Shown: positions 1-64,000 of the stretch, piece by piece
How positions within the stretch are numbered: position 1 is the first letter of the stretch
Layout of the letters: each line of letters opens with the position of its first letter
Virus record (IMG/VR): IMGVR_UViG_3300045988_112739
Source: a virus
DNA length: 64,000 nt
Reading direction: 5' to 3' (one strand)
Program-made: the position numbers and the translations under genes
The notes under the pieces: generated by a model
Database searches by the model: none
What the model was told of the DNA's origin: nothing
Seen by the model: only the letters and a program-made list of their open reading frames with translations

Positions 1-200
1 TTACATTTATCACATTTTATCTTAACAGATATTAATGAACTTTTAGGTAAATCTATTACCTTTACCATAAGTTTTGTGCCGCTAGTTGTAGTCACACCCC
101 ACGGCTTTTCGCTTTGTGGTATAATATACCCTAAATTTCTATAATATCGAATGCTGTTGGTTGATAAACTTACTTCGACCTCTTTTGTAATAAGCCCCAT
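1..200 (-). CDS. partial CDS (first 66 codons, continues past window start); HNH-type homing-endonuclease-like N-terminus
   Basis: Not in ORF track because it leaves the window. ATG at 200 with AAAGGAAG RBS 8 nt upstream; reads MGLITKEVEVSLSTNSIRYYRNLGYIIPQ...LMVKVIDLPKSSLISVKIKCDKC. Resemblance to N-termini of free-standing phage HNH endonucleases is from memory only. Confidence 0.35.
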   Translation of the reverse strand, partial: MGLITKEVEVSLSTNSIRYYRNLGYIIPQSEKPWGVTTTSGTKLMVKVIDLPKSSLISVKIKCDKC

Positions 201-416
201 TTGCTTTACTTCCTTTCTTTATGCAAAAGGAGTTAATCATGACTTTTGCTTAACCAATTCTCAAAACATTTGTTAAAGTCCTCGTTTCTTTCATATACCC
301 AAAAATGTTTATATGTTATTTTATGTAATCCAGTTAATACATCTTTAAAGCTATGATTTTCAAAATATTTTTTGATTTATGCTATAATAAATAAATATAC
401 TCATTTCTTATTTCCT

Positions 417-788
417 TTACTGAAAAATGTTAGGTAATATAGAATGCAACAAGTATGCAAGAATCCCTGTCCCTAACGCCCCTAAAACGGCGGCAACAGC
501 CCTGTCTACCCATGCAGCCTTGATTTTGTTTGAATTGGTTTTTAAATCCAGAACCTGCTCTGTTAAGCCAGACTGCGTTTCTTTGACGGCGGCAATGTCT
601 GTCTTAATATAAGTCATATCTTGTGCAATTAATCTAACAGATGTAGCAATTTCATGTATAGTCTTGTTTTCCTCTTTAATTGTTTTAATATCGTCTTCAA
701 GGTTATTAATTTTTTCAGTGTTGCTTTTCGCTCTTTCTGCGGTCTCGGTAAGTATCTTTATAATGGTTTCATTATCCATTATCATCAC
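417..788 (-). CDS. coiled-coil protein with C-terminal membrane anchor (XhlA-like lysis accessory?)
   Basis: 123 aa; charged heptad-like N-terminal two thirds, hydrophobic tail AVAAVLGALGTGILAYLL; last gene of the lysis cassette, overlaps the holin-like gene. Confidence 0.45.
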   Translation of the reverse strand: MMIMDNETIIKILTETAERAKSNTEKINNLEDDIKTIKEENKTIHEIATSVRLIAQDMTYIKTDIAAVKETQSGLTEQVLDLKTNSNKIKAAWVDRAVAAVLGALGTGILAYLLHSILPNIFQ

Positions 789-1146
789 TTCCTAAAATCT
801 TTTTCAATTTATCAATAGCTTGTTTAGTATAACTAATAATTGAAGTTATAAAAATACTAACAATTAAAAGAATACTAATAATCTCGTAAGCCTCTTGTGG
901 TAAATCGACCCCACTATACTGGGCGTAGCTAGGAAGCAATGTTACCAAAATAGAAAGAGAACCTAGTCCTACAACAAAGACCAAGAACTTTAATAAACTT
1001 TGAAGCAATTTCTTACAATCAAACTTCTTGCGCAGAGATTTCACATTATACCAAAGACCGAAACAAGTATTCGATAACATTGCTAACCCAAGCAAAATCA
1101 CTGCAAATCCGACTAACATAAGGTTGTGTAATACTAAATCAACCAT
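772..1146 (-). CDS. putative holin (small multi-pass membrane protein)
   Basis: 124 aa with 3-4 hydrophobic segments and charged C-terminus (KLKKILGSDDNG); lies 2 genes downstream of the amidase. Confidence 0.5.
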   Translation of the reverse strand: MVDLVLHNLMLVGFAVILLGLAMLSNTCFGLWYNVKSLRKKFDCKKLLQSLLKFLVFVVGLGSLSILVTLLPSYAQYSGVDLPQEAYEIISILLIVSIFITSIISYTKQAIDKLKKILGSDDNG

Positions 1147-1163
1147 GTTTATCCCTCGCTTTC

Positions 1164-1466
1164 TTAAATTAAGCTAAAGGACAGTTCCGCATAATTTTTT
1201 ATCTTATTATACAACTCTTTGGCTTTCGCCTTAGTCATCTTGTCTGTTGCTACAATTTGATATTTAACACCATTGTCAAAAACTAATCTTATTTCAAATC
1301 CATTTACACCATGTGCAAGTATTTGAGAAAGGACAATTCTTGCTTTGGGTTCTGTTAAACACGTTGCAACACAAAGAGTATATAACTCGTCTAAAATATT
1401 GTTTGGCGAAATCTGCTCTTTAATAACCGTAGTTTCTTTCGCACTTTTATTTCTAATAGATGGCAT
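1164..1466 (-). CDS. hypothetical protein
   Basis: 100-aa ORF packed between endolysin and holin-like gene, same strand. Confidence 0.55.
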   Translation of the reverse strand: MPSIRNKSAKETTVIKEQISPNNILDELYTLCVATCLTEPKARIVLSQILAHGVNGFEIRLVFDNGVKYQIVATDKMTKAKAKELYNKIKNYAELSFSLI

Positions 1467-1472
1467 GAACCA

Positions 1473-2522
1473 TCACCCCTTTAAACTCTGAATATATTGA
1501 AACGGAATATAAGCGAACTTGTTTGGAAATTTCTCACATTCCGGACTAGTAAATTTAACCCATATTGTGCCGTTTTCTGCTGTAACATTACTACCTAAGT
1601 AAACTATAATTTCTGTATTTTTAGGCAATCTTGATATAGTTTTAGCATTGCGTTCTGGCACATATTTAATAGGTGTTCTATCTTTAGTGGTAATATATTT
1701 AGAATAATAAACACTAGGTTTGTATACTAAATTTCCTAAATTGTCAAAAACTTTATATCCTCTATTATAATCAGCAATATTTTTTGCTGTTTCCAGATTG
1801 TTATAAGCACCTATTTGGCTCTCAACATTATCTTTGCTTCTTCTGATTTTATAGGGTATATTTTCTACTGGTTTTTCATATTCTGATAAATATTTCTTGA
1901 CTGTTGTTTTGAATTTATCCCAATGTGGCATAATATAAAGAGGACAAACTTTCGTTACTCCTTTTTCAATATGAGTATTGAGATAATCCACACTACCGTC
2001 AAGTCCTAAATTTTTATTTATCCAGTAAGTATGAGTTCTTAACGCAGAAACGCCTAAATCATTTTCGTGGAGAAAATATGCTGCTAATCTAGCAGTTTTG
2101 TCTTCTGCTATAACATCTGATTGTTTATTTTCATTCATAATGCACTCAATAGCAATATCATCTATTGCGCCAGTATTATAAGTACCTCTTGCATTACACC
2201 ATGCTACCTCATCAAATTCAAGTAACTGCCATACAGAACTTTCATCTACATACAAGTGCGGTCTAACTGAACCCATATTTTCATTATATGTAGCAAGAGT
2301 ATATCTTTCAGCATCATCTTGAATATTATCTAGGTCAGCGGTATTATGAATTGTAACTGTATTCACTTTAGACATTTTTACATTCGCTTTATACAATGCA
2401 TTAGGAGAAAATTTTGCATTTCTAGCTTTAGTAGGGTCTTTCCATTTGAGACCATCTGGAATAATTTTTTGTTTAATCTGTATTCCTGCTATTGTAATTA
2501 TTTTGTCAGGAGTAATCGTCAT
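1473..2522 (-). CDS. endolysin, N-acetylmuramoyl-L-alanine amidase (amidase_2/PGRP type) with C-terminal SH3-like binding region
   Basis: Motifs TIHNTAD, HLYVDES, AWCNARG, IAIECIMNE typical of zinc amidase_2; RBS AAGGTGA before ATG at 2522 (track start 2555 is an upstream alternative). Confidence 0.75.
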   Translation of the reverse strand: MTITPDKIITIAGIQIKQKIIPDGLKWKDPTKARNAKFSPNALYKANVKMSKVNTVTIHNTADLDNIQDDAERYTLATYNENMGSVRPHLYVDESSVWQLLEFDEVAWCNARGTYNTGAIDDIAIECIMNENKQSDVIAEDKTARLAAYFLHENDLGVSALRTHTYWINKNLGLDGSVDYLNTHIEKGVTKVCPLYIMPHWDKFKTTVKKYLSEYEKPVENIPYKIRRSKDNVESQIGAYNNLETAKNIADYNRGYKVFDNLGNLVYKPSVYYSKYITTKDRTPIKYVPERNAKTISRLPKNTEIIVYLGSNVTAENGTIWVKFTSPECEKFPNKFAYIPFQYIQSLKG

Positions 2523-2544
2523 ATGTTTCACCTTTTTAACTATC

Positions 2545-3996
2545 CTATGATTCAATTAAATCGTAAGTTATCTTCATCGTCTGGGCACTAGTTTTTGTTA
2601 CTGGAGTGGCTAGATTATTAATAGTAGCCAAATAAGTGAAGTCTTTATTAAGATACAGTTTTGGCGCATTATAATAGTTGTAACGAGATATAAAATATGG
2701 GTATATATCTGTATATGTATAAATTTGCATATTATCCATATTCGAAATGTTATCTTGCCAATATCCTAGCCTAATAATATCCCCATCTTCGGTTATACAT
2801 TGGTTGTTCTGTAAGAAATGTGCTTTACGTTTCAAATCATAAAGCCTTTCCCATCTCCTATCGCTATAGCTACTGGTCAAATCAAAATTTTTTATGAAAT
2901 TTCCGTTAAAATCCACAGCAGCCAAGCGATAGGAATTCGTGTCAAGTTGAAACCATGCTATAATAAAATTATTCATCAAACAAAATGGTTTATAACCGTT
3001 ATATTTGTAATGAAAATAACTGTTCCCAGTACCCACATTGGCGAATCTTTTGATATAAAAATCATCAGGAAAACTTTGAACATTAATAAGTATTTTTTTA
3101 TCAAGGGCAACAGCTCCTGTTAAAGCATTAATTCTATTACAATTAAACCAAATGTCGTAGTGTATCTTATCTTCTTGTTCTTGATGACCATATCCAATGC
3201 AACGTATAAAACCATCCGAATCTGTATAACTAGTATAATCTCCTGGGTTTGTAATAGATATGTCCTGTGTCTTATATGGCGAACTTGCAGAACTACCACA
3301 ATCACCCCAATTTAATTCTATCTTTTCTGTGTTAAGTATTTTATAATAAGAAAGTCTAAATGTTGTTGTAGACGGATTTGACAAAGAAACAATGGTATCT
3401 TTAGCTACTATCCCTCTAACTCCACCAAATTCGCTTGTTGGAACATCTCCTGGGATATTGTATAAAAGTCTTGACAGGTTGTTATCAAAATTATAAAAAT
3501 TAGTTATCTTAGGATTATAATTATCTGCTACCGAGTCCCAATATTCATTAAGTCCTATATATCCACCTGTGCGACTTGTTAAACAAACGCAAGCGATTGT
3601 CCCGTTTGCACGGTCTGTAGCAAAATCCCACACCAACCGATATCCGTTGCTAAGAGTTCTACACTCTGTCTCATTCAACGTTCCAGTCCATGGGTTAGTT
3701 CCAGAATATACTCTTCCAGCATGTCCAACTGCGCCCTCACCATTTGCATATATCAAATTTGAGTTTTCTTCCTTTTTATTACTAAAAAGAAGTACTCCAC
3801 CCATGGCGTTAGTAGATATAGGTAAAGTGTTGTCAAGAATCGTTTTTATACTTGTATTACACGACACAAATTCAACCGGAAGATTTAAAAGCTTCTGTAC
3901 GGCACTTGTAACCATATTATTTTCTTCTACTACTTGTTCTAACTCCCCGGTTTCCGCGTTAAATAATTCTATTTTTGTACGCCCTTTGATTTTCAT
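2545..3996 (-). CDS. tail fibre / receptor-binding-like structural protein (function inferred from position only)
   Basis: 483-aa ORF, last large gene of tail module immediately before lysis cassette. Confidence 0.4.
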   Translation of the reverse strand: MKIKGRTKIELFNAETGELEQVVEENNMVTSAVQKLLNLPVEFVSCNTSIKTILDNTLPISTNAMGGVLLFSNKKEENSNLIYANGEGAVGHAGRVYSGTNPWTGTLNETECRTLSNGYRLVWDFATDRANGTIACVCLTSRTGGYIGLNEYWDSVADNYNPKITNFYNFDNNLSRLLYNIPGDVPTSEFGGVRGIVAKDTIVSLSNPSTTTFRLSYYKILNTEKIELNWGDCGSSASSPYKTQDISITNPGDYTSYTDSDGFIRCIGYGHQEQEDKIHYDIWFNCNRINALTGAVALDKKILINVQSFPDDFYIKRFANVGTGNSYFHYKYNGYKPFCLMNNFIIAWFQLDTNSYRLAAVDFNGNFIKNFDLTSSYSDRRWERLYDLKRKAHFLQNNQCITEDGDIIRLGYWQDNISNMDNMQIYTYTDIYPYFISRYNYYNAPKLYLNKDFTYLATINNLATPVTKTSAQTMKITYDLIES

Positions 3997-3997
3997 A

Positions 3998-4684
3998 TCA
4001 TTCTCCCTCCAAATAGTTCATAGTATAAGTAAAAGCCCTATTAAAGCTCTTAATGTAAGTATCATAAGCACTTTCTTTAATATTTCCTAATTCGTTCTTA
4101 TACAAAATATTTACCTCACCAGATACTTGACCCATATCAGCAACCGTAAGTTTAATCCTAGACACATCTGATATTTCTACTTTTACAGGGTTAAACGTAT
4201 ATTTAACTCCGCCAAATGTAGCAGTTATTTCAAAAGCTTTTATATTTTCGTTGGCAGAAATACTTGTGATTGGGTTTGTCATTTCAATATATATAGTGGT
4301 GCTATCAGTGCTATACACACTCCCAGTAACACAAGGCATGTTATCTGTTATCCTTGAGGTTGTTAAAACAAAAGAATTAATATAGTGATAAGCCACATTC
4401 TCTGTAAAAGAAATATCTATTGGGGTTTGAACATCATATATAAGTTCATCTTCGATATCCATGGTTTTTAACGCAAAGGGATTAATTTTAAAATACCCAG
4501 TTTTTTCTCTGAAATGCAAATATCCGTCCCATAAATTAGAGGTGTCAATTTTTCTTGCAATGGTTACAGCCATAGCAATAGCATTATTCCATCTCAAGTC
4601 TGTTGCGGCTGTTTTCCAACGCACAGGAATGCTAACATCTGTGTCACTGACAAATTCTATTTTTTTCTCGTTTACATCAGACAT
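3998..4684 (-). CDS. hypothetical tail-tip/baseplate protein
   Basis: 228-aa ORF tightly coupled (2-nt gap) to downstream gene. Confidence 0.5.
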   Translation of the reverse strand: MSDVNEKKIEFVSDTDVSIPVRWKTAATDLRWNNAIAMAVTIARKIDTSNLWDGYLHFREKTGYFKINPFALKTMDIEDELIYDVQTPIDISFTENVAYHYINSFVLTTSRITDNMPCVTGSVYSTDSTTIYIEMTNPITSISANENIKAFEITATFGGVKYTFNPVKVEISDVSRIKLTVADMGQVSGEVNILYKNELGNIKESAYDTYIKSFNRAFTYTMNYLEGE

Positions 4685-4847
4685 TTTTCCCTACTCCTCT
4701 CGCTGTTATGACTATTGTGACGACAAAATTGCAAAAATCTATATCTGCATCTTCGTTTGCCCACTCAATAGTTGCATAGTTATCCCCTCTTATTGCTTTT
4801 ATAATACGACCTTTTTCATCTTTATAAAATTTCAAATCAGGTATCAT
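4677..4847 (-). CDS. small hypothetical protein (56 aa, below track cutoff)
   Basis: ATG 4847 two nt after stop of upstream gene; MIPDLKFYKDEKGRIIKAIRGDNYATIEWANEDADIDF...; fills an otherwise empty 165-nt gap; overlaps next start by 8 nt. Confidence 0.4.
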   Translation of the reverse strand: MIPDLKFYKDEKGRIIKAIRGDNYATIEWANEDADIDFCNFVVTIVITARGVGKNV

Positions 4848-4849
4848 AT

Positions 4850-5254
4850 TTATTCGCCCTCAAAAATCCCAATATATCTTTCAATGCCAGCGTTTGTATG
4901 CACAGAATAATCTATATTGGAATTTATAGTAATTGACGTAATTGGTTCAAGAGAATAACCGCCATCATATCTTGGTTCACCGCAACGCTCTCCAATCCAA
5001 CCTTTTGCAGGATTGCTAGTATAAAAGACTTTTACGCTGTCACCAGACGATAATAGTTCACCTGTCTTATTAAAAAATGTATACTGCGTTTTATTTTCGT
5101 CATCTACAAAGTAAACAAAAGCTTTTAAAGTATTATTATCATATTCTGTTACCACTGCGGCTCTTTGCCGCAAATATCCACAATTATTATTATTTAAATG
5201 TTTTTCTATTCTGTTATCAATTATATCAAGAAATTGCCCCACAGAATCAGCCAT
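4850..5254 (-). CDS. hypothetical tail protein
   Basis: 134-aa ORF in tail-tip gene array. Confidence 0.55.
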   Translation of the reverse strand: MADSVGQFLDIIDNRIEKHLNNNNCGYLRQRAAVVTEYDNNTLKAFVYFVDDENKTQYTFFNKTGELLSSGDSVKVFYTSNPAKGWIGERCGEPRYDGGYSLEPITSITINSNIDYSVHTNAGIERYIGIFEGE

Positions 5255-5258
5255 AAAC

Positions 5259-6509
5259 TCATGTCACCCCCGAAGAATAATATGGTAATACCGCTACATT
5301 AGTAGCAGAAATTTTCATCGAACTTTTATTAAAAGGGAAAGTAATGCTCTGTATTATATGTTTTTCAACAGATTTACTATAGAACTCATCATATATATCA
5401 ATAACTCTATTTACATCTAAATGTGGTAAAAACGTACATTCAATATCCGCGCTAAGTTGTATAATAGACTTCATTTTAAGATAGTATTTAGCATAATCTT
5501 CGCATTTTTGTGGAGAATATGCCATAGCAGTCTCTATGCTTTCTCCTTGCCTAATACCCACTAAAGACACTCTTACAGGAGATTTAGGGTTATCATTAGT
5601 TACAGTGGCGTAGTTGTATACACCTTCATACCCTTCACCAAAAACCATTATCTTATTAATTGCCTTAGATATATCATAAGAAGCAGTATAAGAAATATAG
5701 TCTGATTTATCAGGAGAAAAAAACCACTGAACACCCTGACCTACATACAAATAATCAGTAGTGCCTTTTGTCAGGTTTAAATGTCCATCTGTATCATAAT
5801 AGATATCTGCTCCCAACATCATGGCAAGTTCTATCATCATATCTCCTAAAAAACCGCCAGCACCAACAGTTAAGTCGTATGGTATTGGTTCGTCTTCTAA
5901 CCTACTATCTATAATTGGTATAACAGGGTCAATAGCATATCCATTACCCTTATCTATAGTTAAAATATTACGAATTACATCAGCTATTTTAGGTGTTTGT
6001 TGCTGTAGTTTTTTAAGTTCTTCATCGCTAAGTTGTTCACTATATCTATCTTCTGGTATAACAGAGATTTTATAGTCTACATCAAGAATGGAAGCACCTA
6101 AATCACTAGTAAATGCGGCAAACTTATCAATTCCAGTTATATGAGTTATTTTCTTCTCGCATGAAATATTTTGTACAAAAAATACTCCTTGACTAAACCA
6201 ATAAATATCTCCTGTCGCTTGGTCTTTCAATCCAGTGTAAAGCCTAAATTTTCTATGATACCAAAACATAGAGTTTTCATTAGGTAAATATTTTTGGTCT
6301 ATATTTATTACAGAAAATTCACAAGTTCTACGAACACCTTGTTGATATTTAACAGATATACTACCCTCGCTATCAAGGCTAATATCTTGAGTAATATCCA
6401 TAATAGTAAACTCACTATAATCCAATATCTCAATTTTAAATACTGGATATTTTTGAGGGCGTTTACAAATATCAATATATTTCTGATTATAAAAATTGGT
6501 ATATTCCAA
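5259..6509 (-). CDS. tail-tip / baseplate hub-like protein
   Basis: 416 aa, second gene after tape measure (usual position of Tal/hub proteins); no motif verified. Confidence 0.4.
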   Translation of the reverse strand: MEYTNFYNQKYIDICKRPQKYPVFKIEILDYSEFTIMDITQDISLDSEGSISVKYQQGVRRTCEFSVINIDQKYLPNENSMFWYHRKFRLYTGLKDQATGDIYWFSQGVFFVQNISCEKKITHITGIDKFAAFTSDLGASILDVDYKISVIPEDRYSEQLSDEELKKLQQQTPKIADVIRNILTIDKGNGYAIDPVIPIIDSRLEDEPIPYDLTVGAGGFLGDMMIELAMMLGADIYYDTDGHLNLTKGTTDYLYVGQGVQWFFSPDKSDYISYTASYDISKAINKIMVFGEGYEGVYNYATVTNDNPKSPVRVSLVGIRQGESIETAMAYSPQKCEDYAKYYLKMKSIIQLSADIECTFLPHLDVNRVIDIYDEFYSKSVEKHIIQSITFPFNKSSMKISATNVAVLPYYSSGVT

Positions 6510-6522
6510 TTAAAACGCCCCC

Positions 6523-8670
6523 TTAATTACTTAATATTCTAACCTTACTTATAGGATAAGTTTCTACAAAATCTAATTTTTCTGTTATAGAACGTTCTAC
6601 TGGTTGTGTATTGTCTATTTCGCTATTATGGCTAACTATACTACCAAACCATTTATTTCCTCGATAATCTTTAATCATAACAGGAATACCACTAGCAATC
6701 AACTCTTTTAGATGTTTATAATACACCTCGTCTTTATTAATAACTTCGTTCCAACCATAATTGATAGAGTTCGCAAAATCTTGAGTAAAATTTCTATCAA
6801 AAGTTGTTCCGTCTGGATATTTAACTTCTGTATTGCCTAACTGGAAAGATAATGAAAATGTATCATAAGTCGTTTCCCATGCGGCTGTACTAGCTTTTAC
6901 AGCATAACCCACATAAGTATTCCTGCCAAGATTATGAGATATGCTATGTTTATCTACTACATTAAGTTCAGGTCTGACGATATCTATTACATTGAAACTT
7001 CTTTCAGCATACATATAATCATAATCTATACGTTTATCAGTTTGAACATCAAATCTAGTATAAGCCTGTTCTTGCAAAAAGTAGATTGAATATGTATAAA
7101 AATCTGTATCATAATATTGAGATATCGCGGGAAGATACATTAAACTTGTAGAAGAATCTCCAGTAGATACAAAATCGCAAATATAATACCTATATTTCTT
7201 TCTACTAACAGAATCATAATCTATAAATGTGTTCGTTTGATTGGCTTTAATACTGTTGTATGTTAAAGTAGCTACATAAATGATTTCGTTGCTACCATAT
7301 TCTTGTCTTAATATTTTAGTACCACATAAACCTTTGCTCGGAGCAGTTAGGGCTTTAATATGTTTATATGTTAATTCTATTGCGTTTTTTTCTTTATTAT
7401 ATTTCATAGCAATTGAATTTATATTAGTTTCTGCACTACCACTTGTTATTGCATTAGGCGTTTCTGCCTCAACGTCCCAATTTGTTTGTGTAGTAACATA
7501 TAGTTTTGCTTTATAACTATGCCCTGTAACATATCCTCTAAAAACATATTCTAAAGCACCAATATACATTTTTTCAGAAGTATCAACTAATAAAGAATTG
7601 CTAGTTATATTCCCACTAGTATTTGTTACATCATATATTTCCCATTTTTGATATTTAGTAAAAGATTTAGAATTTAGACTAGCAGTAAATTTAATAACTT
7701 CTGCATCAAACACTCCTTGTAGATTTTCAATTACAGGGGTAGGTTCTGTTTCAAAATAGAAAAATGGACTTTCTATATAACTACAATATAACGTATAATC
7801 TGTACCAACATCAGGAGTTGTACTAAAAGCACTAATTAATTCTACATAACCTAACGATTTTTTATAGGTCTTAATTGCCCGAAACTCTCCATTAATCTCT
7901 AAATAGTAACATGGCTGATTTGTGGTAGGATATGGTAAATCAGTTCTTCCACCAATATGCCCTACTCTATGGTCTGTTGTCTCAGATTCGTCAATAGCTA
8001 TATCTGGAGCGATAAACAAACCATTTTCACTTACTTGAAGTTTAACATTTCTATAAGGTGATATGGTATATTCTGTCCCCTCTGCCACTTCATCAGTTGT
8101 TTCGTTTTTTAATCTTATTCTCGTTTTAACTGGTTTTTGATTTTGGTCTACTCCCACTCTGGCTTCTAATATAATTCTACGTTCGCCATTTACAGTTATC
8201 CAAGATGGTAGTGTTATTGTTTCTGTAGTATCTAAATCTAACATTTTTTTATTTGCTTTCCCATCAGAGCCTAGAACTGTAGCAAGAGTCTTGCCAGAAA
8301 TAAAAGGACTGGCTTTAGTTGTTCCACTTACAACCCTAATATTTGGATTTTTGCTATTTGCAATATCAACATCATCATAAACTCTAACTTTCCATACAAA
8401 TTGTTTATTGTTATTACTTGAAACATTTGTTGCTAACGTGTCTATTTCTTCTGTATTATAGTAGTAAAGCTTTTTTGCTCCTGCGGCGTAATCAGAATAG
8501 ATATTATTGTTCCAAAGATTATTAGTATTCATTTCGTAAATAAAGTAGTCTGCACCAATAGTTCTATCACCATAGAACGTAAATTTAAAAGCGTTTCTTG
8601 CTCTATTAGTCATAGTAGCTGCGTCTATGCTAACATTTTGAGGATAAGCATTTACTATTGAACAATTCAT
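6523..8670 (-). CDS. tail structural protein in the position of the distal tail protein
   Basis: 715 aa, first gene after tape measure. Confidence 0.4.
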   Translation of the reverse strand: MNCSIVNAYPQNVSIDAATMTNRARNAFKFTFYGDRTIGADYFIYEMNTNNLWNNNIYSDYAAGAKKLYYYNTEEIDTLATNVSSNNNKQFVWKVRVYDDVDIANSKNPNIRVVSGTTKASPFISGKTLATVLGSDGKANKKMLDLDTTETITLPSWITVNGERRIILEARVGVDQNQKPVKTRIRLKNETTDEVAEGTEYTISPYRNVKLQVSENGLFIAPDIAIDESETTDHRVGHIGGRTDLPYPTTNQPCYYLEINGEFRAIKTYKKSLGYVELISAFSTTPDVGTDYTLYCSYIESPFFYFETEPTPVIENLQGVFDAEVIKFTASLNSKSFTKYQKWEIYDVTNTSGNITSNSLLVDTSEKMYIGALEYVFRGYVTGHSYKAKLYVTTQTNWDVEAETPNAITSGSAETNINSIAMKYNKEKNAIELTYKHIKALTAPSKGLCGTKILRQEYGSNEIIYVATLTYNSIKANQTNTFIDYDSVSRKKYRYYICDFVSTGDSSTSLMYLPAISQYYDTDFYTYSIYFLQEQAYTRFDVQTDKRIDYDYMYAERSFNVIDIVRPELNVVDKHSISHNLGRNTYVGYAVKASTAAWETTYDTFSLSFQLGNTEVKYPDGTTFDRNFTQDFANSINYGWNEVINKDEVYYKHLKELIASGIPVMIKDYRGNKWFGSIVSHNSEIDNTQPVERSITEKLDFVETYPISKVRILSN

Positions 8671-8711
8671 AAAATCACCACCATTCTAAATATTAAAAGT
8701 ATCACCACTGT

Positions 8712-11700
8712 TTACTGCACAGTGGTGATACCATTTTTGTTTTGTATCTTAGTAACAATTTCAGACCAGAAACTTTCAGCGTCAATGTTTTTGTCAAACT
8801 TAAATTCCATATCACCTGTAAAGGTATAGTTGTTTTTAACTTCTCCTGTGTTAGTAACGTTTGTTATCATATTAGTAGTTGGCTTAGTTTCTGCGAAAGA
8901 TGTAGGTTTAAGTATTTCTGCATATTTGTCAAGGCTAGTCGCCAATGTGGTTACAGAAGTGCCTAATGCAGTCATAATAGACTTCCAGTCAAAAGCAAAT
9001 CCGCTTTTCCCATTAGTAGCATAGCCACCAGAAATAAGATTTGCTTTTGCTTTGTTAAGTTCTTTTTGACTTTGAGCGTCCTCAAATCCTAAATTGATGT
9101 CAACCGCTTTACCATAACGACTACGGAAAGCTTGTTGTTCTTTATCACTTAGATTAAGTAAATCTTTAGCACTTAATGTACTAGCATTTACTCCACGATA
9201 TTGTGCAAGCCAACTTAAAGCAGATTTGACATCTCTTTGATTTTGTATTGTTTCAGGAATGTTACTGAAACTCTCTCCGTATTTCTCTAACCATTCTTTA
9301 CTATCTTCTAAATCTTGTTTTCTATTTTCTTCAAGTTGTTGGTCATATTCCTGTTGTGCTTTCTTAATATCTTTCTTATTAGTAGTCCACTCAAATTGAC
9401 CTGTTTCAGCATTGTATTCACGAACACTTCTTTGTGTCTTAGCTTTATTAAGAGCCTCAAGTTTTTCTTGTAAAGCAATTTGTCTTTGTTGAGCTTCATT
9501 CTTTTTATCAAGCAAATCTATCTCTTTATCTAAAGCATCAATTTCAAGCTGTGCCGCTGCAACAATACCGTTGGCAATATCTTCATAGTATTCTACTTGT
9601 TTAGATAGTACAGTAGATATATCGGATAAAGCGTCCTCAACGGAATAAACAGATTTTTCTATAGTATCTACTATACCATCAGCAGTATCTTCTGCTACTT
9701 CCCCTGTTGCTTCTAGCAAGTCTTTTATTGCACTAATAGAATCAACAACCTGTTGACCGCCAATTATTAGAGATGGATTCTTGGCAATTGTTTCATACCA
9801 CGCTGTAGTGTCTAATGTGTTTAAATCAATAAAATCACTTATTGTTAATTTGCCCGTCAATGCTTGCGCTTCCGTTAGCTTATTAAAATTGTTTAGTATT
9901 TCCTCTTTTGCCGCTGTAACTGTAGCAAAATTCTTTAAATCTATATGATACTGTTTGTTGAATTTGTCCACTAATTCTTTATTACCTAAGATGGCGTTTT
10001 TATAAAAATCGCTACTATAGCTTAATTTTTCAATTTGTGCATTTTTGTAATTTGTTTTATCTTGTTCATATAACTCTTTAAATTTAGAAATAAGTTCTTG
10101 TCTAGTCATTTCTTTACGAAGATACCTGTCAATATATTCTGTTATAGCAGGATAAGCGGATTTCATAGAATCGAGAGTATCTAATGTAATTTGACTGCTC
10201 TCTTGTCCTAATTCATGCATTAGACTATAAGCATCTTTCATACGAGATGTTACAACGTCTAATCGAGAATCAAGCTCCTCGTCAAGATTGACGGAGGCTG
10301 TAGAAGACCCTTGGTCAAACTTATTTGCGAACTCTTCGATAATTTTAGGATAATCTTTTAAGTATTCTTGACATTCTTTTAGTATTTCTATATACCAGCT
10401 TGGAGCATTAGACATTGCTCCTCTCAGCTCTGGCTTTAAGTTGTTGTCCTCGTCAAAAAGCTCGGCAAGTTGATATTTTTCGGCATCGGCTCGTGTTTTA
10501 GAATATTTATTTTCTATTGCAGACTTTGCATCAATGTAATTAGTGTAATTTTTCAAATCAATTCCGTATTTGTTTTTAAATTCTTCCACAAAGCTGGAAT
10601 TCTCGTTAAGCCAACTAGAATAATACTCATCTGTTTTCATATACTTCTTTTGCTGATAATCATAAAAATTATCAATATCGTTATTATAGAACTGCTTAAA
10701 TGCTTTTAATAACTCATCGTTATCAATCATACCCAAACGATATTTCTCAACAATAGAAGCCATACCAGAATACTGGTCTACCATACTACTAAGAATATCT
10801 TCGCTTATAGTACTATCTCCATATCCAGCAACTTCCGCTATAAGTTCACCAGCAGATTTTATAGCTGTGACATATTCGTTGGCAGTAGTTTTAACACCAT
10901 CAACAGCATTGCTAACAATCTGTTTTTCAAGTTCTAATAGTTTGTTTTGGTTTGTTATTTCTAATCTTTGTTCATCAGTAATATCTTTTTGTTTTACCAT
11001 TGTGGCATTATTAATATTCAACTGCTCATCTAAGGTGTCTAACATAGACTGTACATAATCGTTACGAACAGCCTCTATTTTTGCAATATTATCCAATCCA
11101 CCCTGAGTAAGATTTGTTATATCTACACCAGCAGTTTTTAACTCAAACAGTTCCTCTATATCAGGAGTTGTCCCCTCTGAAAGAGCTTTTATTGCATTGT
11201 TAAGTTTTTCTATGTTGTCTACTGCGTTAGTAATTTGTTTTGCATCTGTAGGGAATCCGGCAATTAAATCCGTTGCTGTAATCGTTTCGGTTTTTTGATA
11301 AGTATATCCTAATAGTTCAAGGGAATCCACTATTTCAGAGATACTCATATCAATATCGTTTTTGTCTTTTAAACTTTCTCTAATTCCACCAAGTAAATCA
11401 GTAATTTCTTTATCTTGTGTTTGCTTAATATCTGTAGCAAACATACCTTTTATTTTTTCAGACAACCCGCTACTTTCTACTGCTTTATCAATTAGTATAT
11501 TAGCTTGTGCTTTTTGTTGAGATTTTTCAAATTCTTGTCCTGCTTCTGTAATACTTCTGCCAACAAGTTCTGCAATTCTTTCGTTGCTAGTTAATCCTGT
11601 TGCAGTAGATAATGTTTGCAATAAATTATCTGCAACGGTCTTTAAATCATTGTATGCTTTCTCATCAACTTCTCCAGAACCTGCCAAAGTGTTCATTTGA

Positions 11701-13409
11701 GAAGTAATTTCTGTATACTGGTCTAAAACTTCCCTTACAGTTTGACCCGCATAATCTCCCTCTGTAAACGTTTTAGACAACGAGTCTATCGCTATATTTT
11801 TTGCATTGTCAAGTATTTGTTTGTTTTGCTGATATTCAGTATCTTTTTCTATTGCTTTGATTTCTTGTGAAAGCACGTCTCTAAAACTTTGATAGGCTTC
11901 TTGGTTTTCTTTCGTAATTTCTCCACTAGAAATTTTCTCGTCAATAATTGTTAATAATTGTTTCATATTTTCAACAGTTTGAAAATATGATTCTGACCCA
12001 AACATAAGAGCCTCGTTTGCCAAATAGACCTTGCCACCAAATCCGCTAATTTCTGATTGTAAATCATTTATTACATCAAAATATTTTCTGGCAGCACCAC
12101 TGTCTCCAATTTGTGTGACTGCTCCGTGAAGCTTACCAGTGGTAATGTCTCCGTAATTCCAAAAGCCGATGCTCTTTTCGTAGTCAAAAGCCGTTGCTAC
12201 TTCATCGGAAATATCAGTCCACGTTTCACTCGCACGTTGCTGTGAAATTTGTTTAAGTGTAGCCAAAGTTGTTTCAAGTTTGCCATTTACTACATCAATT
12301 CCGTCTGCTTCTGAACCGTAAGTCTCAACTATTTGGTCTCTACTAGTTAATAATTCTTCTGCCTTTTCGTTTTTAAGAGACGTATCAGATATAGAATCAT
12401 ATTCTTTTTTGAGGTTTTTATATTTTTCTATAAGCTCATCTATAGAAGAAGATGTATCATTATAGGTGTTTATGGTTTCAATCGCGTTATCACGAGCCTG
12501 TTCTGCGGCTTGACGAGCACTCATAATGGCTGTCGCTATGCCTGAAATTGCAATAGATACAATTCCCAAAACTAAATTCAACGTTGACATAGCCGTTGTC
12601 AATCCTTGTGTCGTAAATTGCATTGTCTTTTGTTTTGCTATTGCCCCAGCTAAACTTATAGTTTCCTGCTGGTTGAGTTGTATATTATTTTTTTTTGCCA
12701 TTGCAAAAAGTATTGCCGCTATTTTACCTTGCTTTTGACTTTCTGTTAAACTGTTGTTTGATATTATAGCCTGCATATTAGCAGCAGTTTGCGCATCTGT
12801 GTTTAACAACAGTTGTGCTTGTGCAGTTGTCAACCCCATATCAACTAATTTTTGAGCTTTCTTTTCTGCATTTAAAGCCTTGCTGCTTACAATAACTGCA
12901 ATCTGTTGTTTTTCGTACGCACTTAATGTTTCCCCGTTTTTAGAGATTATTGTATCTAATGTAGCCCAGCTACTTTTTAATCCTGTAATTGTTTGTCTTA
13001 AATTTTTTGTAGGAAGGACTACGTTGTTTAACAAACCTTTAAATCCTTTGCTTAAACTAGATACTAACGCAGGTATTCCTTTAAGAGCCTTAAAAGCAAG
13101 AAAAAACCCTAAAACATTTTGCAATACAGGTGCTTTTGCTGATAAAGCATCTAATACACTAAGCATTCCACTCAATAATGAAACTCCAATTTTAATAGTT
13201 CCACTTTGGTTAAGACCCTGTATAAATTGTTCCCATTGTACAGTTAATTCGTTTATTTTAGCTTCAAGGCTACTCATATAGTGAGTATACTTCTGAGCAG
13301 ATGTACCAGAAGCTTCCATTGTTTTGTTTGTATATTCAAGAACTTTGTCGTAGTTCTGCATTACTGCAATAAAGGTATTTCTTTGATGTACCAATTCTGT
13401 TACTTTCAC
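8712..13409 (-). CDS. tape measure protein, exon 3 (1565 codons)
   Basis: Long coiled-coil/TM-segment ORF; in frame with exon 2 after removal of 13410-13681 (…AIAG|VKVTELVHQRNTF…). The track start at 13409 is the first exon codon (GTG), not an initiation codon. Confidence 0.85.
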   Translation of the reverse strand: MKVTELVHQRNTFIAVMQNYDKVLEYTNKTMEASGTSAQKYTHYMSSLEAKINELTVQWEQFIQGLNQSGTIKIGVSLLSGMLSVLDALSAKAPVLQNVLGFFLAFKALKGIPALVSSLSKGFKGLLNNVVLPTKNLRQTITGLKSSWATLDTIISKNGETLSAYEKQQIAVIVSSKALNAEKKAQKLVDMGLTTAQAQLLLNTDAQTAANMQAIISNNSLTESQKQGKIAAILFAMAKKNNIQLNQQETISLAGAIAKQKTMQFTTQGLTTAMSTLNLVLGIVSIAISGIATAIMSARQAAEQARDNAIETINTYNDTSSSIDELIEKYKNLKKEYDSISDTSLKNEKAEELLTSRDQIVETYGSEADGIDVVNGKLETTLATLKQISQQRASETWTDISDEVATAFDYEKSIGFWNYGDITTGKLHGAVTQIGDSGAARKYFDVINDLQSEISGFGGKVYLANEALMFGSESYFQTVENMKQLLTIIDEKISSGEITKENQEAYQSFRDVLSQEIKAIEKDTEYQQNKQILDNAKNIAIDSLSKTFTEGDYAGQTVREVLDQYTEITSQMNTLAGSGEVDEKAYNDLKTVADNLLQTLSTATGLTSNERIAELVGRSITEAGQEFEKSQQKAQANILIDKAVESSGLSEKIKGMFATDIKQTQDKEITDLLGGIRESLKDKNDIDMSISEIVDSLELLGYTYQKTETITATDLIAGFPTDAKQITNAVDNIEKLNNAIKALSEGTTPDIEELFELKTAGVDITNLTQGGLDNIAKIEAVRNDYVQSMLDTLDEQLNINNATMVKQKDITDEQRLEITNQNKLLELEKQIVSNAVDGVKTTANEYVTAIKSAGELIAEVAGYGDSTISEDILSSMVDQYSGMASIVEKYRLGMIDNDELLKAFKQFYNNDIDNFYDYQQKKYMKTDEYYSSWLNENSSFVEEFKNKYGIDLKNYTNYIDAKSAIENKYSKTRADAEKYQLAELFDEDNNLKPELRGAMSNAPSWYIEILKECQEYLKDYPKIIEEFANKFDQGSSTASVNLDEELDSRLDVVTSRMKDAYSLMHELGQESSQITLDTLDSMKSAYPAITEYIDRYLRKEMTRQELISKFKELYEQDKTNYKNAQIEKLSYSSDFYKNAILGNKELVDKFNKQYHIDLKNFATVTAAKEEILNNFNKLTEAQALTGKLTISDFIDLNTLDTTAWYETIAKNPSLIIGGQQVVDSISAIKDLLEATGEVAEDTADGIVDTIEKSVYSVEDALSDISTVLSKQVEYYEDIANGIVAAAQLEIDALDKEIDLLDKKNEAQQRQIALQEKLEALNKAKTQRSVREYNAETGQFEWTTNKKDIKKAQQEYDQQLEENRKQDLEDSKEWLEKYGESFSNIPETIQNQRDVKSALSWLAQYRGVNASTLSAKDLLNLSDKEQQAFRSRYGKAVDINLGFEDAQSQKELNKAKANLISGGYATNGKSGFAFDWKSIMTALGTSVTTLATSLDKYAEILKPTSFAETKPTTNMITNVTNTGEVKNNYTFTGDMEFKFDKNIDAESFWSEIVTKIQNKNGITTVQ

Positions 13410-13681
13410 CTAAAAGGTTACTGACTATGTATTAAACATAGCGGTCGAAGTTCTTCCAAAAGTGTCTTTACACTTGACCTCAACTCTATATATTTCTATA
13501 TAGTTCAGACTGTATTTTCATCTTTACAGATGTTATCCTCTGCGGTCGTTACGATGAGATTATAAATAATCTTTATCTCGGTATTGTCTACAGCATTATC
13601 TGTTTAGAGTTTCACCGATATAGGATAATTCTGATATCTAAAAGATATCCATATATTTCTATATGTTCGGGCATACATTTT
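13410..13681 (-). ncRNA. probable group I intron (compact, divergent core) in tape measure gene
   Basis: P1: exon CGGGU| pairs with GCCCG 10 nt into the insert (U.G at cleavage site); insert ends CCTTTTAG; all frames closed; hairpins CATATAGAAATATATG and CTATATAGAAATATATAG, TAGACAAT and ACATAGTC elements; excision restores one ORF. Confidence 0.6.
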
Positions 13682-14243
13682 ACCCGCTATTGCAGTCGCA
13701 ATTTGTGCCTGTTCTACGGTATCAAATTCATTCCATCTACGCCCAACATCATCTAGAACATCTTCAAGATTTCTAAATTCTGTTGCACTATTTCTAAGAG
13801 TAATATTATAACGTTTAAGAACCTTTTCGGAATCGTTAATAGCTTCTCCCTCGTCATCAATACTCTTACCAGCTTTTACATTCTGCAAACGAGAGAACAT
13901 TGACTTAAATGCCTGACCTACTGTTTCTGCTGACAATCTAGTGGTTTCACTTGCTGTAGTGAGCATACCCACCATTTTATCAAAGCTAACGCCAGCAGCA
14001 CTAGCAAATGAAGCAGAATACTGGAATGCAGTAGCAAGTTCTTCTGTACTTGTTGCCGCAATAAGGTCGGCATTAACAAGTTTATCTACTACTTCTGCCG
14101 CATCGTCTGCTTCTAATTTATATGAGTTTAAAATTGCAGTTAATTTTTCTGTAGCTTCGCTTGATTCCATTGCACCAAGCGTTGCCATCATAGTAGATGC
14201 TTTAAGTAATTTAGCAGTTTCCTCTGCTGTCTTACCCTGTCTC
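13682..14243 (-). CDS. tape measure protein, exon 2 (core of TP901-type tape-measure domain)
   Basis: RQGKTAEETAKLLKASTMMATLGAMESSEATEKLTAILNSY…AFQYSASFASAAGVSF…; track ORF 13604..14191 has an artificial start and a read-through tail (KMYARTYRN…). Confidence 0.85.
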
Positions 14244-14583
14244 CTGTTATATTAACTAGAGTTCGTCACACTCTAATCTTATAGTTTCCTATAAGCATAG
14301 ACTATATCTTCAATCTAAAAAAGATTGTCCCCCACTTCGATTTAAGGGGTTCTCACCCACGCCATATGACGATTGCGCCCTACTTCTATTGTCCACAAGG
14401 ACTTACGAATAGTCGTTGAACCTTTCTCCTAATAGGAGACTTGGTTGCGGATTGTCCAATATTGATACTTTTTACTATACCTTAATAATTAGTTAAGCCA
14501 TTATAATATTGCTATTATAATTTAGTATATCAATCTCTAAGGAGTTTCCCGCAGTTAAAGGGATTTATAATGACCTAATTAAA
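14244..14583 (-). ncRNA. group I self-splicing intron (IA2-like core) in tape measure gene
   Basis: Minus strand: TTAACTGCGGGAAACTCCTTAGAG, GGACAATCCGC, CAACGACTAT (P7) and GAAGATATAGTC (J8/7-P7', as in Tetrahymena AAGAUAUAGUC). P1 is GGCU|U with AGGUC; ends AATATAACAG. Splice gives …GSVEWL|RQGKTAEE…. Confidence 0.9.
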
Positions 14584-17390
14584 AGCCATTCAACAGACCC
14601 AGAACTCACAATTTCTGTTGTAGTTCCAAGTTCTTTTGCAAGTTCAGAATAACTAGCTAAAGTTTTCCTAACACTAGTATCAGTCTGATTAGTTACCATT
14701 TGTACTTCTGTCATGGTCTTATCGAATTCTTTAGTTTTTTCGATAACGTTTGACAAGCCTTGTCTCATTTCCATGAACAGTCTATTAAATATATTAAAAC
14801 TAAAAGCAACAGCCGCAGTACGTTGGAAACTTGCTTTTAATCTTTCTAACAGTGTCAGTTGCTTACTATTACTCTGATTACTACGAGTTACATTATCTGC
14901 CATTTTAGCATTGGCTTCCGCTACCATATTTGTATAAGTTGAAGTTTTAGCTAATGCATCATTGTCTTTAAGTAGTGCATTATACTGCGCTTGTAACCTA
15001 TCAACAACTGCTTGTTGCTGATTTACAGTAGCATCATTATATGCTCTTGCTTTATACTCTTGAAGTGTAGATTGTGCTTTCTTCAAATTAGTATAAGCAG
15101 TAATCATTTTATTAAGGGTTGCCAAATCACTTTCTTGCTTTGCTTTTATAGTATCGTCTTTTATAGTGGCGTTAGCTTCTGCTACTACGGTTCTTAACTT
15201 TTCATATTGTTCTCTTGTAATACCTAAAGTGGCATTGAAACTCTTCAAAGACATTTGTCCACTTGAAAAATCAATTAAATTTCCAAGTCCACTAGTGCCA
15301 ATTATAGCAGACATCTTATCTTGTACATTTTGATAAGCGGCAGTGTATATACCTTTGTCGCCCTTGCCAGCCTTATTAGTAAGTTTGCCTTGTTCTCTGC
15401 GTAATTCTACATATTCTTGCAAAGATTTAGTTGCTTTAGAATAAACTTCGTTTTCTTGCTTTTGACGTTGAATATCTTTTTCTTTACTATTTGCTACTCT
15501 CTGTAATGTCTGATTATATTCAATATAATTGTTTAGTAATTCTCTTACTCTGTTTGTTAATAACTGAGTGTTTTCAGCACTTCTTAATTCTGTATTATAT
15601 TCAGATAGTTTGGCTTGTGCGATTTTTTGATACTCTGTGGCTTCTTCTATATTTCCTTTTTGCATAGCAGAACGAGATTTTTGCCAAGCCTGATACCTTT
15701 CATTTTCTAATCTTGTTAATTTTGTCACTAAGTTTTGCTGTTGTACGTTTGTATCGCTAGACGTAATTCTATTATATGTATCTGTTGGTATGCGACCATT
15801 ATAAGATTCTATCTGAGTATTTACTTGATTAAGCCTGTTCTGTGTAGTTACAAATTTTTGACTACCCGTTGTCTGTCCAGAAAGTCTACTTTCTAATTTA
15901 GCCCTTTCTGATACTAAATTTGTAAGCTCCTGCTCTAATTGAATTTGTTCTCTTATAACGTTATCTTCGTTTGCTCTTGTTTGAATAGCCCGTTGAATGT
16001 TTTGATTACGTTCCTGTAATTGCCGATTAAGAAAAGAAATACTTTCTGGGTCTTCGGCGTTCCCGTAACCGCTAAAAATAGGGTCTCTACCGCCAGCCAC
16101 CCTACCAGCATTTAATGCGCTTTTCTGAATATTGTTTATTTCAAGCTGATATCTTATTTTGTTTTGTAAAAGATTATCTTCGTTGGCTTCTGCCTCGTAT
16201 AATTTTAATTTCAAATCATACTCTTCTGTGAGTAGTGTTTTATATCTTTCTACCTGGCTGACCTCATCCACATACGTTCTGCTCAAACTAGATGTCCCAC
16301 CACGGCTTAACATCATATCATTAAGTGCTTTAGGGTTTACATTTTGTGGCGTTTTCCCAAATTTATTTGTAATTGTCTGTATATCCTCAGGAGATAAAGT
16401 TATATTTGCACTTTCTCGTCCGCTTATTCTTAATCTAGCGTTTGCTTTTACTAAATTGCCTGTATCGTCAAATACGCCAGTAATCTGCCTAAACAAATTG
16501 CTATAGTTTTTTTTAAATTCGTCAAACCTTTTTCTTGCGTTGATAATTGCGGCATCCGCTTTTTGAGACGCATCTGCTGATATTTTTAATCCCTCTGCTG
16601 TATTTCTATTAAATTCAGACAATTTGGCTCTAGGGTCTTTACTTGCTATAGAGGAATTGTCACTTTCCCCATTATTGCCGCCGCCAGACGGTGAATTTGT
16701 AGATGGATTGCCAGCGTTTTGAGCCGCACCACTTAAAGCATTAGCCGCGTTGCTAACCGCTTGTGCCGCAGTATTTAATGTGGTAGAAGCCCCACTTATA
16801 CTTTGGGAAGTGTTTCCTAAATTAGCATTAGCTGTACCTAAAGCAGAAGCACTATTACCTATATTAGTAGCACTAGTATTTAAACTAGAAGAAGCAGAAT
16901 TAAGGTTCTGAACAGTGGTGTTAAGATTATCAACAGTCTGCATTAATGTTTTATTTAGAGCGTCTGCGTTGGTTGATGTACTCTTCTTATCAGCAGGAGT
17001 TGTTTTTGTCTTTTGAGCTGTAATTACTTTTTCCACTTCTTTAGTAATTGTGGCTAGGTCAGAAGACTTATATCCTGTGCCGCCTATCGTAGCTCTTCCA
17101 GCTTTTGTGTTATAAGTAAACTTTAGACTTTGGTCTGTAATCTGCCTATTGATATCCGTAACGAATTCTGCAAAGTTCTGATAGTCTTTCTTAGATTGTT
17201 CAATCGCCTTTTGTATTGGTTCTCTAAACAGACTTTCTCCTATATTTTTAGTTCCAGAATATTTATTTAAAGCATCAAAAAGCTTCATAATATCATTAGG
17301 AAACTTTGATACTAAATTCTGAAATTGCTGTTCAAATGTACTTGTATCTAATCCTAATTGAACCTTGGCAATTTCTATTTTTTCTGCCAT
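14584..17390 (-). CDS. tape measure protein, exon 1
   Basis: 935 codons of coiled coil plus Ser/Asn/Ala-rich repeats ending …ELAKELGTTTEIVSSGSVEWL, the start of the conserved tape-measure domain. Track tail LIRSL is intron read-through. Confidence 0.8.
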
Positions 17391-17406
17391 ATACTATCTC
17401 ACCACC

Positions 17407-18150
17407 TTATTTCTTCATATCTTTAGCAAAAGCATTAATTTGTGTTTCAGCAATTTGCCATACTTCTTTTCTAACCTTATTTAACTCAGTATCAATCCAT
17501 TTTTGTACTCTCTTAGTGGCATTGGTTGGGTGAATTATCCTGTTCTTAGGGAATTTACCCAAATTACGCCAGCTTTCTCCACCTGTTTCAATGAAGTCTA
17601 TATATGCGCTAAAATCCAAACCCTTATTGATTTTTTGAGTTTGACCGAATAGAGAAGCACTATAATCTACAAACTTTCTGGTATTTCCAGACTGTTTACT
17701 TTCATACATTTTGCTCTCTGTGGCTCTTGCTCTCTTCCCCGATTTTCCTGCAAGCCACCCGGCATGCTCTCCCCATGTTTGTCCAAAACCGGAAAGCTGG
17801 CGATAAGAAGCATTACCATACTCACCATGGTCGCTTGCGCTTATGTCATCTTTGTAGTATACAGTCACAGAATTTTCTCCAACATCATAGCTATAACCTG
17901 TTAAATGAAGTATATCCCCGTGCCCTCTGCTTTGTGCTCTTCTATATTTTTTTGATATACCATTTTTTCTATACCACTCTTTGTTTATTGTATTAGTTTT
18001 GTGTTGAATATCTTTACCAAGTTTATTCAAAAGAATATCGAGGTCATCTTGCGATTTCTTATTTATAACCCTCATACGTCTTTCGACATCTGTGAAAGTA
18101 TATCTATAACGTTTTTCATCAAGTCCCCATGTAATGAATCCGTTTGCCAT
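17407..18150 (-). CDS. hypothetical protein (position of tail assembly chaperone)
   Basis: 247-aa ORF directly upstream of tape measure. Confidence 0.5.
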   Translation of the reverse strand: MANGFITWGLDEKRYRYTFTDVERRMRVINKKSQDDLDILLNKLGKDIQHKTNTINKEWYRKNGISKKYRRAQSRGHGDILHLTGYSYDVGENSVTVYYKDDISASDHGEYGNASYRQLSGFGQTWGEHAGWLAGKSGKRARATESKMYESKQSGNTRKFVDYSASLFGQTQKINKGLDFSAYIDFIETGGESWRNLGKFPKNRIIHPTNATKRVQKWIDTELNKVRKEVWQIAETQINAFAKDMKK

Positions 18151-18154
18151 AAAA

Positions 18155-18778
18155 TCACTCCTGATTTCTATTCATTACCTCATTAGCAGTTTCCTTTTGA
18201 AGATTATTTACAAGCGTATTTAATGTCGGACTGGTTAATAACTGAACTGCATTCAATTTATCCAACACATCTTTATCTAATCCGTTATTAATAATATCAG
18301 CAATTTTTTCAATGTTCTGTAAATTACCATTGGAACAGAATATATCATGTAATTCATTTAATATCCAAACGGTTTCAATTCCACAAATTCTACGAGAAAG
18401 CTTTTTGAATTCATCAACATCGTTTTTACACTGGTCTACTATCATATCATAGAAGCCGCTCGACATTACTAAATCATAATTTTCTGCACTACGTTCCTCG
18501 TTGGCTGAAATAATTCCTGCATACGCATTTAATATAACAAACATACTTTCTACATCATAAGTAATATAGTACGCTTGAACATCTTCATTAGTACTTCTAT
18601 CTGCATCACTTATCAGTTCTGTTAATCTTTTGTTAAACACATTAATCTGTGCATACTTCTGAATAATAGGAAGATAGAATTTAACATCTAATCCTTTGAC
18701 GAGTTCTATGAGTTTGTCAATTCCTACTTCTCCCTTAACATACTGTTCTAATATTAATTTAATATCCCTAAAAAGCAT
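18155..18778 (-). CDS. hypothetical protein (position of tail assembly chaperone)
   Basis: 207-aa acidic ORF upstream of tape measure. Confidence 0.5.
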   Translation of the reverse strand: MLFRDIKLILEQYVKGEVGIDKLIELVKGLDVKFYLPIIQKYAQINVFNKRLTELISDADRSTNEDVQAYYITYDVESMFVILNAYAGIISANEERSAENYDLVMSSGFYDMIVDQCKNDVDEFKKLSRRICGIETVWILNELHDIFCSNGNLQNIEKIADIINNGLDKDVLDKLNAVQLLTSPTLNTLVNNLQKETANEVMNRNQE

Positions 18779-18793
18779 ATTAATTCCCTTTCA

Positions 18794-19831
18794 TTACAAA
18801 TCGCCAAGTTGACTTTGCTTAACTTCTTTAATTCCGTTTTCATCAAAATAATCAGCAAAACTATCCATAGCTTCGTTATCATCGTAAATCGAAATCATCG
18901 CACCGCCACTAGCTTTATTCCAACCTATAAGTTCAATTATTACAGGGTCAGGCAGTTTTTTAGCCCTTAACTGAGAAATTAAGAAGTGTCTAAGGCTATG
19001 GAAATAGAAATCGCAACCCAGTACACTCTCAATTGTTCTAGCCCAGACACTAGCAGTGCTAATTTGTGCCTGACGATAACCCTCTGGGGTTCTGGAAACA
19101 AACAGCCACTCGCTATCTATGCCTAACCGCTTACGCTCTTCCATCCATAAATCATAATATCTCTTAAACTGTTGTATAAAAACATATTTGTACAATAGTT
19201 TGCCACGACTACCTCTACCCTTAGTGGTTATTTTCTCTGGCGTTTTATATAGACAACCAAAAACAATATTGTCATCTGTGAACCAATTAGCCTTAAACCT
19301 TAATAACTCTGCTTTTCTAGCGCCACTAGCACAAGCCAAAGCCATAAAGCAAGCAGCTTGATATTTGCCAAGCTCAACTAATTTTTCAAGACAAGTATCT
19401 ACTTGCTCTTGTGTTAATACGGTCTTTTCTCTTACTGGTTCAATAGCCACCGTTTCTATCTTCTTGACATTATTACGATATCCCTCGTAATCTTCGTCTA
19501 ATATATTTTCTATGAAATTACTAAACGAACTTATAATTGCTCTGACTGTTTTTAACCTATTAGGAGAGGCATCAAGCTCGTTTGTCATATAACTAAAGAA
19601 GCGAACAAACTCTCTCTTCTTAATATCTACAAACACTTTGTTTGCATTGTGTTCTACGTTCCAACAGAAAAACAATTTAAGCACCGCTGTATACTGATAA
19701 ACAGTTTGTGCAGATTTATCAGTACTTATCTTATACTCCCTAAACTCATTCAGCAAATCTTTGTTTTCTTGGTCTACTTGCGCCCAAAGTTCTTCTGAAA
19801 AAGTGGAAGTTCTTTTTGTAGTTCTACTCAT
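18794..19831 (-). CDS. tyrosine recombinase / integrase
   Basis: C-terminal catalytic motifs ACASGARKAELLR, HSLRHFLISQL, GGAMISIYDD (Arg-His-Arg-Tyr pattern). Confidence 0.75.
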   Translation of the reverse strand: MSRTTKRTSTFSEELWAQVDQENKDLLNEFREYKISTDKSAQTVYQYTAVLKLFFCWNVEHNANKVFVDIKKREFVRFFSYMTNELDASPNRLKTVRAIISSFSNFIENILDEDYEGYRNNVKKIETVAIEPVREKTVLTQEQVDTCLEKLVELGKYQAACFMALACASGARKAELLRFKANWFTDDNIVFGCLYKTPEKITTKGRGSRGKLLYKYVFIQQFKRYYDLWMEERKRLGIDSEWLFVSRTPEGYRQAQISTASVWARTIESVLGCDFYFHSLRHFLISQLRAKKLPDPVIIELIGWNKASGGAMISIYDDNEAMDSFADYFDENGIKEVKQSQLGDL

Positions 19832-19838
19832 TCAAAAA

Positions 19839-20354
19839 TCATTCCCTTTCACTCAGTGCCCATAATAATTTATTGACATCATATTTATAGTTTTTAATCT
19901 TTTTAGTTTTTTCAATTACAATACCACCATTATCAATTACATCTTTTTCATTGATTGATTTCTTAGTAGTTCTTGATAAAAAAGAATTAAATTTGTCAAT
20001 ACTCATAAACCAAGTTTTACTGTTTCTGAAATCAAATACAAATCCAGCAGTGACTTTGTTGTATTTTTGAGCATCTGTAAGACCATCTATTTGATGTTTT
20101 TTAATCATTTTACTAGTATCTTTTTTATCGAATTGTATTGAAAAACTTGTTCCGCTTGTGCTTTTTAATTCAAAGCAGAACAGATTAATTCCATTAAACA
20201 TTAATATATCATATGGATTTCTTAGTGTAAACCTAGTGGCAACACTATCCTGTCCGAATGATGTTGCACTGTCCTTTAGTCGCAAATAAAATATATCACT
20301 CGGAACAGATTTTCTAAAATTACTTTCGAAAATCTTACCTTCGTTCATAATCAC
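19839..20354 (-). CDS. RecU-like Holliday-junction resolvase
   Basis: 171 aa; FCFELKST…KKHQIDGL…AGFVFDF resembles the RecU/PrfA E-x-K nuclease core (recollection). Confidence 0.5.
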   Translation of the reverse strand: MIMNEGKIFESNFRKSVPSDIFYLRLKDSATSFGQDSVATRFTLRNPYDILMFNGINLFCFELKSTSGTSFSIQFDKKDTSKMIKKHQIDGLTDAQKYNKVTAGFVFDFRNSKTWFMSIDKFNSFLSRTTKKSINEKDVIDNGGIVIEKTKKIKNYKYDVNKLLWALSERE

Positions 20355-20788
20355 ATTTCCTTTATTATATCCTGTAACGCCGAAATATTTTTTAATATAT
20401 TAAGGCTTTTTCCGTAGTCAACGTTTTGTGAAGAAATAAGTTTATTATATGACACAGATAACTCTTCTACGTTCTTTTCCAATATTTTCTTAGTACCTCC
20501 AAAGTGAGTTTCGGAAGATAATGATATTGTATCTATCTTACCAAAAATATTTCTTAAAAATAACTCCGCATCATCAATGACATATATGGTCTTATCTTTT
20601 CTATTTTTAACGTCTTCCCACAATGCAAAACTTACATCATTTTTAGATATGCCAAGTTCTAACATTTTATTAACCTTGTTGTAGTATTCTGATTTATCTC
20701 GACAGAGAATTGTGTATCCGTTCTCGTAAGCACATTTAATAATTTCTTCTGTCTTACCAGTACCACGACTTCTATAAATTATATTCAT
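20351..20788 (-). CDS. small P-loop protein
   Basis: MNIIYRSRGTGKTEE… (GxGKT); AAGGAG RBS before ATG 20788. The track N-terminal extension to 20857 lacks an RBS. Confidence 0.5.
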   Translation of the reverse strand: MNIIYRSRGTGKTEEIIKCAYENGYTILCRDKSEYYNKVNKMLELGISKNDVSFALWEDVKNRKDKTIYVIDDAELFLRNIFGKIDTISLSSETHFGGTKKILEKNVEELSVSYNKLISSQNVDYGKSLNILKNISALQDIIKEM

Positions 20789-20989
20789 AATATTCTCCTT
20801 GATGGTTCGGTCATCACCCATATATTTTGGCAGTCTATTTATCTTCATGCAGACCAAACAGACATATCAGGCTCAACTAACTTAATGTTGAGCCACTTTC
20901 ACAGAAATTCAAAATTTTGAACCCTTATAAATAAAGGATTTTGAGCTTGATTTTGTGAATAAAATTTAATTTAATATTTTTTAATAAAA

Positions 20990-21508
20990 TTACTCGATTT
21001 TCTTTTCCACAGTTACTATAGTATCATTATGCCACCCACCATGTGCCACCAATAAAATCTCTACTATCTCAAATCCATATTTCTTACCTATTCCACCAGA
21101 ATTCCAACAACAAGTTACTACATAACCATCTTTCTTCATTACCCTGCCTATTTGCTCCTTTTGTTTCGACCAATAACTTGACTGTGTGGTTTCCATATTA
21201 ACTGTCTGACCCATCTTTTTATAGCACTCTGAAACCTGTCTTGGACTATAAGGAGCGTCAAACAGAACCATATCGCAAGATTTATCATCAAACAACTTAA
21301 AAAACTCCAATGAATCTAAATGATAATCTGTATCATATGCAGTATCTAAGTCATTTGTAATCGTACCTAATTTACTTGAATTTGCAAAAGGGTCTAATAT
21401 AATATGCTTCTCAGGCAACTTAGCTATGTACTTATTTATTATCTCTTCAATAGGCTTAATACTAAAAGTATTACTATTTGGCATACACCACACTCTATTA
21501 ATTTCCAT
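20990..21508 (-). CDS. DNA amino-methyltransferase (N6-adenine or N4-cytosine)
   Basis: DPFANS (AdoMet motif I-like) and LFDAPYSPRQ (DPPY-type motif IV). Confidence 0.6.
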   Translation of the reverse strand: MEINRVWCMPNSNTFSIKPIEEIINKYIAKLPEKHIILDPFANSSKLGTITNDLDTAYDTDYHLDSLEFFKLFDDKSCDMVLFDAPYSPRQVSECYKKMGQTVNMETTQSSYWSKQKEQIGRVMKKDGYVVTCCWNSGGIGKKYGFEIVEILLVAHGGWHNDTIVTVEKKIE

Positions 21509-21620
21509 TTTATTTTTCTCCTTTTCTTAAAATTTTGTAATACTTTACAAAATTTTCACTCTTTTATGAAATAAAATAAAATGCTTATTTTAGTCATCAT
21601 AGCCCTAAAAGAAGACGAAG

Positions 21621-22031
21621 TTACTCGTCAGATGTTTCAGACTCAGCAACTTCGTTCTTTTTGTTAATCTTTTTCGGTTTTTCTACTTTATCATAAAGTC
21701 GTTCAGAAAGATTCTTCATCTCATCTACAGGAACGATAAAGTAATCGAACTCGTCTATTGTACGGGTTTTACCATCTGTACAATCAAATTTTCCAAGTTC
21801 AAGGTCGTAACCAGTAATACTAATAGTAAGACCAGAAGTTAATCCCGCTCTTAATACAGTCATACCGTTTCCTCCTTCCAATTCGATTGGAGAATTTTCT
21901 TCTCTTTTTGCTATCATTTGACGATAGCACTCTCTGGAACAACAAAAGTTCTTCCAAGAGTTTTTCTTAATACAATTACTACAAGCGTAGTACTTTTCTC
22001 CACAATTATTACAAATACGATTATAAGTCAT
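21621..22031 (-). CDS. zinc-ribbon protein, function unknown
   Basis: MTYNRICNNCGEKYYACSNCIKKNSWKNFCCSRECY…; GGTGA RBS before ATG 22031. Confidence 0.5.
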   Translation of the reverse strand: MTYNRICNNCGEKYYACSNCIKKNSWKNFCCSRECYRQMIAKREENSPIELEGGNGMTVLRAGLTSGLTISITGYDLELGKFDCTDGKTRTIDEFDYFIVPVDEMKNLSERLYDKVEKPKKINKKNEVAESETSDE

Positions 22032-22048
22032 TGCGTTCACCAACAATA

Positions 22049-22084
22049 TTTATGCAGACACCCCTAAAAGAGTGTCTGCATAAA
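22049..22084 (-). terminator. stem-loop after tail tube gene (terminator/attenuator)
   Basis: TTTATGCAGACAC…GTGTCTGCATAAA, 13-bp stem; weak U tract on minus strand. Confidence 0.45.
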
Positions 22085-22101
22085 TGCACCTGAAATTATT
22101 A

Positions 22102-22758
22102 TCAGGTTGTCTCGTCCTCAGTATATACCTTGAAGGTATAAAGAGTTCTGTCAAGACAGCCCTTAACAAATTCAAGACCAAGGTTCTGTACAACAGGCTC
22201 ACCATCAGCAGAAACGTCAAAGTTCCAGTTACCGTCAACCTGTGCCTGACCCTCAATCTCGCAAGGGAATAACTCACCAGTACATACGTCCTTTGCAATA
22301 CCATAAGCGGTAGCAAGAACAACCGGAGGAATACCGTCAGAGTTTACGGTGATAGTCTGTGCATTAGTATCAGACTTGAAGCTATATGCACAAGCAATCA
22401 TGTCTCCAGCGGTGGGAGCATCTGTGCCAAAAGTAATCTCCTTAGTACCAGAGTCATAAGAGAAAGTCTCTGTTCCAGTAGCAGTAGCAGCTTGTTTATA
22501 AGTCTTAGAATAAGTGCCATCAGCACCTACAATATAAACAAATTTGATTTCGCTACCAGCAGTACCAGTAGCAGTAAACTTAGTCTTGTACTTACCATCA
22601 CTACCTGCCTCAATTACATCATAATATGTAATAGGGGTAGAACCAGTAACAACCTCAGTACCATTCTGAATAGCCAGTACCTCAGTATTAAATGTAGCAA
22701 CAGTTACATTCATAGTGGCTCTACGAGAGTGTGAGAAGCCACCGCCGATATATACGTC
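22102..22758 (-). CDS. major tail (tube) protein-like, exon 3
   Basis: Frame stays open upstream of track ATG: DVYIGGGFSHSRRATMNVTVATFNTEVLAIQNG…; GC-richer codons, followed by stem-loop. Exact 5' boundary (22757-22758) is uncertain. Confidence 0.55.
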   Translation of the reverse strand, partial: DVYIGGGFSHSRRATMNVTVATFNTEVLAIQNGTEVVTGSTPITYYDVIEAGSDGKYKTKFTATGTAGSEIKFVYIVGADGTYSKTYKQAATATGTETFSYDSGTKEITFGTDAPTAGDMIACAYSFKSDTNAQTITVNSDGIPPVVLATAYGIAKDVCTGELFPCEIEGQAQVDGNWNFDVSADGEPVVQNLGLEFVKGCLDRTLYTFKVYTEDETT

Positions 22759-23105
22759 CTTGGTATTTATATGTATTCGCTAAATACATACCATACAACA
22801 AATGTATGCTCATGCTTTCACATGAGAGTAGGTCATATCACAGACTTATTAAAAGTCTTTCCCCATTTCACAGTCGCTTGACTGTTACGCACCGCCGTGC
22901 TGACCGTCGAACCTTACTTGAATAATTTATTCAAGTCTTGGCGGCTGATTGTCCATTATTACAGTACTTAGGCTTGCACCATATACTATCCACATTATTC
23001 TTTCTACTTTCGTCACATTCACGCTTGTTAATTAAAACTACGTTGTAGTTAATGTGGCTCTTAGGAGTTTCCAGCCATTAAAGGAATTTTTCGATACTTT
23101 TCACA
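22759..23105 (-). ncRNA. group I intron B in tail tube gene
   Basis: Minus strand: AAATTCCTTTAATGGCTGGAAACTCCTAAGAG, GGACAATCAGCC, TTCGACGGTCA (P7) with GTGATATGACC (J8/7-P7'), long P9 hairpins, ends …ATATAAATACCAAG(G). 5' splice site is not canonical (no U.G found), so 5' boundary is +/- a few nt. Confidence 0.7.
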
Positions 23106-23117
23106 AAGTAAAGGGAA
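23106..23117 (-). CDS. tail tube gene, putative micro-exon (about 12-13 nt, TTCCCTTTACTT)
   Basis: Left between the homology-defined 3' end of intron A (…AATATAACG) and the start of intron B; 12 nt keeps frame (…VYPTG-FPLL-DVYIGGG…). Confidence 0.4.
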
Positions 23118-23505
23118 CGTTATATTATTCCTGCACCCAATATCTTCCAATAGGTCGTTAATCTATTGCGTTTTTAAAACAGCTCTATATTTCTATAGAC
23201 GTTGAGACTATATCTTCATACATTTTATGTATGCACTCCATTTCGATTTAAAGGGTTCTCACCTACGCACTTGCGCCCTACTCTTATTGCAATTAACCCA
23301 TTGCTAAAAAAGATAGTCGTTGAACCTTTCTCCTAATAGGAGACTTGGTTGCGGATTATCCAATACCAATACTTATTACCATACCTTAGTAGTTAATTAA
23401 GCCATTACTATATTACTATAATAACTTGGTATATTGGTCTCTAAGGAGTTTCCCGCAATTAAAAGTGTTTTCAAATACCAATCAGTATTTGGAGCAGTAT
23501 TATTT
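23118..23505 (-). ncRNA. group I intron A in tail tube gene (paralogue of tape-measure intron 14244-14583)
   Basis: TTAATTGCGGGAAACTCCTTAGAG, GATAATCCGC, GAAGATATAGTC. A 45-nt block (23313-23357) is identical to 14409-14453. P1 is GGGU| with GCUC; ends GAATAATATAACG. Confidence 0.9.
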
Positions 23506-23655
23506 ACCCGTGGGATATACCATTTCCATTGTATTTTCAAGAGAAGTTGTCTTACAGTTAGTAAGATATGCAATAATGCTCTTGTCAACAGGCTTTCTTA
23601 AAAGAATCTCAAATGCCTGCTGCATAGAGAACTGTTTAGGTGTAGCTAAAGCCAT
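23506..23655 (-). CDS. major tail (tube) protein-like, exon 1 (50 codons)
   Basis: GGAG RBS, ATG 23655; MALATPKQFSMQQAFEILLRKPVDKSIIAYLTNCKTTSLENTMEMVYPTG then stop 2 codons into the intron. Confidence 0.65.
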
Positions 23656-23684
23656 AAATTTTCAACTCCATTCATAACATTAGA

Positions 23685-24518
23685 TTAATTAATACTAGAA
23701 GCCCAATTAATCTTTTCCCAATTAATAGGGTGTTTCTTCGTATCAATACAACCAGCATTTAATTTATTCAATGTATCTTGGTAATTACTCATTTTGTTAT
23801 ACCTAAAATACATATCATACAGTGTATAAACAGGCAAATCCCACACAGACGTAGGATTACCCAAATGGCACTCAACAAATGAAACTATAGTGTCAAAGGT
23901 TATATATTGTTTCCTTTGAACTTTTCGTTCATCGTAATCATGCTTTAAGATATATTTCTTTGCTCTTTTGTTGCCACCCTTTAAGAAATCAAAATCCTGA
24001 TTAATCCAATTAATCTGTCTCAACATTTGAGACAAAAGGTTATAACTCATTTCAGCAAATACTATACTATCTTCATTTATAATATAAATATCATTCTCAT
24101 TTTTTACATTATATAATACAGTCTGTTGTGTGTTCTCCCTAGTGATAACAGACAAGGCATATTCGCCTGTTAAACCTAAGAAAAAGTTTAAGGCATCTCT
24201 ATATATATCAGAAACTAAAACACCATCAACTGTAATATCATATTCTTTTAAATATAATTTACAATCCTTTTTCTGACCTACAGCCATACTAAGGAATAAT
24301 GTCCAATCACTTTCTATATCTTCATACCAAACTTGATTTTCACACCATAAAATATCTGCGTATTCTATTCTGCCACAAGTCAATACGCTAACATATGCCC
24401 TATAATTACTATAACCTAGTTTCTCTATATCTCCTAATGTAGGCTGATATAGTGTGAGAAATTTGGTTATACTTTGGGCTGTACCCCTCATCAAAGAAAG
24501 AGTTTCTACTTTATTCAT
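23685..24518 (-). CDS. hypothetical protein
   Basis: ATG 24518 overlaps upstream stop (ATGAATAA coupling). The track N-terminal 53 codons overlap the preceding gene and are discounted. Confidence 0.55.
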   Translation of the reverse strand: MNKVETLSLMRGTAQSITKFLTLYQPTLGDIEKLGYSNYRAYVSVLTCGRIEYADILWCENQVWYEDIESDWTLFLSMAVGQKKDCKLYLKEYDITVDGVLVSDIYRDALNFFLGLTGEYALSVITRENTQQTVLYNVKNENDIYIINEDSIVFAEMSYNLLSQMLRQINWINQDFDFLKGGNKRAKKYILKHDYDERKVQRKQYITFDTIVSFVECHLGNPTSVWDLPVYTLYDMYFRYNKMSNYQDTLNKLNAGCIDTKKHPINWEKINWASSIN

Positions 24519-25182
24519 TTTGATTCTTGCTATGAAAATTTCTAGGCAGATAAGATATTTTAGGGATTTCGACTGCATTTTTGTCAATTTCTTCAACAGG
24601 ATAAACAAGTTTACTATTAATATTTTGGTTCTTAGGCAATCCACCACAGTCAATGTTGCTATTAACACTAACCTCATAAATCATCTGCAAACCGTAGAAA
24701 TAGTTACTATAATCTCTTGGTTGAAAACCACGAGAGTATGGCGCACCAGTAATAGGCAAATCTGTTATCTTGCTATTAAGTATTTTGTCTATTTCAGACA
24801 TAATAAGGTAAGGGCGATATCCCTCTTTTACTTTCCAACATTTTAAATGAGAAATAATATCTATCAAAATATTTACTCTCCTAAACCCAGTATTTTCATC
24901 AACATCATAGCCACCACTTAAATTTACTAAAATAAATGTTTGCTGTTTAGTTTCTGCTTCTGGTATTTTAGGAAGAGGAAATACATTTTTATAAAAAAGA
25001 ACGTCTGTATTCTTTATATCAGGTTGAGAATATACCGAATAATTTAAATCAGGAAAATCGTTCATATTATCAGAACCACTTTCGGGATAATAATAGAGCA
25101 ATTTGCATATATTTTGATTTCTCAAAATCTTTTCTCCGATTATATTATCTACAATTTTAGACAACTCTGAATAATATGGCAT
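24511..25182 (-). CDS. hypothetical head-tail/neck region protein
   Basis: 223-aa ORF, start overlaps upstream stop. Confidence 0.55.
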   Translation of the reverse strand: MPYYSELSKIVDNIIGEKILRNQNICKLLYYYPESGSDNMNDFPDLNYSVYSQPDIKNTDVLFYKNVFPLPKIPEAETKQQTFILVNLSGGYDVDENTGFRRVNILIDIISHLKCWKVKEGYRPYLIMSEIDKILNSKITDLPITGAPYSRGFQPRDYSNYFYGLQMIYEVSVNSNIDCGGLPKNQNINSKLVYPVEEIDKNAVEIPKISYLPRNFHSKNQNE

Positions 25183-26438
25183 TATACTAACCCTCCTAAT
25201 TCTATTTCAAATTCAGTTATTCTAGTATCACTTGTATCACTAACACAAGACACTATTAATCTTTCATCGCTAGGTCTTAAATTAAGCACAGTGAAATGGT
25301 TGCCATCGACATCACTAATTTTGTAATATCTGCTATTCGCACCACTAAAAGTAAATGTGAATACAGCATTTGTGGCAACATTATTTACATATTCATAAAC
25401 GCCAAACGTTTGTCTCGCATTCAACTTAACGAACCTAGAGATAGGACTAATTACTATTTTAGAAACCATAGGTAACACATTAGAAACTTTGACTTGTACT
25501 GCCGAGGTCACATCAGGTTTATTTACCATTGTGGCTATGAAGCCACACTCGCCTAATTTCAACAGTTTAAATTCGCCTGTATATGGGTCTATTTCGGCGA
25601 CACTAGGAGACGTACTCTCCCAAATTACTTCCTCGTCAGTTTCTTCTCCGTCAAGTAAAACTCGTGCGTTTAATTTTCCTGTGAAACCTATAACATTTTC
25701 TATATTACCAGTAGGAATAATAGCAGTATAATTATGTTCAACATAATTAGCTATTCCTAAGTCAAACCTGTCATCGTCAGATATATTGTCAAGGTCAATA
25801 TAAAAATTTATAATCTTTTGAGACTCAGAATTAAATGTCTCTCTTAAATCATAATCTCCACGACTACGAATTTTATAAACACTAGACCCGAATATAAATC
25901 TATTATTTATAGAAACCCTGTCGCTGTAAACATTGTCTTGACAAAAAACTTGCAGTCTACTATTAGCTACTTCCATTTCTGTACTTCTCTGCAACTGTGT
26001 TTCATTAATCTTATAATCAATCACACACGGTTCTTTATGAATGTTTCCATATTTATCCTCTGTATTTATAGTGTTATTACAACGCCTTACATAAACACTA
26101 GAAGTTGCAGTAAGTATATTTTCCAAAGAGTAAACTATCCAAATATTGTTTTCAAACCTATATCTTGTACCCAATTCAGGACAATGTTTAATGTCTGGAA
26201 ATATAATTTTACGATAATCGTCATTAACCCTTTGTCCAGTAGTAGCATCTATAAGAGTTGTAACTCTACATATAATGGGTTTAAATTCTAATGTACCAAA
26301 AGCAATTTCTTCTTCTATACCATTTTTCTGGTATGTAGAAGAATTGGTAAAAGTTTTATCAATTAATGCTTGCATGGCATCGTGCCATCTGTCATACGGT
26401 TCGGGAGTGTTGCTTATAAACGTATCATAATATTTCAT
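25182..26438 (-). CDS. structural protein with C-terminal Big_2-like Ig domains
   Basis: …VIWESTSPSVAEIDPYTGEFKLLKLGECGFIATMVNKPDVTSAVQVKV… matches the bacterial Ig-like group 2 pattern. Confidence 0.45.
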   Translation of the reverse strand: MKYYDTFISNTPEPYDRWHDAMQALIDKTFTNSSTYQKNGIEEEIAFGTLEFKPIICRVTTLIDATTGQRVNDDYRKIIFPDIKHCPELGTRYRFENNIWIVYSLENILTATSSVYVRRCNNTINTEDKYGNIHKEPCVIDYKINETQLQRSTEMEVANSRLQVFCQDNVYSDRVSINNRFIFGSSVYKIRSRGDYDLRETFNSESQKIINFYIDLDNISDDDRFDLGIANYVEHNYTAIIPTGNIENVIGFTGKLNARVLLDGEETDEEVIWESTSPSVAEIDPYTGEFKLLKLGECGFIATMVNKPDVTSAVQVKVSNVLPMVSKIVISPISRFVKLNARQTFGVYEYVNNVATNAVFTFTFSGANSRYYKISDVDGNHFTVLNLRPSDERLIVSCVSDTSDTRITEFEIELGGLV

Positions 26439-26752
26439 ATGTTTCTCCCTTTCTTAACAGCATCAATGCAATAGAATATATTAGACTTCATTTCTTTATG
26501 ATTGATTGTTGATAAATTTTCATTTATCCCGTTTAGTGTACTCACAAGAGAAATGAAGTTTTCAGCTTCTATTAAGTCATTAAACCCTTGAAATTCAAGA
26601 ATTAAATGCTCAATATATGTAGATAACTGCTCATAGTTATCTGTAGACTTTTCATATATTTTTAAGCATGCGAATATTTTTCCAATAATTTTATTAAAAT
26701 AACTATCTATTTCTTCTTCGCTCAAATTTTTAAAATAATCCTTACAAACCAT
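26435..26752 (-). CDS. hypothetical protein
   Basis: Start moved to ATG 26752 (MVCKDYFKNL…), which overlaps the stop of the spliced upstream gene (ATGGTTTGTAA). Confidence 0.5.
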   Translation of the reverse strand: MVCKDYFKNLSEEEIDSYFNKIIGKIFACLKIYEKSTDNYEQLSTYIEHLILEFQGFNDLIEAENFISLVSTLNGINENLSTINHKEMKSNIFYCIDAVKKGRNI

Positions 26753-26898
26753 AGTCACCCACCGCCCACTGTTTGAAATTAGTGTTTGCGAGACCATAAT
26801 CTGTCATATCCTGAGAAGCTATTTCTCTTAGCTTATCTGCATATTCTCTTTTCTCTTTAAGGTTTTTCTCTTCGGAATAATGCTTAAACTTTTCATTA
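26742..26898 (-). CDS. head-tail region protein, exon 2
   Basis: …NEKFKHYSEEKNLKEKREYADKLREIASQDMTDYGLANTNFKQWAVGDYGL*; only open frame downstream of the intron. Exon lengths 347+157=504 nt keep frame. Confidence 0.65.
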
Positions 26899-27189
26899 CT
26901 TTTATATTTAGCTTATCATATAAAAGACCGTTTGGTTTTCTCATAATTTCTTATGAGCATAGACTATATCTTTACCCTGTTACGGGTATTCCCCACTTCG
27001 GAACGCTTGTTCCTAACGGTATCTCAACCGATAGTCGTTGAGGGTTTTCCTTTTCGGAACTTCCCTGCTGATTGTCCAATCTTATAACTTTTCAAACATT
27101 TACATATAAGCGTATTTCATCTTTCTGCTTTAGTATATAAGCTCTAAGGAGTTTCCAGCATTTCAAGGAATTTATGTATAAACTTCCGT
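26899..27189 (-). ncRNA. group I intron in head-tail region gene
   Basis: AAATTCCTTGAAATGCTGGAAACTCCTTAGAG, GGACAATCAGC, CAACGACTAT (P7), AAAGATATAGTC (J8/7-P7'). P1 is UGUAUAAU| with GUUUAUACA; ends AAATATAAAAG. Confidence 0.85.
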
Positions 27190-27536
27190 ATTATACAAGA
27201 CTTTAAACAACGTTGTGTTCTCAAATCATTATCGTTAAGATTTAATTCCATTTGTACAATATCATTGATATTGTATTCTACCCAAGAAATAACCATAAGT
27301 TCAGAGAGAATATTCTTCTCTTTAATACTAAGAGTAAAATTAAACTCTTTTGAGGTAGTATCTACATCTTCTATATTAGGACAATTATGGAATTTGGCTA
27401 TAGCCTTTATAAGAAATGTCTCTAGTAAATCTTCACCAAGTTCAAAATTTTCCTTAAATAAATTCTTTAAGTGATAATCCTGTATAGAGTTTAAAAATAT
27501 GTGATAAATCTCACTAAATTCTGTATTAGCACTCAC
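27190..27536 (-). CDS. head-tail region protein, exon 1
   Basis: Track ORF 27144..27536; tail RKFIHKFLEMLETP is intron read-through. Confidence 0.65.
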
Positions 27537-27561
27537 ATACTTAACCCCCTCTCAATATGGA

Positions 27562-28242
27562 TTACTTGCGACCATCTATCAGTTTCTGTATAGCATTATA
27601 TCCTGCTAATTCATCATTGATATTGATTTTTGTAAGTTTACTAATAAGATTCACTTTGTTAAGGTCAAAACTTTCACCACTAGCTGTTCTATAAACAATA
27701 TTCTGTACAAGAACCTGTTTTTGAGCATCGTTCATAGTGCTAACAATTTCCTCAATCTCTTTGTTAGAACGAGAACAAATATGTGTAATCACATCAAGAT
27801 TAAACAATCTACTATAAACATCTGAAAGCCCTAAATGATATACTGCACTAGGGTCACAAATGTAAAACAGTCCGTTCTCTGCAAAACTACTATCATTATT
27901 AACAATATCAGTTAAACGAGAATATAAGCAACTCTTAGTTTGACCGAATTTATCAAAATGCAAAATACTTCTGCCATCATTAAGATTTAAAGTGCCATAA
28001 CAAAGAGAAACGATTTTAACCTGTTTATCAGGACGTATTTCCTCGATGTTATCCATATTCATGGTAAGAGGAGCCTTTTCAACAGTGGCAGTTTCAGCTA
28101 CAGTTTCCTGTGGCTTGTTCTGAGCCTGTAACATATTTAGAATTAAATCTAATTTGTTTTCAAGCTCTGCGTTTTTCTGTTTAAGTAAATCTAACTCACT
28201 AGACTGAGTTATTTCCGTTTTCTTGCTTGTAGTGCTAGGCAT
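27562..28242 (-). CDS. hypothetical protein downstream of capsid gene
   Basis: AAGGGG RBS before ATG 28242; N-terminal coiled coil. Confidence 0.55.
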   Translation of the reverse strand: MPSTTSKKTEITQSSELDLLKQKNAELENKLDLILNMLQAQNKPQETVAETATVEKAPLTMNMDNIEEIRPDKQVKIVSLCYGTLNLNDGRSILHFDKFGQTKSCLYSRLTDIVNNDSSFAENGLFYICDPSAVYHLGLSDVYSRLFNLDVITHICSRSNKEIEEIVSTMNDAQKQVLVQNIVYRTASGESFDLNKVNLISKLTKININDELAGYNAIQKLIDGRK

Positions 28243-28276
28243 ACAGCAATCCCCTTTCAATCCAAAATAATAAATT

Positions 28277-28304
28277 AGTACAGAGGAATAATATCCTCTG
28301 TACT
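28277..28304 (-). terminator. intrinsic terminator after capsid gene
   Basis: AGTACAGAGGA…TCCTCTGTACT stem followed on the minus strand by AATTTATTATTTT. Confidence 0.65.
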
Positions 28305-28322
28305 AAAATAATATATCGTCAA

Positions 28323-29408
28323 TTAAGACAGCGTAATAAGACCAGCAATAGCATTGGTAGCAATTGCGATACCATAAGACTTATTAATAGTGGTGCTATT
28401 AGTAAGGTTTGCAGTATCAAATGCCTCGATGGTATTGCTATAAGAGTCGCCCTCGTAAACGAGTTTAACAGGCTTCTGAGAAGATGGAGAGATTACATAA
28501 ATCTTCTTGTCATCAAGAGCAAGCTTGTAAGGAGAAGTCCAATCTGCAACCTGGGGCAGTACAAGAGTATCATAACCAAACGCAGTCTGAATATAGCCCA
28601 TCTTTACGAAATCACTATCAATCATGTATCTATAGTTGTTGCCATCAGGCAGGATATTAGAAACTGCAAGCTGAGTACCCATAAATACAGCCTTTGCGCC
28701 ATTGTTATAAGCGGTTACAGTCTGTGCAAGACGAATAGCCTCGTTCTTAGAATAACCAGTTACTTTAAGACCAGTGTTCGCAGTAGCAGGAAGGTCAAGC
28801 ATAGCGGTGTTAAATGCAGTAAAGCACTCCTTGGTAATCTGAGCCTCCAGAGAAAGAATTGCCTTAGTTACAAACTTAGCGATGCTTTCAAGACCACACA
28901 TTACCTTGTAAAGACTTACAGATACGGAAATAGCTCTGTTCTCAGGAACAACAGTAGCCATACCCTCAAACTGCTTCTGGAAGTTTACAGTTCTCTGGTC
29001 TCTACCAGCCTTAGAAATATAGAACAGGTCATTAGGCTCTACAGTAAACTGTGCACTATCACCCCAACCGATATTTCTCTGCTCGGTATAGATACCAATA
29101 CTCTTATCAAGGACATCAGGAATAATCATATCAATAAGAGAGTTTACAACTGCAAAGTAAGCCCACTTAACCATAGGGTTATTAGCCATAGCAGTAGCAT
29201 TAGCAGCACTAAAATCTACATTGGCAAGCTTAGAAACTTCCTTACCAATAAGAGCATTTACCTTGGTCTCCTTCTCAGAGAAAGAAATAGACTTGTCATA
29301 AGTATAACCATCTCTATGCTCAACATCAGAGAGGTACTGATTAAGATAATCAGCAAACGCAATCTTTACGTCAGACTGATTTTCAGAAAAACATACTAAC
29401 TTATTCAT
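28323..29408 (-). CDS. major capsid protein (by position, size and composition)
   Basis: 361 aa after scaffold-like gene; GC-richer codon usage typical of highly expressed virion genes; strong terminator downstream. Fold not verifiable here. Confidence 0.6.
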   Translation of the reverse strand: MNKLVCFSENQSDVKIAFADYLNQYLSDVEHRDGYTYDKSISFSEKETKVNALIGKEVSKLANVDFSAANATAMANNPMVKWAYFAVVNSLIDMIIPDVLDKSIGIYTEQRNIGWGDSAQFTVEPNDLFYISKAGRDQRTVNFQKQFEGMATVVPENRAISVSVSLYKVMCGLESIAKFVTKAILSLEAQITKECFTAFNTAMLDLPATANTGLKVTGYSKNEAIRLAQTVTAYNNGAKAVFMGTQLAVSNILPDGNNYRYMIDSDFVKMGYIQTAFGYDTLVLPQVADWTSPYKLALDDKKIYVISPSSQKPVKLVYEGDSYSNTIEAFDTANLTNSTTINKSYGIAIATNAIAGLITLS

Positions 29409-29430
29409 TTAATTTCCACCTTTCTATAAA

Positions 29431-29964
29431 TTAGTTAATCTCTACTACATATCTGTAAGTAGGCAGAGGAGTCTTAGCAATAGAAGTCTGACCTATGTGC
29501 AGATTATCTGTGCCAACCTTGTGCAGAGAAAGACCTGTACCAGCCGCATCTGCTGCTTCAAGAGCAAACTTATCCGCAGCAGGAACAAGATAATCCTTAG
29601 TGGAAATATCCTTGATAGACTCGGAATAAATCTCAATCTCGTCACCTACGTTGAGGAATGTAGCATCAATCATACGACCAGCGTTGTTGACAAAATATCT
29701 AGGGTCAACAATAATATTCTTCATTTCGAGGTCTCCAACCTTAGTGATAACAACCTCGGGAGAAGTAGCAATCCAAAGACCCTTATCGGTAGCAGCAGCC
29801 TGTTCAGCCACCCAAACATCCTTCTCGCCAATAGTAGTAGACTTCTTAACGAGCTTAAATACAGAACCATTATCAATATCACTAGTGCAAACAGCAGTTC
29901 TATTATAAGAATCAATATTCATAGCTGCTACACGAGTCTTAATTACAACATTATGTAATGCCAT
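29431..29964 (-). CDS. head-associated protein (decoration/auxiliary?)
   Basis: 177 aa, GC-richer codons like capsid gene; ATG 29964 with AAGGTG upstream. Confidence 0.45.
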   Translation of the reverse strand: MALHNVVIKTRVAAMNIDSYNRTAVCTSDIDNGSVFKLVKKSTTIGEKDVWVAEQAAATDKGLWIATSPEVVITKVGDLEMKNIIVDPRYFVNNAGRMIDATFLNVGDEIEIYSESIKDISTKDYLVPAADKFALEAADAAGTGLSLHKVGTDNLHIGQTSIAKTPLPTYRYVVEIN

Positions 29965-29986
29965 GTTATTCAACACACCTTTCAAA

Positions 29987-31744
29987 TTAAATTCTATCCC
30001 AAATACTGCCGCTAGGCTGAGTATTAGGTACGGGCAAGCCCATTCTTACAAAACCAGTAGAATCTGCTCTATCAAATACCTGTGCTTTTACATAATTCTT
30101 CCAAGCATCAATAGAACTGAAATTCTTAAACTCAGACATGAGCTTCTGCTTATCATCTTCTGAGAAAGAGAAACCCTTTTCTGTAATTTCAGACATAACA
30201 CTTTCCATCTGGGACATCTCGGCTTCTCTAGCCATTCGTTCCTCAGTGTCACATTTGAACTTCTTTAAATCCTCATAGTCGCTCATGCTTTCAAGCTTTG
30301 CCATATAAGCATTTTTATCAGCCTCTAAGCGAGCTATAGTGTCAGACATTTCAGCAATCTTAGACATAGCAGTCTCAATACTCATATTCTCTTCTTTATC
30401 GTCATGATTATCTTCCTGCTTATCATCAGAATCATCATCGTGATTACCGTCATCATGCTCATCGTCAGACATTTTTTCAGCAGTTTCGCCACCACACTCA
30501 GCAGAGTTTTCAACCTCGGCTTCCTCTGAATTCTTAATCTCCTCGGTTTCCGAATTATCTACTTCCTCTGTCTTAGTGTCCTTATTATCTTCCATTTTAA
30601 CACCAACAGGTGATACATCGCAGTTGTCTACTTCTGCTAAATTTTCATCAGAATTTTCAATAGGCTGTGTAGTTTCCTCTGTAGAGTTCTCTACAACTTC
30701 CTCACTATTCTTGATTGTATCTTCCATCTTCTGTTCACACCCACTTTCTGACTGATTTATATAATCTGCAAAATATAAACTGAAATCATTTTCCGAAATA
30801 CCAAACTCAGAAAAGTTTTCAGTAGTTAAACCTAATTCTCTATAATGTTTAAGTAAATGCTCTTTAACATTTCCTTGAACAATTCCCTGTTGAGAGGCTC
30901 TTTGGAAAGCCGCTTGCACACCATCTTTATGAACAACAAGTTTGCCATCTCTAATAACATGGTGTGGATATTTGAACTTAGTAATTTCTGGCTCTTTCGA
31001 ACTGAAATCACCAACCAAATATGCTTCTTTTAGCAATGCTCTCTTATTGCTTGCCTTGACGATAGGATTAAACAATTTTCTACGGGGATTGCTCCACGCA
31101 CCACTAACAGCACTTTTAGCACTATTATCTATCTTAATCCCATCAGCAAATTCAATACTATCAAGATATTTAGATTTATCCTTGGAGAATTCCAACAGAG
31201 TAGCCCCACAACCTTTTACAGCAGGAGCGATTGCTTCTCCTAGAATAGTAATACCCTGTACGCAAAAATCCTTTATTATGGGTTTATCACAAAATTCCTG
31301 TTCTTCTACTATAGTACTTATTTCAATACTAACATCTTTAAACCCACCAGCTTTTTCAAACACTTCAATAAGTCTACCACAGTATTTTGTCCATATAAGG
31401 GCTGTTACTGTCATAAAAGTTCTATTATCAACTTGTTCAAAAACCACTGGGTTTTCAGAACTCTCTTTTATAAATCCTACAGGAACTTCATCAGGTTCAT
31501 GTCCTTCAGCATCATCAAGCCATCTATTGTATTTCCACACAATAGGTTTATCATAAACACTATAAGCACATCGCTCAATAACTTCTTTATCAACAGGAAG
31601 CGTATGAGCGTTTTCTCCACTAGCAAAAGCTCTTATTCTCATTTTTCTAAAAAGAGATTTATTAGTATCGTCTATGAACTGGGTAGTATCTACAAATTCT
31701 GCACTATCGACAGAAAAATTAACAGTCTGTTCTATGCTCAACAC
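29987..31744 (-). CDS. scaffolding / prohead-processing-like protein
   Basis: 585 aa: globular N-terminal domain, long D/E-rich linker (…DDEHDDGNHDDDSDDKQEDNHDD…), C-terminal coiled coil. Lies between portal region and capsid. Confidence 0.4.
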   Translation of the reverse strand: MLSIEQTVNFSVDSAEFVDTTQFIDDTNKSLFRKMRIRAFASGENAHTLPVDKEVIERCAYSVYDKPIVWKYNRWLDDAEGHEPDEVPVGFIKESSENPVVFEQVDNRTFMTVTALIWTKYCGRLIEVFEKAGGFKDVSIEISTIVEEQEFCDKPIIKDFCVQGITILGEAIAPAVKGCGATLLEFSKDKSKYLDSIEFADGIKIDNSAKSAVSGAWSNPRRKLFNPIVKASNKRALLKEAYLVGDFSSKEPEITKFKYPHHVIRDGKLVVHKDGVQAAFQRASQQGIVQGNVKEHLLKHYRELGLTTENFSEFGISENDFSLYFADYINQSESGCEQKMEDTIKNSEEVVENSTEETTQPIENSDENLAEVDNCDVSPVGVKMEDNKDTKTEEVDNSETEEIKNSEEAEVENSAECGGETAEKMSDDEHDDGNHDDDSDDKQEDNHDDKEENMSIETAMSKIAEMSDTIARLEADKNAYMAKLESMSDYEDLKKFKCDTEERMAREAEMSQMESVMSEITEKGFSFSEDDKQKLMSEFKNFSSIDAWKNYVKAQVFDRADSTGFVRMGLPVPNTQPSGSIWDRI

Positions 31745-31922
31745 ATTTCACCCCTTCCTGTTTACTAAGATACTTATTGAGTTTTTCTGTTTTAAAATAA
31801 TAATAACCATCATCTTCTATTCCTAAAAGACAAAAGCCATTTTTGATTAATTCATCTGATTTTTGTTTATCACAAATATAAAAATATTTGCTGTTAAACT
31901 CCGCAATGTTGGTTATAAACAT
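31719..31922 (-). CDS. hypothetical protein
   Basis: 67-aa ORF in co-directional array. Confidence 0.45.
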   Translation of the reverse strand: MFITNIAEFNSKYFYICDKQKSDELIKNGFCLLGIEDDGYYYFKTEKLNKYLSKQEGVKCVEHRTDC

Positions 31923-31934
31923 ACCGCCACTTCC

Positions 31935-32174
31935 TTACGGAGCACTGTTGAAGATAATATCCAAATCATAGTCTACGTCAGATATTACTCTAATTGATTT
32001 AGTACCTGAAACTTTGATTACCTCTAATAATTTTGCTTCCAATTCGTCTTCGCTGTTCGTAGAATACTCTACATAAGTTACAACACCTTGGCTGTCAACA
32101 ACTTTATCCATTAAAGGAGACCATAATGTGCGATTCTTCTCTTCTTTAATCAGTGTTAAAATTTTATATGTCAT
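31935..32174 (-). CDS. hypothetical protein
   Basis: 79-aa ORF in co-directional array. Confidence 0.5.
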   Translation of the reverse strand: MTYKILTLIKEEKNRTLWSPLMDKVVDSQGVVTYVEYSTNSEDELEAKLLEVIKVSGTKSIRVISDVDYDLDIIFNSAP

Positions 32175-32188
32175 ACCATTTCACCTCA

Positions 32189-32701
32189 TTACACAGTAAC
32201 ATATTTATCTATCACCGAATCAAGTAGCTGCAACTTATAAGGTTCGCTACCGTAATCAGTGAATAAATCTACTAATGTAATAGAAAGTGCGGTATACTTA
32301 GATAACCTAGAAAGTAAACCATCAAGAAAGATTTTTGTGGTATAATCTCCTACCTCAATAGCTTTATCAACGGTATCATAAATCATTTCTTGAAGTTCAA
32401 GATTTTCATTATAATAGTCTACAATTAAATCTAGCGGAGTATTATAGTCTTTATCTCCTATAGGAGTAGCCCCATAGATTGTAAGCATATCTCTACTCGC
32501 TTGATATCCCGAAATGCTATCTGCAAATTCGTCACCCAAATAAGCGTGTGCCAATGCAGGATGCAATATTTCGGCAGTTCTAGCCATCTTAAATTTAACA
32601 CTCAATAAACTCATGTCTCTGTCTAAAAGTCTATTAAGAGCAAAACATTTAGCTAAAACATCATTCAACATATTATTTAATTCTTCTGAAATCAATCCCA
32701 T
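32189..32701 (-). CDS. four-helix-bundle (Dps/ferritin-like?) protein
   Basis: AGGTGGTGA RBS; …AIEVGDYTTKIFLDGLL… loosely resembles the Dps C-terminal helix. Weak call. Confidence 0.3.
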   Translation of the reverse strand: MGLISEELNNMLNDVLAKCFALNRLLDRDMSLLSVKFKMARTAEILHPALAHAYLGDEFADSISGYQASRDMLTIYGATPIGDKDYNTPLDLIVDYYNENLELQEMIYDTVDKAIEVGDYTTKIFLDGLLSRLSKYTALSITLVDLFTDYGSEPYKLQLLDSVIDKYVTV

Positions 32702-32725
32702 TATTTAATCACCACCTAATCCTGT

Positions 32726-34020
32726 GAACCACACACGAAGCTAAAGCTTCGGTGCTTCTTGCTCAATAGTGCTAACGCACTAAGTATCAACAAGCTATCC
32801 CGACAGTTCCTGCCGTTCTTATATTTTATTAGACCATACTAAGTCCAACATTCATTATATTTATTGCAGCATTTTCATCTCGATTAAGAGTTTTACCACA
32901 TTCACAAGTCCACACTCTATCAGTAAGTGTAAGTTCTTTATTGATTGCTCGGCAGAACCTGCACATCTTACTTGACGGAAACCACTTATCAATTTTAATA
33001 AATTTCTTTCCTCTGTCAACTAACTTATAAGCCAGAATTGTTCTGAACATTCCAAAGCCATTATCGTTGGTTGATTTGCCGAGATTAAGTGATTGAGCTA
33101 TATTTTGCATATTTATATCTTCAACGCAAATATAATCATATTCATTAGCAAGTTGTGTACTTAACTTATGAATCCAATCTTTACGTTGATTAGCAATACG
33201 CTCTTGAACTCTTGCAACTCTTATCTTCTGCTTTTGATAATTGTTACTACCATACTTCATATGTGAAAGTTTTCTTTGTTCTTTAGCAAGAACACTTTGT
33301 ACATTACGATAGAATTTAGGATAATTAGCTTCTCTGCCTTGACTATCGACATAAAAGCTATGACTTGCATAGTCTAATCCTAATGCCTTATTCTTATCTA
33401 ACCGAACATTTGGTATGTACTGCTCATACTCAACAAGAATAGAAACATAATACTTTCCAGAAGGTGTTTTCGTAATGGTTGCAGACTTTATTTTTTGACT
33501 ATTAGAAATGAGTCTATGTTGTCTTATTTTTACAAGACCGATTTTTGGAAGTCTTATTCTTCCATTTTCAATTCTTAGCTTTCCACCTTTATCATTATTG
33601 GTGGTATAACTGTTCTTATCTCTTTTCTTGCTCTTGAATTTAGGAAACCCAACTTTAGGGGTTCTAAAGAAATTGCTATAAGCAGTTTGTAAATTCATCT
33701 GAGCATTAGCAAGAGCTAAACTGTCAACTTCCTTTAACCACTCAAAATCTTCCTTATATTGTGCAGGGGTATTATTGAGCCTTTGCTTTGTTTCATTATA
33801 GAACTTAATCTTATCAGCAAGCATTTTATTGTAGATAAACCTTACACAACCGAAAGTTTTTGCAAACATTATTTCCTGTTCCTTAGTAGGGTATAATCTA
33901 AATTTATAAGCCTTATTTGCCATTACAATCACCCCTTTCTATATTCGTCATTTGCCTCCGCCGTCTAAAACCAGCGGGATTTCTGACATGAACTATACAC
34001 GAAGCTAAAGGTTCGGAGAG
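32726..34020 (-). mobile_element. IS200/IS605-family element carrying tnpB only (no tnpA)
   Basis: Near-identical 20-mers in direct orientation at both ends: ACACGAAGCTAAAGCTTCGG (32733-32752) and ACACGAAGCTAAAGGTTCGG (33997-34016). Each forms a CGAAGC/GCTTCG-type hairpin, as expected for LE/RE. Inserted between portal stop (34029) and RBS of next gene (about 32712-32722). Confidence 0.75.
32829..33923 (-). CDS. tnpB: TnpB (IS605 OrfB) RNA-guided endonuclease family
   Basis: MANKAYKFRLYPTKEQE… N-terminus, zinc finger CRFCRAINKELTLTDRVWTCECGKTLNRD and RuvC-III DENAAINI. Confidence 0.9.
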   Translation of the reverse strand: MANKAYKFRLYPTKEQEIMFAKTFGCVRFIYNKMLADKIKFYNETKQRLNNTPAQYKEDFEWLKEVDSLALANAQMNLQTAYSNFFRTPKVGFPKFKSKKRDKNSYTTNNDKGGKLRIENGRIRLPKIGLVKIRQHRLISNSQKIKSATITKTPSGKYYVSILVEYEQYIPNVRLDKNKALGLDYASHSFYVDSQGREANYPKFYRNVQSVLAKEQRKLSHMKYGSNNYQKQKIRVARVQERIANQRKDWIHKLSTQLANEYDYICVEDINMQNIAQSLNLGKSTNDNGFGMFRTILAYKLVDRGKKFIKIDKWFPSSKMCRFCRAINKELTLTDRVWTCECGKTLNRDENAAINIMNVGLSMV

Positions 34021-34028
34021 TTCTTGGT

Positions 34029-35642
34029 TCAATCCTTTAACTCGTTAGAGCCTCTATCCCAAGAAGCCTCTGTATTATCATTATCACTCATAGGATTAGG
34101 CGGTCTACCAACTTTGCCGCCCACACCTGTTCCTCCTGCTTTTTTAGTATTATCAGAGGTTGCCTCATCTAAAAGAATCATAACCTTGTCTTTTAAACCT
34201 AGAGCTTTAGTAAGTGACAGACTCCTAGTTAATTCAAATGCAGTCATATCAACTGCTCTTGCAGCTTGCTGAACATCAACCAATCCCATTTGAGCGAAAT
34301 CTTTAAATCTTGACATTCTTTCGTTTTTATAATCGGGCAAATCAACATCATGAAATTTAATTCTAAACTTATATGTTTTAGTCTTTTTATTTACGAAATA
34401 TTCCACGAAGTTTTCGAACATAGGATATAGCGAATACAATATATTAACATCTACAGCCGAAGCCAATTTAGACTGGTGAGAGTTTAATTTAGTATTAGAT
34501 AACATAACATCAGCCGAAGCTACACCTTGTTCTGCGACATTTCTATTAGCATCATTTTCTATATTGGTATCACTAGTATCAAACTGCACCGCCTTGATAT
34601 CGTCAAGTGGTAATGCTACAAGACCTATCTGTTTACTTAAACCTTGTCTAGCAACTCCTAAAAACTTACCAAGCATATCAGGAGTCATATTAATTTGATT
34701 TTGAACCTGTCCACTCTTAGCGTCTTTATTAAATCCTATAATACCTACTAACAATTTAGAAGCTTCAATAAAATATTTATCTACTTGCAATTTCCTCACA
34801 ACTCCTGCCGTGCTAATATTAGGAAACAGAGGAGAGAAATAGGGGATTATAGTAGCTATTTCTGGACTAGGCTTGAAACACCAGAATCCATCATCAGGAG
34901 ACGTTTGATGCCAATACACAAAACTAGTATTCCTGTATTCTGCTGATTTACTAGGTTTATATTGTGTAGTAATCTTCTCAAACACATCTCTATACATTTT
35001 CTTGAAAATCTTTGGGTACATATTGATGTCTACACCATAGTTTCCAAAAAACCAATTCATATCATAGTCGAATAAAAGACCATGAGAAAAACGACCAGTT
35101 ATCTTGCAGAATTTAGGAGGTAATTCTTGAAGAGTATATCTTTCGCCATCAGACCTAAGAACACCATAATACACTCCTTGCCTAAACATTTGTCTTAAAA
35201 CAAGCTGAAACTCTTGCTTAAAGTCAAAGCGTGATATGAAATCGTCAAGTATTTGCAAATCCTCTTTCATTTCTTTGCTATTCATATCTTCATCAGTGTA
35301 AGCATTAATAGGGTCAAACACCAAATTAAAGCAAGCCATATCTGGAAGATATCTAAGCATACGCTTATAATACATATTCTGATTTTCTAAACTTTCAGAA
35401 TATGACATAAGAACATCTTCGCTTGATTTAGGATTTGCAAGAGCCTTTTCTATACCATCAAGTGTAGCTTCCATAGGGTTCATGGTTATATTTTTCATCT
35501 GTGCGTTTACAGCATCAGGAGTAAGCAACCCTCTGTTATAATATGAAGACCTATAAGAATTACTAAACTCTAAAAAGTCCCAAGCGTTTAATACTTGATT
35601 AACCTGTTCCTCGGTCAACATTTCTGTATTTTCAGTCAACAA
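34029..35642 (-). CDS. portal protein (by position and size)
   Basis: 537 aa immediately downstream of large terminase; Gly/basic C-terminal tail. Confidence 0.6.
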   Translation of the reverse strand: MLTENTEMLTEEQVNQVLNAWDFLEFSNSYRSSYYNRGLLTPDAVNAQMKNITMNPMEATLDGIEKALANPKSSEDVLMSYSESLENQNMYYKRMLRYLPDMACFNLVFDPINAYTDEDMNSKEMKEDLQILDDFISRFDFKQEFQLVLRQMFRQGVYYGVLRSDGERYTLQELPPKFCKITGRFSHGLLFDYDMNWFFGNYGVDINMYPKIFKKMYRDVFEKITTQYKPSKSAEYRNTSFVYWHQTSPDDGFWCFKPSPEIATIIPYFSPLFPNISTAGVVRKLQVDKYFIEASKLLVGIIGFNKDAKSGQVQNQINMTPDMLGKFLGVARQGLSKQIGLVALPLDDIKAVQFDTSDTNIENDANRNVAEQGVASADVMLSNTKLNSHQSKLASAVDVNILYSLYPMFENFVEYFVNKKTKTYKFRIKFHDVDLPDYKNERMSRFKDFAQMGLVDVQQAARAVDMTAFELTRSLSLTKALGLKDKVMILLDEATSDNTKKAGGTGVGGKVGRPPNPMSDNDNTEASWDRGSNELKD

Positions 35643-35654
35643 AAATCACCTCCA

Positions 35655-36938
35655 TTAATATGACATTATATAACTCAACCAGTCAAGTTGTTGCGGTTGA
35701 ACCAAAGCATCTTCTAATGATTTAGCATAATCCAATCCGTACACTAAGCTCATTACTCTATCCTTACGTCTGCCTGATTTTTCTTTGGCGGAAATATATC
35801 CGCTAACAACTACTCTTTCAAGGTTTACCGCTTCATTAACAAAAGCGGTTGTTTGAACATAAGGATTTAAAATTCTTCTTCTCAAATCCTGGTCTTCAAT
35901 CTTGTAGAATTGATATGTTTTATTAAGATAATCCATAGCATCCTGAGAATCTACCAAGAATGATATTTTATTTGTGTCTATGATATCTCTGGAATGAACA
36001 AGCATTCTACTCTTGTCCTTCGCACTAGTACTAACACTATAAACAACAGGAACAGCGTTAGGACTTATGACTCTGTTAGACTTAACTTCATCATAATTCA
36101 TCGCTGTCCATGCAGGATAGGTAACATCTCTGCCCTCATCATATGTTTCTGTAGTGCAAATATCGAGTACGCCTTGACCTACACCCTGTCCATCAACAAC
36201 AGCATAGTCACAATCAAATTCGTAAAATAATTGTTTTAGTCGTTTAGCCTGTATAAGAGAGTTTTGTCCATGACAGCTTTCGGCATAAGACAATATACGT
36301 TTATACCCACCACTATCAGGAATTAATCTCATTATCCAAAATGCAGTATTATCGTTTGCTTTGCTTTCTACAAGGGCTATATCCATACAAAGAAGTCTAA
36401 TTTCGTTAGGCAATTTTTCTTGCCAATACGGGAATTTGGTTTTGTTATCTTTGTATGTAATATATTCTTCATCACTCATACAAACCATTGCCCTGACGTT
36501 TTCTCTACGTTTTTCGAGTTCTCTGTATTTATAGAAAGCGTTATTATTATTTCTTTCAGGTAAACATAAATATTCGGCACATAGAATGTCTCTGGACTCA
36601 GGGTTATCTTTAAAAGATTGTTCAACAATATCTCTAGAAATATATCTATTCTTAACACCAAGTTGATATGGTAAAGCAACTGTCATATAAGACATATTGT
36701 CCTGCTCCATATTCTTTATATATTCTAAAAAGTATTGATAAGACCATTCGTCAGCACCTCTAATAGAACTTAGATATAGTTGCTTATTAGCTTCTTCCGG
36801 CAATTCCGACCTTTCTTTAGGAGACAAATCCATGTATGTAGGAGTTCTTATGCTCGTCAAGAAAGGAACAAATACTCTTTGTATAATTTCTTTATCAGTT
36901 CTAACAAACTCATCTACAATAAGAATATTGCATCGTGC
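35655..36938 (-). CDS. terL: terminase large subunit, exon 2 (Walker B + nuclease domain)
   Basis: Begins ARCNILIVDEFVRTDKE (Walker B hhhhDE). The track start GTG 36941 is taken as the last 3 intron nt; an alternative 3' splice site lies 12 nt upstream. Confidence 0.75.
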   Translation of the reverse strand, partial: ARCNILIVDEFVRTDKEIIQRVFVPFLTSIRTPTYMDLSPKERSELPEEANKQLYLSSIRGADEWSYQYFLEYIKNMEQDNMSYMTVALPYQLGVKNRYISRDIVEQSFKDNPESRDILCAEYLCLPERNNNNAFYKYRELEKRRENVRAMVCMSDEEYITYKDNKTKFPYWQEKLPNEIRLLCMDIALVESKANDNTAFWIMRLIPDSGGYKRILSYAESCHGQNSLIQAKRLKQLFYEFDCDYAVVDGQGVGQGVLDICTTETYDEGRDVTYPAWTAMNYDEVKSNRVISPNAVPVVYSVSTSAKDKSRMLVHSRDIIDTNKISFLVDSQDAMDYLNKTYQFYKIEDQDLRRRILNPYVQTTAFVNEAVNLERVVVSGYISAKEKSGRRKDRVMSLVYGLDYAKSLEDALVQPQQLDWLSYIMSY

Positions 36939-37191
36939 CACATTGTTATCCTATGAGTTTTTTATCTCATAGTTCTTATAGTTTTATTCCTATAAGTTCG
37001 GCGTACCTTTTCATCTTTATAAGATGTCGGAGACTCTTGGAGTTATTATACTCTAACTAGTAGTTTCAAACTCTACGCTCTGTGCGTGTTAATCTTTTTA
37101 ATTATTAACTTCCGCTCTGATTAGCATTTCAGCCTTCCAGTTTTTTCTCCAATTTCAATTATATATCACTATATAATCAGGCGCATAATTC
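36939..37191 (-). ncRNA. probable group I intron in terL
   Basis: P1 is CUUGGU| with GCCUG, the same arrangement as intron 45525-45777. P2 hairpin is ATTATATAGTGATATATAAT. Candidate P7 is GAGCGTAGAG with GGTACGCC. P9 hairpin CTTATAGGAATAAAACTATAAG resembles CTTATAGGAAACTATAAG of intron 14244-14583. No ORF; excision restores …NENALG|ARCNILIVDEF. Confidence 0.55.
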
Positions 37192-37689
37192 ACCAAGCGC
37201 ATTTTCATTATACGGTACAGTAATAATTTCTGAACCATTATGAAACAATATTCTACTCTCGTTTTGACCTATCTTAACATCAGCAATTTCTGCCCTAAGA
37301 TTAGGGCTTGCTCTCATAAATTCTTGAACTTTTTTTATAAATCTTGAACTCTGCCCCTTAGTAGGTGCTACAACTACAACTTTTTGGTCTGGATATAATC
37401 CACATCGTTGTAGCGCAAAAAGCAATGAAATCGTTGACTTCGCGAGTCCGCGCGAAGCTACAAAAATAAAATTGGAATAAAAATTCATAAGGTATATTAT
37501 AACTTTCTGGAAATCATAAAGCCTTAATCCTAAATACTCCGTTATATATCTATGAGGATTGGCTCTCCAATAGGCAATCCAATCCTCGCAACTTTCATTA
37601 TATTTCTGCGTTTTAGTGAGATTTCTTTTGTCTTTTCTTCTTTTGATTATTATTTTTTTACTATCATTCTGTGTTTCCATCAGACTCAC
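37192..37689 (-). CDS. terL: terminase large subunit, exon 1 (Walker A ATPase part)
   Basis: …FVASRGLAKSTISLLFAL… (Walker A-like GxxKST), …VVVVAPTKGQ…; tail ELCA is intron read-through. Confidence 0.75.
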
Positions 37690-38701
37690 CTGTTTCTGAT
37701 ACTACCTTTTCTACTTTTGTTTCAGCATTTAATTGCTTTAAATCATTTATTATATCAATGCTATATTTATCATACAGTTCATCAAATCGTTTAGTATAAG
37801 CGTTTTCCCTACCCAAAGCCCTAAATAGATTGCCTGTAAATGCCGCAATAATCATTTTAATATTGTCAATATCTGCTAAGTCATCATCTACGGTTTTTAT
37901 GGGTCTATGCATTTCTATATCTTTTGTTGTTATACCAACTGTTTTAGTTTCTGCCTCATCGTTTTGTAATTCTATAAGACCACTATTTCTAAGTAAGTCT
38001 TGTAGAGTCTTTACTTTCTTATCTACAGCTTCAGAATTCTCTCTATCTTTACGAATGTCTAAGCACTGCAAACAAACTTCTTTTACCATAATATCTATTG
38101 ATTTTTCTGTTATACCATTAAGCTTATCAGACCAATCAAGATATTCAGTTTCAAGATATGCTAAATCTTCATTACTGAAATTACCCCACTTTTGAATAAG
38201 CTCATCAGTGTCATACTCAATAATTTCATATTTATCAGTATCTATTTCTTTATTTTTAGGTTGTCTCTTTACCTTAGTTATTTCAGCGAAAGAAACAATA
38301 CCATCTATCTTGTCTTCACCTTGGCTATCGTCAAAAGTATTTCCCCAACCATTGTTATTGGCAAAAGCTATATTTTGCATATAAGCCTGTACTAAATAAT
38401 CTTCTCCATACATAGTAGACTTCGGGTTCTTAATCGTTTCCAAAGCACCTTGATATGCAGTGTGGTTATATGGTACGTCTATTTTTCTACACATATAATA
38501 TATAGCTAGATTAGGAGATTTAAATTTTTTTAAATAGTTAGGATATATTACATTTTTGACACAATCCTTACAATATGGTATTTTGCCAAATGTTTTATGC
38601 ATTTTATCCTGAGTAACATAAAAGTTAGCCTGATTTTTTGCACCACAGCATATACAAGTCAACTTTAATGGCTCATCGTTTTTTATTGTTTGTCTAGCCA
38701 T
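37664..38701 (-). CDS. zinc-ribbon protein upstream of terL (possible small terminase)
   Basis: CICCGAKNQ…CKDCVKN near N-terminus; position only. Confidence 0.35.
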   Translation of the reverse strand: MARQTIKNDEPLKLTCICCGAKNQANFYVTQDKMHKTFGKIPYCKDCVKNVIYPNYLKKFKSPNLAIYYMCRKIDVPYNHTAYQGALETIKNPKSTMYGEDYLVQAYMQNIAFANNNGWGNTFDDSQGEDKIDGIVSFAEITKVKRQPKNKEIDTDKYEIIEYDTDELIQKWGNFSNEDLAYLETEYLDWSDKLNGITEKSIDIMVKEVCLQCLDIRKDRENSEAVDKKVKTLQDLLRNSGLIELQNDEAETKTVGITTKDIEMHRPIKTVDDDLADIDNIKMIIAAFTGNLFRALGRENAYTKRFDELYDKYSIDIINDLKQLNAETKVEKVVSETGESDGNTE

Positions 38702-38714
38702 TTACTCACGACCT

Positions 38715-39938
38715 TTACAGCATAACAGGATATACACACTCTATACCATCAGAATTGCATACACAAACCGTTTGAGATGGTTTACCAGACAACCTTTTTT
38801 CGATAGTATGAGAATCTCCACTTCCAGCAAGTGAGCCGCCCTGTACCACACGGATTCCACTTTCGTCACTAAAAGCGGGATAATGCCTGTGCCCCATGCA
38901 AACAGCATATGGCTTATATCCTATCATCATAATCAAACTAGCAATAGATGATTTTGACATAGAATCATAATCCCCGTGTACACTTATATATTTATTCTCT
39001 CTAATAGTAAGTTGAGATATCCCAGTATCAAGGTTGTCATCTACCATATGAAAATTCTCTATATGAGAAAGCGAATTGCCAACAGCCCAAGACACTAAGT
39101 CATCAAGTCTTTCATCATGGAGAGCCAAATTCTTGTCAGATTCGAGTCTTGAATGATTACCTGAAACACTTGTAAAGTAAACGTTTTTTGCTGTTTTAGT
39201 AAGTTCATAGCAAAATGAACTGATAAGCTCTGTCGCTATTTTAACTTGCTGTATAACATTTTCTCTATTGGTAACTTGAATACTACGATGTATTGAACCA
39301 GATATCAAATCTCCACACAAACTTACATATATATTTTCAGCGTTGTGTAACTTTTGAATTTTAACAATTTTACTTAAATATTTATTTAATCTCTCTGTCG
39401 CAACTGCTGTATTATAAACACCAAATGCACTGTCAAAAGTCTGCCCAAAATGAGTGTCAGAAAGCATTACTAACAAATCATTATCACTAGTGTTTCTAAC
39501 TTCATCTACAAAAGGCATTGAAAGCTCATTCCACGATTTATCTGTTACAGAAAACTGCACTCTGCCAATTTCGGAAAGTTTCTGTTCAAGATAATCAAGT
39601 TTCTGGTTTACCCTAGCGGCAACATAATTCTGCCTGTTCCAAGCGTTGCGTTCATCTCTAAACTGTATTTTTGCCTGTTCAAGCTCTCTTTTCTTTTCAT
39701 TCATTTCTTCTAAAACAGAAGAATCACCAACAATTCTATTTTTGTTAGCTTCAAACATTTTCTTAAATGCGGCATATGTCTTACGGTATTTAGATTCTGT
39801 GTATTCATATCCTAAAAGCTTATTAAGAATATCAGCACACTCCTGCCAAGTTCCTATAAGACCATTAGCCTTATCTTCGCAGACCCTATACAGAAGCTCT
39901 TCTTCTGACTCGTCTACCTGTCTTCTATACTCTTTCAT
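38715..39938 (-). CDS. calcineurin-like metallophosphoesterase with N-terminal extra domain
   Basis: Motifs LSDTHFG, CGDLISG, SGNHSRLE, VHGDYD, GHRHYP. Confidence 0.7.
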   Translation of the reverse strand: MKEYRRQVDESEEELLYRVCEDKANGLIGTWQECADILNKLLGYEYTESKYRKTYAAFKKMFEANKNRIVGDSSVLEEMNEKKRELEQAKIQFRDERNAWNRQNYVAARVNQKLDYLEQKLSEIGRVQFSVTDKSWNELSMPFVDEVRNTSDNDLLVMLSDTHFGQTFDSAFGVYNTAVATERLNKYLSKIVKIQKLHNAENIYVSLCGDLISGSIHRSIQVTNRENVIQQVKIATELISSFCYELTKTAKNVYFTSVSGNHSRLESDKNLALHDERLDDLVSWAVGNSLSHIENFHMVDDNLDTGISQLTIRENKYISVHGDYDSMSKSSIASLIMMIGYKPYAVCMGHRHYPAFSDESGIRVVQGGSLAGSGDSHTIEKRLSGKPSQTVCVCNSDGIECVYPVML

Positions 39939-40022
39939 AGTATAAATTCCCCTTCTAATTACTTATGACGATTTGTCATATGCAAGCCCTCGCTATTGCA
40001 AAGGCTCGTATATAACGCATAA

Positions 40023-40331
40023 TCATTTCTTAAATACAAACGTATTCACTTCATATGCGACTTTCTCTTCCCACTGGTGATACATTTGCTCAAATATATC
40101 ATAAGAATCTTTATATACACTCTCAGCACTTTCACCAGCCGCTAATCTCTCATTGTGCATTTTCTCCAATTGAGTATGCAAGAAATCATAATGACGCAAC
40201 TCATCTTTAGACATTTCATGTAACTTAGTAGCTACAGTCTGGTCTTTACAAGATTTTGCCATTCTAATATAATGTTCTGCCATTTCAATTTCATCAAGCA
40301 TATACTTAGTCATTTTCCGTTCCATAGACAT
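40023..40331 (-). CDS. hypothetical helical protein
   Basis: AGGTGA RBS before ATG 40331. Confidence 0.5.
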   Translation of the reverse strand: MSMERKMTKYMLDEIEMAEHYIRMAKSCKDQTVATKLHEMSKDELRHYDFLHTQLEKMHNERLAAGESAESVYKDSYDIFEQMYHQWEEKVAYEVNTFVFKK

Positions 40332-40340
40332 AACAATCAC

Positions 40341-40586
40341 CTATTTATTAGACTGTGAAGATGTTAATATGTCTATAATTGTTTGCTGACCTTGTTGTAT
40401 TTCTTTCAGTAAATGAACTGTCTCTTGAAGCAATTCGTTGCTTTTATCGTTTTCTTCTATTGCCAATATCTTTTTATTAATTTCAAAATTCTTTAGATTT
40501 ATATTTAATATTGCAACACTAAGACTAGTGGTAGTAAGGTCTGTCAATGTATTCAGATTAGAACTATTGATTATCATTGTTACCAC
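40341..40586 (-). CDS. hypothetical coiled-coil protein
   Basis: 81-aa ORF. Confidence 0.45.
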   Translation of the reverse strand: MVTMIINSSNLNTLTDLTTTSLSVAILNINLKNFEINKKILAIEENDKSNELLQETVHLLKEIQQGQQTIIDILTSSQSNK

Positions 40587-40863
40587 CCAACAATCTGATT
40601 ATATCTTCATTTTGCTGTATAATAGTCTTATTCTGTTCTATACTAATATTTAGTGCTTCCAAAGTTTTATTTAATATTTCATTTGTTTGTTTATTTAATT
40701 GTTCTTCTATATGATTTGTCTGCAATTCTATATCGTGATTTAGTTGAGCATAAGTACCAGCTTTTGTAGACTGATATATATTATAAAACTGACTAACATT
40801 AGCTAATCCACTAACTAAATCAGAATTTAAGAAAGACATCAAATCAGAAGTTTGGATTACCAT
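40564..40863 (-). CDS. hypothetical coiled-coil protein
   Basis: 99-aa ORF. Confidence 0.45.
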   Translation of the reverse strand: MVIQTSDLMSFLNSDLVSGLANVSQFYNIYQSTKAGTYAQLNHDIELQTNHIEEQLNKQTNEILNKTLEALNISIEQNKTIIQQNEDIIRLLGGNNDNQ

Positions 40864-40869
40864 AAGGCA

Positions 40870-41478
40870 TCACTCGCCATCTATAAGTTTCCAAATCTGC
40901 GATATTATACTAGAACAACAATCTGTTACCATAATCACTGTTCCAATCATACCACACGCAATCATATTGGCGTAAACAGAATATCCTAAAACAATCAAGC
41001 CTACCGCTATTGCAGTTAATATTGCAAGTGACACTATATATTTAGCGCGAAATCGTTTATCTCTAATTTTACCCTGACTAATACTATATTCACTAGGTTT
41101 AGGACATAAAGGAATAATTCCCACAGATGGAATTAATGCAATCCCTAAGAGCAACCATGAATTATAACTAAAGGTCAAACCTAGTGCAACTAAAAGCAAA
41201 TATAATATATTAGAAGTAAAATAACATTGTTTAAAAGTTTTGCAGTGATATCCTCCTGCAAACGAACGCAATATCATATAAGTAACAACACAAATAACAT
41301 AAGGTAAGAAAATTCCTAAAAGCAAAGATATAATAACACCAGTGCCATTAGTTAAAAGTTGAGAAAGTATAAGAAATATAGAATATTCATATACTTCTAT
41401 ATCTTCTTCATTTTCCCCTCTACCTATTTTCTTTGCAATATCTTTAGACTTGTTTTCTATATAAGTAAAAATGTCCAT
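40870..41478 (-). CDS. agrB: AgrB-like membrane peptidase (autoinducing-peptide maturation)
   Basis: About 200 aa, multi-pass; LRSFAGGYHCKTFKQCYFTS has the AgrB R-x-x-A-G-G-x-H…C signature with His and Cys 7 residues apart. Start taken at second ATG (41478), which has AGGA 9 nt upstream. Confidence 0.7.
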   Translation of the reverse strand: MDIFTYIENKSKDIAKKIGRGENEEDIEVYEYSIFLILSQLLTNGTGVIISLLLGIFLPYVICVVTYMILRSFAGGYHCKTFKQCYFTSNILYLLLVALGLTFSYNSWLLLGIALIPSVGIIPLCPKPSEYSISQGKIRDKRFRAKYIVSLAILTAIAVGLIVLGYSVYANMIACGMIGTVIMVTDCCSSIISQIWKLIDGE

Positions 41479-41502
41479 TAAAAACATTCCTAAAATTAAA
41501 GT

Positions 41503-41531
41503 AAAAAGAGGGGTATTAAGCCCCTCTTTTT
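41503..41531 (-). terminator. intrinsic terminator/attenuator between agrD-like and agrB-like genes
   Basis: AAAAAGAGGGG…CCCCTCTTTTT; U tract on the minus strand; 25 nt upstream of the agrB-like start. Confidence 0.6.
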
Positions 41532-41557
41532 AGTCTATAATGTCTATAATGAAAGGT

Positions 41558-41677
41558 TTACTGCTTTTCAGCAATAGCCTTTGCTACCTTACTCGGTACT
41601 TTGGGCTGATAGGCATTCATTGAAGTAAACGCCTGTTCAACAGAATTTACAGCCATCTTTTTGAGAAACTTTTTCAT
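41558..41677 (-). CDS. agrD: AgrD-like autoinducing-peptide precursor (39 aa, below track cutoff)
   Basis: AGGAAG RBS; MKKFLKKMAVNSVEQAFTSMNAYQPKVPSKVAKAIAEKQ. It has an amphipathic leader, the candidate ring SMNAY and a Y-Q-P-x-x-P tail, as in clostridial AgrD (e.g. …CLWFTHQPEEPKSL). Ser replaces the usual Cys. Confidence 0.55.
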   Translation of the reverse strand: MKKFLKKMAVNSVEQAFTSMNAYQPKVPSKVAKAIAEKQ

Positions 41678-42134
41678 ATAAGCACTTCCTTTTGTATAAT
41701 ATAAATATTAAAAGTAATTGAATTACTCTTAATATCAGATTAAAAATGAATTCGTAAATCTTATCAGTAAAACAATTTGTGAAAGTTTCATCAACAAACA
41801 TATTGTTTATCCACGACAATATAGCCACTGTTGCAAATAAAAATGCCGTAGACAGCCAACAGATTACAAATTTATATTTATACCTTTTAAGAGTAAATAT
41901 ATACAATATAATTGGCATAATTATTATTGCTACAAATATATTATATGTTAACTGCCACACAGGACTTTCAAGGAGCATATTAGGGTATTGAACTACAAAA
42001 TTCAAAGCACCTAATATGTAGGAATCAAGTATGATTCTAGTCTTTGTCTTTGTTCCACTACATACATTGCAGAACAATAAAATAATAAACGCCTCTAAAG
42101 GATTATATAAAAGTAAACTTGGTAAAAATGACAT
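41637..42134 (-). CDS. multi-pass membrane protein
   Basis: 165 aa, about 5 hydrophobic segments; 3' end overlaps the agrD-like start by 41 nt. Confidence 0.5.
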   Translation of the reverse strand: MSFLPSLLLYNPLEAFIILLFCNVCSGTKTKTRIILDSYILGALNFVVQYPNMLLESPVWQLTYNIFVAIIIMPIILYIFTLKRYKYKFVICWLSTAFLFATVAILSWINNMFVDETFTNCFTDKIYEFIFNLILRVIQLLLIFILYKRKCLYEKVSQKDGCKFC

Positions 42135-42466
42135 TAAAAATTTCCTCTATTACTTATCCAACACAACAGGTCATACCAACAATTATCTCCTGCAAAAAAC
42201 TTGTCAAGTTTGTGATAGCCATTGTTGTTGATATTGCTTTCTAAAAGTTCGATACATACATTATCTTTAGATATATATGCAATATATGATTTTGTATTGT
42301 ATGTTATATACAAAGCATCTTCTCCATTGTGTTTACCAACAGAAAATAACTTAATATCAAAAATAGTTTCACACATAGAAGTCACATTTTCTCTGCACAA
42401 GCCGTTTTCAAGAGAATATCTGGCAATCCATTTTAAACTACGATTAGATAAGCTACTTCTTCTCAA
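42134..42466 (-). CDS. hypothetical protein
   Basis: 110-aa ORF, start/stop coupled to neighbours. Confidence 0.5.
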   Translation of the reverse strand: MRRSSLSNRSLKWIARYSLENGLCRENVTSMCETIFDIKLFSVGKHNGEDALYITYNTKSYIAYISKDNVCIELLESNINNNGYHKLDKFFAGDNCWYDLLCWISNRGNF

Positions 42467-42827
42467 TGTTCATCTCACCGAGTTTCTTATACAATTTCAT
42501 AATCATATTTTGAGTTGTCATATGGCTACGGCTATTATTATCCTCAATATCACAAATATCATTATAGATATTCCTAATAAACCGCTCCAACTTTTCTACT
42601 TTTCCTAACAACAATATCAAAATTGCTGTTAATACTAATATTCCTATTAACACTAGCGTAAGCAATAATTTATCGTTAGATGTTAGGATTAATTCTTCAT
42701 TAGGTAAATAGCAACTAGCATAATATATTATACTAGCCAACACAAATGTGATTACCGCTCCGATTCCAACTGAGCGTAAGATTTTTATAATGTGCATGAT
42801 TAATTTCCTCATATTAGGATTTAACAT
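42453..42827 (-). CDS. membrane protein
   Basis: 124 aa with two hydrophobic segments; first gene after promoter 42847-42884. Confidence 0.5.
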   Translation of the reverse strand: MLNPNMRKLIMHIIKILRSVGIGAVITFVLASIIYYASCYLPNEELILTSNDKLLLTLVLIGILVLTAILILLLGKVEKLERFIRNIYNDICDIEDNNSRSHMTTQNMIMKLYKKLGEMNIEKK

Positions 42828-42846
42828 ATTCTTATATCCTAATCTT

Positions 42847-42884
42847 ATTATATCATAAACTCAAAGCTTTGTCAAGTCATTTTT
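42847..42884 (-). promoter_or_regulatory. sigma-A type promoter (conserved phage early promoter family)
   Basis: Minus strand AAAATGACTTGACAA-N-TGATATAAT: TTGACA (42875-42870), 17-nt spacer, TATAAT (42852-42847). Confidence 0.7.
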
Positions 42885-43074
42885 GGATATTATTTTTATT
42901 TCTCGTCCATTGCTCTAAGAACACCGCTAAATCAGGAGTTCTTTCAAATATCCAACAGGTCTTATTTTCTCTAACATGAACAAAACTTGTTTTGACAGAA
43001 AAGCCATTAAGCTCTAAATACTCTTTTAAATTAGGTGAATAACAAGAAAAATATTCTTCCTTAGAATATCTCAT
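42877..43074 (-). CDS. hypothetical protein
   Basis: 65-aa ORF. Confidence 0.45.
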   Translation of the reverse strand: MRYSKEEYFSCYSPNLKEYLELNGFSVKTSFVHVRENKTCWIFERTPDLAVFLEQWTRNKNNIQK

Positions 43075-43224
43075 ATAGTATCACCTACCATACTAGTTCT
43101 TACATAAATTGCTTTGTACACCAAAGTCATCAATCAAAATCACCCTTTCAAAAATTTATAAATATTATAGATACCATTCAGCGTTCTTCACAGAACGTTC
43201 AAAGATGTCTATAATGTGATAATA

Positions 43225-43701
43225 TTACTTTTCTTTAACCCATTTTGTTTTACCAAATATGTTTTTCTTTTCAACATAATGTTCGGCATTAGGGTCATAA
43301 ACTTCCATTTCATTTTTACTTAAAACTTCAACTTCTGGATTATCTATTTCATTTTCTGAAAGAGAACTATTAACATCTTTAGTAGTCAAAGTCTGTAAGA
43401 TTTTATCTAGTTTGGCATTTAATTCGGTATAGCAAGTGTCTAATTCTGTTTTTAGTTCCGAAATTTTAATTTCTTGCGCAGAAGAAGCTTGCTGCAACTG
43501 AATTTCAACTGCTTTTTGATTCTCAGCACTCGTTTGATAATCTTTATAGAAAGCACTTATAAATTTGGCGAGATTATCAAAGTTATCCCCTATATGTGCA
43601 GTTGTACAATGGGGAGATTTACTGCAAATAAATTTATAATTACAAACGGCACATCTGTTGCCATTAGCACCGCAATTATTCTGTACACTATTTAATCCCA
43701 T
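43225..43701 (-). CDS. Cys-rich N-terminus / coiled-coil protein
   Basis: …CGANGNRCAVCNYKFICSKSPHCTTAH… then coiled coil. Confidence 0.5.
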   Translation of the reverse strand: MGLNSVQNNCGANGNRCAVCNYKFICSKSPHCTTAHIGDNFDNLAKFISAFYKDYQTSAENQKAVEIQLQQASSAQEIKISELKTELDTCYTELNAKLDKILQTLTTKDVNSSLSENEIDNPEVEVLSKNEMEVYDPNAEHYVEKKNIFGKTKWVKEK

Positions 43702-43703
43702 AA

Positions 43704-44126
43704 TCAGCCACCGCTAGTCTCAACAGCAACCTCTATAGGGTCTTTGGACGTTGATGGGTCTACCCATTCATTCATATATCTATCAGCAGGACACATACAA
43801 CTAAGAATCCTAATTGTATTATATACGCTGTCAAACTGACAAGCTATACATCTGCGATTAGAAGCATACCCCTGTAATTCAACAGCAGTTACAGGCTTGT
43901 TGAGTCTGTCAATTAAGGAATAAATATTAGTACTATTATTGTCAGTAAGTATAAGTCTAGCATTATACTCTGAAACCGCAAAAGGATTATTTATAATCAT
44001 ATTAAAATTATAAAACCGTCTAGGATATCTTCTATTTTCGATACCATCTGCGGGAGTTGCTGTCATTAATACATCATCGGATGTGGTAAGGGCAGAACTA
44101 GTTACTACTACAGTAGGATAAGGCAT
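43704..44126 (-). CDS. hypothetical protein
   Basis: 140-aa ORF coupled to downstream gene. Confidence 0.5.
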   Translation of the reverse strand: MPYPTVVVTSSALTTSDDVLMTATPADGIENRRYPRRFYNFNMIINNPFAVSEYNARLILTDNNSTNIYSLIDRLNKPVTAVELQGYASNRRCIACQFDSVYNTIRILSCMCPADRYMNEWVDPSTSKDPIEVAVETSGG

Positions 44127-44165
44127 AACAATTACCTCTTGTTAAAGTTATATCCTATAATGTAA

Positions 44166-44459
44166 TTATTTCAACGATTCTTTCTGTTCTTTTACTTTCT
44201 TTCTATATTCTTCGATTTTGTCATTTACCATCATTTTTGCGATATCAGCGGCTTCGTCTACATTTCCATCTGTACCAAACAGCCATGTTAATGCAGTTTC
44301 TATTCCAATATCTGCATATCCCAATATTTTGTTTTCAAACATACTAAGAATAGGTGTAACATTCATACCTATCTTATTTCCAATAGTGGGAAGTTGATTA
44401 TAAATTTTCATAACTTCTCGTTCAAGGATTTGCCTTGCAATTTCTTTATCACTTATCAT
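44166..44459 (-). CDS. hypothetical protein
   Basis: 97-aa ORF. Confidence 0.5.
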   Translation of the reverse strand: MISDKEIARQILEREVMKIYNQLPTIGNKIGMNVTPILSMFENKILGYADIGIETALTWLFGTDGNVDEAADIAKMMVNDKIEEYRKKVKEQKESLK

Positions 44460-44955
44460 TATTATTTACACCCTCTGCCTTACTAAGCTCTAGTAATCGT
44501 TTCTGTATCACATCATCTTGCATTAATTGTTGTATTTTAGCAAGATTTTGAGTCTCTTCTTCTGAAAACTTGTCTCTTATATTTCTAAAAGTAGCAAGTA
44601 GTCTTTCAAAAGACATAGAACCCTCTTTTGTTTGTAATACTTGTGGGCGTATAATTTGCTCTATGGCGTGTTGTATTTGCTTATCACACTCAGCCATAGC
44701 CGCCTTAAATTCGCTATCATTTAATATTTTATTTTGTATTGTAGGAGAACACCTAGAAAATTCGTTTTCAAATTCTACATAGGGGTCAGATACTATTTGC
44801 TGCATTTGCTGTTGCACTTGTTGTAATTGACTAGGGTCGTATCCCGTTCTTTTTAATTGCTGAACATATTCCCATTCTTGTGGAGAAACTTGTGGCAATG
44901 GAGTCTTGGGGACGTTATACCCAGAGATTAACGGATTTTGAGGACTTAAAGCCAT
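44449..44955 (-). CDS. Gln-rich hypothetical protein
   Basis: 168 aa, …PSQLQQVQQQMQQ…; GGAAGTG RBS. Confidence 0.5.
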   Translation of the reverse strand: MALSPQNPLISGYNVPKTPLPQVSPQEWEYVQQLKRTGYDPSQLQQVQQQMQQIVSDPYVEFENEFSRCSPTIQNKILNDSEFKAAMAECDKQIQHAIEQIIRPQVLQTKEGSMSFERLLATFRNIRDKFSEEETQNLAKIQQLMQDDVIQKRLLELSKAEGVNNNDK

Positions 44956-45005
44956 TATATCACTTCCACGATTAAAGAAGTGTATAATGTCTATAATGTA
45001 AATAA

Positions 45006-45524
45006 TTAGAAGTTGTTATATCCACAACCGCAGCCACAGCCGTCATTGTAAGTGTTGCAACCACAATAACCATTTACAGTGTAAGGATATACCTGTCTAC
45101 TACCAAGAAGCAGAGTAGAACCAGTGTAAGGGTCTGCAAGCTGACTAGGAGCAAGGAACTTGCTTGCCTTAACAAAGTCGCAAGTAGCCGCCTTAATCTT
45201 ATAATCAGTAAGGACATCGTTAGTGTTGAATCTAGTATCAACACAACCGAATTGCTGGTCGATAAGTTTGCCCTCATAGTAAGAACGCATCTGCTCAATC
45301 TCAAAGTTCTTAGCAATAGAAGTCTCGTCAATAGCTACTCTCTGTTCAAGAGCACAAATTCTATCAGAAACCCCCTGTGCATAGTTGAAGAACTCTTTCA
45401 TGTCAGAAATAGTATTGTTGTAATACTCTTTCTCAGTAACGTTAGCCGCATTAGTATTTCCACCAAGCAGACCATTACCATTAAGAGCACCACCAGCGAG
45501 AGCACCTAAAGCTGTACCAATAAT
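45006..45524 (-). CDS. Gly-rich/Cys-rich protein, exon 2
   Basis: Frame open upstream of track ATG to 45524: IIGTALGALAGGALNGNGLLGGNTNAANVTEKEYYNNTISDMKEFF…; C-terminus GYCGCNTYNDGCGCGCGYNNF. Confidence 0.65.
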   Translation of the reverse strand: MIGTALGALAGGALNGNGLLGGNTNAANVTEKEYYNNTISDMKEFFNYAQGVSDRICALEQRVAIDETSIAKNFEIEQMRSYYEGKLIDQQFGCVDTRFNTNDVLTDYKIKAATCDFVKASKFLAPSQLADPYTGSTLLLGSRQVYPYTVNGYCGCNTYNDGCGCGCGYNNF

Positions 45525-45777
45525 CGTTTATTCTTATATTACTATAAGCACTGACTATATCTTACCTAGAATACTAGGAAAATCTGTTTCGAACGTTGTG
45601 TCAATAAACGTCCTACTCTCCCGATGCGGAGATAGTCGATACATCGCCCATTACTAAAAGTAATGTATGACACGGTATTATCCTATAAGTTGGTACACTT
45701 AATATAGGACTTCACCGTTAGCATCTTAAAGATACCCCATTGACGAAATGGATAAGATTTAACAGGCATTATTACAT
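45525..45777 (-). ncRNA. group I intron in Gly/Cys-rich protein gene
   Basis: P1 is CUUGGU| with GCCUG. Core elements: GCTAACGGTGAAGTCC, GATAATACCGTG, ATCGACTATC (P7), AAGATATAGTC (J8/7-P7'). Ends AATATAAGAATAAACG. Confidence 0.8.
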
Positions 45778-45861
45778 ACCAAGAGTTAATCCTGCGTTAG
45801 CCTTACCGTTGGAAGCGGCATTGAACTCGCCCTCTGTTCCTGTTGCTGTTTTTACTAACAT
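45778..45861 (-). CDS. Gly-rich/Cys-rich protein, exon 1 (28 codons)
   Basis: GGTGA RBS, ATG 45861; MLVKTATGTEGEFNAASNGKANAGLTLG. Joins in frame to IIGTALGALAGG…. Confidence 0.6.
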
Positions 45862-45919
45862 ACTAATCACCATATAATTATATGATTATATAATGTTATT
45901 ATGTGGATAAATATATAAT

Positions 45920-45947
45920 AAAGGCTCACCCCAAGGAATGAGCCTTT
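45920..45947 (-). terminator. stem-loop after Hsp20-like gene
   Basis: AAAGGCTCA…TGAGCCTTT; A/T-rich downstream on minus strand. Confidence 0.45.
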
Positions 45948-45958
45948 AATTATTTTGA

Positions 45959-46339
45959 TTAAATCCTTGTAACCTTGATAGTGTTTTCTACGGGCTTCTT
46001 TACCGTAATATAAATATAAGTCATGCCATTGAGAGACTTATATTCAACCTTTTCTATGTTGTTAATTACGTCCTTTGCAACAGAACACTCATAATCAATA
46101 GAATAGGTTTCACCATCGCACTTTGTTTCACCCTTGACCTTGATACTGTTACTTGTTATAGTAATGTGTACATCGTCGGGTGCAACACCTACACTTCTGC
46201 AAGCACACTTGTAACCCTTGTCAGTCTTGTGCCAAGACATAGGAGACATATCCTTAGTCTTTGCAGAATTGTATCTTACAATAGGCTTGTCAAAAATTCT
46301 CATAAAATCGTCATCAAAAAAATTCATTAAACTTTCCAT
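45959..46339 (-). CDS. small heat-shock protein (Hsp20/alpha-crystallin-like)
   Basis: 126 aa; …VAPDDVHITITSNSIKVKGETK…EKVEYKSLNGMTYIYITVKK follows the alpha-crystallin domain pattern. Confidence 0.55.
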   Translation of the reverse strand: MESLMNFFDDDFMRIFDKPIVRYNSAKTKDMSPMSWHKTDKGYKCACRSVGVAPDDVHITITSNSIKVKGETKCDGETYSIDYECSVAKDVINNIEKVEYKSLNGMTYIYITVKKPVENTIKVTRI

Positions 46340-46458
46340 AAAAACACCTCAAAAAAATAAAAAATATACATTGAATCAATATGACCCAAAGGGTGTCAAT
46401 TTTGCTTTTGTTTAGGGATAAGTACAAAATTGTCACATACTAAAACCATAACCCTATA

Positions 46459-46534
46459 TGGAGCTGATATCAGGAATCGAACCCGAAACATTCTGATTAC
46501 AAAACAGATACTCTGCCTATTGAGTTATATCAGC
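46459..46534 (-). tRNA. tRNA-Thr (anticodon UGU), CCA encoded
   Basis: Hand-folded cloverleaf. Acceptor GCTGATA/TATCAGC, D stem ACTC/GAGT, anticodon arm TCTGT-TTTGTAA-TCAGA (31-39 U-U mismatch), T arm TCGGG-TTCGATT-CCTGA. Confidence 0.85.
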
Positions 46535-46804
46535 ATCGCATAACGTCCGCAGAACAGTGTTGTACACCACCTAGTTTTTTACAGAGATAATAGTTGGGTA
46601 ATTACTCCCACCATACAAACGTAAACATAACTAATTATGCTATTCGGTGGACAACGATGGATTTGCACCATCACCAAAAGGTCTACTACAAGGTCGCCCA
46701 TATTGTCCTAGAAATCTAGGACAAACTATCTATAACGCTGTAACGTAGCGTAGCGATGAGTCCAAGCACTTTAAGCTTCAACGAGAGGCTTGCTTGGCTC
46801 TCTC

Positions 46805-46892
46805 TGGTGAGAGGAGTAGGAGTCGAACCTACGGTGTTTCTAACGTACTTGATTTACAGTCAAGCGTCTTCACCAACTAGACATATCCTCCC
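46805..46892 (-). tRNA. tRNA-Tyr (anticodon GUA), long variable arm, CCA encoded
   Basis: Acceptor GGGAGGA/TCCTCTC, anticodon arm CTTGA-CTGTAAA-TCAAG, variable arm TACGTTAGAAACACCGTA, T arm GTAGG-TTCGACT-CCTAC. Confidence 0.85.
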
Positions 46893-46922
46893 ATATCTAG
46901 GGGTGACTAGCACCCCTTATCT

Positions 46923-47192
46923 TTATCGACCAATTCTCTTAAAATCAGCGGACAGCTTTGCCTTTACCTTCTTGTGAGCAGGAGACATTACCTTCTCGCC
47001 AGTCTTAGGATTTCTCTTCTCAGCAGCCTCTACATCTACAAGAGAATAAGAAATATCAAGAGCCTTGAAACTCTCACCATCAGAAACTGTAGTCTTAACT
47101 GCTACTTCAAGAGCATCGACAATCTCCTTAACCTTCTTCTGAGGAACACCTGTTGCCTCTGCTGTCTTCTTAATAATCTGCTTACTAGTCAT
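46923..47192 (-). CDS. HU/IHF-family DNA-binding protein
   Basis: MTSKQIIKKTAEATGVPQKKVKEIVDAL…RNPKTGEKVMSPAHKKVKAKLSADFK; AAAGGGA RBS before ATG 47192. Confidence 0.8.
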   Translation of the reverse strand: MTSKQIIKKTAEATGVPQKKVKEIVDALEVAVKTTVSDGESFKALDISYSLVDVEAAEKRNPKTGEKVMSPAHKKVKAKLSADFKRIGR

Positions 47193-47411
47193 AATAAAAT
47201 TCCCTTTCATTCCAATTAAATTATTTATATAATAACTTTACAAGACACGATTTAGCACTTACCACACTGTGGTCATTGACTTCGGAGCAACCCTACTGCT
47301 TTTGGATAGTCATTATAACTGAAGTTATAGCAACTATCCATCTAAACAAATACTATTTATTTATCATCTTTAAAGCTTTGCAGTTAGCGTGTCTTTCGTT
47401 ATTACTCTTAT

Positions 47412-47449
47412 ATTATATCACAAAAACACTTGTTTGTCAAGTCATTTTT
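47412..47449 (-). promoter_or_regulatory. sigma-A type promoter (same family)
   Basis: AAAATGACTTGACAA…TGTGATATAAT: TTGACA 47440-47435, 17-nt spacer, TATAAT 47417-47412. Followed by a leader of about 210 nt before the HU gene. Confidence 0.7.
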
Positions 47450-47453
47450 GAAA

Positions 47454-47849
47454 TTATATTATATTTTTCTGAGAAACTTCATAATTATACTTTGCAGTGT
47501 CTTTAGCCGTCTTCGACTGTAATTCTGCAATCTTATAATTAGAATCAATGATACTCTTGTTACTCTCGTTTTCACTAATATAACTAAGAGCCATACTAGG
47601 CGTAATACCTACGTTTACTAAAGCAGTAATCATACCACAAACTCTTGACACATCATTAATCCCTCTCTGGAATTCCTTAGTATCAAACTTAGACTTAGAC
47701 ACCTCTTCTGCTGAAATACCAATAATCTCATCAACAAGATATGTCGGTTCATGTGTTGCATCGCAGCAATCTATCACATCAGAAATATCTACAGCCTGTG
47801 CATCAACTACTTCTTCATTTACAATTTTCTCGTCCATAACGTACCTCAC
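47454..47849 (-). CDS. hypothetical protein
   Basis: 131-aa ORF coupled to clpP-like gene. Confidence 0.5.
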   Translation of the reverse strand: MRYVMDEKIVNEEVVDAQAVDISDVIDCCDATHEPTYLVDEIIGISAEEVSKSKFDTKEFQRGINDVSRVCGMITALVNVGITPSMALSYISENESNKSIIDSNYKIAELQSKTAKDTAKYNYEVSQKNII

Positions 47850-48433
47850 ACAATCTTATCAGCGATTCCTAATTCAATAGCTTCTTTTGCTGAAAAATAT
47901 TTATCTATTTTTCTTTCCTGCCATGAAATTAAATCTTCTCTAGGAATAGACGTATGACTACAAATAAGGTCATATATCTCTTCTCTAATTACTTCGGTTT
48001 CCGCTAAGTCTTCTCTCATCTGCTGAGCCTTTCCATAAGTACCAGTAGATACATCATGTACCATATATCTAGCGTGTCTATATGCTCTACGTTCAGTTCC
48101 AGAAATAGCCAGCATAAACCCCATACTATAAGCCCTACCTATATTGGTAGTAATAATATGATATCCATTTTCTATCATAGATTCTATAAAAGAAATCAAA
48201 GTTAAACCATCTTCACAACAACCGCCATTGCTATTAATAAGAATTTCAATAGGCTTCTTTTGACCCAAGGTTTCATCAACCTCTATGAGCCTGTTAAGGT
48301 AATACATGGTTTCCATAACGCTACTTTCATTTACTGTATCATAAAAGAAAATCTTGCGTTGTTTCATAGCCATAGATAGCCTCATCTGAGAGATAAGACT
48401 ATTCTCTGGCTGATATATATAATCATCATTCAT
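47846..48433 (-). CDS. clpP: ClpP-family serine protease
   Basis: …ILINSNGG…GRAYSMGFMLAISG…RYMVHDVSTG… (Ser and His motifs of ClpP). Confidence 0.75.
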   Translation of the reverse strand: MNDDYIYQPENSLISQMRLSMAMKQRKIFFYDTVNESSVMETMYYLNRLIEVDETLGQKKPIEILINSNGGCCEDGLTLISFIESMIENGYHIITTNIGRAYSMGFMLAISGTERRAYRHARYMVHDVSTGTYGKAQQMREDLAETEVIREEIYDLICSHTSIPREDLISWQERKIDKYFSAKEAIELGIADKIV

Positions 48434-48445
48434 TCAACAATATCC

Positions 48446-49678
48446 TCAAAGTCTATCAGCGATTTCAGCTATCTTACTTCTCCAAACGTTCTGTAAATCG
48501 ACATATCCAAAAACTTCTTCCCCAGCAAAAGTTTCTACAACTCTTCTGAGACCGTTATTGCTTTCATATGTCTGACTATCAGTCTGCTTGAAGTCGCCCT
48601 CTATAAATACTTTTGCACCAGAACTTACTCTGGACAAACAAATTTTTATTAAATCTGTAGTGGTATTCTCTGCTTCTGTAATCCAAAGCATTTCGTTATC
48701 AGTAATCTCCATACCACGACAATCTGCCATAGGTACAAGTTTTATTTTACCGCTACTAATATAGTTGTCTACAATATATCTATCACCAAACTTAGTAATA
48801 AGAATATTGCCTATATTAGACTGCATAGCTTTTTCAACAACAGAACCAGTATAATAACCAAGTTCAGAAGCCCCCCTAACAGGACAAGGGTTAAACAGTA
48901 TTACTAACCTTTCATACTTTCCTGTCTCTATTAAGTGCATAGCTATCATAAGGCTAAGAAGGCTCTTACCACTACCAGCCTTACCCGTGATACAAGTAAT
49001 TGTATTATTCATAAGGCTATCAATAGCCATTCGTTGGTATACATCTTTGGCTTTCATCTTATCGCCAAAGAACATGGTTTTTATATTTTTACTTGCGACA
49101 GTAGAATATTTTTCTCCATCCCACTTAACCATATCACAATAATCTCCGTTGGAGTTATTTATAATAAGATATTGGTTAGCAAGACAACCAAAAATATTCT
49201 CGTTAGGATTTTCATATATAGAAGCCATTTCCTCGTCGGTAGCATTTACGGTGTCATAGCCTAAATACTTCTTTTCAGAAATACACTCCAATGTTGATAT
49301 ACCTAATATTTCTGCTTTAATCTTAACATTGAAATCATATGTCAAAATACTAGCAGAGTTTCTACAAGCACAGGTTACAATGATATCATCGTTCATTGTG
49401 TTTAAGCAATAAGTTTCCGGCGACTGTTTAATCTTCTCAGAAATATCTTTATTGAAATCAAACGTAATGTTCGATTTGTTTCTCTCTATTGCTTTAATAG
49501 CCTGTCTTGCCTGCCTAGCTTTAGAATAATCTTTATTAGTTTTGAGATTATCAAGTTCCTCAATAGTAGCAATATTGAATATAACCTGATAATTTTCTTT
49601 CAGTAGATTGTCAATAACACTGTTATCATTCATAACAGCACAGGTATCTACTACAACTTTCCGCTTGTTATCGTCCAT
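48446..49678 (-). CDS. PIN-domain + PhoH-like ATPase (YlaK-type)
   Basis: N-terminal VVVDTCAVMND (PIN acidic motif); Walker A ITGKAGSGKS; PhoH-like C-terminal region. Confidence 0.75.
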   Translation of the reverse strand: MDDNKRKVVVDTCAVMNDNSVIDNLLKENYQVIFNIATIEELDNLKTNKDYSKARQARQAIKAIERNKSNITFDFNKDISEKIKQSPETYCLNTMNDDIIVTCACRNSASILTYDFNVKIKAEILGISTLECISEKKYLGYDTVNATDEEMASIYENPNENIFGCLANQYLIINNSNGDYCDMVKWDGEKYSTVASKNIKTMFFGDKMKAKDVYQRMAIDSLMNNTITCITGKAGSGKSLLSLMIAMHLIETGKYERLVILFNPCPVRGASELGYYTGSVVEKAMQSNIGNILITKFGDRYIVDNYISSGKIKLVPMADCRGMEITDNEMLWITEAENTTTDLIKICLSRVSSGAKVFIEGDFKQTDSQTYESNNGLRRVVETFAGEEVFGYVDLQNVWRSKIAEIADRL

Positions 49679-49695
49679 GATTTCTCCTCTCTGGA

Positions 49696-49869
49696 TTACT
49701 TAGTTAATCCAAGAAATATAAGGATAGGTCTACTTTCTACGACATAATATTTCTTTCTGTCGGACTTCTTCTTGGCAGAAGTAATACGATAGTTCTTATC
49801 GCTCTTGCCGTCCTTAATAAGCTTTGCCTTTCTCAGTCTTTCGAAATCATCGCGGTTTACGTTAATCAT
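49696..49869 (-). CDS. small basic protein
   Basis: GAGGAA RBS before ATG 49869 (MINVNRDDFERLRKAKL…). Track start 49932 lacks an RBS. Confidence 0.45.
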   Translation of the reverse strand: MINVNRDDFERLRKAKLIKDGKSDKNYRITSAKKKSDRKKYYVVESRPILIFLGLTK

Positions 49870-50016
49870 GTATAAATTCCTCACAATTTTAAAATTTTGT
49901 TGAACTGGAAATTTTCTATCTTTCCTTTTCATTATATATTTTGGGGGCTACAAGCTTAGAAATCTTATATAAATATTGGTATTACAATCAATCTCTATTT
50001 TATAGCCCTCTAAATA

Positions 50017-50718
50017 TCACTTACAACTAGCACAGAATTTCTGACTATTACTCTTCTTGGGAACTACCAATCCACATTTTTGACAGGTCATATAACCATT
50101 AGGATTAAAATATCTAAAATACTGATAATTCAAATTTCTATAATCAGTAATCTTTAATGCTGTATCATCACCTTGTAATATCTTATCCGTAAACGAATAC
50201 ATCACCTTTGTAGCAACTGCACCTCTAGGCTTACTAACGCATAAAGTAAGCAATCCTAAATCATAAAGGCTATCTATCATAGAGTTGAAATCTGTTCCCG
50301 ACCAAGACAATCCTGCAAGCCTAAATACTTCTCGTTCGTTTATATAAAAACGATTATTGTCATTGAACTTAAACAAACACAGCATAACGAAAGCAAATAC
50401 TTGCAAGCTCTTAGTACTAAGAGATGAAATTGTTTTCAATTCATATTCACTAAAGGATAATTCTCTGCGTTTAAGTTCCGGATTGTTCTTAGCCATAGAA
50501 ATCATAATATTTATCTTGGCTTGCTTAACCTCGTAATTACCGCCACTATCAAGAATAATAAGTTTTCTACAGAGTTTAGAATAGACTTCCTTTTCATCTA
50601 AACCCTGAGAAAAGTATAATTTTGCAAGAACAATTCCTTTTTTTATTATGTTATAGGTTGTATCTATTTCTTGATTATTAAGTTCTAAAGCATAATTATA
50701 TTCATCAAAAACAATCAT
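50017..50718 (-). CDS. hypothetical protein with C-terminal zinc ribbon, translationally coupled to the polymerase gene
   Basis: ATGA overlap with polymerase stop; …CQKCGLVVPKKSNSQKFCASCK. Confidence 0.55.
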   Translation of the reverse strand: MIVFDEYNYALELNNQEIDTTYNIIKKGIVLAKLYFSQGLDEKEVYSKLCRKLIILDSGGNYEVKQAKINIMISMAKNNPELKRRELSFSEYELKTISSLSTKSLQVFAFVMLCLFKFNDNNRFYINEREVFRLAGLSWSGTDFNSMIDSLYDLGLLTLCVSKPRGAVATKVMYSFTDKILQGDDTALKITDYRNLNYQYFRYFNPNGYMTCQKCGLVVPKKSNSQKFCASCK

Positions 50719-51611
50719 ATTAAGTTCACTTCCTTTATCGAATATCTCTTGCCTAAGTAATCTACGCCGTTTTCATCAAATATAGGATACTCTACTTTAG
50801 TGGCTTTAGATTTTAAGTTTTCTACAACTATATCTCCAAATGTTTCCCAAATAAAAATCTTGGATTTTGTACTAAAATATCTATAATAAATATCTATAAC
50901 ATAATCGCAAGTCTTTCTGGCATCTGAACAAATAGATGTAATCTTGTTTTCGTATTCCTCGATAAGCGTTGTTATCTCTTGTGCATAACACTCTATGTCA
51001 TCTGTAGGAGTAAACATAATATCTGTTTCGACAGATTTTCTTTCTGCAATTATTCCAGCGTGACGTTTATGGAATTCTTTTATAATTGCTTTTAATTGAT
51101 TGTATAATTCTTTATCGTCTAAGTCATAATTACCAGACATAAGGACTTTATAATCAAAAGGTTGTCCTTGTTTTTTCCACTTGTTGTCAAATTCTGTATC
51201 TTCTACATACTCTGCAAGTATATTCATAATACATCTATTTTTAAGCAAAGGAGAAAATCTATTGTATTGATATAAGAACTTGCTTTCTTCGGAAGTCTTA
51301 TTTTTCTTTCGCATAAGTTCCGTAAGGTCACACTTAAACATAACTCTACAAAGCTGTTTGTAGTTTCTTTTACTAACATTGTAGTGTGTCATTATTTTAG
51401 GATAAACATATCCAAAGAAATATGGTTTTTTATCTGCGCAAATTCTATTGTTAAACGCAATTTCTTGATTTTTAAGAATTGCAGCTCTTTTTTCTTCTTC
51501 TGGCATATCTTCTGTTATTGAAACGTACTTTTGCTTTTTATTCCAGTATTTAGGAGGTGGCACAAAGACATCACCTTTGGCACTATCAATTGCCGTAAAA
51601 CTCCACACTTT
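50715..51611 (-). CDS. DPBB RNA polymerase (YonO/RdRP-like), exon 4
   Basis: Track ORF 50715..51614. In-frame 3' splice candidates after G at 51621, 51612 or 51603, so the 5' boundary is uncertain by about 9 nt either way. Confidence 0.7.
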   Translation of the reverse strand, partial: KVWSFTAIDSAKGDVFVPPPKYWNKKQKYVSITEDMPEEEKRAAILKNQEIAFNNRICADKKPYFFGYVYPKIMTHYNVSKRNYKQLCRVMFKCDLTELMRKKNKTSEESKFLYQYNRFSPLLKNRCIMNILAEYVEDTEFDNKWKKQGQPFDYKVLMSGNYDLDDKELYNQLKAIIKEFHKRHAGIIAERKSVETDIMFTPTDDIECYAQEITTLIEEYENKITSICSDARKTCDYVIDIYYRYFSTKSKIFIWETFGDIVVENLKSKATKVEYPIFDENGVDYLGKRYSIKEVNLI

Positions 51612-51937
51612 CATGTGGTACAGACTATATCTTCATCTTTCTCTATTGAGTTAAGATGTTCGGCACTTCCACTAAATGAATTTCACATTTAGTGTACCAA
51701 ATTCATAGGCATATCACTTGGACTTAGCCCGTGTTTTGTAGTCGTTTGACTTTCAAAATCGTTTCTGATTAAGCTTAGCACAGGATTGTCATATCAAAAA
51801 AAAGATTTAGACTTCCCTGTTAGCATGGCTATTATCTATCATTTCCTATAGATACTAAACGTTAGCCATACACCCTAGATTTCTAGGTTCACCGAATTTT
51901 TAGCTATATATTTCTATATAGCGGTAGCAACAAATCT
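51612..51937 (-). ncRNA. group I intron X3 in RNA polymerase gene
   Basis: P1 is GGUAGU| with GCUACC (6 bp incl. U.G). P2 is GCTATATAGAAATATATAGC. Core elements: 24-nt block GGTGAACCTAGAAATCTAGGGTGT, GCTAACAGGGAAG / GACAATCCTGTGC (P4), AAACGACTAC (P7), GAAGATATAGTC. Confidence 0.9.
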
Positions 51938-52213
51938 ACTACCTTGGTAAAAACGAAGTAAAGATATACGTTTTTTTATTTCTTTGTATTCATTACTATC
52001 TTCTGGATAATTAGCTAACATAGCTATAAGACTAGAAGCTATATTAGTAATAAATCCTATTTTAGTATTGAAACTTTTGGTGTCCATTGTGGCAAAGTTA
52101 TTTGCACTTATTCTTTGTTCTTTTGCTTTTTTCTTTTCGTAAGTTATTGTTGGCTGATTGTCAATTACTGCATTGACTACATACTTATTGTCTGTAACTA
52201 AAAATAAATCTCC
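51938..52213 (-). CDS. DPBB RNA polymerase, exon 3 (92 codons)
   Basis: GDLFLVTDNKYVVNAVIDNQPTITYEKKKAKEQRISANNFATMDTKSF…RISLLRFYQGS; only open frame between introns; length divisible by 3. Confidence 0.8.
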
Positions 52214-52559
52214 CTTTTATACCCTGACTTTCGCCATACTTTAACGCTGATTTAACAGCGGGAATAGACTATATCTTCATCTATTTTCATAGATGTGTGG
52301 CACTTCGATTTAAGAGGATTTCACTCACTGAGAATTTCACTCAGCCCTACTTCTATTGTTCTTTTTAGGATAGAACTAAAGAATAGTCGTTTAACGATTT
52401 TGTTCGCACAGGATTGTCATGTCATAAGATTTAGATTTCCCCTGTTAGCATATCTTCTATTTACCATTTCCTGTAAATCCTAACGTAAGACATACACCCT
52501 AGATTTCTAGGTTCACCACAATATCATATATCATTGCTGAATATATGAGACTAAATTCA
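52214..52559 (-). ncRNA. group I intron X2 in RNA polymerase gene
   Basis: Same 24-nt block (52494-52517). Core elements: GCTAACAGGGGAA / GACAATCCTGTGC, AAACGACTAT, GAAGATATAGTC, P9 hairpin CGCTGTTAAATCAGCG. Ends AGGGTATAAAAG. P1 is only GAU| with GUC. Confidence 0.9.
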
Positions 52560-52565
52560 ATCGTA
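52560..52565 (-). CDS. DPBB RNA polymerase, 6-nt micro-exon TACGAT (Tyr-Asp) or duplication scar
   Basis: Lies between the terminal G of X1 (52566) and the first nt of X2 (52559). In frame; yields D-A-D-Y-D-G-D. Confidence 0.55.
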
Positions 52566-52864
52566 CATTTATACCCCAATTTTCATTGTACTTTAACGCT
52601 GATTTAACAGCGGGATTTGACTATCTCTTTATCTGCTGTTGCAGATATGTGGCACTACGGAATAATGAATTTCACATTAAACCTCTTGAACTCTCGTTCG
52701 TTTAGTCGATACACCTTTCCTTTGTTAAGGACTTGGCACGATATCATCATGTATAATAAATTATATTTAGACTTTCATCGTTAGCCAGCTTGAAGCTGAC
52801 ACCCTAGATTTCTAGGTTCACCACATTCTTAACCAATATTACTATTGGCTCGGACTGACATTTT
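52566..52864 (-). ncRNA. group I intron X1 in RNA polymerase gene
   Basis: P1 is CGGAU| with GUCCG. P2 is CCAATAGTAATATTGG. Core elements: 24-nt block (52799-52822), TATCGACTAAAC (P7), AGAGATAGTC, P9 hairpin CGCTGTTAAATCAGCG. Ends GGGGTATAAATG. Confidence 0.9.
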
Positions 52865-54553
52865 ATCCGCATCGGAGGCGTTTATCGCTTCCATTCCCCA
52901 TATGTTAAGTATATTACCACTATAAATATACTTAAACCACTCTTTACACTCGTCTGAATGATTTATAAAACATTTTTGATTTTCTGAAAAGTCTACTAAA
53001 GGAGACCGCATAAGTGCAACTACATTCGTTCCTTTATCAACCCATCTTTTATTCCAACATTCTCTTTTTCCAAGCAAACCATGAACTTCCATACCTAATG
53101 CGTGTTCGCATAAAGCATAAAGGTCTGGGATAGAAAAGTCATAGCTTCCCTCTACCAAAAGCTTACCAATTTTAGTTTGTCTTACTTTCTTTTCTAGCAT
53201 AAGATTAATTTTATTTCTTATATAGCTGTCGTTAAGTATTGCATCATTATACATTAGTGCTTTTGCAATAGAAGAATCTTGATTTTTTTCAATCGAAGTG
53301 TATTCATCGTCTTCGTCATGGCTTCCTAAAAGAAACAACATGGAATAAAGTTTATCTCCAGTCATTATCTTTTTTATCCAATCTAATGAAAAATCTGCTA
53401 ACTGTTTTATACTTTCCTCTGTAAATTTATTGGACTGGACATATTGATAATTCATAGGAGTGTAAATGTTGTTTTGCTTTTTAGTTACTCTTGCTACACC
53501 AAAGATATGATTGAACTTTTGGTGATAGTACATATACTGTTGCCAATTCTCATATTTCTTTGCCATTTTAAATTGACTTTTAGTAAGTATGACATCAATA
53601 TCATCAATGTTATACTCCACACCCCAAAGGTCTGTAATGACTTCTTTGTGTGCAACTTCTTTTGCAAATTTATGAAAATCAAATATTGATACAAGTCCTT
53701 TTATCCAGCAAGACCTAAGGATAAACGAAGCAGGAAGATAATCTAATTTCAAATCTTCTTGCCAAAGTTTAGCCATTTCGGGACTAATCATTCCTGCACC
53801 ATCAAAGGCGTTGATTTCGAAATCCATTATTTTATCTTGAACATCTTTTTCACCTTTAGGATTATCATAAATCCATTTTATATTCTGGTCTTTTAATGTG
53901 TATTCAAAATCATTAACTACACATATTCTGGGTTTTCTAACCTGTCTTGTCGCACTAGTATAGAGTGCGAAGTATGCGCTGAACTTGGCGAGGTTAATTT
54001 TACCTATACTCTGTCTTGTCAAACCACACATCATTGTTCGTTCTAGCAAATTATGAATACTAGAATCGACAAATATCGCAGAGTTTCTTCTCAACTGTCC
54101 TGCTCCTGCGCATAAACGGATATAGTGTGTAGTTACAGCTTTACCTCCTAAATCTACCGTAACTGTAAATCCATTTTTGCAAAGGTCTTTGTAATCTTTT
54201 TTAGTGGTGTCTACTTTTACTGATACTATTTCTGGAACAAACAGTAAATTTTCGATTTCCTTTTGTATCTCTAAAATTTCATTTGAATGTTCGTTACTTT
54301 CATTTAATTGCTTTAAGTGATTTCTTTTAGAATACAAATTTTGAATGTATTCTTTTTCGAATGGTCTTTCTTGAATTTGTCGTATAAATCTAAGAAGTTG
54401 ATTGTCTCCTAAAGCAACCATCATACCCAGCTCTTTTGCAGAACGCAAGGTAAATCTCATAGATTTATCATTGCTCATGATATATGATGTGTTTATCTTT
54501 AGGACATTAAACAAATCCATTTTAGCCAATTTATCAGTCCTTTCAATAGACAT
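52865..54553 (-). CDS. DPBB RNA polymerase (YonO/RdRP-like), exon 1 (563 codons)
   Basis: Ends …VVALMRSPLVDFSENQ…WGMEAINASDAD. Track tail KMSVRANSNIG is intron read-through. Compare eukaryotic RDR …NPCLHPGD…SGSDLDGDLYFV… (recollection). Confidence 0.7.
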
Positions 54554-54576
54554 TTGTAGCCACTTGCTACGTTTAT

Positions 54577-54614
54577 ATTATATCACAAATTATTTATTTT
54601 GTCAAGTCATTTTA
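54577..54614 (-). promoter_or_regulatory. sigma-A type promoter of the polymerase gene (same family)
   Basis: AAAATGACTTGACAA…TGTGATATAAT: TTGACA 54605-54600, 17-nt spacer, TATAAT 54582-54577; ATG at 54553. Confidence 0.7.
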
Positions 54615-54818
54615 TTAAAAAATTATTTTTTTCAAAAAAAATATATTATAATAAAGTATTATAATAATATATATAATATAAATAATATTTCTAAACATGA
54701 AGTTTATATACAATATATTTTTATCTTTAAATATAAAGTTTATAAAGAAGTTTATATTATATTTATATTTATCTTAACAATAATTATATATTAGAATTAA
54801 ATAATATATATTTCTTTT

Positions 54819-54848
54819 AGTAAATAGAAAATATATTTTCTATTTACT
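54819..54848. repeat. perfect 30-bp palindrome in AT-rich control region
   Basis: AGTAAATAGAAAATA|TATTTTCTATTTACT. Confidence 0.9.
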
Positions 54849-54912
54849 ACATTAGTTCTTAGAATAAGAAGTTTATAATATTTTTTTATTTCTTGGTATT
54901 TATATTATATAT

Positions 54913-54951
<39 letters not shown>

Positions 54952-54991
54952 ATAAATAATAAATATATATCTAAATATTAATATTAATCAT

Positions 54992-55019
54992 GGGGTTTCC
55001 TCTGGGGTTTTAGGGGTTT
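54992..55019 (+). repeat. three GGGGTTT(T) direct repeats (iteron-like)
   Basis: GGGGTTTCCTCTGGGGTTTTAGGGGTTTT; a fourth degenerate copy AGGGTTTT near 55056. Confidence 0.8.
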
Positions 55020-55163
55020 TTGAAACGAGAGTTTTACAGGTGTTTCTGCATTTTAGGGTTTTCGAAATTAGTGTTGTAACAAAAAATATTTTTCAAAAGT
55101 GAAACTTTTTTGTAACTTCGTAGGACTACTATATTAGAGAAAAATATTTTATATAATTTTTTT

Positions 55164-55201
55164 AAAAACGACTTGACAAAATTAAAATTTTGTGATATAA
55201 T
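55164..55201 (+). promoter_or_regulatory. sigma-A type promoter of the plus-strand early arm (same family)
   Basis: AAAACGACTTGACAAA…TGTGATATAAT: TTGACA 55173-55178, 17-nt spacer, TATAAT 55196-55201; AAAGGAGG RBS and ATG 55222 follow. Confidence 0.7.
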
Positions 55202-55221
55202 TAAGTATAAAGGAGGATATA

Positions 55222-55446
55222 ATGAGATTAAGAAAATGGTTTGAAAAACTTATATTTGTTCCGTGGTTTATAGTTAAAACTAATACACAATACAAAAGAA
55301 AACTCAAAATTTATGGCAAAATAACATATAAAGATGTAGAAGAATTTTATCGCAATTTAAACAGATTGTATGTGCATAACTATTGCTTATTTCGGCAATA
55401 TATTACTTGCTTTGTATTTTTATGTAAAAGGTGGAATAAGATTTGA
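55222..55446 (+). CDS. hypothetical early protein
   Basis: Strong RBS AAAGGAGG; 74 aa. Confidence 0.6.
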   Translation: MRLRKWFEKLIFVPWFIVKTNTQYKRKLKIYGKITYKDVEEFYRNLNRLYVHNYCLFRQYITCFVFLCKRWNKI

Positions 55447-56012
55447 AAACAGTTATCTTTAGCGTGTTTCCAGCGTGTGGCAAAACATGGTTGTTTAAAA
55501 ACCAAAAGAAGTTTGGTTTAAAAATATTAGATAGTGATAGCAGTGAATTTAGTTGGATTAAGATAATAGACGAAGACGATAGACAAAGGAATTGTAATAA
55601 TCCAGATTATATGCCTAAATATATAAAAGAAAGAAACCCAGATTTTCCCAATAACTATATTAATCATATTAAAGAAAATATAGGCAAATATGATTATATT
55701 TTTGTTAGTAGCCATGATGTTGTTAGAAATGCTTTGGATGAAGAGGGAATTAGTTTTGTAATTGTTTATCCGAGTATAGATTTGAAATCTGAATGGGTTG
55801 GTCGTTGTTTTGCTAGGGAACAAAATGGCGAAAGTGGTTGTACTACGAAAATTATGAATGATAACTATGATAAATGGATAAAAGAATGTGTTTTTGTAGC
55901 AGAAACTCACCCGCATATTATATTAGGGCGCAACGAATATCTTAGTGATTATTTAATGAAAAATGACACTAGATATGGGTATATGATGAGAAATTGGGGG
56001 ATAGAAAAATGA
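55443..56012 (+). CDS. P-loop NTPase / kinase-like protein
   Basis: Walker A FPACGKTW; TTG start overlapping upstream stop with AGGTGG RBS. Confidence 0.55.
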   Translation: MKTVIFSVFPACGKTWLFKNQKKFGLKILDSDSSEFSWIKIIDEDDRQRNCNNPDYMPKYIKERNPDFPNNYINHIKENIGKYDYIFVSSHDVVRNALDEEGISFVIVYPSIDLKSEWVGRCFAREQNGESGCTTKIMNDNYDKWIKECVFVAETHPHIILGRNEYLSDYLMKNDTRYGYMMRNWGIEK

Positions 56013-56023
56013 TAAGAAGGAGT

Positions 56024-56304
56024 GATAAAACTGAATATATTAAGTCTTTTTGACAGTATGGCTTGCGGAATTTTATATATTCGATTTACACATTGGGCAT
56101 AAAGCAATTTTAACTTTTTGACAATCACCTGTTTTTACTCTTAAAGAAAAGCACGAAGCAATAATACACAATTGGAACAAAGTGGTTACAAAGAAAGATT
56201 GCAATATTTTATGCCATAACTACGATGGATATAAACCTATAATGGCAAGAATTATTGATAAAGCAAAAGAACTTGATATATCTGTTGCAGATGTATTTTT
56301 TTAA
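56024..56304 (+). pseudogene. patchwork of decayed gene remnants (C5-methyltransferase N-terminus fused to a truncated metallophosphoesterase)
   Basis: (V)IKLNILSLFDSMACG = motif I (LFxGxxxG) of C5 MTases. A +1 shift then gives IFDLHIGHKAILTF*, followed after an in-frame TGA by …KEKHEAIIHNWNKVVTKKD… (MPP motifs I-II). The GD/GNHD core is missing. Confidence 0.5.
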
Positions 56305-56329
56305 TCAATTTAGAGGGTGAGTTTAGAAA

Positions 56330-56578
56330 ATGAGTATTGATAAAATGATTTCAGCAAAAGAAGCACATGAACAAACAACAAATAACAAGAGGGCTATCTT
56401 GAATCGTGAACTATTTGAGATAGAAGGCAAAATCAAAGATGCCATAAAATATGGAAGATTTGAATGTATGATTGATTCTCCTGTTTCTGAAGAAGCTATG
56501 AACATTCTTAAAGAATGTGGTTATGAGATAAAGCAAGGAAATCAATACAATATATGTTATACAGACATTAAATGGTAA
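56330..56578 (+). CDS. hypothetical protein
   Basis: 82 aa, RBS AGAGGGTGA. Confidence 0.6.
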   Translation: MSIDKMISAKEAHEQTTNNKRAILNRELFEIEGKIKDAIKYGRFECMIDSPVSEEAMNILKECGYEIKQGNQYNICYTDIKW

Positions 56579-56588
56579 GGAAATAAAT

Positions 56589-56858
56589 ATGACTAATTCA
56601 ATAAATCACAAATGCCCTTATTGTGGTTACACAACAGAATTTGACTGTTGGAGGAAGAATGATAAGGGTGAATTTGAAACAGCGACTATTCAAGGTGATG
56701 AATCATTCATAATTATTAAAAGCTGTGAGCCTGATACTTATGCTTTTAGAACTGATACAAAAAGAAAAGCTGATTGGGGTTCTCCTGTTTATGAAAAAAT
56801 TTTACTTTTAGGGTGTCCGAAATGCGGGGGTATTTCGTTTACTAAAGATTTTTATTAA
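56589..56858 (+). CDS. zinc-ribbon protein
   Basis: CPYCG…CPKCG. Confidence 0.6.
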   Translation: MTNSINHKCPYCGYTTEFDCWRKNDKGEFETATIQGDESFIIIKSCEPDTYAFRTDTKRKADWGSPVYEKILLLGCPKCGGISFTKDFY

Positions 56859-56878
56859 AGATTTTAAGGAGACAAATA

Positions 56879-57109
56879 ATGAAATCTAGTATTACTAACA
56901 GAAATGAAAAAACATCTGAAATTTCAAGAATAAATCTGGCACATTATGGGTTAAGTATGGCTGTTATGAAAGAGGTTAATCCTTGCTTATATTGGCATGA
57001 TGCTTCTAAGTCGCTTAATTCTGTGCCGTTTGACGATAATACATTAACGATTGACTTTAATGATACGCGTGAAATAGAATTTCTTATTCAAACGTTGCAG
57101 AGTTTTTAA
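56879..57109 (+). CDS. hypothetical protein
   Basis: RBS TAAGGAGA. Confidence 0.55.
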   Translation: MKSSITNRNEKTSEISRINLAHYGLSMAVMKEVNPCLYWHDASKSLNSVPFDDNTLTIDFNDTREIEFLIQTLQSF

Positions 57110-57167
57110 GTACATGCAAAGGACAATGCGTATATAGAAAAGAAACTTGGAAAGACGATAATCGTTA

Positions 57168-57497
57168 ATGGGAGACATTTATGGCAAAATGGTTAATCAG
57201 ACAATAGCAGAGAAAATACGTCAAAGACGATTGCAGATTTTGGTACATAGTTTTATTTATTATGATTTAGATGACAACATAATAGACGATGCTACATGGT
57301 CTAAATGGGCTTTTGAATTAAAAGATTTGCAAGAAAAATTTCCAGAAATAGCTGATAAAGTAATTTATGCAGATACTTTTAGAAATTTTGATGGTTCTAG
57401 TGGTTGTGATTTAAACTATAGAACGCCCGAAATAATGAATAAAGCATATCAACTTTTGAGGTATAGAGATGAACATGGAGGACAAAATGACGATTAA
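57168..57497 (+). CDS. protein resembling the N-terminal (Ia) helical domain of NAD-dependent DNA ligase
   Basis: …LQILVHSFIYYDLDDNIIDDATWSKWAFELKDLQEKFPEI… follows the LigA pattern Yy…isD.eYD.l…L..lE..fPe (recollection). Confidence 0.35.
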   Translation: MGDIYGKMVNQTIAEKIRQRRLQILVHSFIYYDLDDNIIDDATWSKWAFELKDLQEKFPEIADKVIYADTFRNFDGSSGCDLNYRTPEIMNKAYQLLRYRDEHGGQNDD

Positions 57498-58515
57498 TCA
57501 AATTAAAGAAAAATTAAAATCTAAAGACTACGATTTTTTAAGAACTGATAAAAATTTAGGAAACAACATTATATTATTGACTATTGGCGGCTCTTATGCT
57601 TACGGAACAAATAACGAAAACAGTGATATTGATATTAGAGGCTGTGCATTAAATACAAAAATGCAAATTCTAACTAATCAAAATTTTGAGCAAAGAGTCG
57701 ATGTAAATACAGATACTACAATCTATGCTTTTAATAAATTGGTTTCTTTGCTTAGTAGCGTAAATCCTAATACAATAGAACTGTTAGGAAACAAACCAGA
57801 ACATTATTTTTATGTTCACCCTATGGGGCAGGAGTTGCTTGACAATTCACATTTATTTCTTTCCAAAAGAGCCATATATTCTTTTGGTGGATATGCTTCG
57901 CAACAGTTAAGAAGATTATCAAATAAAGCTAATAGAGAAGTGTGTCAATCCGAAAGAGAAGAATATATCTTGAAATCTGTGGAAAATTCTTTTTATAAAA
58001 TTAAACAGAACTATTGTCAATTCCCAGATGATAGTATCAAGCTTTATGCAGACACATCTGATAGAGAGGGTTATGATACAGAAATTTTTATGGACGTTAA
58101 TTTAAAGCATTATCCTCTTAGGGATTATAAAGATATTTGGGCTGAAATGAATAGTGTCGTAAAATCATATAATAAAATGGGCAAAAGAAATCAATATGCA
58201 ATAGAGCGTGGTAAACTGGCTAAACATATGATGCACTTAATTAGGCTTTACTTAATGTGTTTTGATATTCTTGAAAAAGAACAGATAATTACTTATAGAG
58301 ATAAAGACCATGATTTTCTAATGGATATTAGAAATGGTGAATATCTTGATAAAGACAATCAGCCTATTGAGGAATTTTATGAAATGATTGACAAGTTAGA
58401 ACAAAGACTAAAATATGATAGCGTAAACACTAGTCTCCCAGATAATCCTAATTACAATAAAATTAATGAGTTTGTTGCTAGTGTAAACGAGAGGGTAGTG
58501 AAAGGTGAGTTCTAA
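57487..58515 (+). CDS. nucleotidyltransferase-fold protein (Pol-beta superfamily, RlaP-like)
   Basis: TIGGSYAYGTNNENSDIDIRGC = GS-x(n)-SD-x-D NTase signature; GGAGG RBS before ATG 57487. Confidence 0.6.
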   Translation: MTINQIKEKLKSKDYDFLRTDKNLGNNIILLTIGGSYAYGTNNENSDIDIRGCALNTKMQILTNQNFEQRVDVNTDTTIYAFNKLVSLLSSVNPNTIELLGNKPEHYFYVHPMGQELLDNSHLFLSKRAIYSFGGYASQQLRRLSNKANREVCQSEREEYILKSVENSFYKIKQNYCQFPDDSIKLYADTSDREGYDTEIFMDVNLKHYPLRDYKDIWAEMNSVVKSYNKMGKRNQYAIERGKLAKHMMHLIRLYLMCFDILEKEQIITYRDKDHDFLMDIRNGEYLDKDNQPIEEFYEMIDKLEQRLKYDSVNTSLPDNPNYNKINEFVASVNERVVKGEF

Positions 58516-58807
58516 AGATTTAAATAGTCAATTGATTTCTATTATTACTAAAGCAAAGCAAGAATATCCTAGGTCGTGGACGAAACTTACAGAAGAAGAG
58601 TTTATTTCTAAACAGATACTGAAAACAGAATTTGTTCCACCTAACGAAGCAGAATGGCAAGATGTTCCTAATTTGTACTTTAGTAAACGGTGTTCTAATT
58701 GTCATAGATTTGTGTATTATGATTACTACAAGCATGAAGAAGATACAAAGTGTCCATATAAATATTGTCCATTTTGTGGCAGTTTAATGAAGGGTGATTA
58801 TATATGA
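58505..58807 (+). CDS. zinc-ribbon protein
   Basis: CSNCH…CPYKYCPFCG; GTG start overlapping upstream stop. Confidence 0.5.
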   Translation: MSSKDLNSQLISIITKAKQEYPRSWTKLTEEEFISKQILKTEFVPPNEAEWQDVPNLYFSKRCSNCHRFVYYDYYKHEEDTKCPYKYCPFCGSLMKGDYI

Positions 58808-59187
58808 AGTTTCCATTAATGACGGTTTTGGTTGTCACTGATGAACCTAAGAAATGGGCGAATAATTTGACAAAATTTTTGAATCAAAAGTATGTTATCA
58901 GCAAGCACTATAGGCATTCCACATTTTCTTATGATATACATACACCTTTGTATTGTTTTATGATTACTAGCGATGCAGAACATTTTGCAAGAGCCTATAG
59001 GTTTAACTTTGTGATTTATGACAAACTTGTAGACAAGGATATTAGAAAGCACTTACAAGTTGAGACTAACGATATCTATACAAATCGTTGTTGGATTGAT
59101 TTGGAAAATGAGACGGATTATCCAGTAACAAATTTACATTGGTATCAGAAGTTGTGGTCTAGGATTAAGGGAATATTTAGAGGTTGA
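58804..59187 (+). CDS. hypothetical protein
   Basis: 127 aa, ATGA-type coupling. Confidence 0.55.
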   Translation: MKFPLMTVLVVTDEPKKWANNLTKFLNQKYVISKHYRHSTFSYDIHTPLYCFMITSDAEHFARAYRFNFVIYDKLVDKDIRKHLQVETNDIYTNRCWIDLENETDYPVTNLHWYQKLWSRIKGIFRG

Positions 59188-59307
59188 CAAATGAAGATTG
59201 CTGATTTACAAAAGGCTGTTTATTTAACGTCTTCACATTTGGAAGAATTTACAAGGTGTCATCCAAAGCAGATTGTAGCATCGTGTAATTTATTCTAAGA
59301 TTATTAT

Positions 59308-59341
59308 GCTAGGACTACTTTTCTATAGTCCTAGCATTTTA
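59308..59341 (+). terminator. intrinsic terminator
   Basis: GCTAGGACTA…TAGTCCTAGC stem followed by ATTTT. Confidence 0.7.
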
Positions 59342-59379
59342 CAAAATGACTTGACAAATTGATATATTTGTGATATGAT
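59342..59379 (+). promoter_or_regulatory. sigma-A type promoter (same family)
   Basis: AAAATGACTTGACAAA…TGTGATATGAT: TTGACA 59351-59356, 17-nt spacer, TATGAT 59374-59379. Confidence 0.7.
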
Positions 59380-59408
59380 ATATTCATAAAATATAAGGAG
59401 ATTGGTTT

Positions 59409-59636
59409 ATGGACTTGGATAATATTAAAGATGTCGAAGTATTAAAAACAGAATTAAAGAAGTATATGGTTAAAATAAAAACTCCTATTGAATGTGATAG
59501 TCGTTTTAAAGTAGGACACTGGTATAGATTTAGTCGAGACGAAATTGCTGTTATTGTATATTGTGATGACGAAGATGGTTATTTTACAGCATCACTTAGT
59601 ACTGCGAGGAAGTATTTAGACTTTGGAAACAATTAA
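59409..59636 (+). CDS. hypothetical protein
   Basis: RBS TAAGGAGA; 75 aa. Confidence 0.6.
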   Translation: MDLDNIKDVEVLKTELKKYMVKIKTPIECDSRFKVGHWYRFSRDEIAVIVYCDDEDGYFTASLSTARKYLDFGNN

Positions 59637-59640
59637 TAAA

Positions 59641-60054
59641 ATGAACAAAATGATTTGTCGAGGGAAAGACCTTCGTAGTGAAGTGTGGCATAAAGGTTTT
59701 TATGTTTATTACTATAACGATATAACTAATGAAGATAAAGCATTTATACTAACTTATGATGGCAGTAGTGATGTCACAGGAGATGCGTGGTTTAAATGGC
59801 ATATCGTTGACCCTATAACAGTTGGTCGTTATATTGAGCAGCAAGATGCATATGGAACAGAAATATTCGAAGGTGATATTATTAAATACGATGATTATTA
59901 TGGCGTTGTATTGTTCGATAATGATGATGCACAGTATATGATACGTTTTACTAATGGAGAAAGAGAATATTTCTGTAATATGTGTAGTGCTGACTGTGAA
60001 GTTTGTGGAAATATCTACGATGACCCTGAATGGGAAATTTGGTATGGGAAATAA
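59641..60054 (+). CDS. YopX-family protein
   Basis: …RGKDLRSEVWHKGFYVYY…VGRYIEQQDAYGTEIFEGDIIKYDD…GNIYDDPE matches the YopX pattern. Confidence 0.55.
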   Translation: MNKMICRGKDLRSEVWHKGFYVYYYNDITNEDKAFILTYDGSSDVTGDAWFKWHIVDPITVGRYIEQQDAYGTEIFEGDIIKYDDYYGVVLFDNDDAQYMIRFTNGEREYFCNMCSADCEVCGNIYDDPEWEIWYGK

Positions 60055-60074
60055 ATAAGAAATAAGGAGTACTG

Positions 60075-60347
60075 ATGAGTAATAAGATTGTTTGGAAGCA
60101 TGATGAAGAAAAAGATTATTATGAGCTGATGTTCAACAACGAGCATGTATTAAGGTTCGCAGTTAATACAGATGAGGGTTATTTTTTCTGGGTGTCAGAA
60201 ATGTTGAATGTAGAGTATGAGTGCGGAAATTTTCACAGCATAGAAGAAACTAAGGAAGAATTAGAAGATATATATGAAACTTGGTTAGAAGAACGCAGAG
60301 ACCATTACGATGAGTTATGTGACCTTTGGTATTCGGAAAGAGGATAA
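60075..60347 (+). CDS. hypothetical acidic protein
   Basis: RBS TAAGGAG. Confidence 0.6.
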   Translation: MSNKIVWKHDEEKDYYELMFNNEHVLRFAVNTDEGYFFWVSEMLNVEYECGNFHSIEETKEELEDIYETWLEERRDHYDELCDLWYSERG

Positions 60348-60348
60348 T

Positions 60349-60753
60349 ATGAACATTATTAATAGCAAAATAAAGGCGGTACATCCACATATAATTGCAA
60401 AAAAGACATATAGTAGAGACCTTGGCAAAAATATTAATTATTACGAGATTGAATATTACGATATGTCAGATAATGTATGGCATGAAGGATTTGGGTCTTC
60501 GTGTTTGAGTATGGTTCAAAAGTGGCTTCATGAATATTTTGAAGTGGTTGAAGGAGATATTGCTCCTGTGGCTCGTGGTTCATGGAAAGCAATTTCACAA
60601 AGTGAAATGTTTGGGTCTGATGCATGGATGATAGGTTGCGATTCAGCCGCTACATATATCTGTACCAATTGCGGAAAAGATGCCATATACGATATTGATA
60701 AAGAATTTGTCTTGTCAGACTATTGTCCTAACTGTGGGGCAAAGATGGGGTGA
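60349..60753 (+). CDS. hypothetical protein with C-terminal zinc ribbon
   Basis: CTNCG…CPNCG; ATG 60349 right after upstream stop. Confidence 0.55.
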   Translation: MNIINSKIKAVHPHIIAKKTYSRDLGKNINYYEIEYYDMSDNVWHEGFGSSCLSMVQKWLHEYFEVVEGDIAPVARGSWKAISQSEMFGSDAWMIGCDSAATYICTNCGKDAIYDIDKEFVLSDYCPNCGAKMG

Positions 60754-60757
60754 TAAT

Positions 60758-61189
60758 ATGCCAATAAATGATGATTTATCAATAGAATATCATATTCCAG
60801 AAGATATTAAAAAGAAAATTCCTGAATATTTTTATCAAGCATTTTTTGGGGAATTAATTTCGGTGTTTGGTTTTCAGTGTTTAGTTCCTATAAATAAACG
60901 ACCCAGTTTATATTCAAAGCAAATAGAAGATTACCTAATAAGCATAAGCGAATCGGGTGGTTGGTATGCGGCGTTTAAACAGAGTTGTATTAAACTTGAT
61001 TTGAAATGGTTAATTGAGTATTACGAATCTTTATCATGGTATGACAGCGATTTATTCGACAACGAAATAGTGAATGAAATTATAATTCATTTTGTTAATA
61101 ACAGGCAAACCAACAATTCATATTATAAACATTTGTTTCAAAAAAATGGGTGTAATTTGTTTAGGAGACGTAATGAAAAAGAAATTTAA
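60758..61189 (+). CDS. hypothetical protein
   Basis: GGGGTGA RBS before ATG 60758; the track extension overlaps the previous gene. Confidence 0.55.
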   Translation: MPINDDLSIEYHIPEDIKKKIPEYFYQAFFGELISVFGFQCLVPINKRPSLYSKQIEDYLISISESGGWYAAFKQSCIKLDLKWLIEYYESLSWYDSDLFDNEIVNEIIIHFVNNRQTNNSYYKHLFQKNGCNLFRRRNEKEI

Positions 61190-61394
61190 TGACGTTATAA
61201 ACGGAGATGTCATATATTTTAGTAATATTAAATATATTGTAAGAGACACTCCGATAAAAATTAAAAATACATGGTGGATATTTGTTCAATTATATGAAGC
61301 AAAAGATGATGTATGCACCTATACTAACAGTGGATTAGAGAAAATAAATATCAATGACGAGGTTGAATGTGAGGGGAACATAAATGACATTTAA
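61173..61394 (+). CDS. hypothetical protein
   Basis: AGGAG RBS before ATG 61173. Confidence 0.55.
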   Translation: MKKKFNDVINGDVIYFSNIKYIVRDTPIKIKNTWWIFVQLYEAKDDVCTYTNSGLEKININDEVECEGNINDI

Positions 61395-61842
61395 AATAGA
61401 ACATAGAGATTTGTTTTCCGTTCCCAAAGATTATTCTTTAGTACATTGCATAAGTGCTGATTTTGTTTTAGGAGCAGGAATAGCAAAAGAATTTAATAAG
61501 CGTGGAGTTAAAAACGAATTACTAAGAAGATATGGGGATTATGCAAATAGCTCTGTATGGATAGGCAAAGCATTAGAGACTCATGCAACAGATTGGAACT
61601 GGGAATATAATTTAGTTACGAAAGGACATTATTGGGGTAAACCGAATTATGTTACACTTGAAATGTGTCTTAAAAATCTTAGAGATGTATATGTTAACCA
61701 CAACGAACATTTAGCACCTAAACTTGCAATGCCATGGCTGGGTTGTGGGTTGGATAAGTTAGAAAGATGGAAGGTTGAAGTTCTTATAAAAGATGTGTTT
61801 AAGAATTGTGATGTGGAAATATTAATATGTGATTGGGGTTAA
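61384..61842 (+). CDS. macro-domain (ADP-ribose binding/hydrolase) protein
   Basis: …HRDLFSVPKDYSLVHCISADFVLGAGIAKEF…MPWLGCGLD… follows the macro domain pattern. Confidence 0.55.
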   Translation: MTFKIEHRDLFSVPKDYSLVHCISADFVLGAGIAKEFNKRGVKNELLRRYGDYANSSVWIGKALETHATDWNWEYNLVTKGHYWGKPNYVTLEMCLKNLRDVYVNHNEHLAPKLAMPWLGCGLDKLERWKVEVLIKDVFKNCDVEILICDWG

Positions 61843-61843
61843 T

Positions 61844-62098
61844 ATGAAAGATATCAATGTTAAGACGTTGGACATAAAGCCTTTTGACACGATAGTTGTT
61901 GAATTTAACCCGAATGAAATATCCATCGAAACGTTAAATCAGTATGTGGATATTTTTCGAAATAAATATCCTAAGAATCATATTGTATTCTTGCCAAACT
62001 GTTTAAGCATATCTAGTAGCGAAGGCATAGATACGATAACAAAGTGGATAAAATTAGCAGAAGACGCTATTGATAGGATAAAAACGTCTATTATATGA
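61844..62098 (+). CDS. hypothetical protein
   Basis: 85 aa. Confidence 0.5.
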   Translation: MKDINVKTLDIKPFDTIVVEFNPNEISIETLNQYVDIFRNKYPKNHIVFLPNCLSISSSEGIDTITKWIKLAEDAIDRIKTSII

Positions 62099-62113
62099 AG
62101 GTGTATTTAATAT

Positions 62114-62332
62114 ATGGAATATGAGATAGATGGATATAAAGTGTATTTGTCTTGGAGCGATGAAGATAACAATTTTATTGTAGAAGTACCAGAGCTTTCG
62201 GGCTGTATGTCAGATGGTAAAACTGTAGAAGAAGCTTTGGCAAATACACATATAGTTATAGATGAATGGTTGCAGATAGCATGGGAAGATTATTATTTCG
62301 GTAAATCTAGGGAGAATTATGATAGAACTTAA
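62114..62332 (+). CDS. HicB-like antitoxin-fold protein (no hicA partner seen)
   Basis: …YKVYLSWSDEDNNFIVEVPELSGCMSDGKTVEEALANTHIVIDEWL… typical HicB/UPF0150 N-domain. Confidence 0.6.
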   Translation: MEYEIDGYKVYLSWSDEDNNFIVEVPELSGCMSDGKTVEEALANTHIVIDEWLQIAWEDYYFGKSRENYDRT

Positions 62333-62537
62333 ACAATATCAATGTGAGATTTGCAAAACTGTTTATAAAGATAGAGAAAAATGTTGGAAGTGTGAAAGTT
62401 CACATAAGAAAATAGTTACGGTAGTACCTACGACATACAAGCCATATAAAGATGAAAACAATACAGGTTTTTATCCTAGTAAAATATCGGTTACCTTTAG
62501 TGATGGTAATTCTATTTTTTATCGACCAGATGTGTAA
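62319..62537 (+). CDS. zinc-ribbon protein
   Basis: CEICK…CWKCE. Confidence 0.55.
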   Translation: MIELKQYQCEICKTVYKDREKCWKCESSHKKIVTVVPTTYKPYKDENNTGFYPSKISVTFSDGNSIFYRPDV

Positions 62538-62549
62538 AGGATGGTTTTA

Positions 62550-63104
62550 ATGAATAAGAAGTGTTTGATTGTTAATTTGTTTGGTGCTCCATCTGCTGGG
62601 AAGAGTACTGGTGCGGCATATATATTTGCTAAGTTAAAGATGGCAGGATATAATGCCGAACTTGTAACAGAATTTGCTAAGGATATGTGTTGGGAAGAAA
62701 ACGATATTGCTTTGAGTCCAGATGGGCAAATATATATTTATGGACAACAGTGCTATAGACTTTTAAAGGTCAGAGACAAAGTTGATGTTGTTATTACCGA
62801 TAGCCCTTTATTTCTTAGTATATTCTATAATAAATCATTAGGAGATAGTTTTAAGAGCGTTGTTCTTGATTGTTTTAACTCTTATGATAATGTGAATTTT
62901 TTTCTTGAACGTGCAAAGCCTTATAATCCTACTGGTAGACTCCAAACAGAGGCAGAGAGCGATATTATATGTAATGAAATGAGAAATAAACTGATTGAAA
63001 ATAGTATTCCTTTCGAAGTGTTCAAGGGGAATATAGAGGGATATGACAGTATTTATAATAAAGTAATATCTTTGTTAAGTGCTAGGAGAGAAAGCAATGA
63101 GTAA
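62550..63104 (+). CDS. P-loop ATPase/kinase-like protein
   Basis: Walker A GAPSAGKST; Walker B-like VVITDSP. Confidence 0.6.
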   Translation: MNKKCLIVNLFGAPSAGKSTGAAYIFAKLKMAGYNAELVTEFAKDMCWEENDIALSPDGQIYIYGQQCYRLLKVRDKVDVVITDSPLFLSIFYNKSLGDSFKSVVLDCFNSYDNVNFFLERAKPYNPTGRLQTEAESDIICNEMRNKLIENSIPFEVFKGNIEGYDSIYNKVISLLSARRESNE

Positions 63105-63312
63105 GAAAGTACCTAGAGGTTGCTGTAATTGTTTGTATTCTGCGATATCAAATCCAGATAATATTAAGCATTGTGGTAGAAAGGCTGGATATTCTAAGCC
63201 TGTATCTGATACAGAATGGCATAGAACTAGTTGTAAGAACTGGGAATATGATGGTATATCAGATGGGTTTGATGCAGAAGAAGAATATACTAAGTGGTGT
63301 GAAAGAAACTAG
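63097..63312 (+). CDS. Cys-rich hypothetical protein
   Basis: AGGAGA RBS before ATG 63097. Confidence 0.5.
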   Translation: MSKKVPRGCCNCLYSAISNPDNIKHCGRKAGYSKPVSDTEWHRTSCKNWEYDGISDGFDAEEEYTKWCERN

Positions 63313-63323
63313 GTGACATTGTT

Positions 63324-63575
63324 ATGAGTTCGGAAGATATATATATGATATGTGTATGTATTTTAATTGGATTGTTTATGGCAATTGTTGGAATAAAAAT
63401 AATTATACAGGCAATATTACAAGAGGTGTTTAATTTTAAACATGGATATTGTAGCAAATGTCATCACAAGTTAAAATATGAAAAGTATATTGATAATGTA
63501 TTCTATGGCTGTAGTAAATGTGATAATTTTGTAAAAGTTAAGCATAATGTTATAAAGGAGAACAAATATGAGTAA
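63324..63575 (+). CDS. membrane-anchored zinc-ribbon protein
   Basis: N-terminal TM ICVCILIGLFMAIVGIKIII; CSKCH…CSKCD. Confidence 0.55.
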   Translation: MSSEDIYMICVCILIGLFMAIVGIKIIIQAILQEVFNFKHGYCSKCHHKLKYEKYIDNVFYGCSKCDNFVKVKHNVIKENKYE

Positions 63576-63858
63576 AGAAGTAATATCTAAGTTTGGAACT
63601 GTGAAGCATTGGCTTAATTATTCACAGATAACCGAGATGTCAACTAGATTTTCTAAGTTTGAAGAAAAGTTAATCTTATGTGACATTAAGAATAATACTA
63701 TTGCTAATCCTAAATCAGCACTTAATACCCTTTCACTCCATATAACATCTGGAGATAGAATAGAACTGATTGTTATGGGTGAATGGTTACAGTCTACTAA
63801 GAACACTACAAAGGAAGTTGTTGACTCCCTAAGTGAATATGTAGATTTTGATGAATAA
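63568..63858 (+). CDS. hypothetical protein
   Basis: AAGGAGA RBS; last gene of plus arm. Confidence 0.55.
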   Translation: MSKEVISKFGTVKHWLNYSQITEMSTRFSKFEEKLILCDIKNNTIANPKSALNTLSLHITSGDRIELIVMGEWLQSTKNTTKEVVDSLSEYVDFDE

Positions 63859-63864
63859 AATTTT

Positions 63865-63900
63865 ATCCACTACTTGAAAAATAGTAGTGGATTTTCTTTT
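63865..63900 (+). terminator. intrinsic terminator (bidirectional position)
   Basis: ATCCACTACT…AGTAGTGGAT followed by TTTTCTTTT. Confidence 0.7.
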
Positions 63901-63902
63901 GT

Positions 63903-64000
63903 CTAAAAATAGCTTCCCTTATTCTTAGCCTTATTGTTATAACAAAGTCCCATAGCTCTTACGTTTCTCTTACCCTCATCAAGATACCCACCAATGTTCT
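63903..64000 (-). CDS. partial CDS (C-terminal 32 codons of a convergent minus-strand gene entering from beyond the window)
   Basis: Open frame …NIGGYLDEGKRNVRAMGLCYNNKAKNKGSYF* ending at TAG 63905-63903. Confidence 0.4.
   Translation of the reverse strand, partial: NIGGYLDEGKRNVRAMGLCYNNKAKNKGSYF

Follow-up and report, generated by a model that had tools for sequence, protein, structure and literature searches.

The gene at 54553-50715 (minus strand) of the window, the 64,000-nt stretch of gut phage DNA analysed here, encodes a two-barrel RNA polymerase of the YonO/QDE-1 type, and three related group I introns, denoted X1, X2 and X3, split it. The catalytic triad of the enzyme, D563-Y-D565-G-D567, is formed only once X1 and X2 have both been removed. 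We place high confidence in an explanation which, taken as a whole, holds that the spliced gene gives a 949-aa YonO-like single-chain two-barrel RNA polymerase, that two independent mobile-intron lineages entered the codons of the catalytic motif (X1 after D563 and X2 after D565), and that these are two separate introns on either side of a 2-codon micro-exon, all three introns of the gene being predicted to leave exactly. The exons are:

52865..54553, minus strand: exon 1, 563 codons, ending in GAT for D563, the first of the catalytic aspartates (from the ORF list, Pfam RdRP, and tblastn to yonO and relatives)
52560..52565, minus strand: exon 2, the micro-exon TACGAT, encoding Y564 and the second of the catalytic aspartates, D565
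51938..52213, minus strand: exon 3, 92 codons, GDLFLVTDN...LLRFYQGS; D567, the third of the catalytic aspartates, is encoded by its second codon, GAT (from frame and alignment)
50715..51593, minus strand: exon 4, 292 codons and stop, beginning AIDSAKGDVFVPPPKYW (from frame and the Pfam match over the junction)

The spliced product matches the Pfam RdRP family (PF05183) at 57.5 bits over residues 115-669, with a cut-off of 23.8, and exon 1 alone scores 47.2 bits over residues 115-467; the match on the spliced protein extends over the junction of exons 3 and 4. By tblastn, yonO of SPbeta aligns with 71% of exon 1 at 28.9% identity (E 7e-33). These matches establish the homology, and they bear out the similarity to double-psi-beta-barrel polymerases around the motif that was proposed in a preliminary description of this DNA. 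No match was obtained among GenBank phages when the gene was compared by megablast, and the useful relatives emerged from tblastn and from look-ups of proteins and contigs. Among PDB sequences, a profile search returned no solved relative. In YonO the catalytic triad is essential, a 3D>3N mutant being inactive (PMC5467207).

The reading frame is exact over all three intron junctions. The intron arrangement recurs in L004, a phage contig of 94% identity, which conserves the micro-exon while carrying substitutions of its own; comparison of the two genes gives 168 nucleotide differences in 165 codons, which lead to 13 amino-acid changes only. The synonymous share is about 92% of the differing codons, a pattern that holds in every exon, also 3' of the introns, and that indicates purifying selection on all exons of the polymerase gene.

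The intron boundaries can be read from natural alleles. Three contigs with 99% amino-acid identity (L005-L007) carry X2 only: X1 is exactly absent, so that they read GAT GCG GAT TAC GAT-X2-GGA GAT, with exon 1 of L007 running on into the micro-exon (GAT TAC GAT), and X3 is absent too, its site reading CAA GGG AGT GCT ATC GAC. X2 without X1 is also seen in L008, and introns at the X2 position occur in L001, L020 and Clostridium phage c-st. The reverse arrangement is found in L009-L011 (78% identity), which have X1 only, GCG GAT-X1-TAT GAC GGG GAC, with the micro-exon joined to exon 3. In L021 and L022 the motif is uninterrupted (GAT GCG GAT TAC GAT GGA GAC). Ten uninterrupted homologues (53-60% identity) have SDADYDGD, SDADFDGD or SDSDYDGD at the motif and YQGSAID, YQGTAID or YQGSEID at the X3 site, and a family alignment of 12 sequences shows no variation at D563, D565 or D567. 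Because the natural alleles fix every boundary and the aspartates are invariant, the three catalytic aspartates lie on three exons, and since the introns sit inside the codons of the triad, the active site needs exact removal of both. Scored against a profile of uninterrupted homologues from which the window was left out, the product containing YD reaches 1488.5 bits, and that without YD 1474.9. Both the boundaries and the need for the YD codons are established by these comparisons.

The introns and their structural elements are:

52566..52864, minus strand: intron X1, 299 nt, group I (IA-like, with P7.1/P7.2), no ORF; RF00028 36.4 bits, E 1.2e-5; absent in L005-L007
52855-52851, minus strand: X1 guide GUCCG, pairing with exon CGGAU 52869-52865; 9-nt loop, U.G at the junction
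52825-52819 / 52654-52648, minus strand: X1 P3, with a conserved hairpin at 52816-52803
52781-52777 / 52742-52738, minus strand: X1 P4, ACGAU/AUCGU
within 52708-52703 / within 52629-52619, minus strand: X1 P7, GACUA/UAGUC, with P8 at 52646-52631
52614-52597 and 52588-52577, minus strand: X1 P9 hairpins, with terminal G at 52566
52214..52559, minus strand: intron X2, 346 nt, X1 paralogue, no ORF; RF00028 43.6 bits, E 8.4e-8; absent in L009-L011
52551-52549, minus strand: X2 guide GUC, with two intron-side P1 pairs
52520-52514 / 52302-52296, minus strand: X2 P3, with a conserved hairpin at 52511-52498
52445-52441 / 52412-52408, minus strand: X2 P4, ACAGG/CCUGU
within 52389-52384 / within 52277-52267, minus strand: X2 P7, with P8 at 52294-52279
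52262-52245 and 52236-52225, minus strand: X2 P9 hairpins, with terminal G at 52214
51594..51937, minus strand: intron X3, 344 nt, third paralogue, no ORF; RF00028 46.1 bits, E 1.5e-8; absent in L005-L007
51928-51923, minus strand: X3 guide, P1 GGUAGU/GCUACC; 24-nt block at 51870-51893; terminal G at 51594

Much of this layout had been put forward in the preliminary description, and its positions hold to the base. The ORF from 54553 (52829..54553, minus strand; 574 aa) ends in ...WGMEAINASDAD, with GAT GCG GAT finishing at 52865, and then reads through into KMSVRANSNIG and a stop; X1 closes with ...GGGGTATAAATG at 52566, TACGAT occupies 52565-52560, and X2 ends in AGGGTATAAAAG at 52214, after which the next exon opens with GGA GAT TTA TTT. 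The proposed P1 of X1, with U.G at the cleavage site, agrees with the coordinates. X2 had also been recognised as a paralogue of X1, and indeed both contain the 24-nt block GGTGAACCTAGAAATCTAGGGTGT, which recurs in X3 (three exact copies, against 0.00 expected from 100 shuffles); the hairpin CCCGCTGTTAAATCAGCG is identical between X1 and X2, and perfect repeats as long as 27 nt are common to all three introns. X3 itself was absent from that description. The window holds at least eight group-I-like elements.

The assignment to group I, which had been offered with RF00028 as the check, stands in that all three introns match the model in a search of the whole window, and is qualified in that every score is below its gathering score of 50 bits. 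Relatives in the same intron subfamily also fall under 50 bits. As a search at the gathering score passes over X1-X3 and these relatives, RF00028 is insufficient alone. A conserved hairpin between the 5' strand of P3 and P4 lies outside the standard group I consensus, and probably lowers the score. Ribozyme features were compared among 15 related introns. The 5' exon ends in U in all 15, and a terminal G is present in each of the 14 whose 3' end is complete (in L008X2 the contig stops first); it closes X1, X2 and X3 too, at boundaries set independently by the intron-less alleles. Changes in the exon are matched by changes in the guide (CGGAU/GUCCG, GGAU/GUCC, GGAGAU/GUCUCC, and in relatives also GACGCU/GGCGUC and GACGGU/GCCGUC), and the strands of P3 covary as well (UGUGGUG/UGCCACA, UUCGGUG/UGCCGAA, CUUGGUG/CGCCAAG, UGUAGUG/UGCUACA). 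J8/7-P7 is AAGA(G/U/A)AUAGUC in most of the 15, with variants in two (L020X2 and c-st).

RNAalifold, run on two 5-sequence sets, found compensatory changes in 39 of 77 pairs for X1 and 21 of 61 for X2, and recovered P2, P3, P4, P5, P6, P7.1, P7.2, P8 and P9; P7 (GACUA/UAGUC) was assigned by eye because it forms a pseudoknot, and J8/7 reads AAGA(G/U)AUAGUC. With P7, the core elements expected of group I introns are present from P3 to P9. Relative to L004, X1 and X2 of the window each show compensatory changes in P8 and in the two P9 hairpins, and conservation of the RNA structure is established. Together with the single-intron alleles and the uninterrupted homologues, these helix changes uphold the reading first proposed for the locus, two introns around a 2-codon micro-exon giving ...SDAD-YD-GDLFLVTDN.

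On the pre-mRNA each ribozyme would fold separately. The X1 guide GUCCG would hold the end of exon 1, CGGAU, while the GUC of X2, which touches three exon bases only, would hold the GAU that ends the micro-exon, in a helix lengthened by the two intron-side pairs. A P10 pairing was sought for X1 and X2, and none was convincing. Transesterification initiated by guanosine at each U/N junction, followed by exon ligation past each terminal G, would join exon 1, TACGAT and exon 3 and so restore D563-Y-D565-G-D567, with X3 excised by the same route. The mature junction is predicted to read GATGCGGAT-TACGAT-GGAGATTTA, and an exon-skipped form would read GATGCGGAT-GGAGATTTA; the predicted X3 junction is CAAGGTAGT-GCAATTGAT. 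We infer self-splicing, its order and its efficiency from the sequences, with which protein-assisted splicing would also be compatible.

Tandem similar group I introns around short exons have been published, as has an intron beside conserved aspartates of a phage RNA polymerase gene (PMC10136302, PMC5436844, PMC11620839). In the passages of PMC10136302 on Twort orf142, introns 2 and 3 (Landthaler and Shub, 1999) likewise put exon inclusion against skipping at issue; there the exon is 23 nt, compared with 6 nt here, and both splicing and skipping were seen by RT-PCR, whereas the present locus is known from sequence alone and its short exon, unlike that of orf142 as described there, encodes a catalytic aspartate. 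The same passages give two group I introns 34 nt apart in the 23S rRNA gene of Coxiella burnetii, which differ in lying in an rRNA gene, belonging to different subgroups and enclosing a 34-nt exon (PMC10136302). In placozoan mitochondrial cox1 a second group I intron beside a resident one has similarly left a micro-exon that rebuilds a conserved catalytic-site codon, although this is an organelle, the introns are group IB, the exon is 1 nt and is supported by RNA-seq, and no polymorphic single-intron alleles are reported (PMC5436844). The virion RNA polymerase beta-subunit gene of PhiPA3 has a group I intron directly after conserved aspartates, with the HNH endonuclease gp210, and illustrates why conserved motifs are targeted; it differs in that the enzyme is a multisubunit RNA polymerase, the single intron retains its endonuclease, and the site is not the metal-binding DxDGD triad (PMC11620839).

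Within the same family, c-st (CST179/CST177, AP008983) has an intron at the exact X2 position (..GMDMD-317 nt-GDAVISTNNE). In contrast to the window it has one intron in the motif and 30% identity, and its record annotates 'YonO homolog N-ter only / C-ter only' with no intron recognised. Ophiostoma ips offers head-to-tail group I modules separated by a few to 18 nt, in the cox3-640 twintron and the cob-201 IB modules (18 nt apart), with the same ambiguity between a composite unit and two introns with a short exon; these are fungal mitochondrial elements, and cox3-640 is removed in one piece (PMC12308204). In the polymerase gene, by contrast, relatives carry each module singly, and the 6 nt in between belong to conserved coding sequence. 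Because there are precedents in Twort orf142, placozoan cox1 and the PhiPA3 polymerase, the locus is an extreme case of a known mobile-intron habit, and no new kind of element. The preliminary description knew of no described case in a polymerase active site. For YonO-like genes this stands, as our literature search found no report of introns and neither the YonO paper nor a review of two-barrel RNA polymerases mentions any; it gives way for tandem group I introns with short exons in general, and for an intron beside conserved aspartates in a phage RNA polymerase gene.

An alternative already raised in the preliminary description is that X1, TACGAT and X2 leave as one 651-nt unit, a tandem twintron or full skipping, the main product then being ...SDAD-GDLF... 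with D-A-D-G-D. The X2 guide GUCU can pair with the GGAU that ends exon 1 (4 pairs), the P3 and P7 strands of X1 and X2 are identical, skipping between two similar introns is described for Twort orf142 in the passages of PMC10136302 cited above, and the tandem IA modules of Ophiostoma cox3 splice as a unit (PMC12308204). Yet the uninterrupted homologues retain all eight residues of SDADYDGD, D565 is invariant, and the product lacking YD loses 13.6 bits against their profile. The P1 of X2 is also weaker with the distant GGAU (+0.7 kcal/mol) than with the adjacent GAU (-1.7 kcal/mol), a difference of 2.4 kcal/mol, and X1 and X2 each occur alone, with TA[CT]GA[TC] as exon, while L004 conserves the micro-exon. 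A twintron implies dispensable sequence between its modules; here the 6 nt encode the conserved Y564-D565 and the modules occur singly. We regard removal as one unit as very unlikely. The same description had suggested that TACGAT would be a target-site duplication scar, which is ruled out: the hexamer is native coding sequence in alleles lacking either intron or both, and, to our knowledge, group I intron insertion produces no duplications.

It is highly improbable that the gene is dead or dying, so that not all three introns splice and the phage does without the polymerase or uses fragments of it. The loss of endonuclease ORFs from all three introns, the sub-threshold Rfam scores and the annotation of the c-st homologue as separate N- and C-terminal proteins would fit such decay, but fragments could not build the catalytic triad, and the synonymous excess against L004, in exons past the introns too, the compensatory changes in intron helices and the exact frame over three junctions all speak against it. 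The long repeats shared by X1, X2 and X3 could in principle have misled assembly, or the tandem layout could be a duplication artefact; this is extremely unlikely, as an identical 1351-nt region (0 mismatches) is present on three contigs from different samples and assemblers, L004 shows the same layout with its own substitutions, and three other double-intron layouts occur in related genes. The samples behind ERZ28579284, ERR321480 and SRR31227718 are among those in which the phage is present.

The reading we prefer, two separate introns around a micro-exon, leaves room for some variation in splicing. Since their P3 and P7 strands are identical, X1 and X2 could mispair, and low-level skipping of the 6-nt exon is conceivable, by analogy with phage Twort. 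That the near-identical ribozyme cores make inclusion of this exon variable, a fraction of transcripts skipping Y564-D565, is in our judgement unlikely. If it were true, a second isoform, still D-A-D-G-D, might be active, altered or dominant-negative, and the phage would gain ribozyme-level alternative splicing at the active site of its own RNA polymerase.

Presence or absence of introns is polymorphic at fixed sites across the family. X1, X2 and X3 of the window lack an endonuclease ORF, and look like ORF-less derivatives of endonuclease-bearing relatives: X2-site introns with an HNH_3+NUMOD4 endonuclease ORF are found in L001, L008 and L020, an X1-site intron with a NUMOD3 (GIY-YIG-like) ORF in L080, with homologous ORFs in L009, L025 and L085, and X3 of L004 carries a GIY-YIG/NUMOD3 ORF. 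Five insertion sites fall within seven codons of the motif, and four different double-intron arrangements are seen, with micro-exons of 6, 11/12, 12 and 15 nt. For the first intron of L093, frame and terminal G disagree on the boundaries. The distribution of sites marks the catalytic motif as an intron hot spot in the YonO-like family, which comprises about 1,100 members. It may be a battleground, in which an intron at one site protects against endonucleases that target neighbouring sites; alleles with double occupancy would then be cases of failed protection.

Gene callers cut these polymerases short or break them up, phage c-st being an example, and since no caller detects a 2-codon exon, many metagenomic phage RNA polymerases would be mis-annotated. 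What distinguishes the locus is how densely group I introns crowd one active-site motif in a gene that purifying selection still maintains. As a natural substrate it combines a 6-nt exon, a downstream guide that has only three exon bases to pair with, and two near-identical adjacent cores, and so offers a direct test case for how short an exon group I splicing allows and for the ways in which tandem ribozymes escape misfolding and skipping. With five sites in seven codons and four double layouts, the motif is suited to the study of competition between endonuclease and intron lineages.

Joining four exons on the minus strand gives the YonO-like polymerase gene of the window an open frame of 949 aa. 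Its predicted group I-type introns X1 and X2 lie inside the motif S-D-A-D-Y-D-G-D, parted by an exon of two codons.

54553-52865, minus strand: exon 1, last codon D563
52864-52566, minus strand: intron X1
52565-52560, minus strand: micro-exon TACGAT (Y564-D565), second codon D565
52559-52214, minus strand: intron X2
52213-51938, minus strand: exon 3, second codon D567
51937-51594, minus strand: intron X3, between YQGS and AID
51593-50715, minus strand: exon 4

Checked base by base, the preliminary description of this layout was accurate. The ORF 52829..54553 (minus, 574 aa) ends ...WGMEAINASDAD and then reads through as KMSVRANSNIG to a stop, the last base of GAT GCG GAT being 52865 (minus-strand reading of 51800-53000). 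X1 ends GGGGTATAAATG at 52566, followed directly by TACGAT, and X2 ends AGGGTATAAAAG at 52214, after which the codons are GGA GAT TTA TTT. The 24-nt block said to be common to both introns is present in exact copies at 52799-52822 and 52494-52517. A third exact copy at 51870-51893 (three copies vs 0.00 expected) led to X3, a third paralogous group I intron which that description had not listed.

The read-through ORF is found exactly on at least eight contigs, and the whole 1351-nt region occurs with 0 mismatches on three contigs from different samples and assemblers. A 98-kb IMG/VR contig (L004, DNA ~94% identical) has the same X1-TACGAT-X2 layout with substitutions of its own. The strongest evidence for the predicted boundaries comes from natural alleles. 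Three loci whose protein is 99% identical (L005-L007) read TCC GAT GCG GAT TA(T/C) GAT, then X2, then GGA GAT TTA, and further on CAA GGG AGT GCT ATC GAC, X1 and X3 being absent. In three others (L009-L011, 78% identical) GAT GCG GAT is followed by X1 and then by TAT GAC GGG GAC CTC TTC, without X2. These single-intron alleles indicate that the window minus 52864-52566 and 52559-52214 corresponds to real continuous coding sequences.

A protein search with the spliced product found 1092 relatives. Among the full-length homologues without interruption, the 10 closest (53-60% identity) carry SDADYDGD(L/I), or the variants SDADFDGD and SDSDYDGD, and downstream LLR(F/Y)(Y/F)QG(S/T)(A/E)ID; D563, D565 and D567 are invariant in a 12-sequence alignment. 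Exon 1 matches Pfam PF05183 (RdRP, QDE-1 family) at 47.2 bits and the spliced product at 57.5 bits over residues 115-669, a match which thus crosses both the motif and the third junction. SPbeta yonO was matched by tblastn (28.9% identity, 71% of query, E 7e-33), as were homologues in Bacillus, Clostridium and Enterocloster phages. YonO has been shown by experiment to be a DNA-dependent RNA polymerase in which the aspartate triad is essential (PMC5467207). The exons differ from those of L004 by 168 nucleotides in 165 codons, with only 13 amino-acid changes, and such changes are also few in exons 3 and 4, 3' of the introns. This predominance of synonymous differences shows that the polymerase gene is in use and that the introns must come out precisely. 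A short way downstream lies a PIN-PhoH fusion gene (48446-49678, minus), and the order polymerase, 233-aa ORF, PIN-PhoH, ClpP is kept in related contigs. The window also holds two tRNA genes (46462-46534 and 46808-46892, minus).

It had also been proposed that all 651 nt might be removed as one unit, giving SDADGD, with TACGAT as a duplication scar. Two loci uninterrupted at the motif (L021/L022, 55% identical) contain the identical DNA within GAT GCG GAT TAC GAT GGA GAC, and TACGAT is a native exon rather than a scar. Against a profile built from 11 homologues, the window left out, the product with YD scores 1488.5 bits vs 1474.9 bits without. As homologues keep YD and the YD-less product scores lower, SDADGD is not the conserved product; single-intron alleles, uninterrupted homologues and profile scores all support two introns, a micro-exon and SDADYDGD.

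In X1 a solid P1 would form between CGGAU and GUCCG (52855-52851), nine bases downstream (5 pairs, -4.9 kcal/mol). In X2, P1 would rest on GAU alone from the micro-exon and on two further pairs on the intron side (-1.7 kcal/mol); the same guide placed on the GGAU that closes exon 1 would skip the micro-exon at +0.7 kcal/mol. On these energies inclusion would be favoured. Skipping is nevertheless possible in this model, especially because the P3 and P7 strands are identical in X1 and X2. Exon skipping has been reported for Twort orf142, between two similar IA introns around a 23-nt exon (PMC10136302). An engineered tandem of Tetrahymena introns gave the same outcome: there the upstream junction served again, as a distal 5' splice site for the downstream intron (PMC10136302). 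No convincing P10 was found for X1 or X2.

All three inserts match Rfam RF00028 on the correct strand in full-length model alignments, X3 at 46.1, X2 at 43.6 and X1 at 36.4 bits (whole-window E-values 1.5e-8, 8.4e-8 and 1.2e-5), but fall below the gathering score of 50 which defines the family, as do relatives of the same subfamily. The 5' exon ends in U in 15/15 subfamily introns, and a terminal G is present in all 14 with a complete 3' end, the fifteenth (L008X2) having lost its 3' end at the contig end. The guide covaries with the exon (CGGAU/GUCCG, GGAU/GUCC, GGAGAU/GUCUCC), as does P3 (UGUGGUG/UGCCACA, UUCGGUG/UGCCGAA, CUUGGUG/CGCCAAG, UGUAGUG/UGCUACA), and J8/7-P7 is AAGA(G/U/A)AUAGUC in most of these introns but differs in two, L020X2 and c-st. 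For five X1-type introns RNAalifold predicted P2, P3, P4, P5, P6, P7.1, P7.2, P8 and P9, with compensatory changes in 39/77 pairs; five X2/X3-type introns gave 21/61. P7.1/P7.2 between P7 and the P3 3' strand is the IA arrangement. Compared with L004, X1 and X2 of the window each show changes on both strands of P8 and of the two P9 hairpins. One further hairpin, CCUAG-AAAU-CUAGG plus GUGU, is conserved and covaries; lying between the P3 5' strand and GCUAAC-P4, it has no counterpart in the Rfam consensus and probably accounts for the low scores.

Truncated N-terminal ORFs of homologues end at differing points of the motif, and DNA of related loci reveals five insertion sites within S560-D567, the codon before each ending in U. 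At least one intron is present in the motif in 10/80 viral contigs surveyed. Three double-intron layouts accompany that of the window, whose 6-nt micro-exon is the shortest.

Table. Insertion sites and further double-intron layouts in related loci
D561/A562: L092, L094
A562/D563: L028/L029
D563/Y564 (X1 site): L025, L080, L083, L085/86, L091, down to 31-34% protein identity
D565/G566 (X2 site): L001, c-st, L020, L093
G566/D567: L095, L028/29, L094
Double, L028 2357-2925 and L029 6648-7217: 12-nt exon GACTTTGACGGT (DFDG), introns 47.5 and 59.9 bits
Double, L094 5142-5702: 15-nt exon GCAGATTTTGACGGT (ADFDG)
Double, L093 5164/5169-5658: 11- or 12-nt exon (G)CAGATTATGAT (ADYD), as the frame conflicts with the terminal-G rule in the first intron

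The X3 site is a second hot spot, with introns at or near it in L020, L021, L025 and L028/29 (approximate positions, from tblastn junctions at residues 655-660) and 5 nt beyond it in L092. Among 60 uninterrupted loci (L002, L013-L104), GAC encodes D565 and D567 in 45-47% of genes, compared with 25% for Asp elsewhere in the same genes and only 5% at D563. GAC is without the U needed at a group I 5' splice site; as the counts ignore relatedness, the excess is only a hint.

The ORF list contains none within X1, X2 or X3 of the window. In relatives, X2-site introns encode HNH_3 + NUMOD4 proteins (L001, L008, L020), and the X1-site intron of L080 a NUMOD3 protein. X1-site introns of L009, L025 and L085 have similar ORFs, in which a GIY-YIG-like motif was recognised by eye at the N-terminus (a Pfam scan of the L009 ORF gave no match), and X3 of L004 encodes GIY-YIG + NUMOD3. 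These different endonucleases suggest that X1 and X2 are two mobile-intron lineages on a common ribozyme scaffold, which the window allele would combine after ORF loss.

At least eight group-I-like matches occur in the 64-kb window, all on the minus strand. Those at 22809-23136 and 23183-23531 (33.9 and 73.2 bits) are separated by no more than 46 nt, within the gene of a virion structural protein (start near 23655), and may enclose another very short exon. The tape measure protein gene (8712-17390, minus) is in three ORF pieces parted by elements at 14278-14620 (73.8 bits) and 13486-13691 (38 bits). The best-scoring intron (26940-27218, minus, 83 bits) lies between ORFs 27144-27536 and 26435-26797, of PHROG families of unknown function.

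Short exons between group I introns are known from Twort (23 nt) and Coxiella 23S rRNA (34 nt; both PMC10136302), and from placozoan cox1 (1 nt; PMC5436844), and fungal tandem modules are spaced by 0-18 nt (PMC12308204). Conserved motifs are generally preferred by introns and inteins (PMC2814812); in phage PhiPA3, group I introns adjoin conserved aspartates in an RNA polymerase gene (PMC11620839), and in 201phi2-1 a mobile intron splits a beta-like subunit (PMC2919709). Introns in YonO-like genes did not turn up in the literature searches. In the record of Clostridium phage c-st (AP008983), CST179 and CST177 are separate 'YonO homolog' N- and C-terminal proteins, whereas our analysis makes them one gene with a 317-nt intron (4642-4958) between D and G of DMDGD, CST178 being the middle piece. 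Within the literature searched, three features appear to be new: a phage gene with a 6-nt exon, the predicted distribution of three catalytic aspartates over three exons, and a hot spot of five sites where micro-exons recur. The element itself is of a known kind; with its predicted splicing, the locus would be an extreme variant, and an instructive one.
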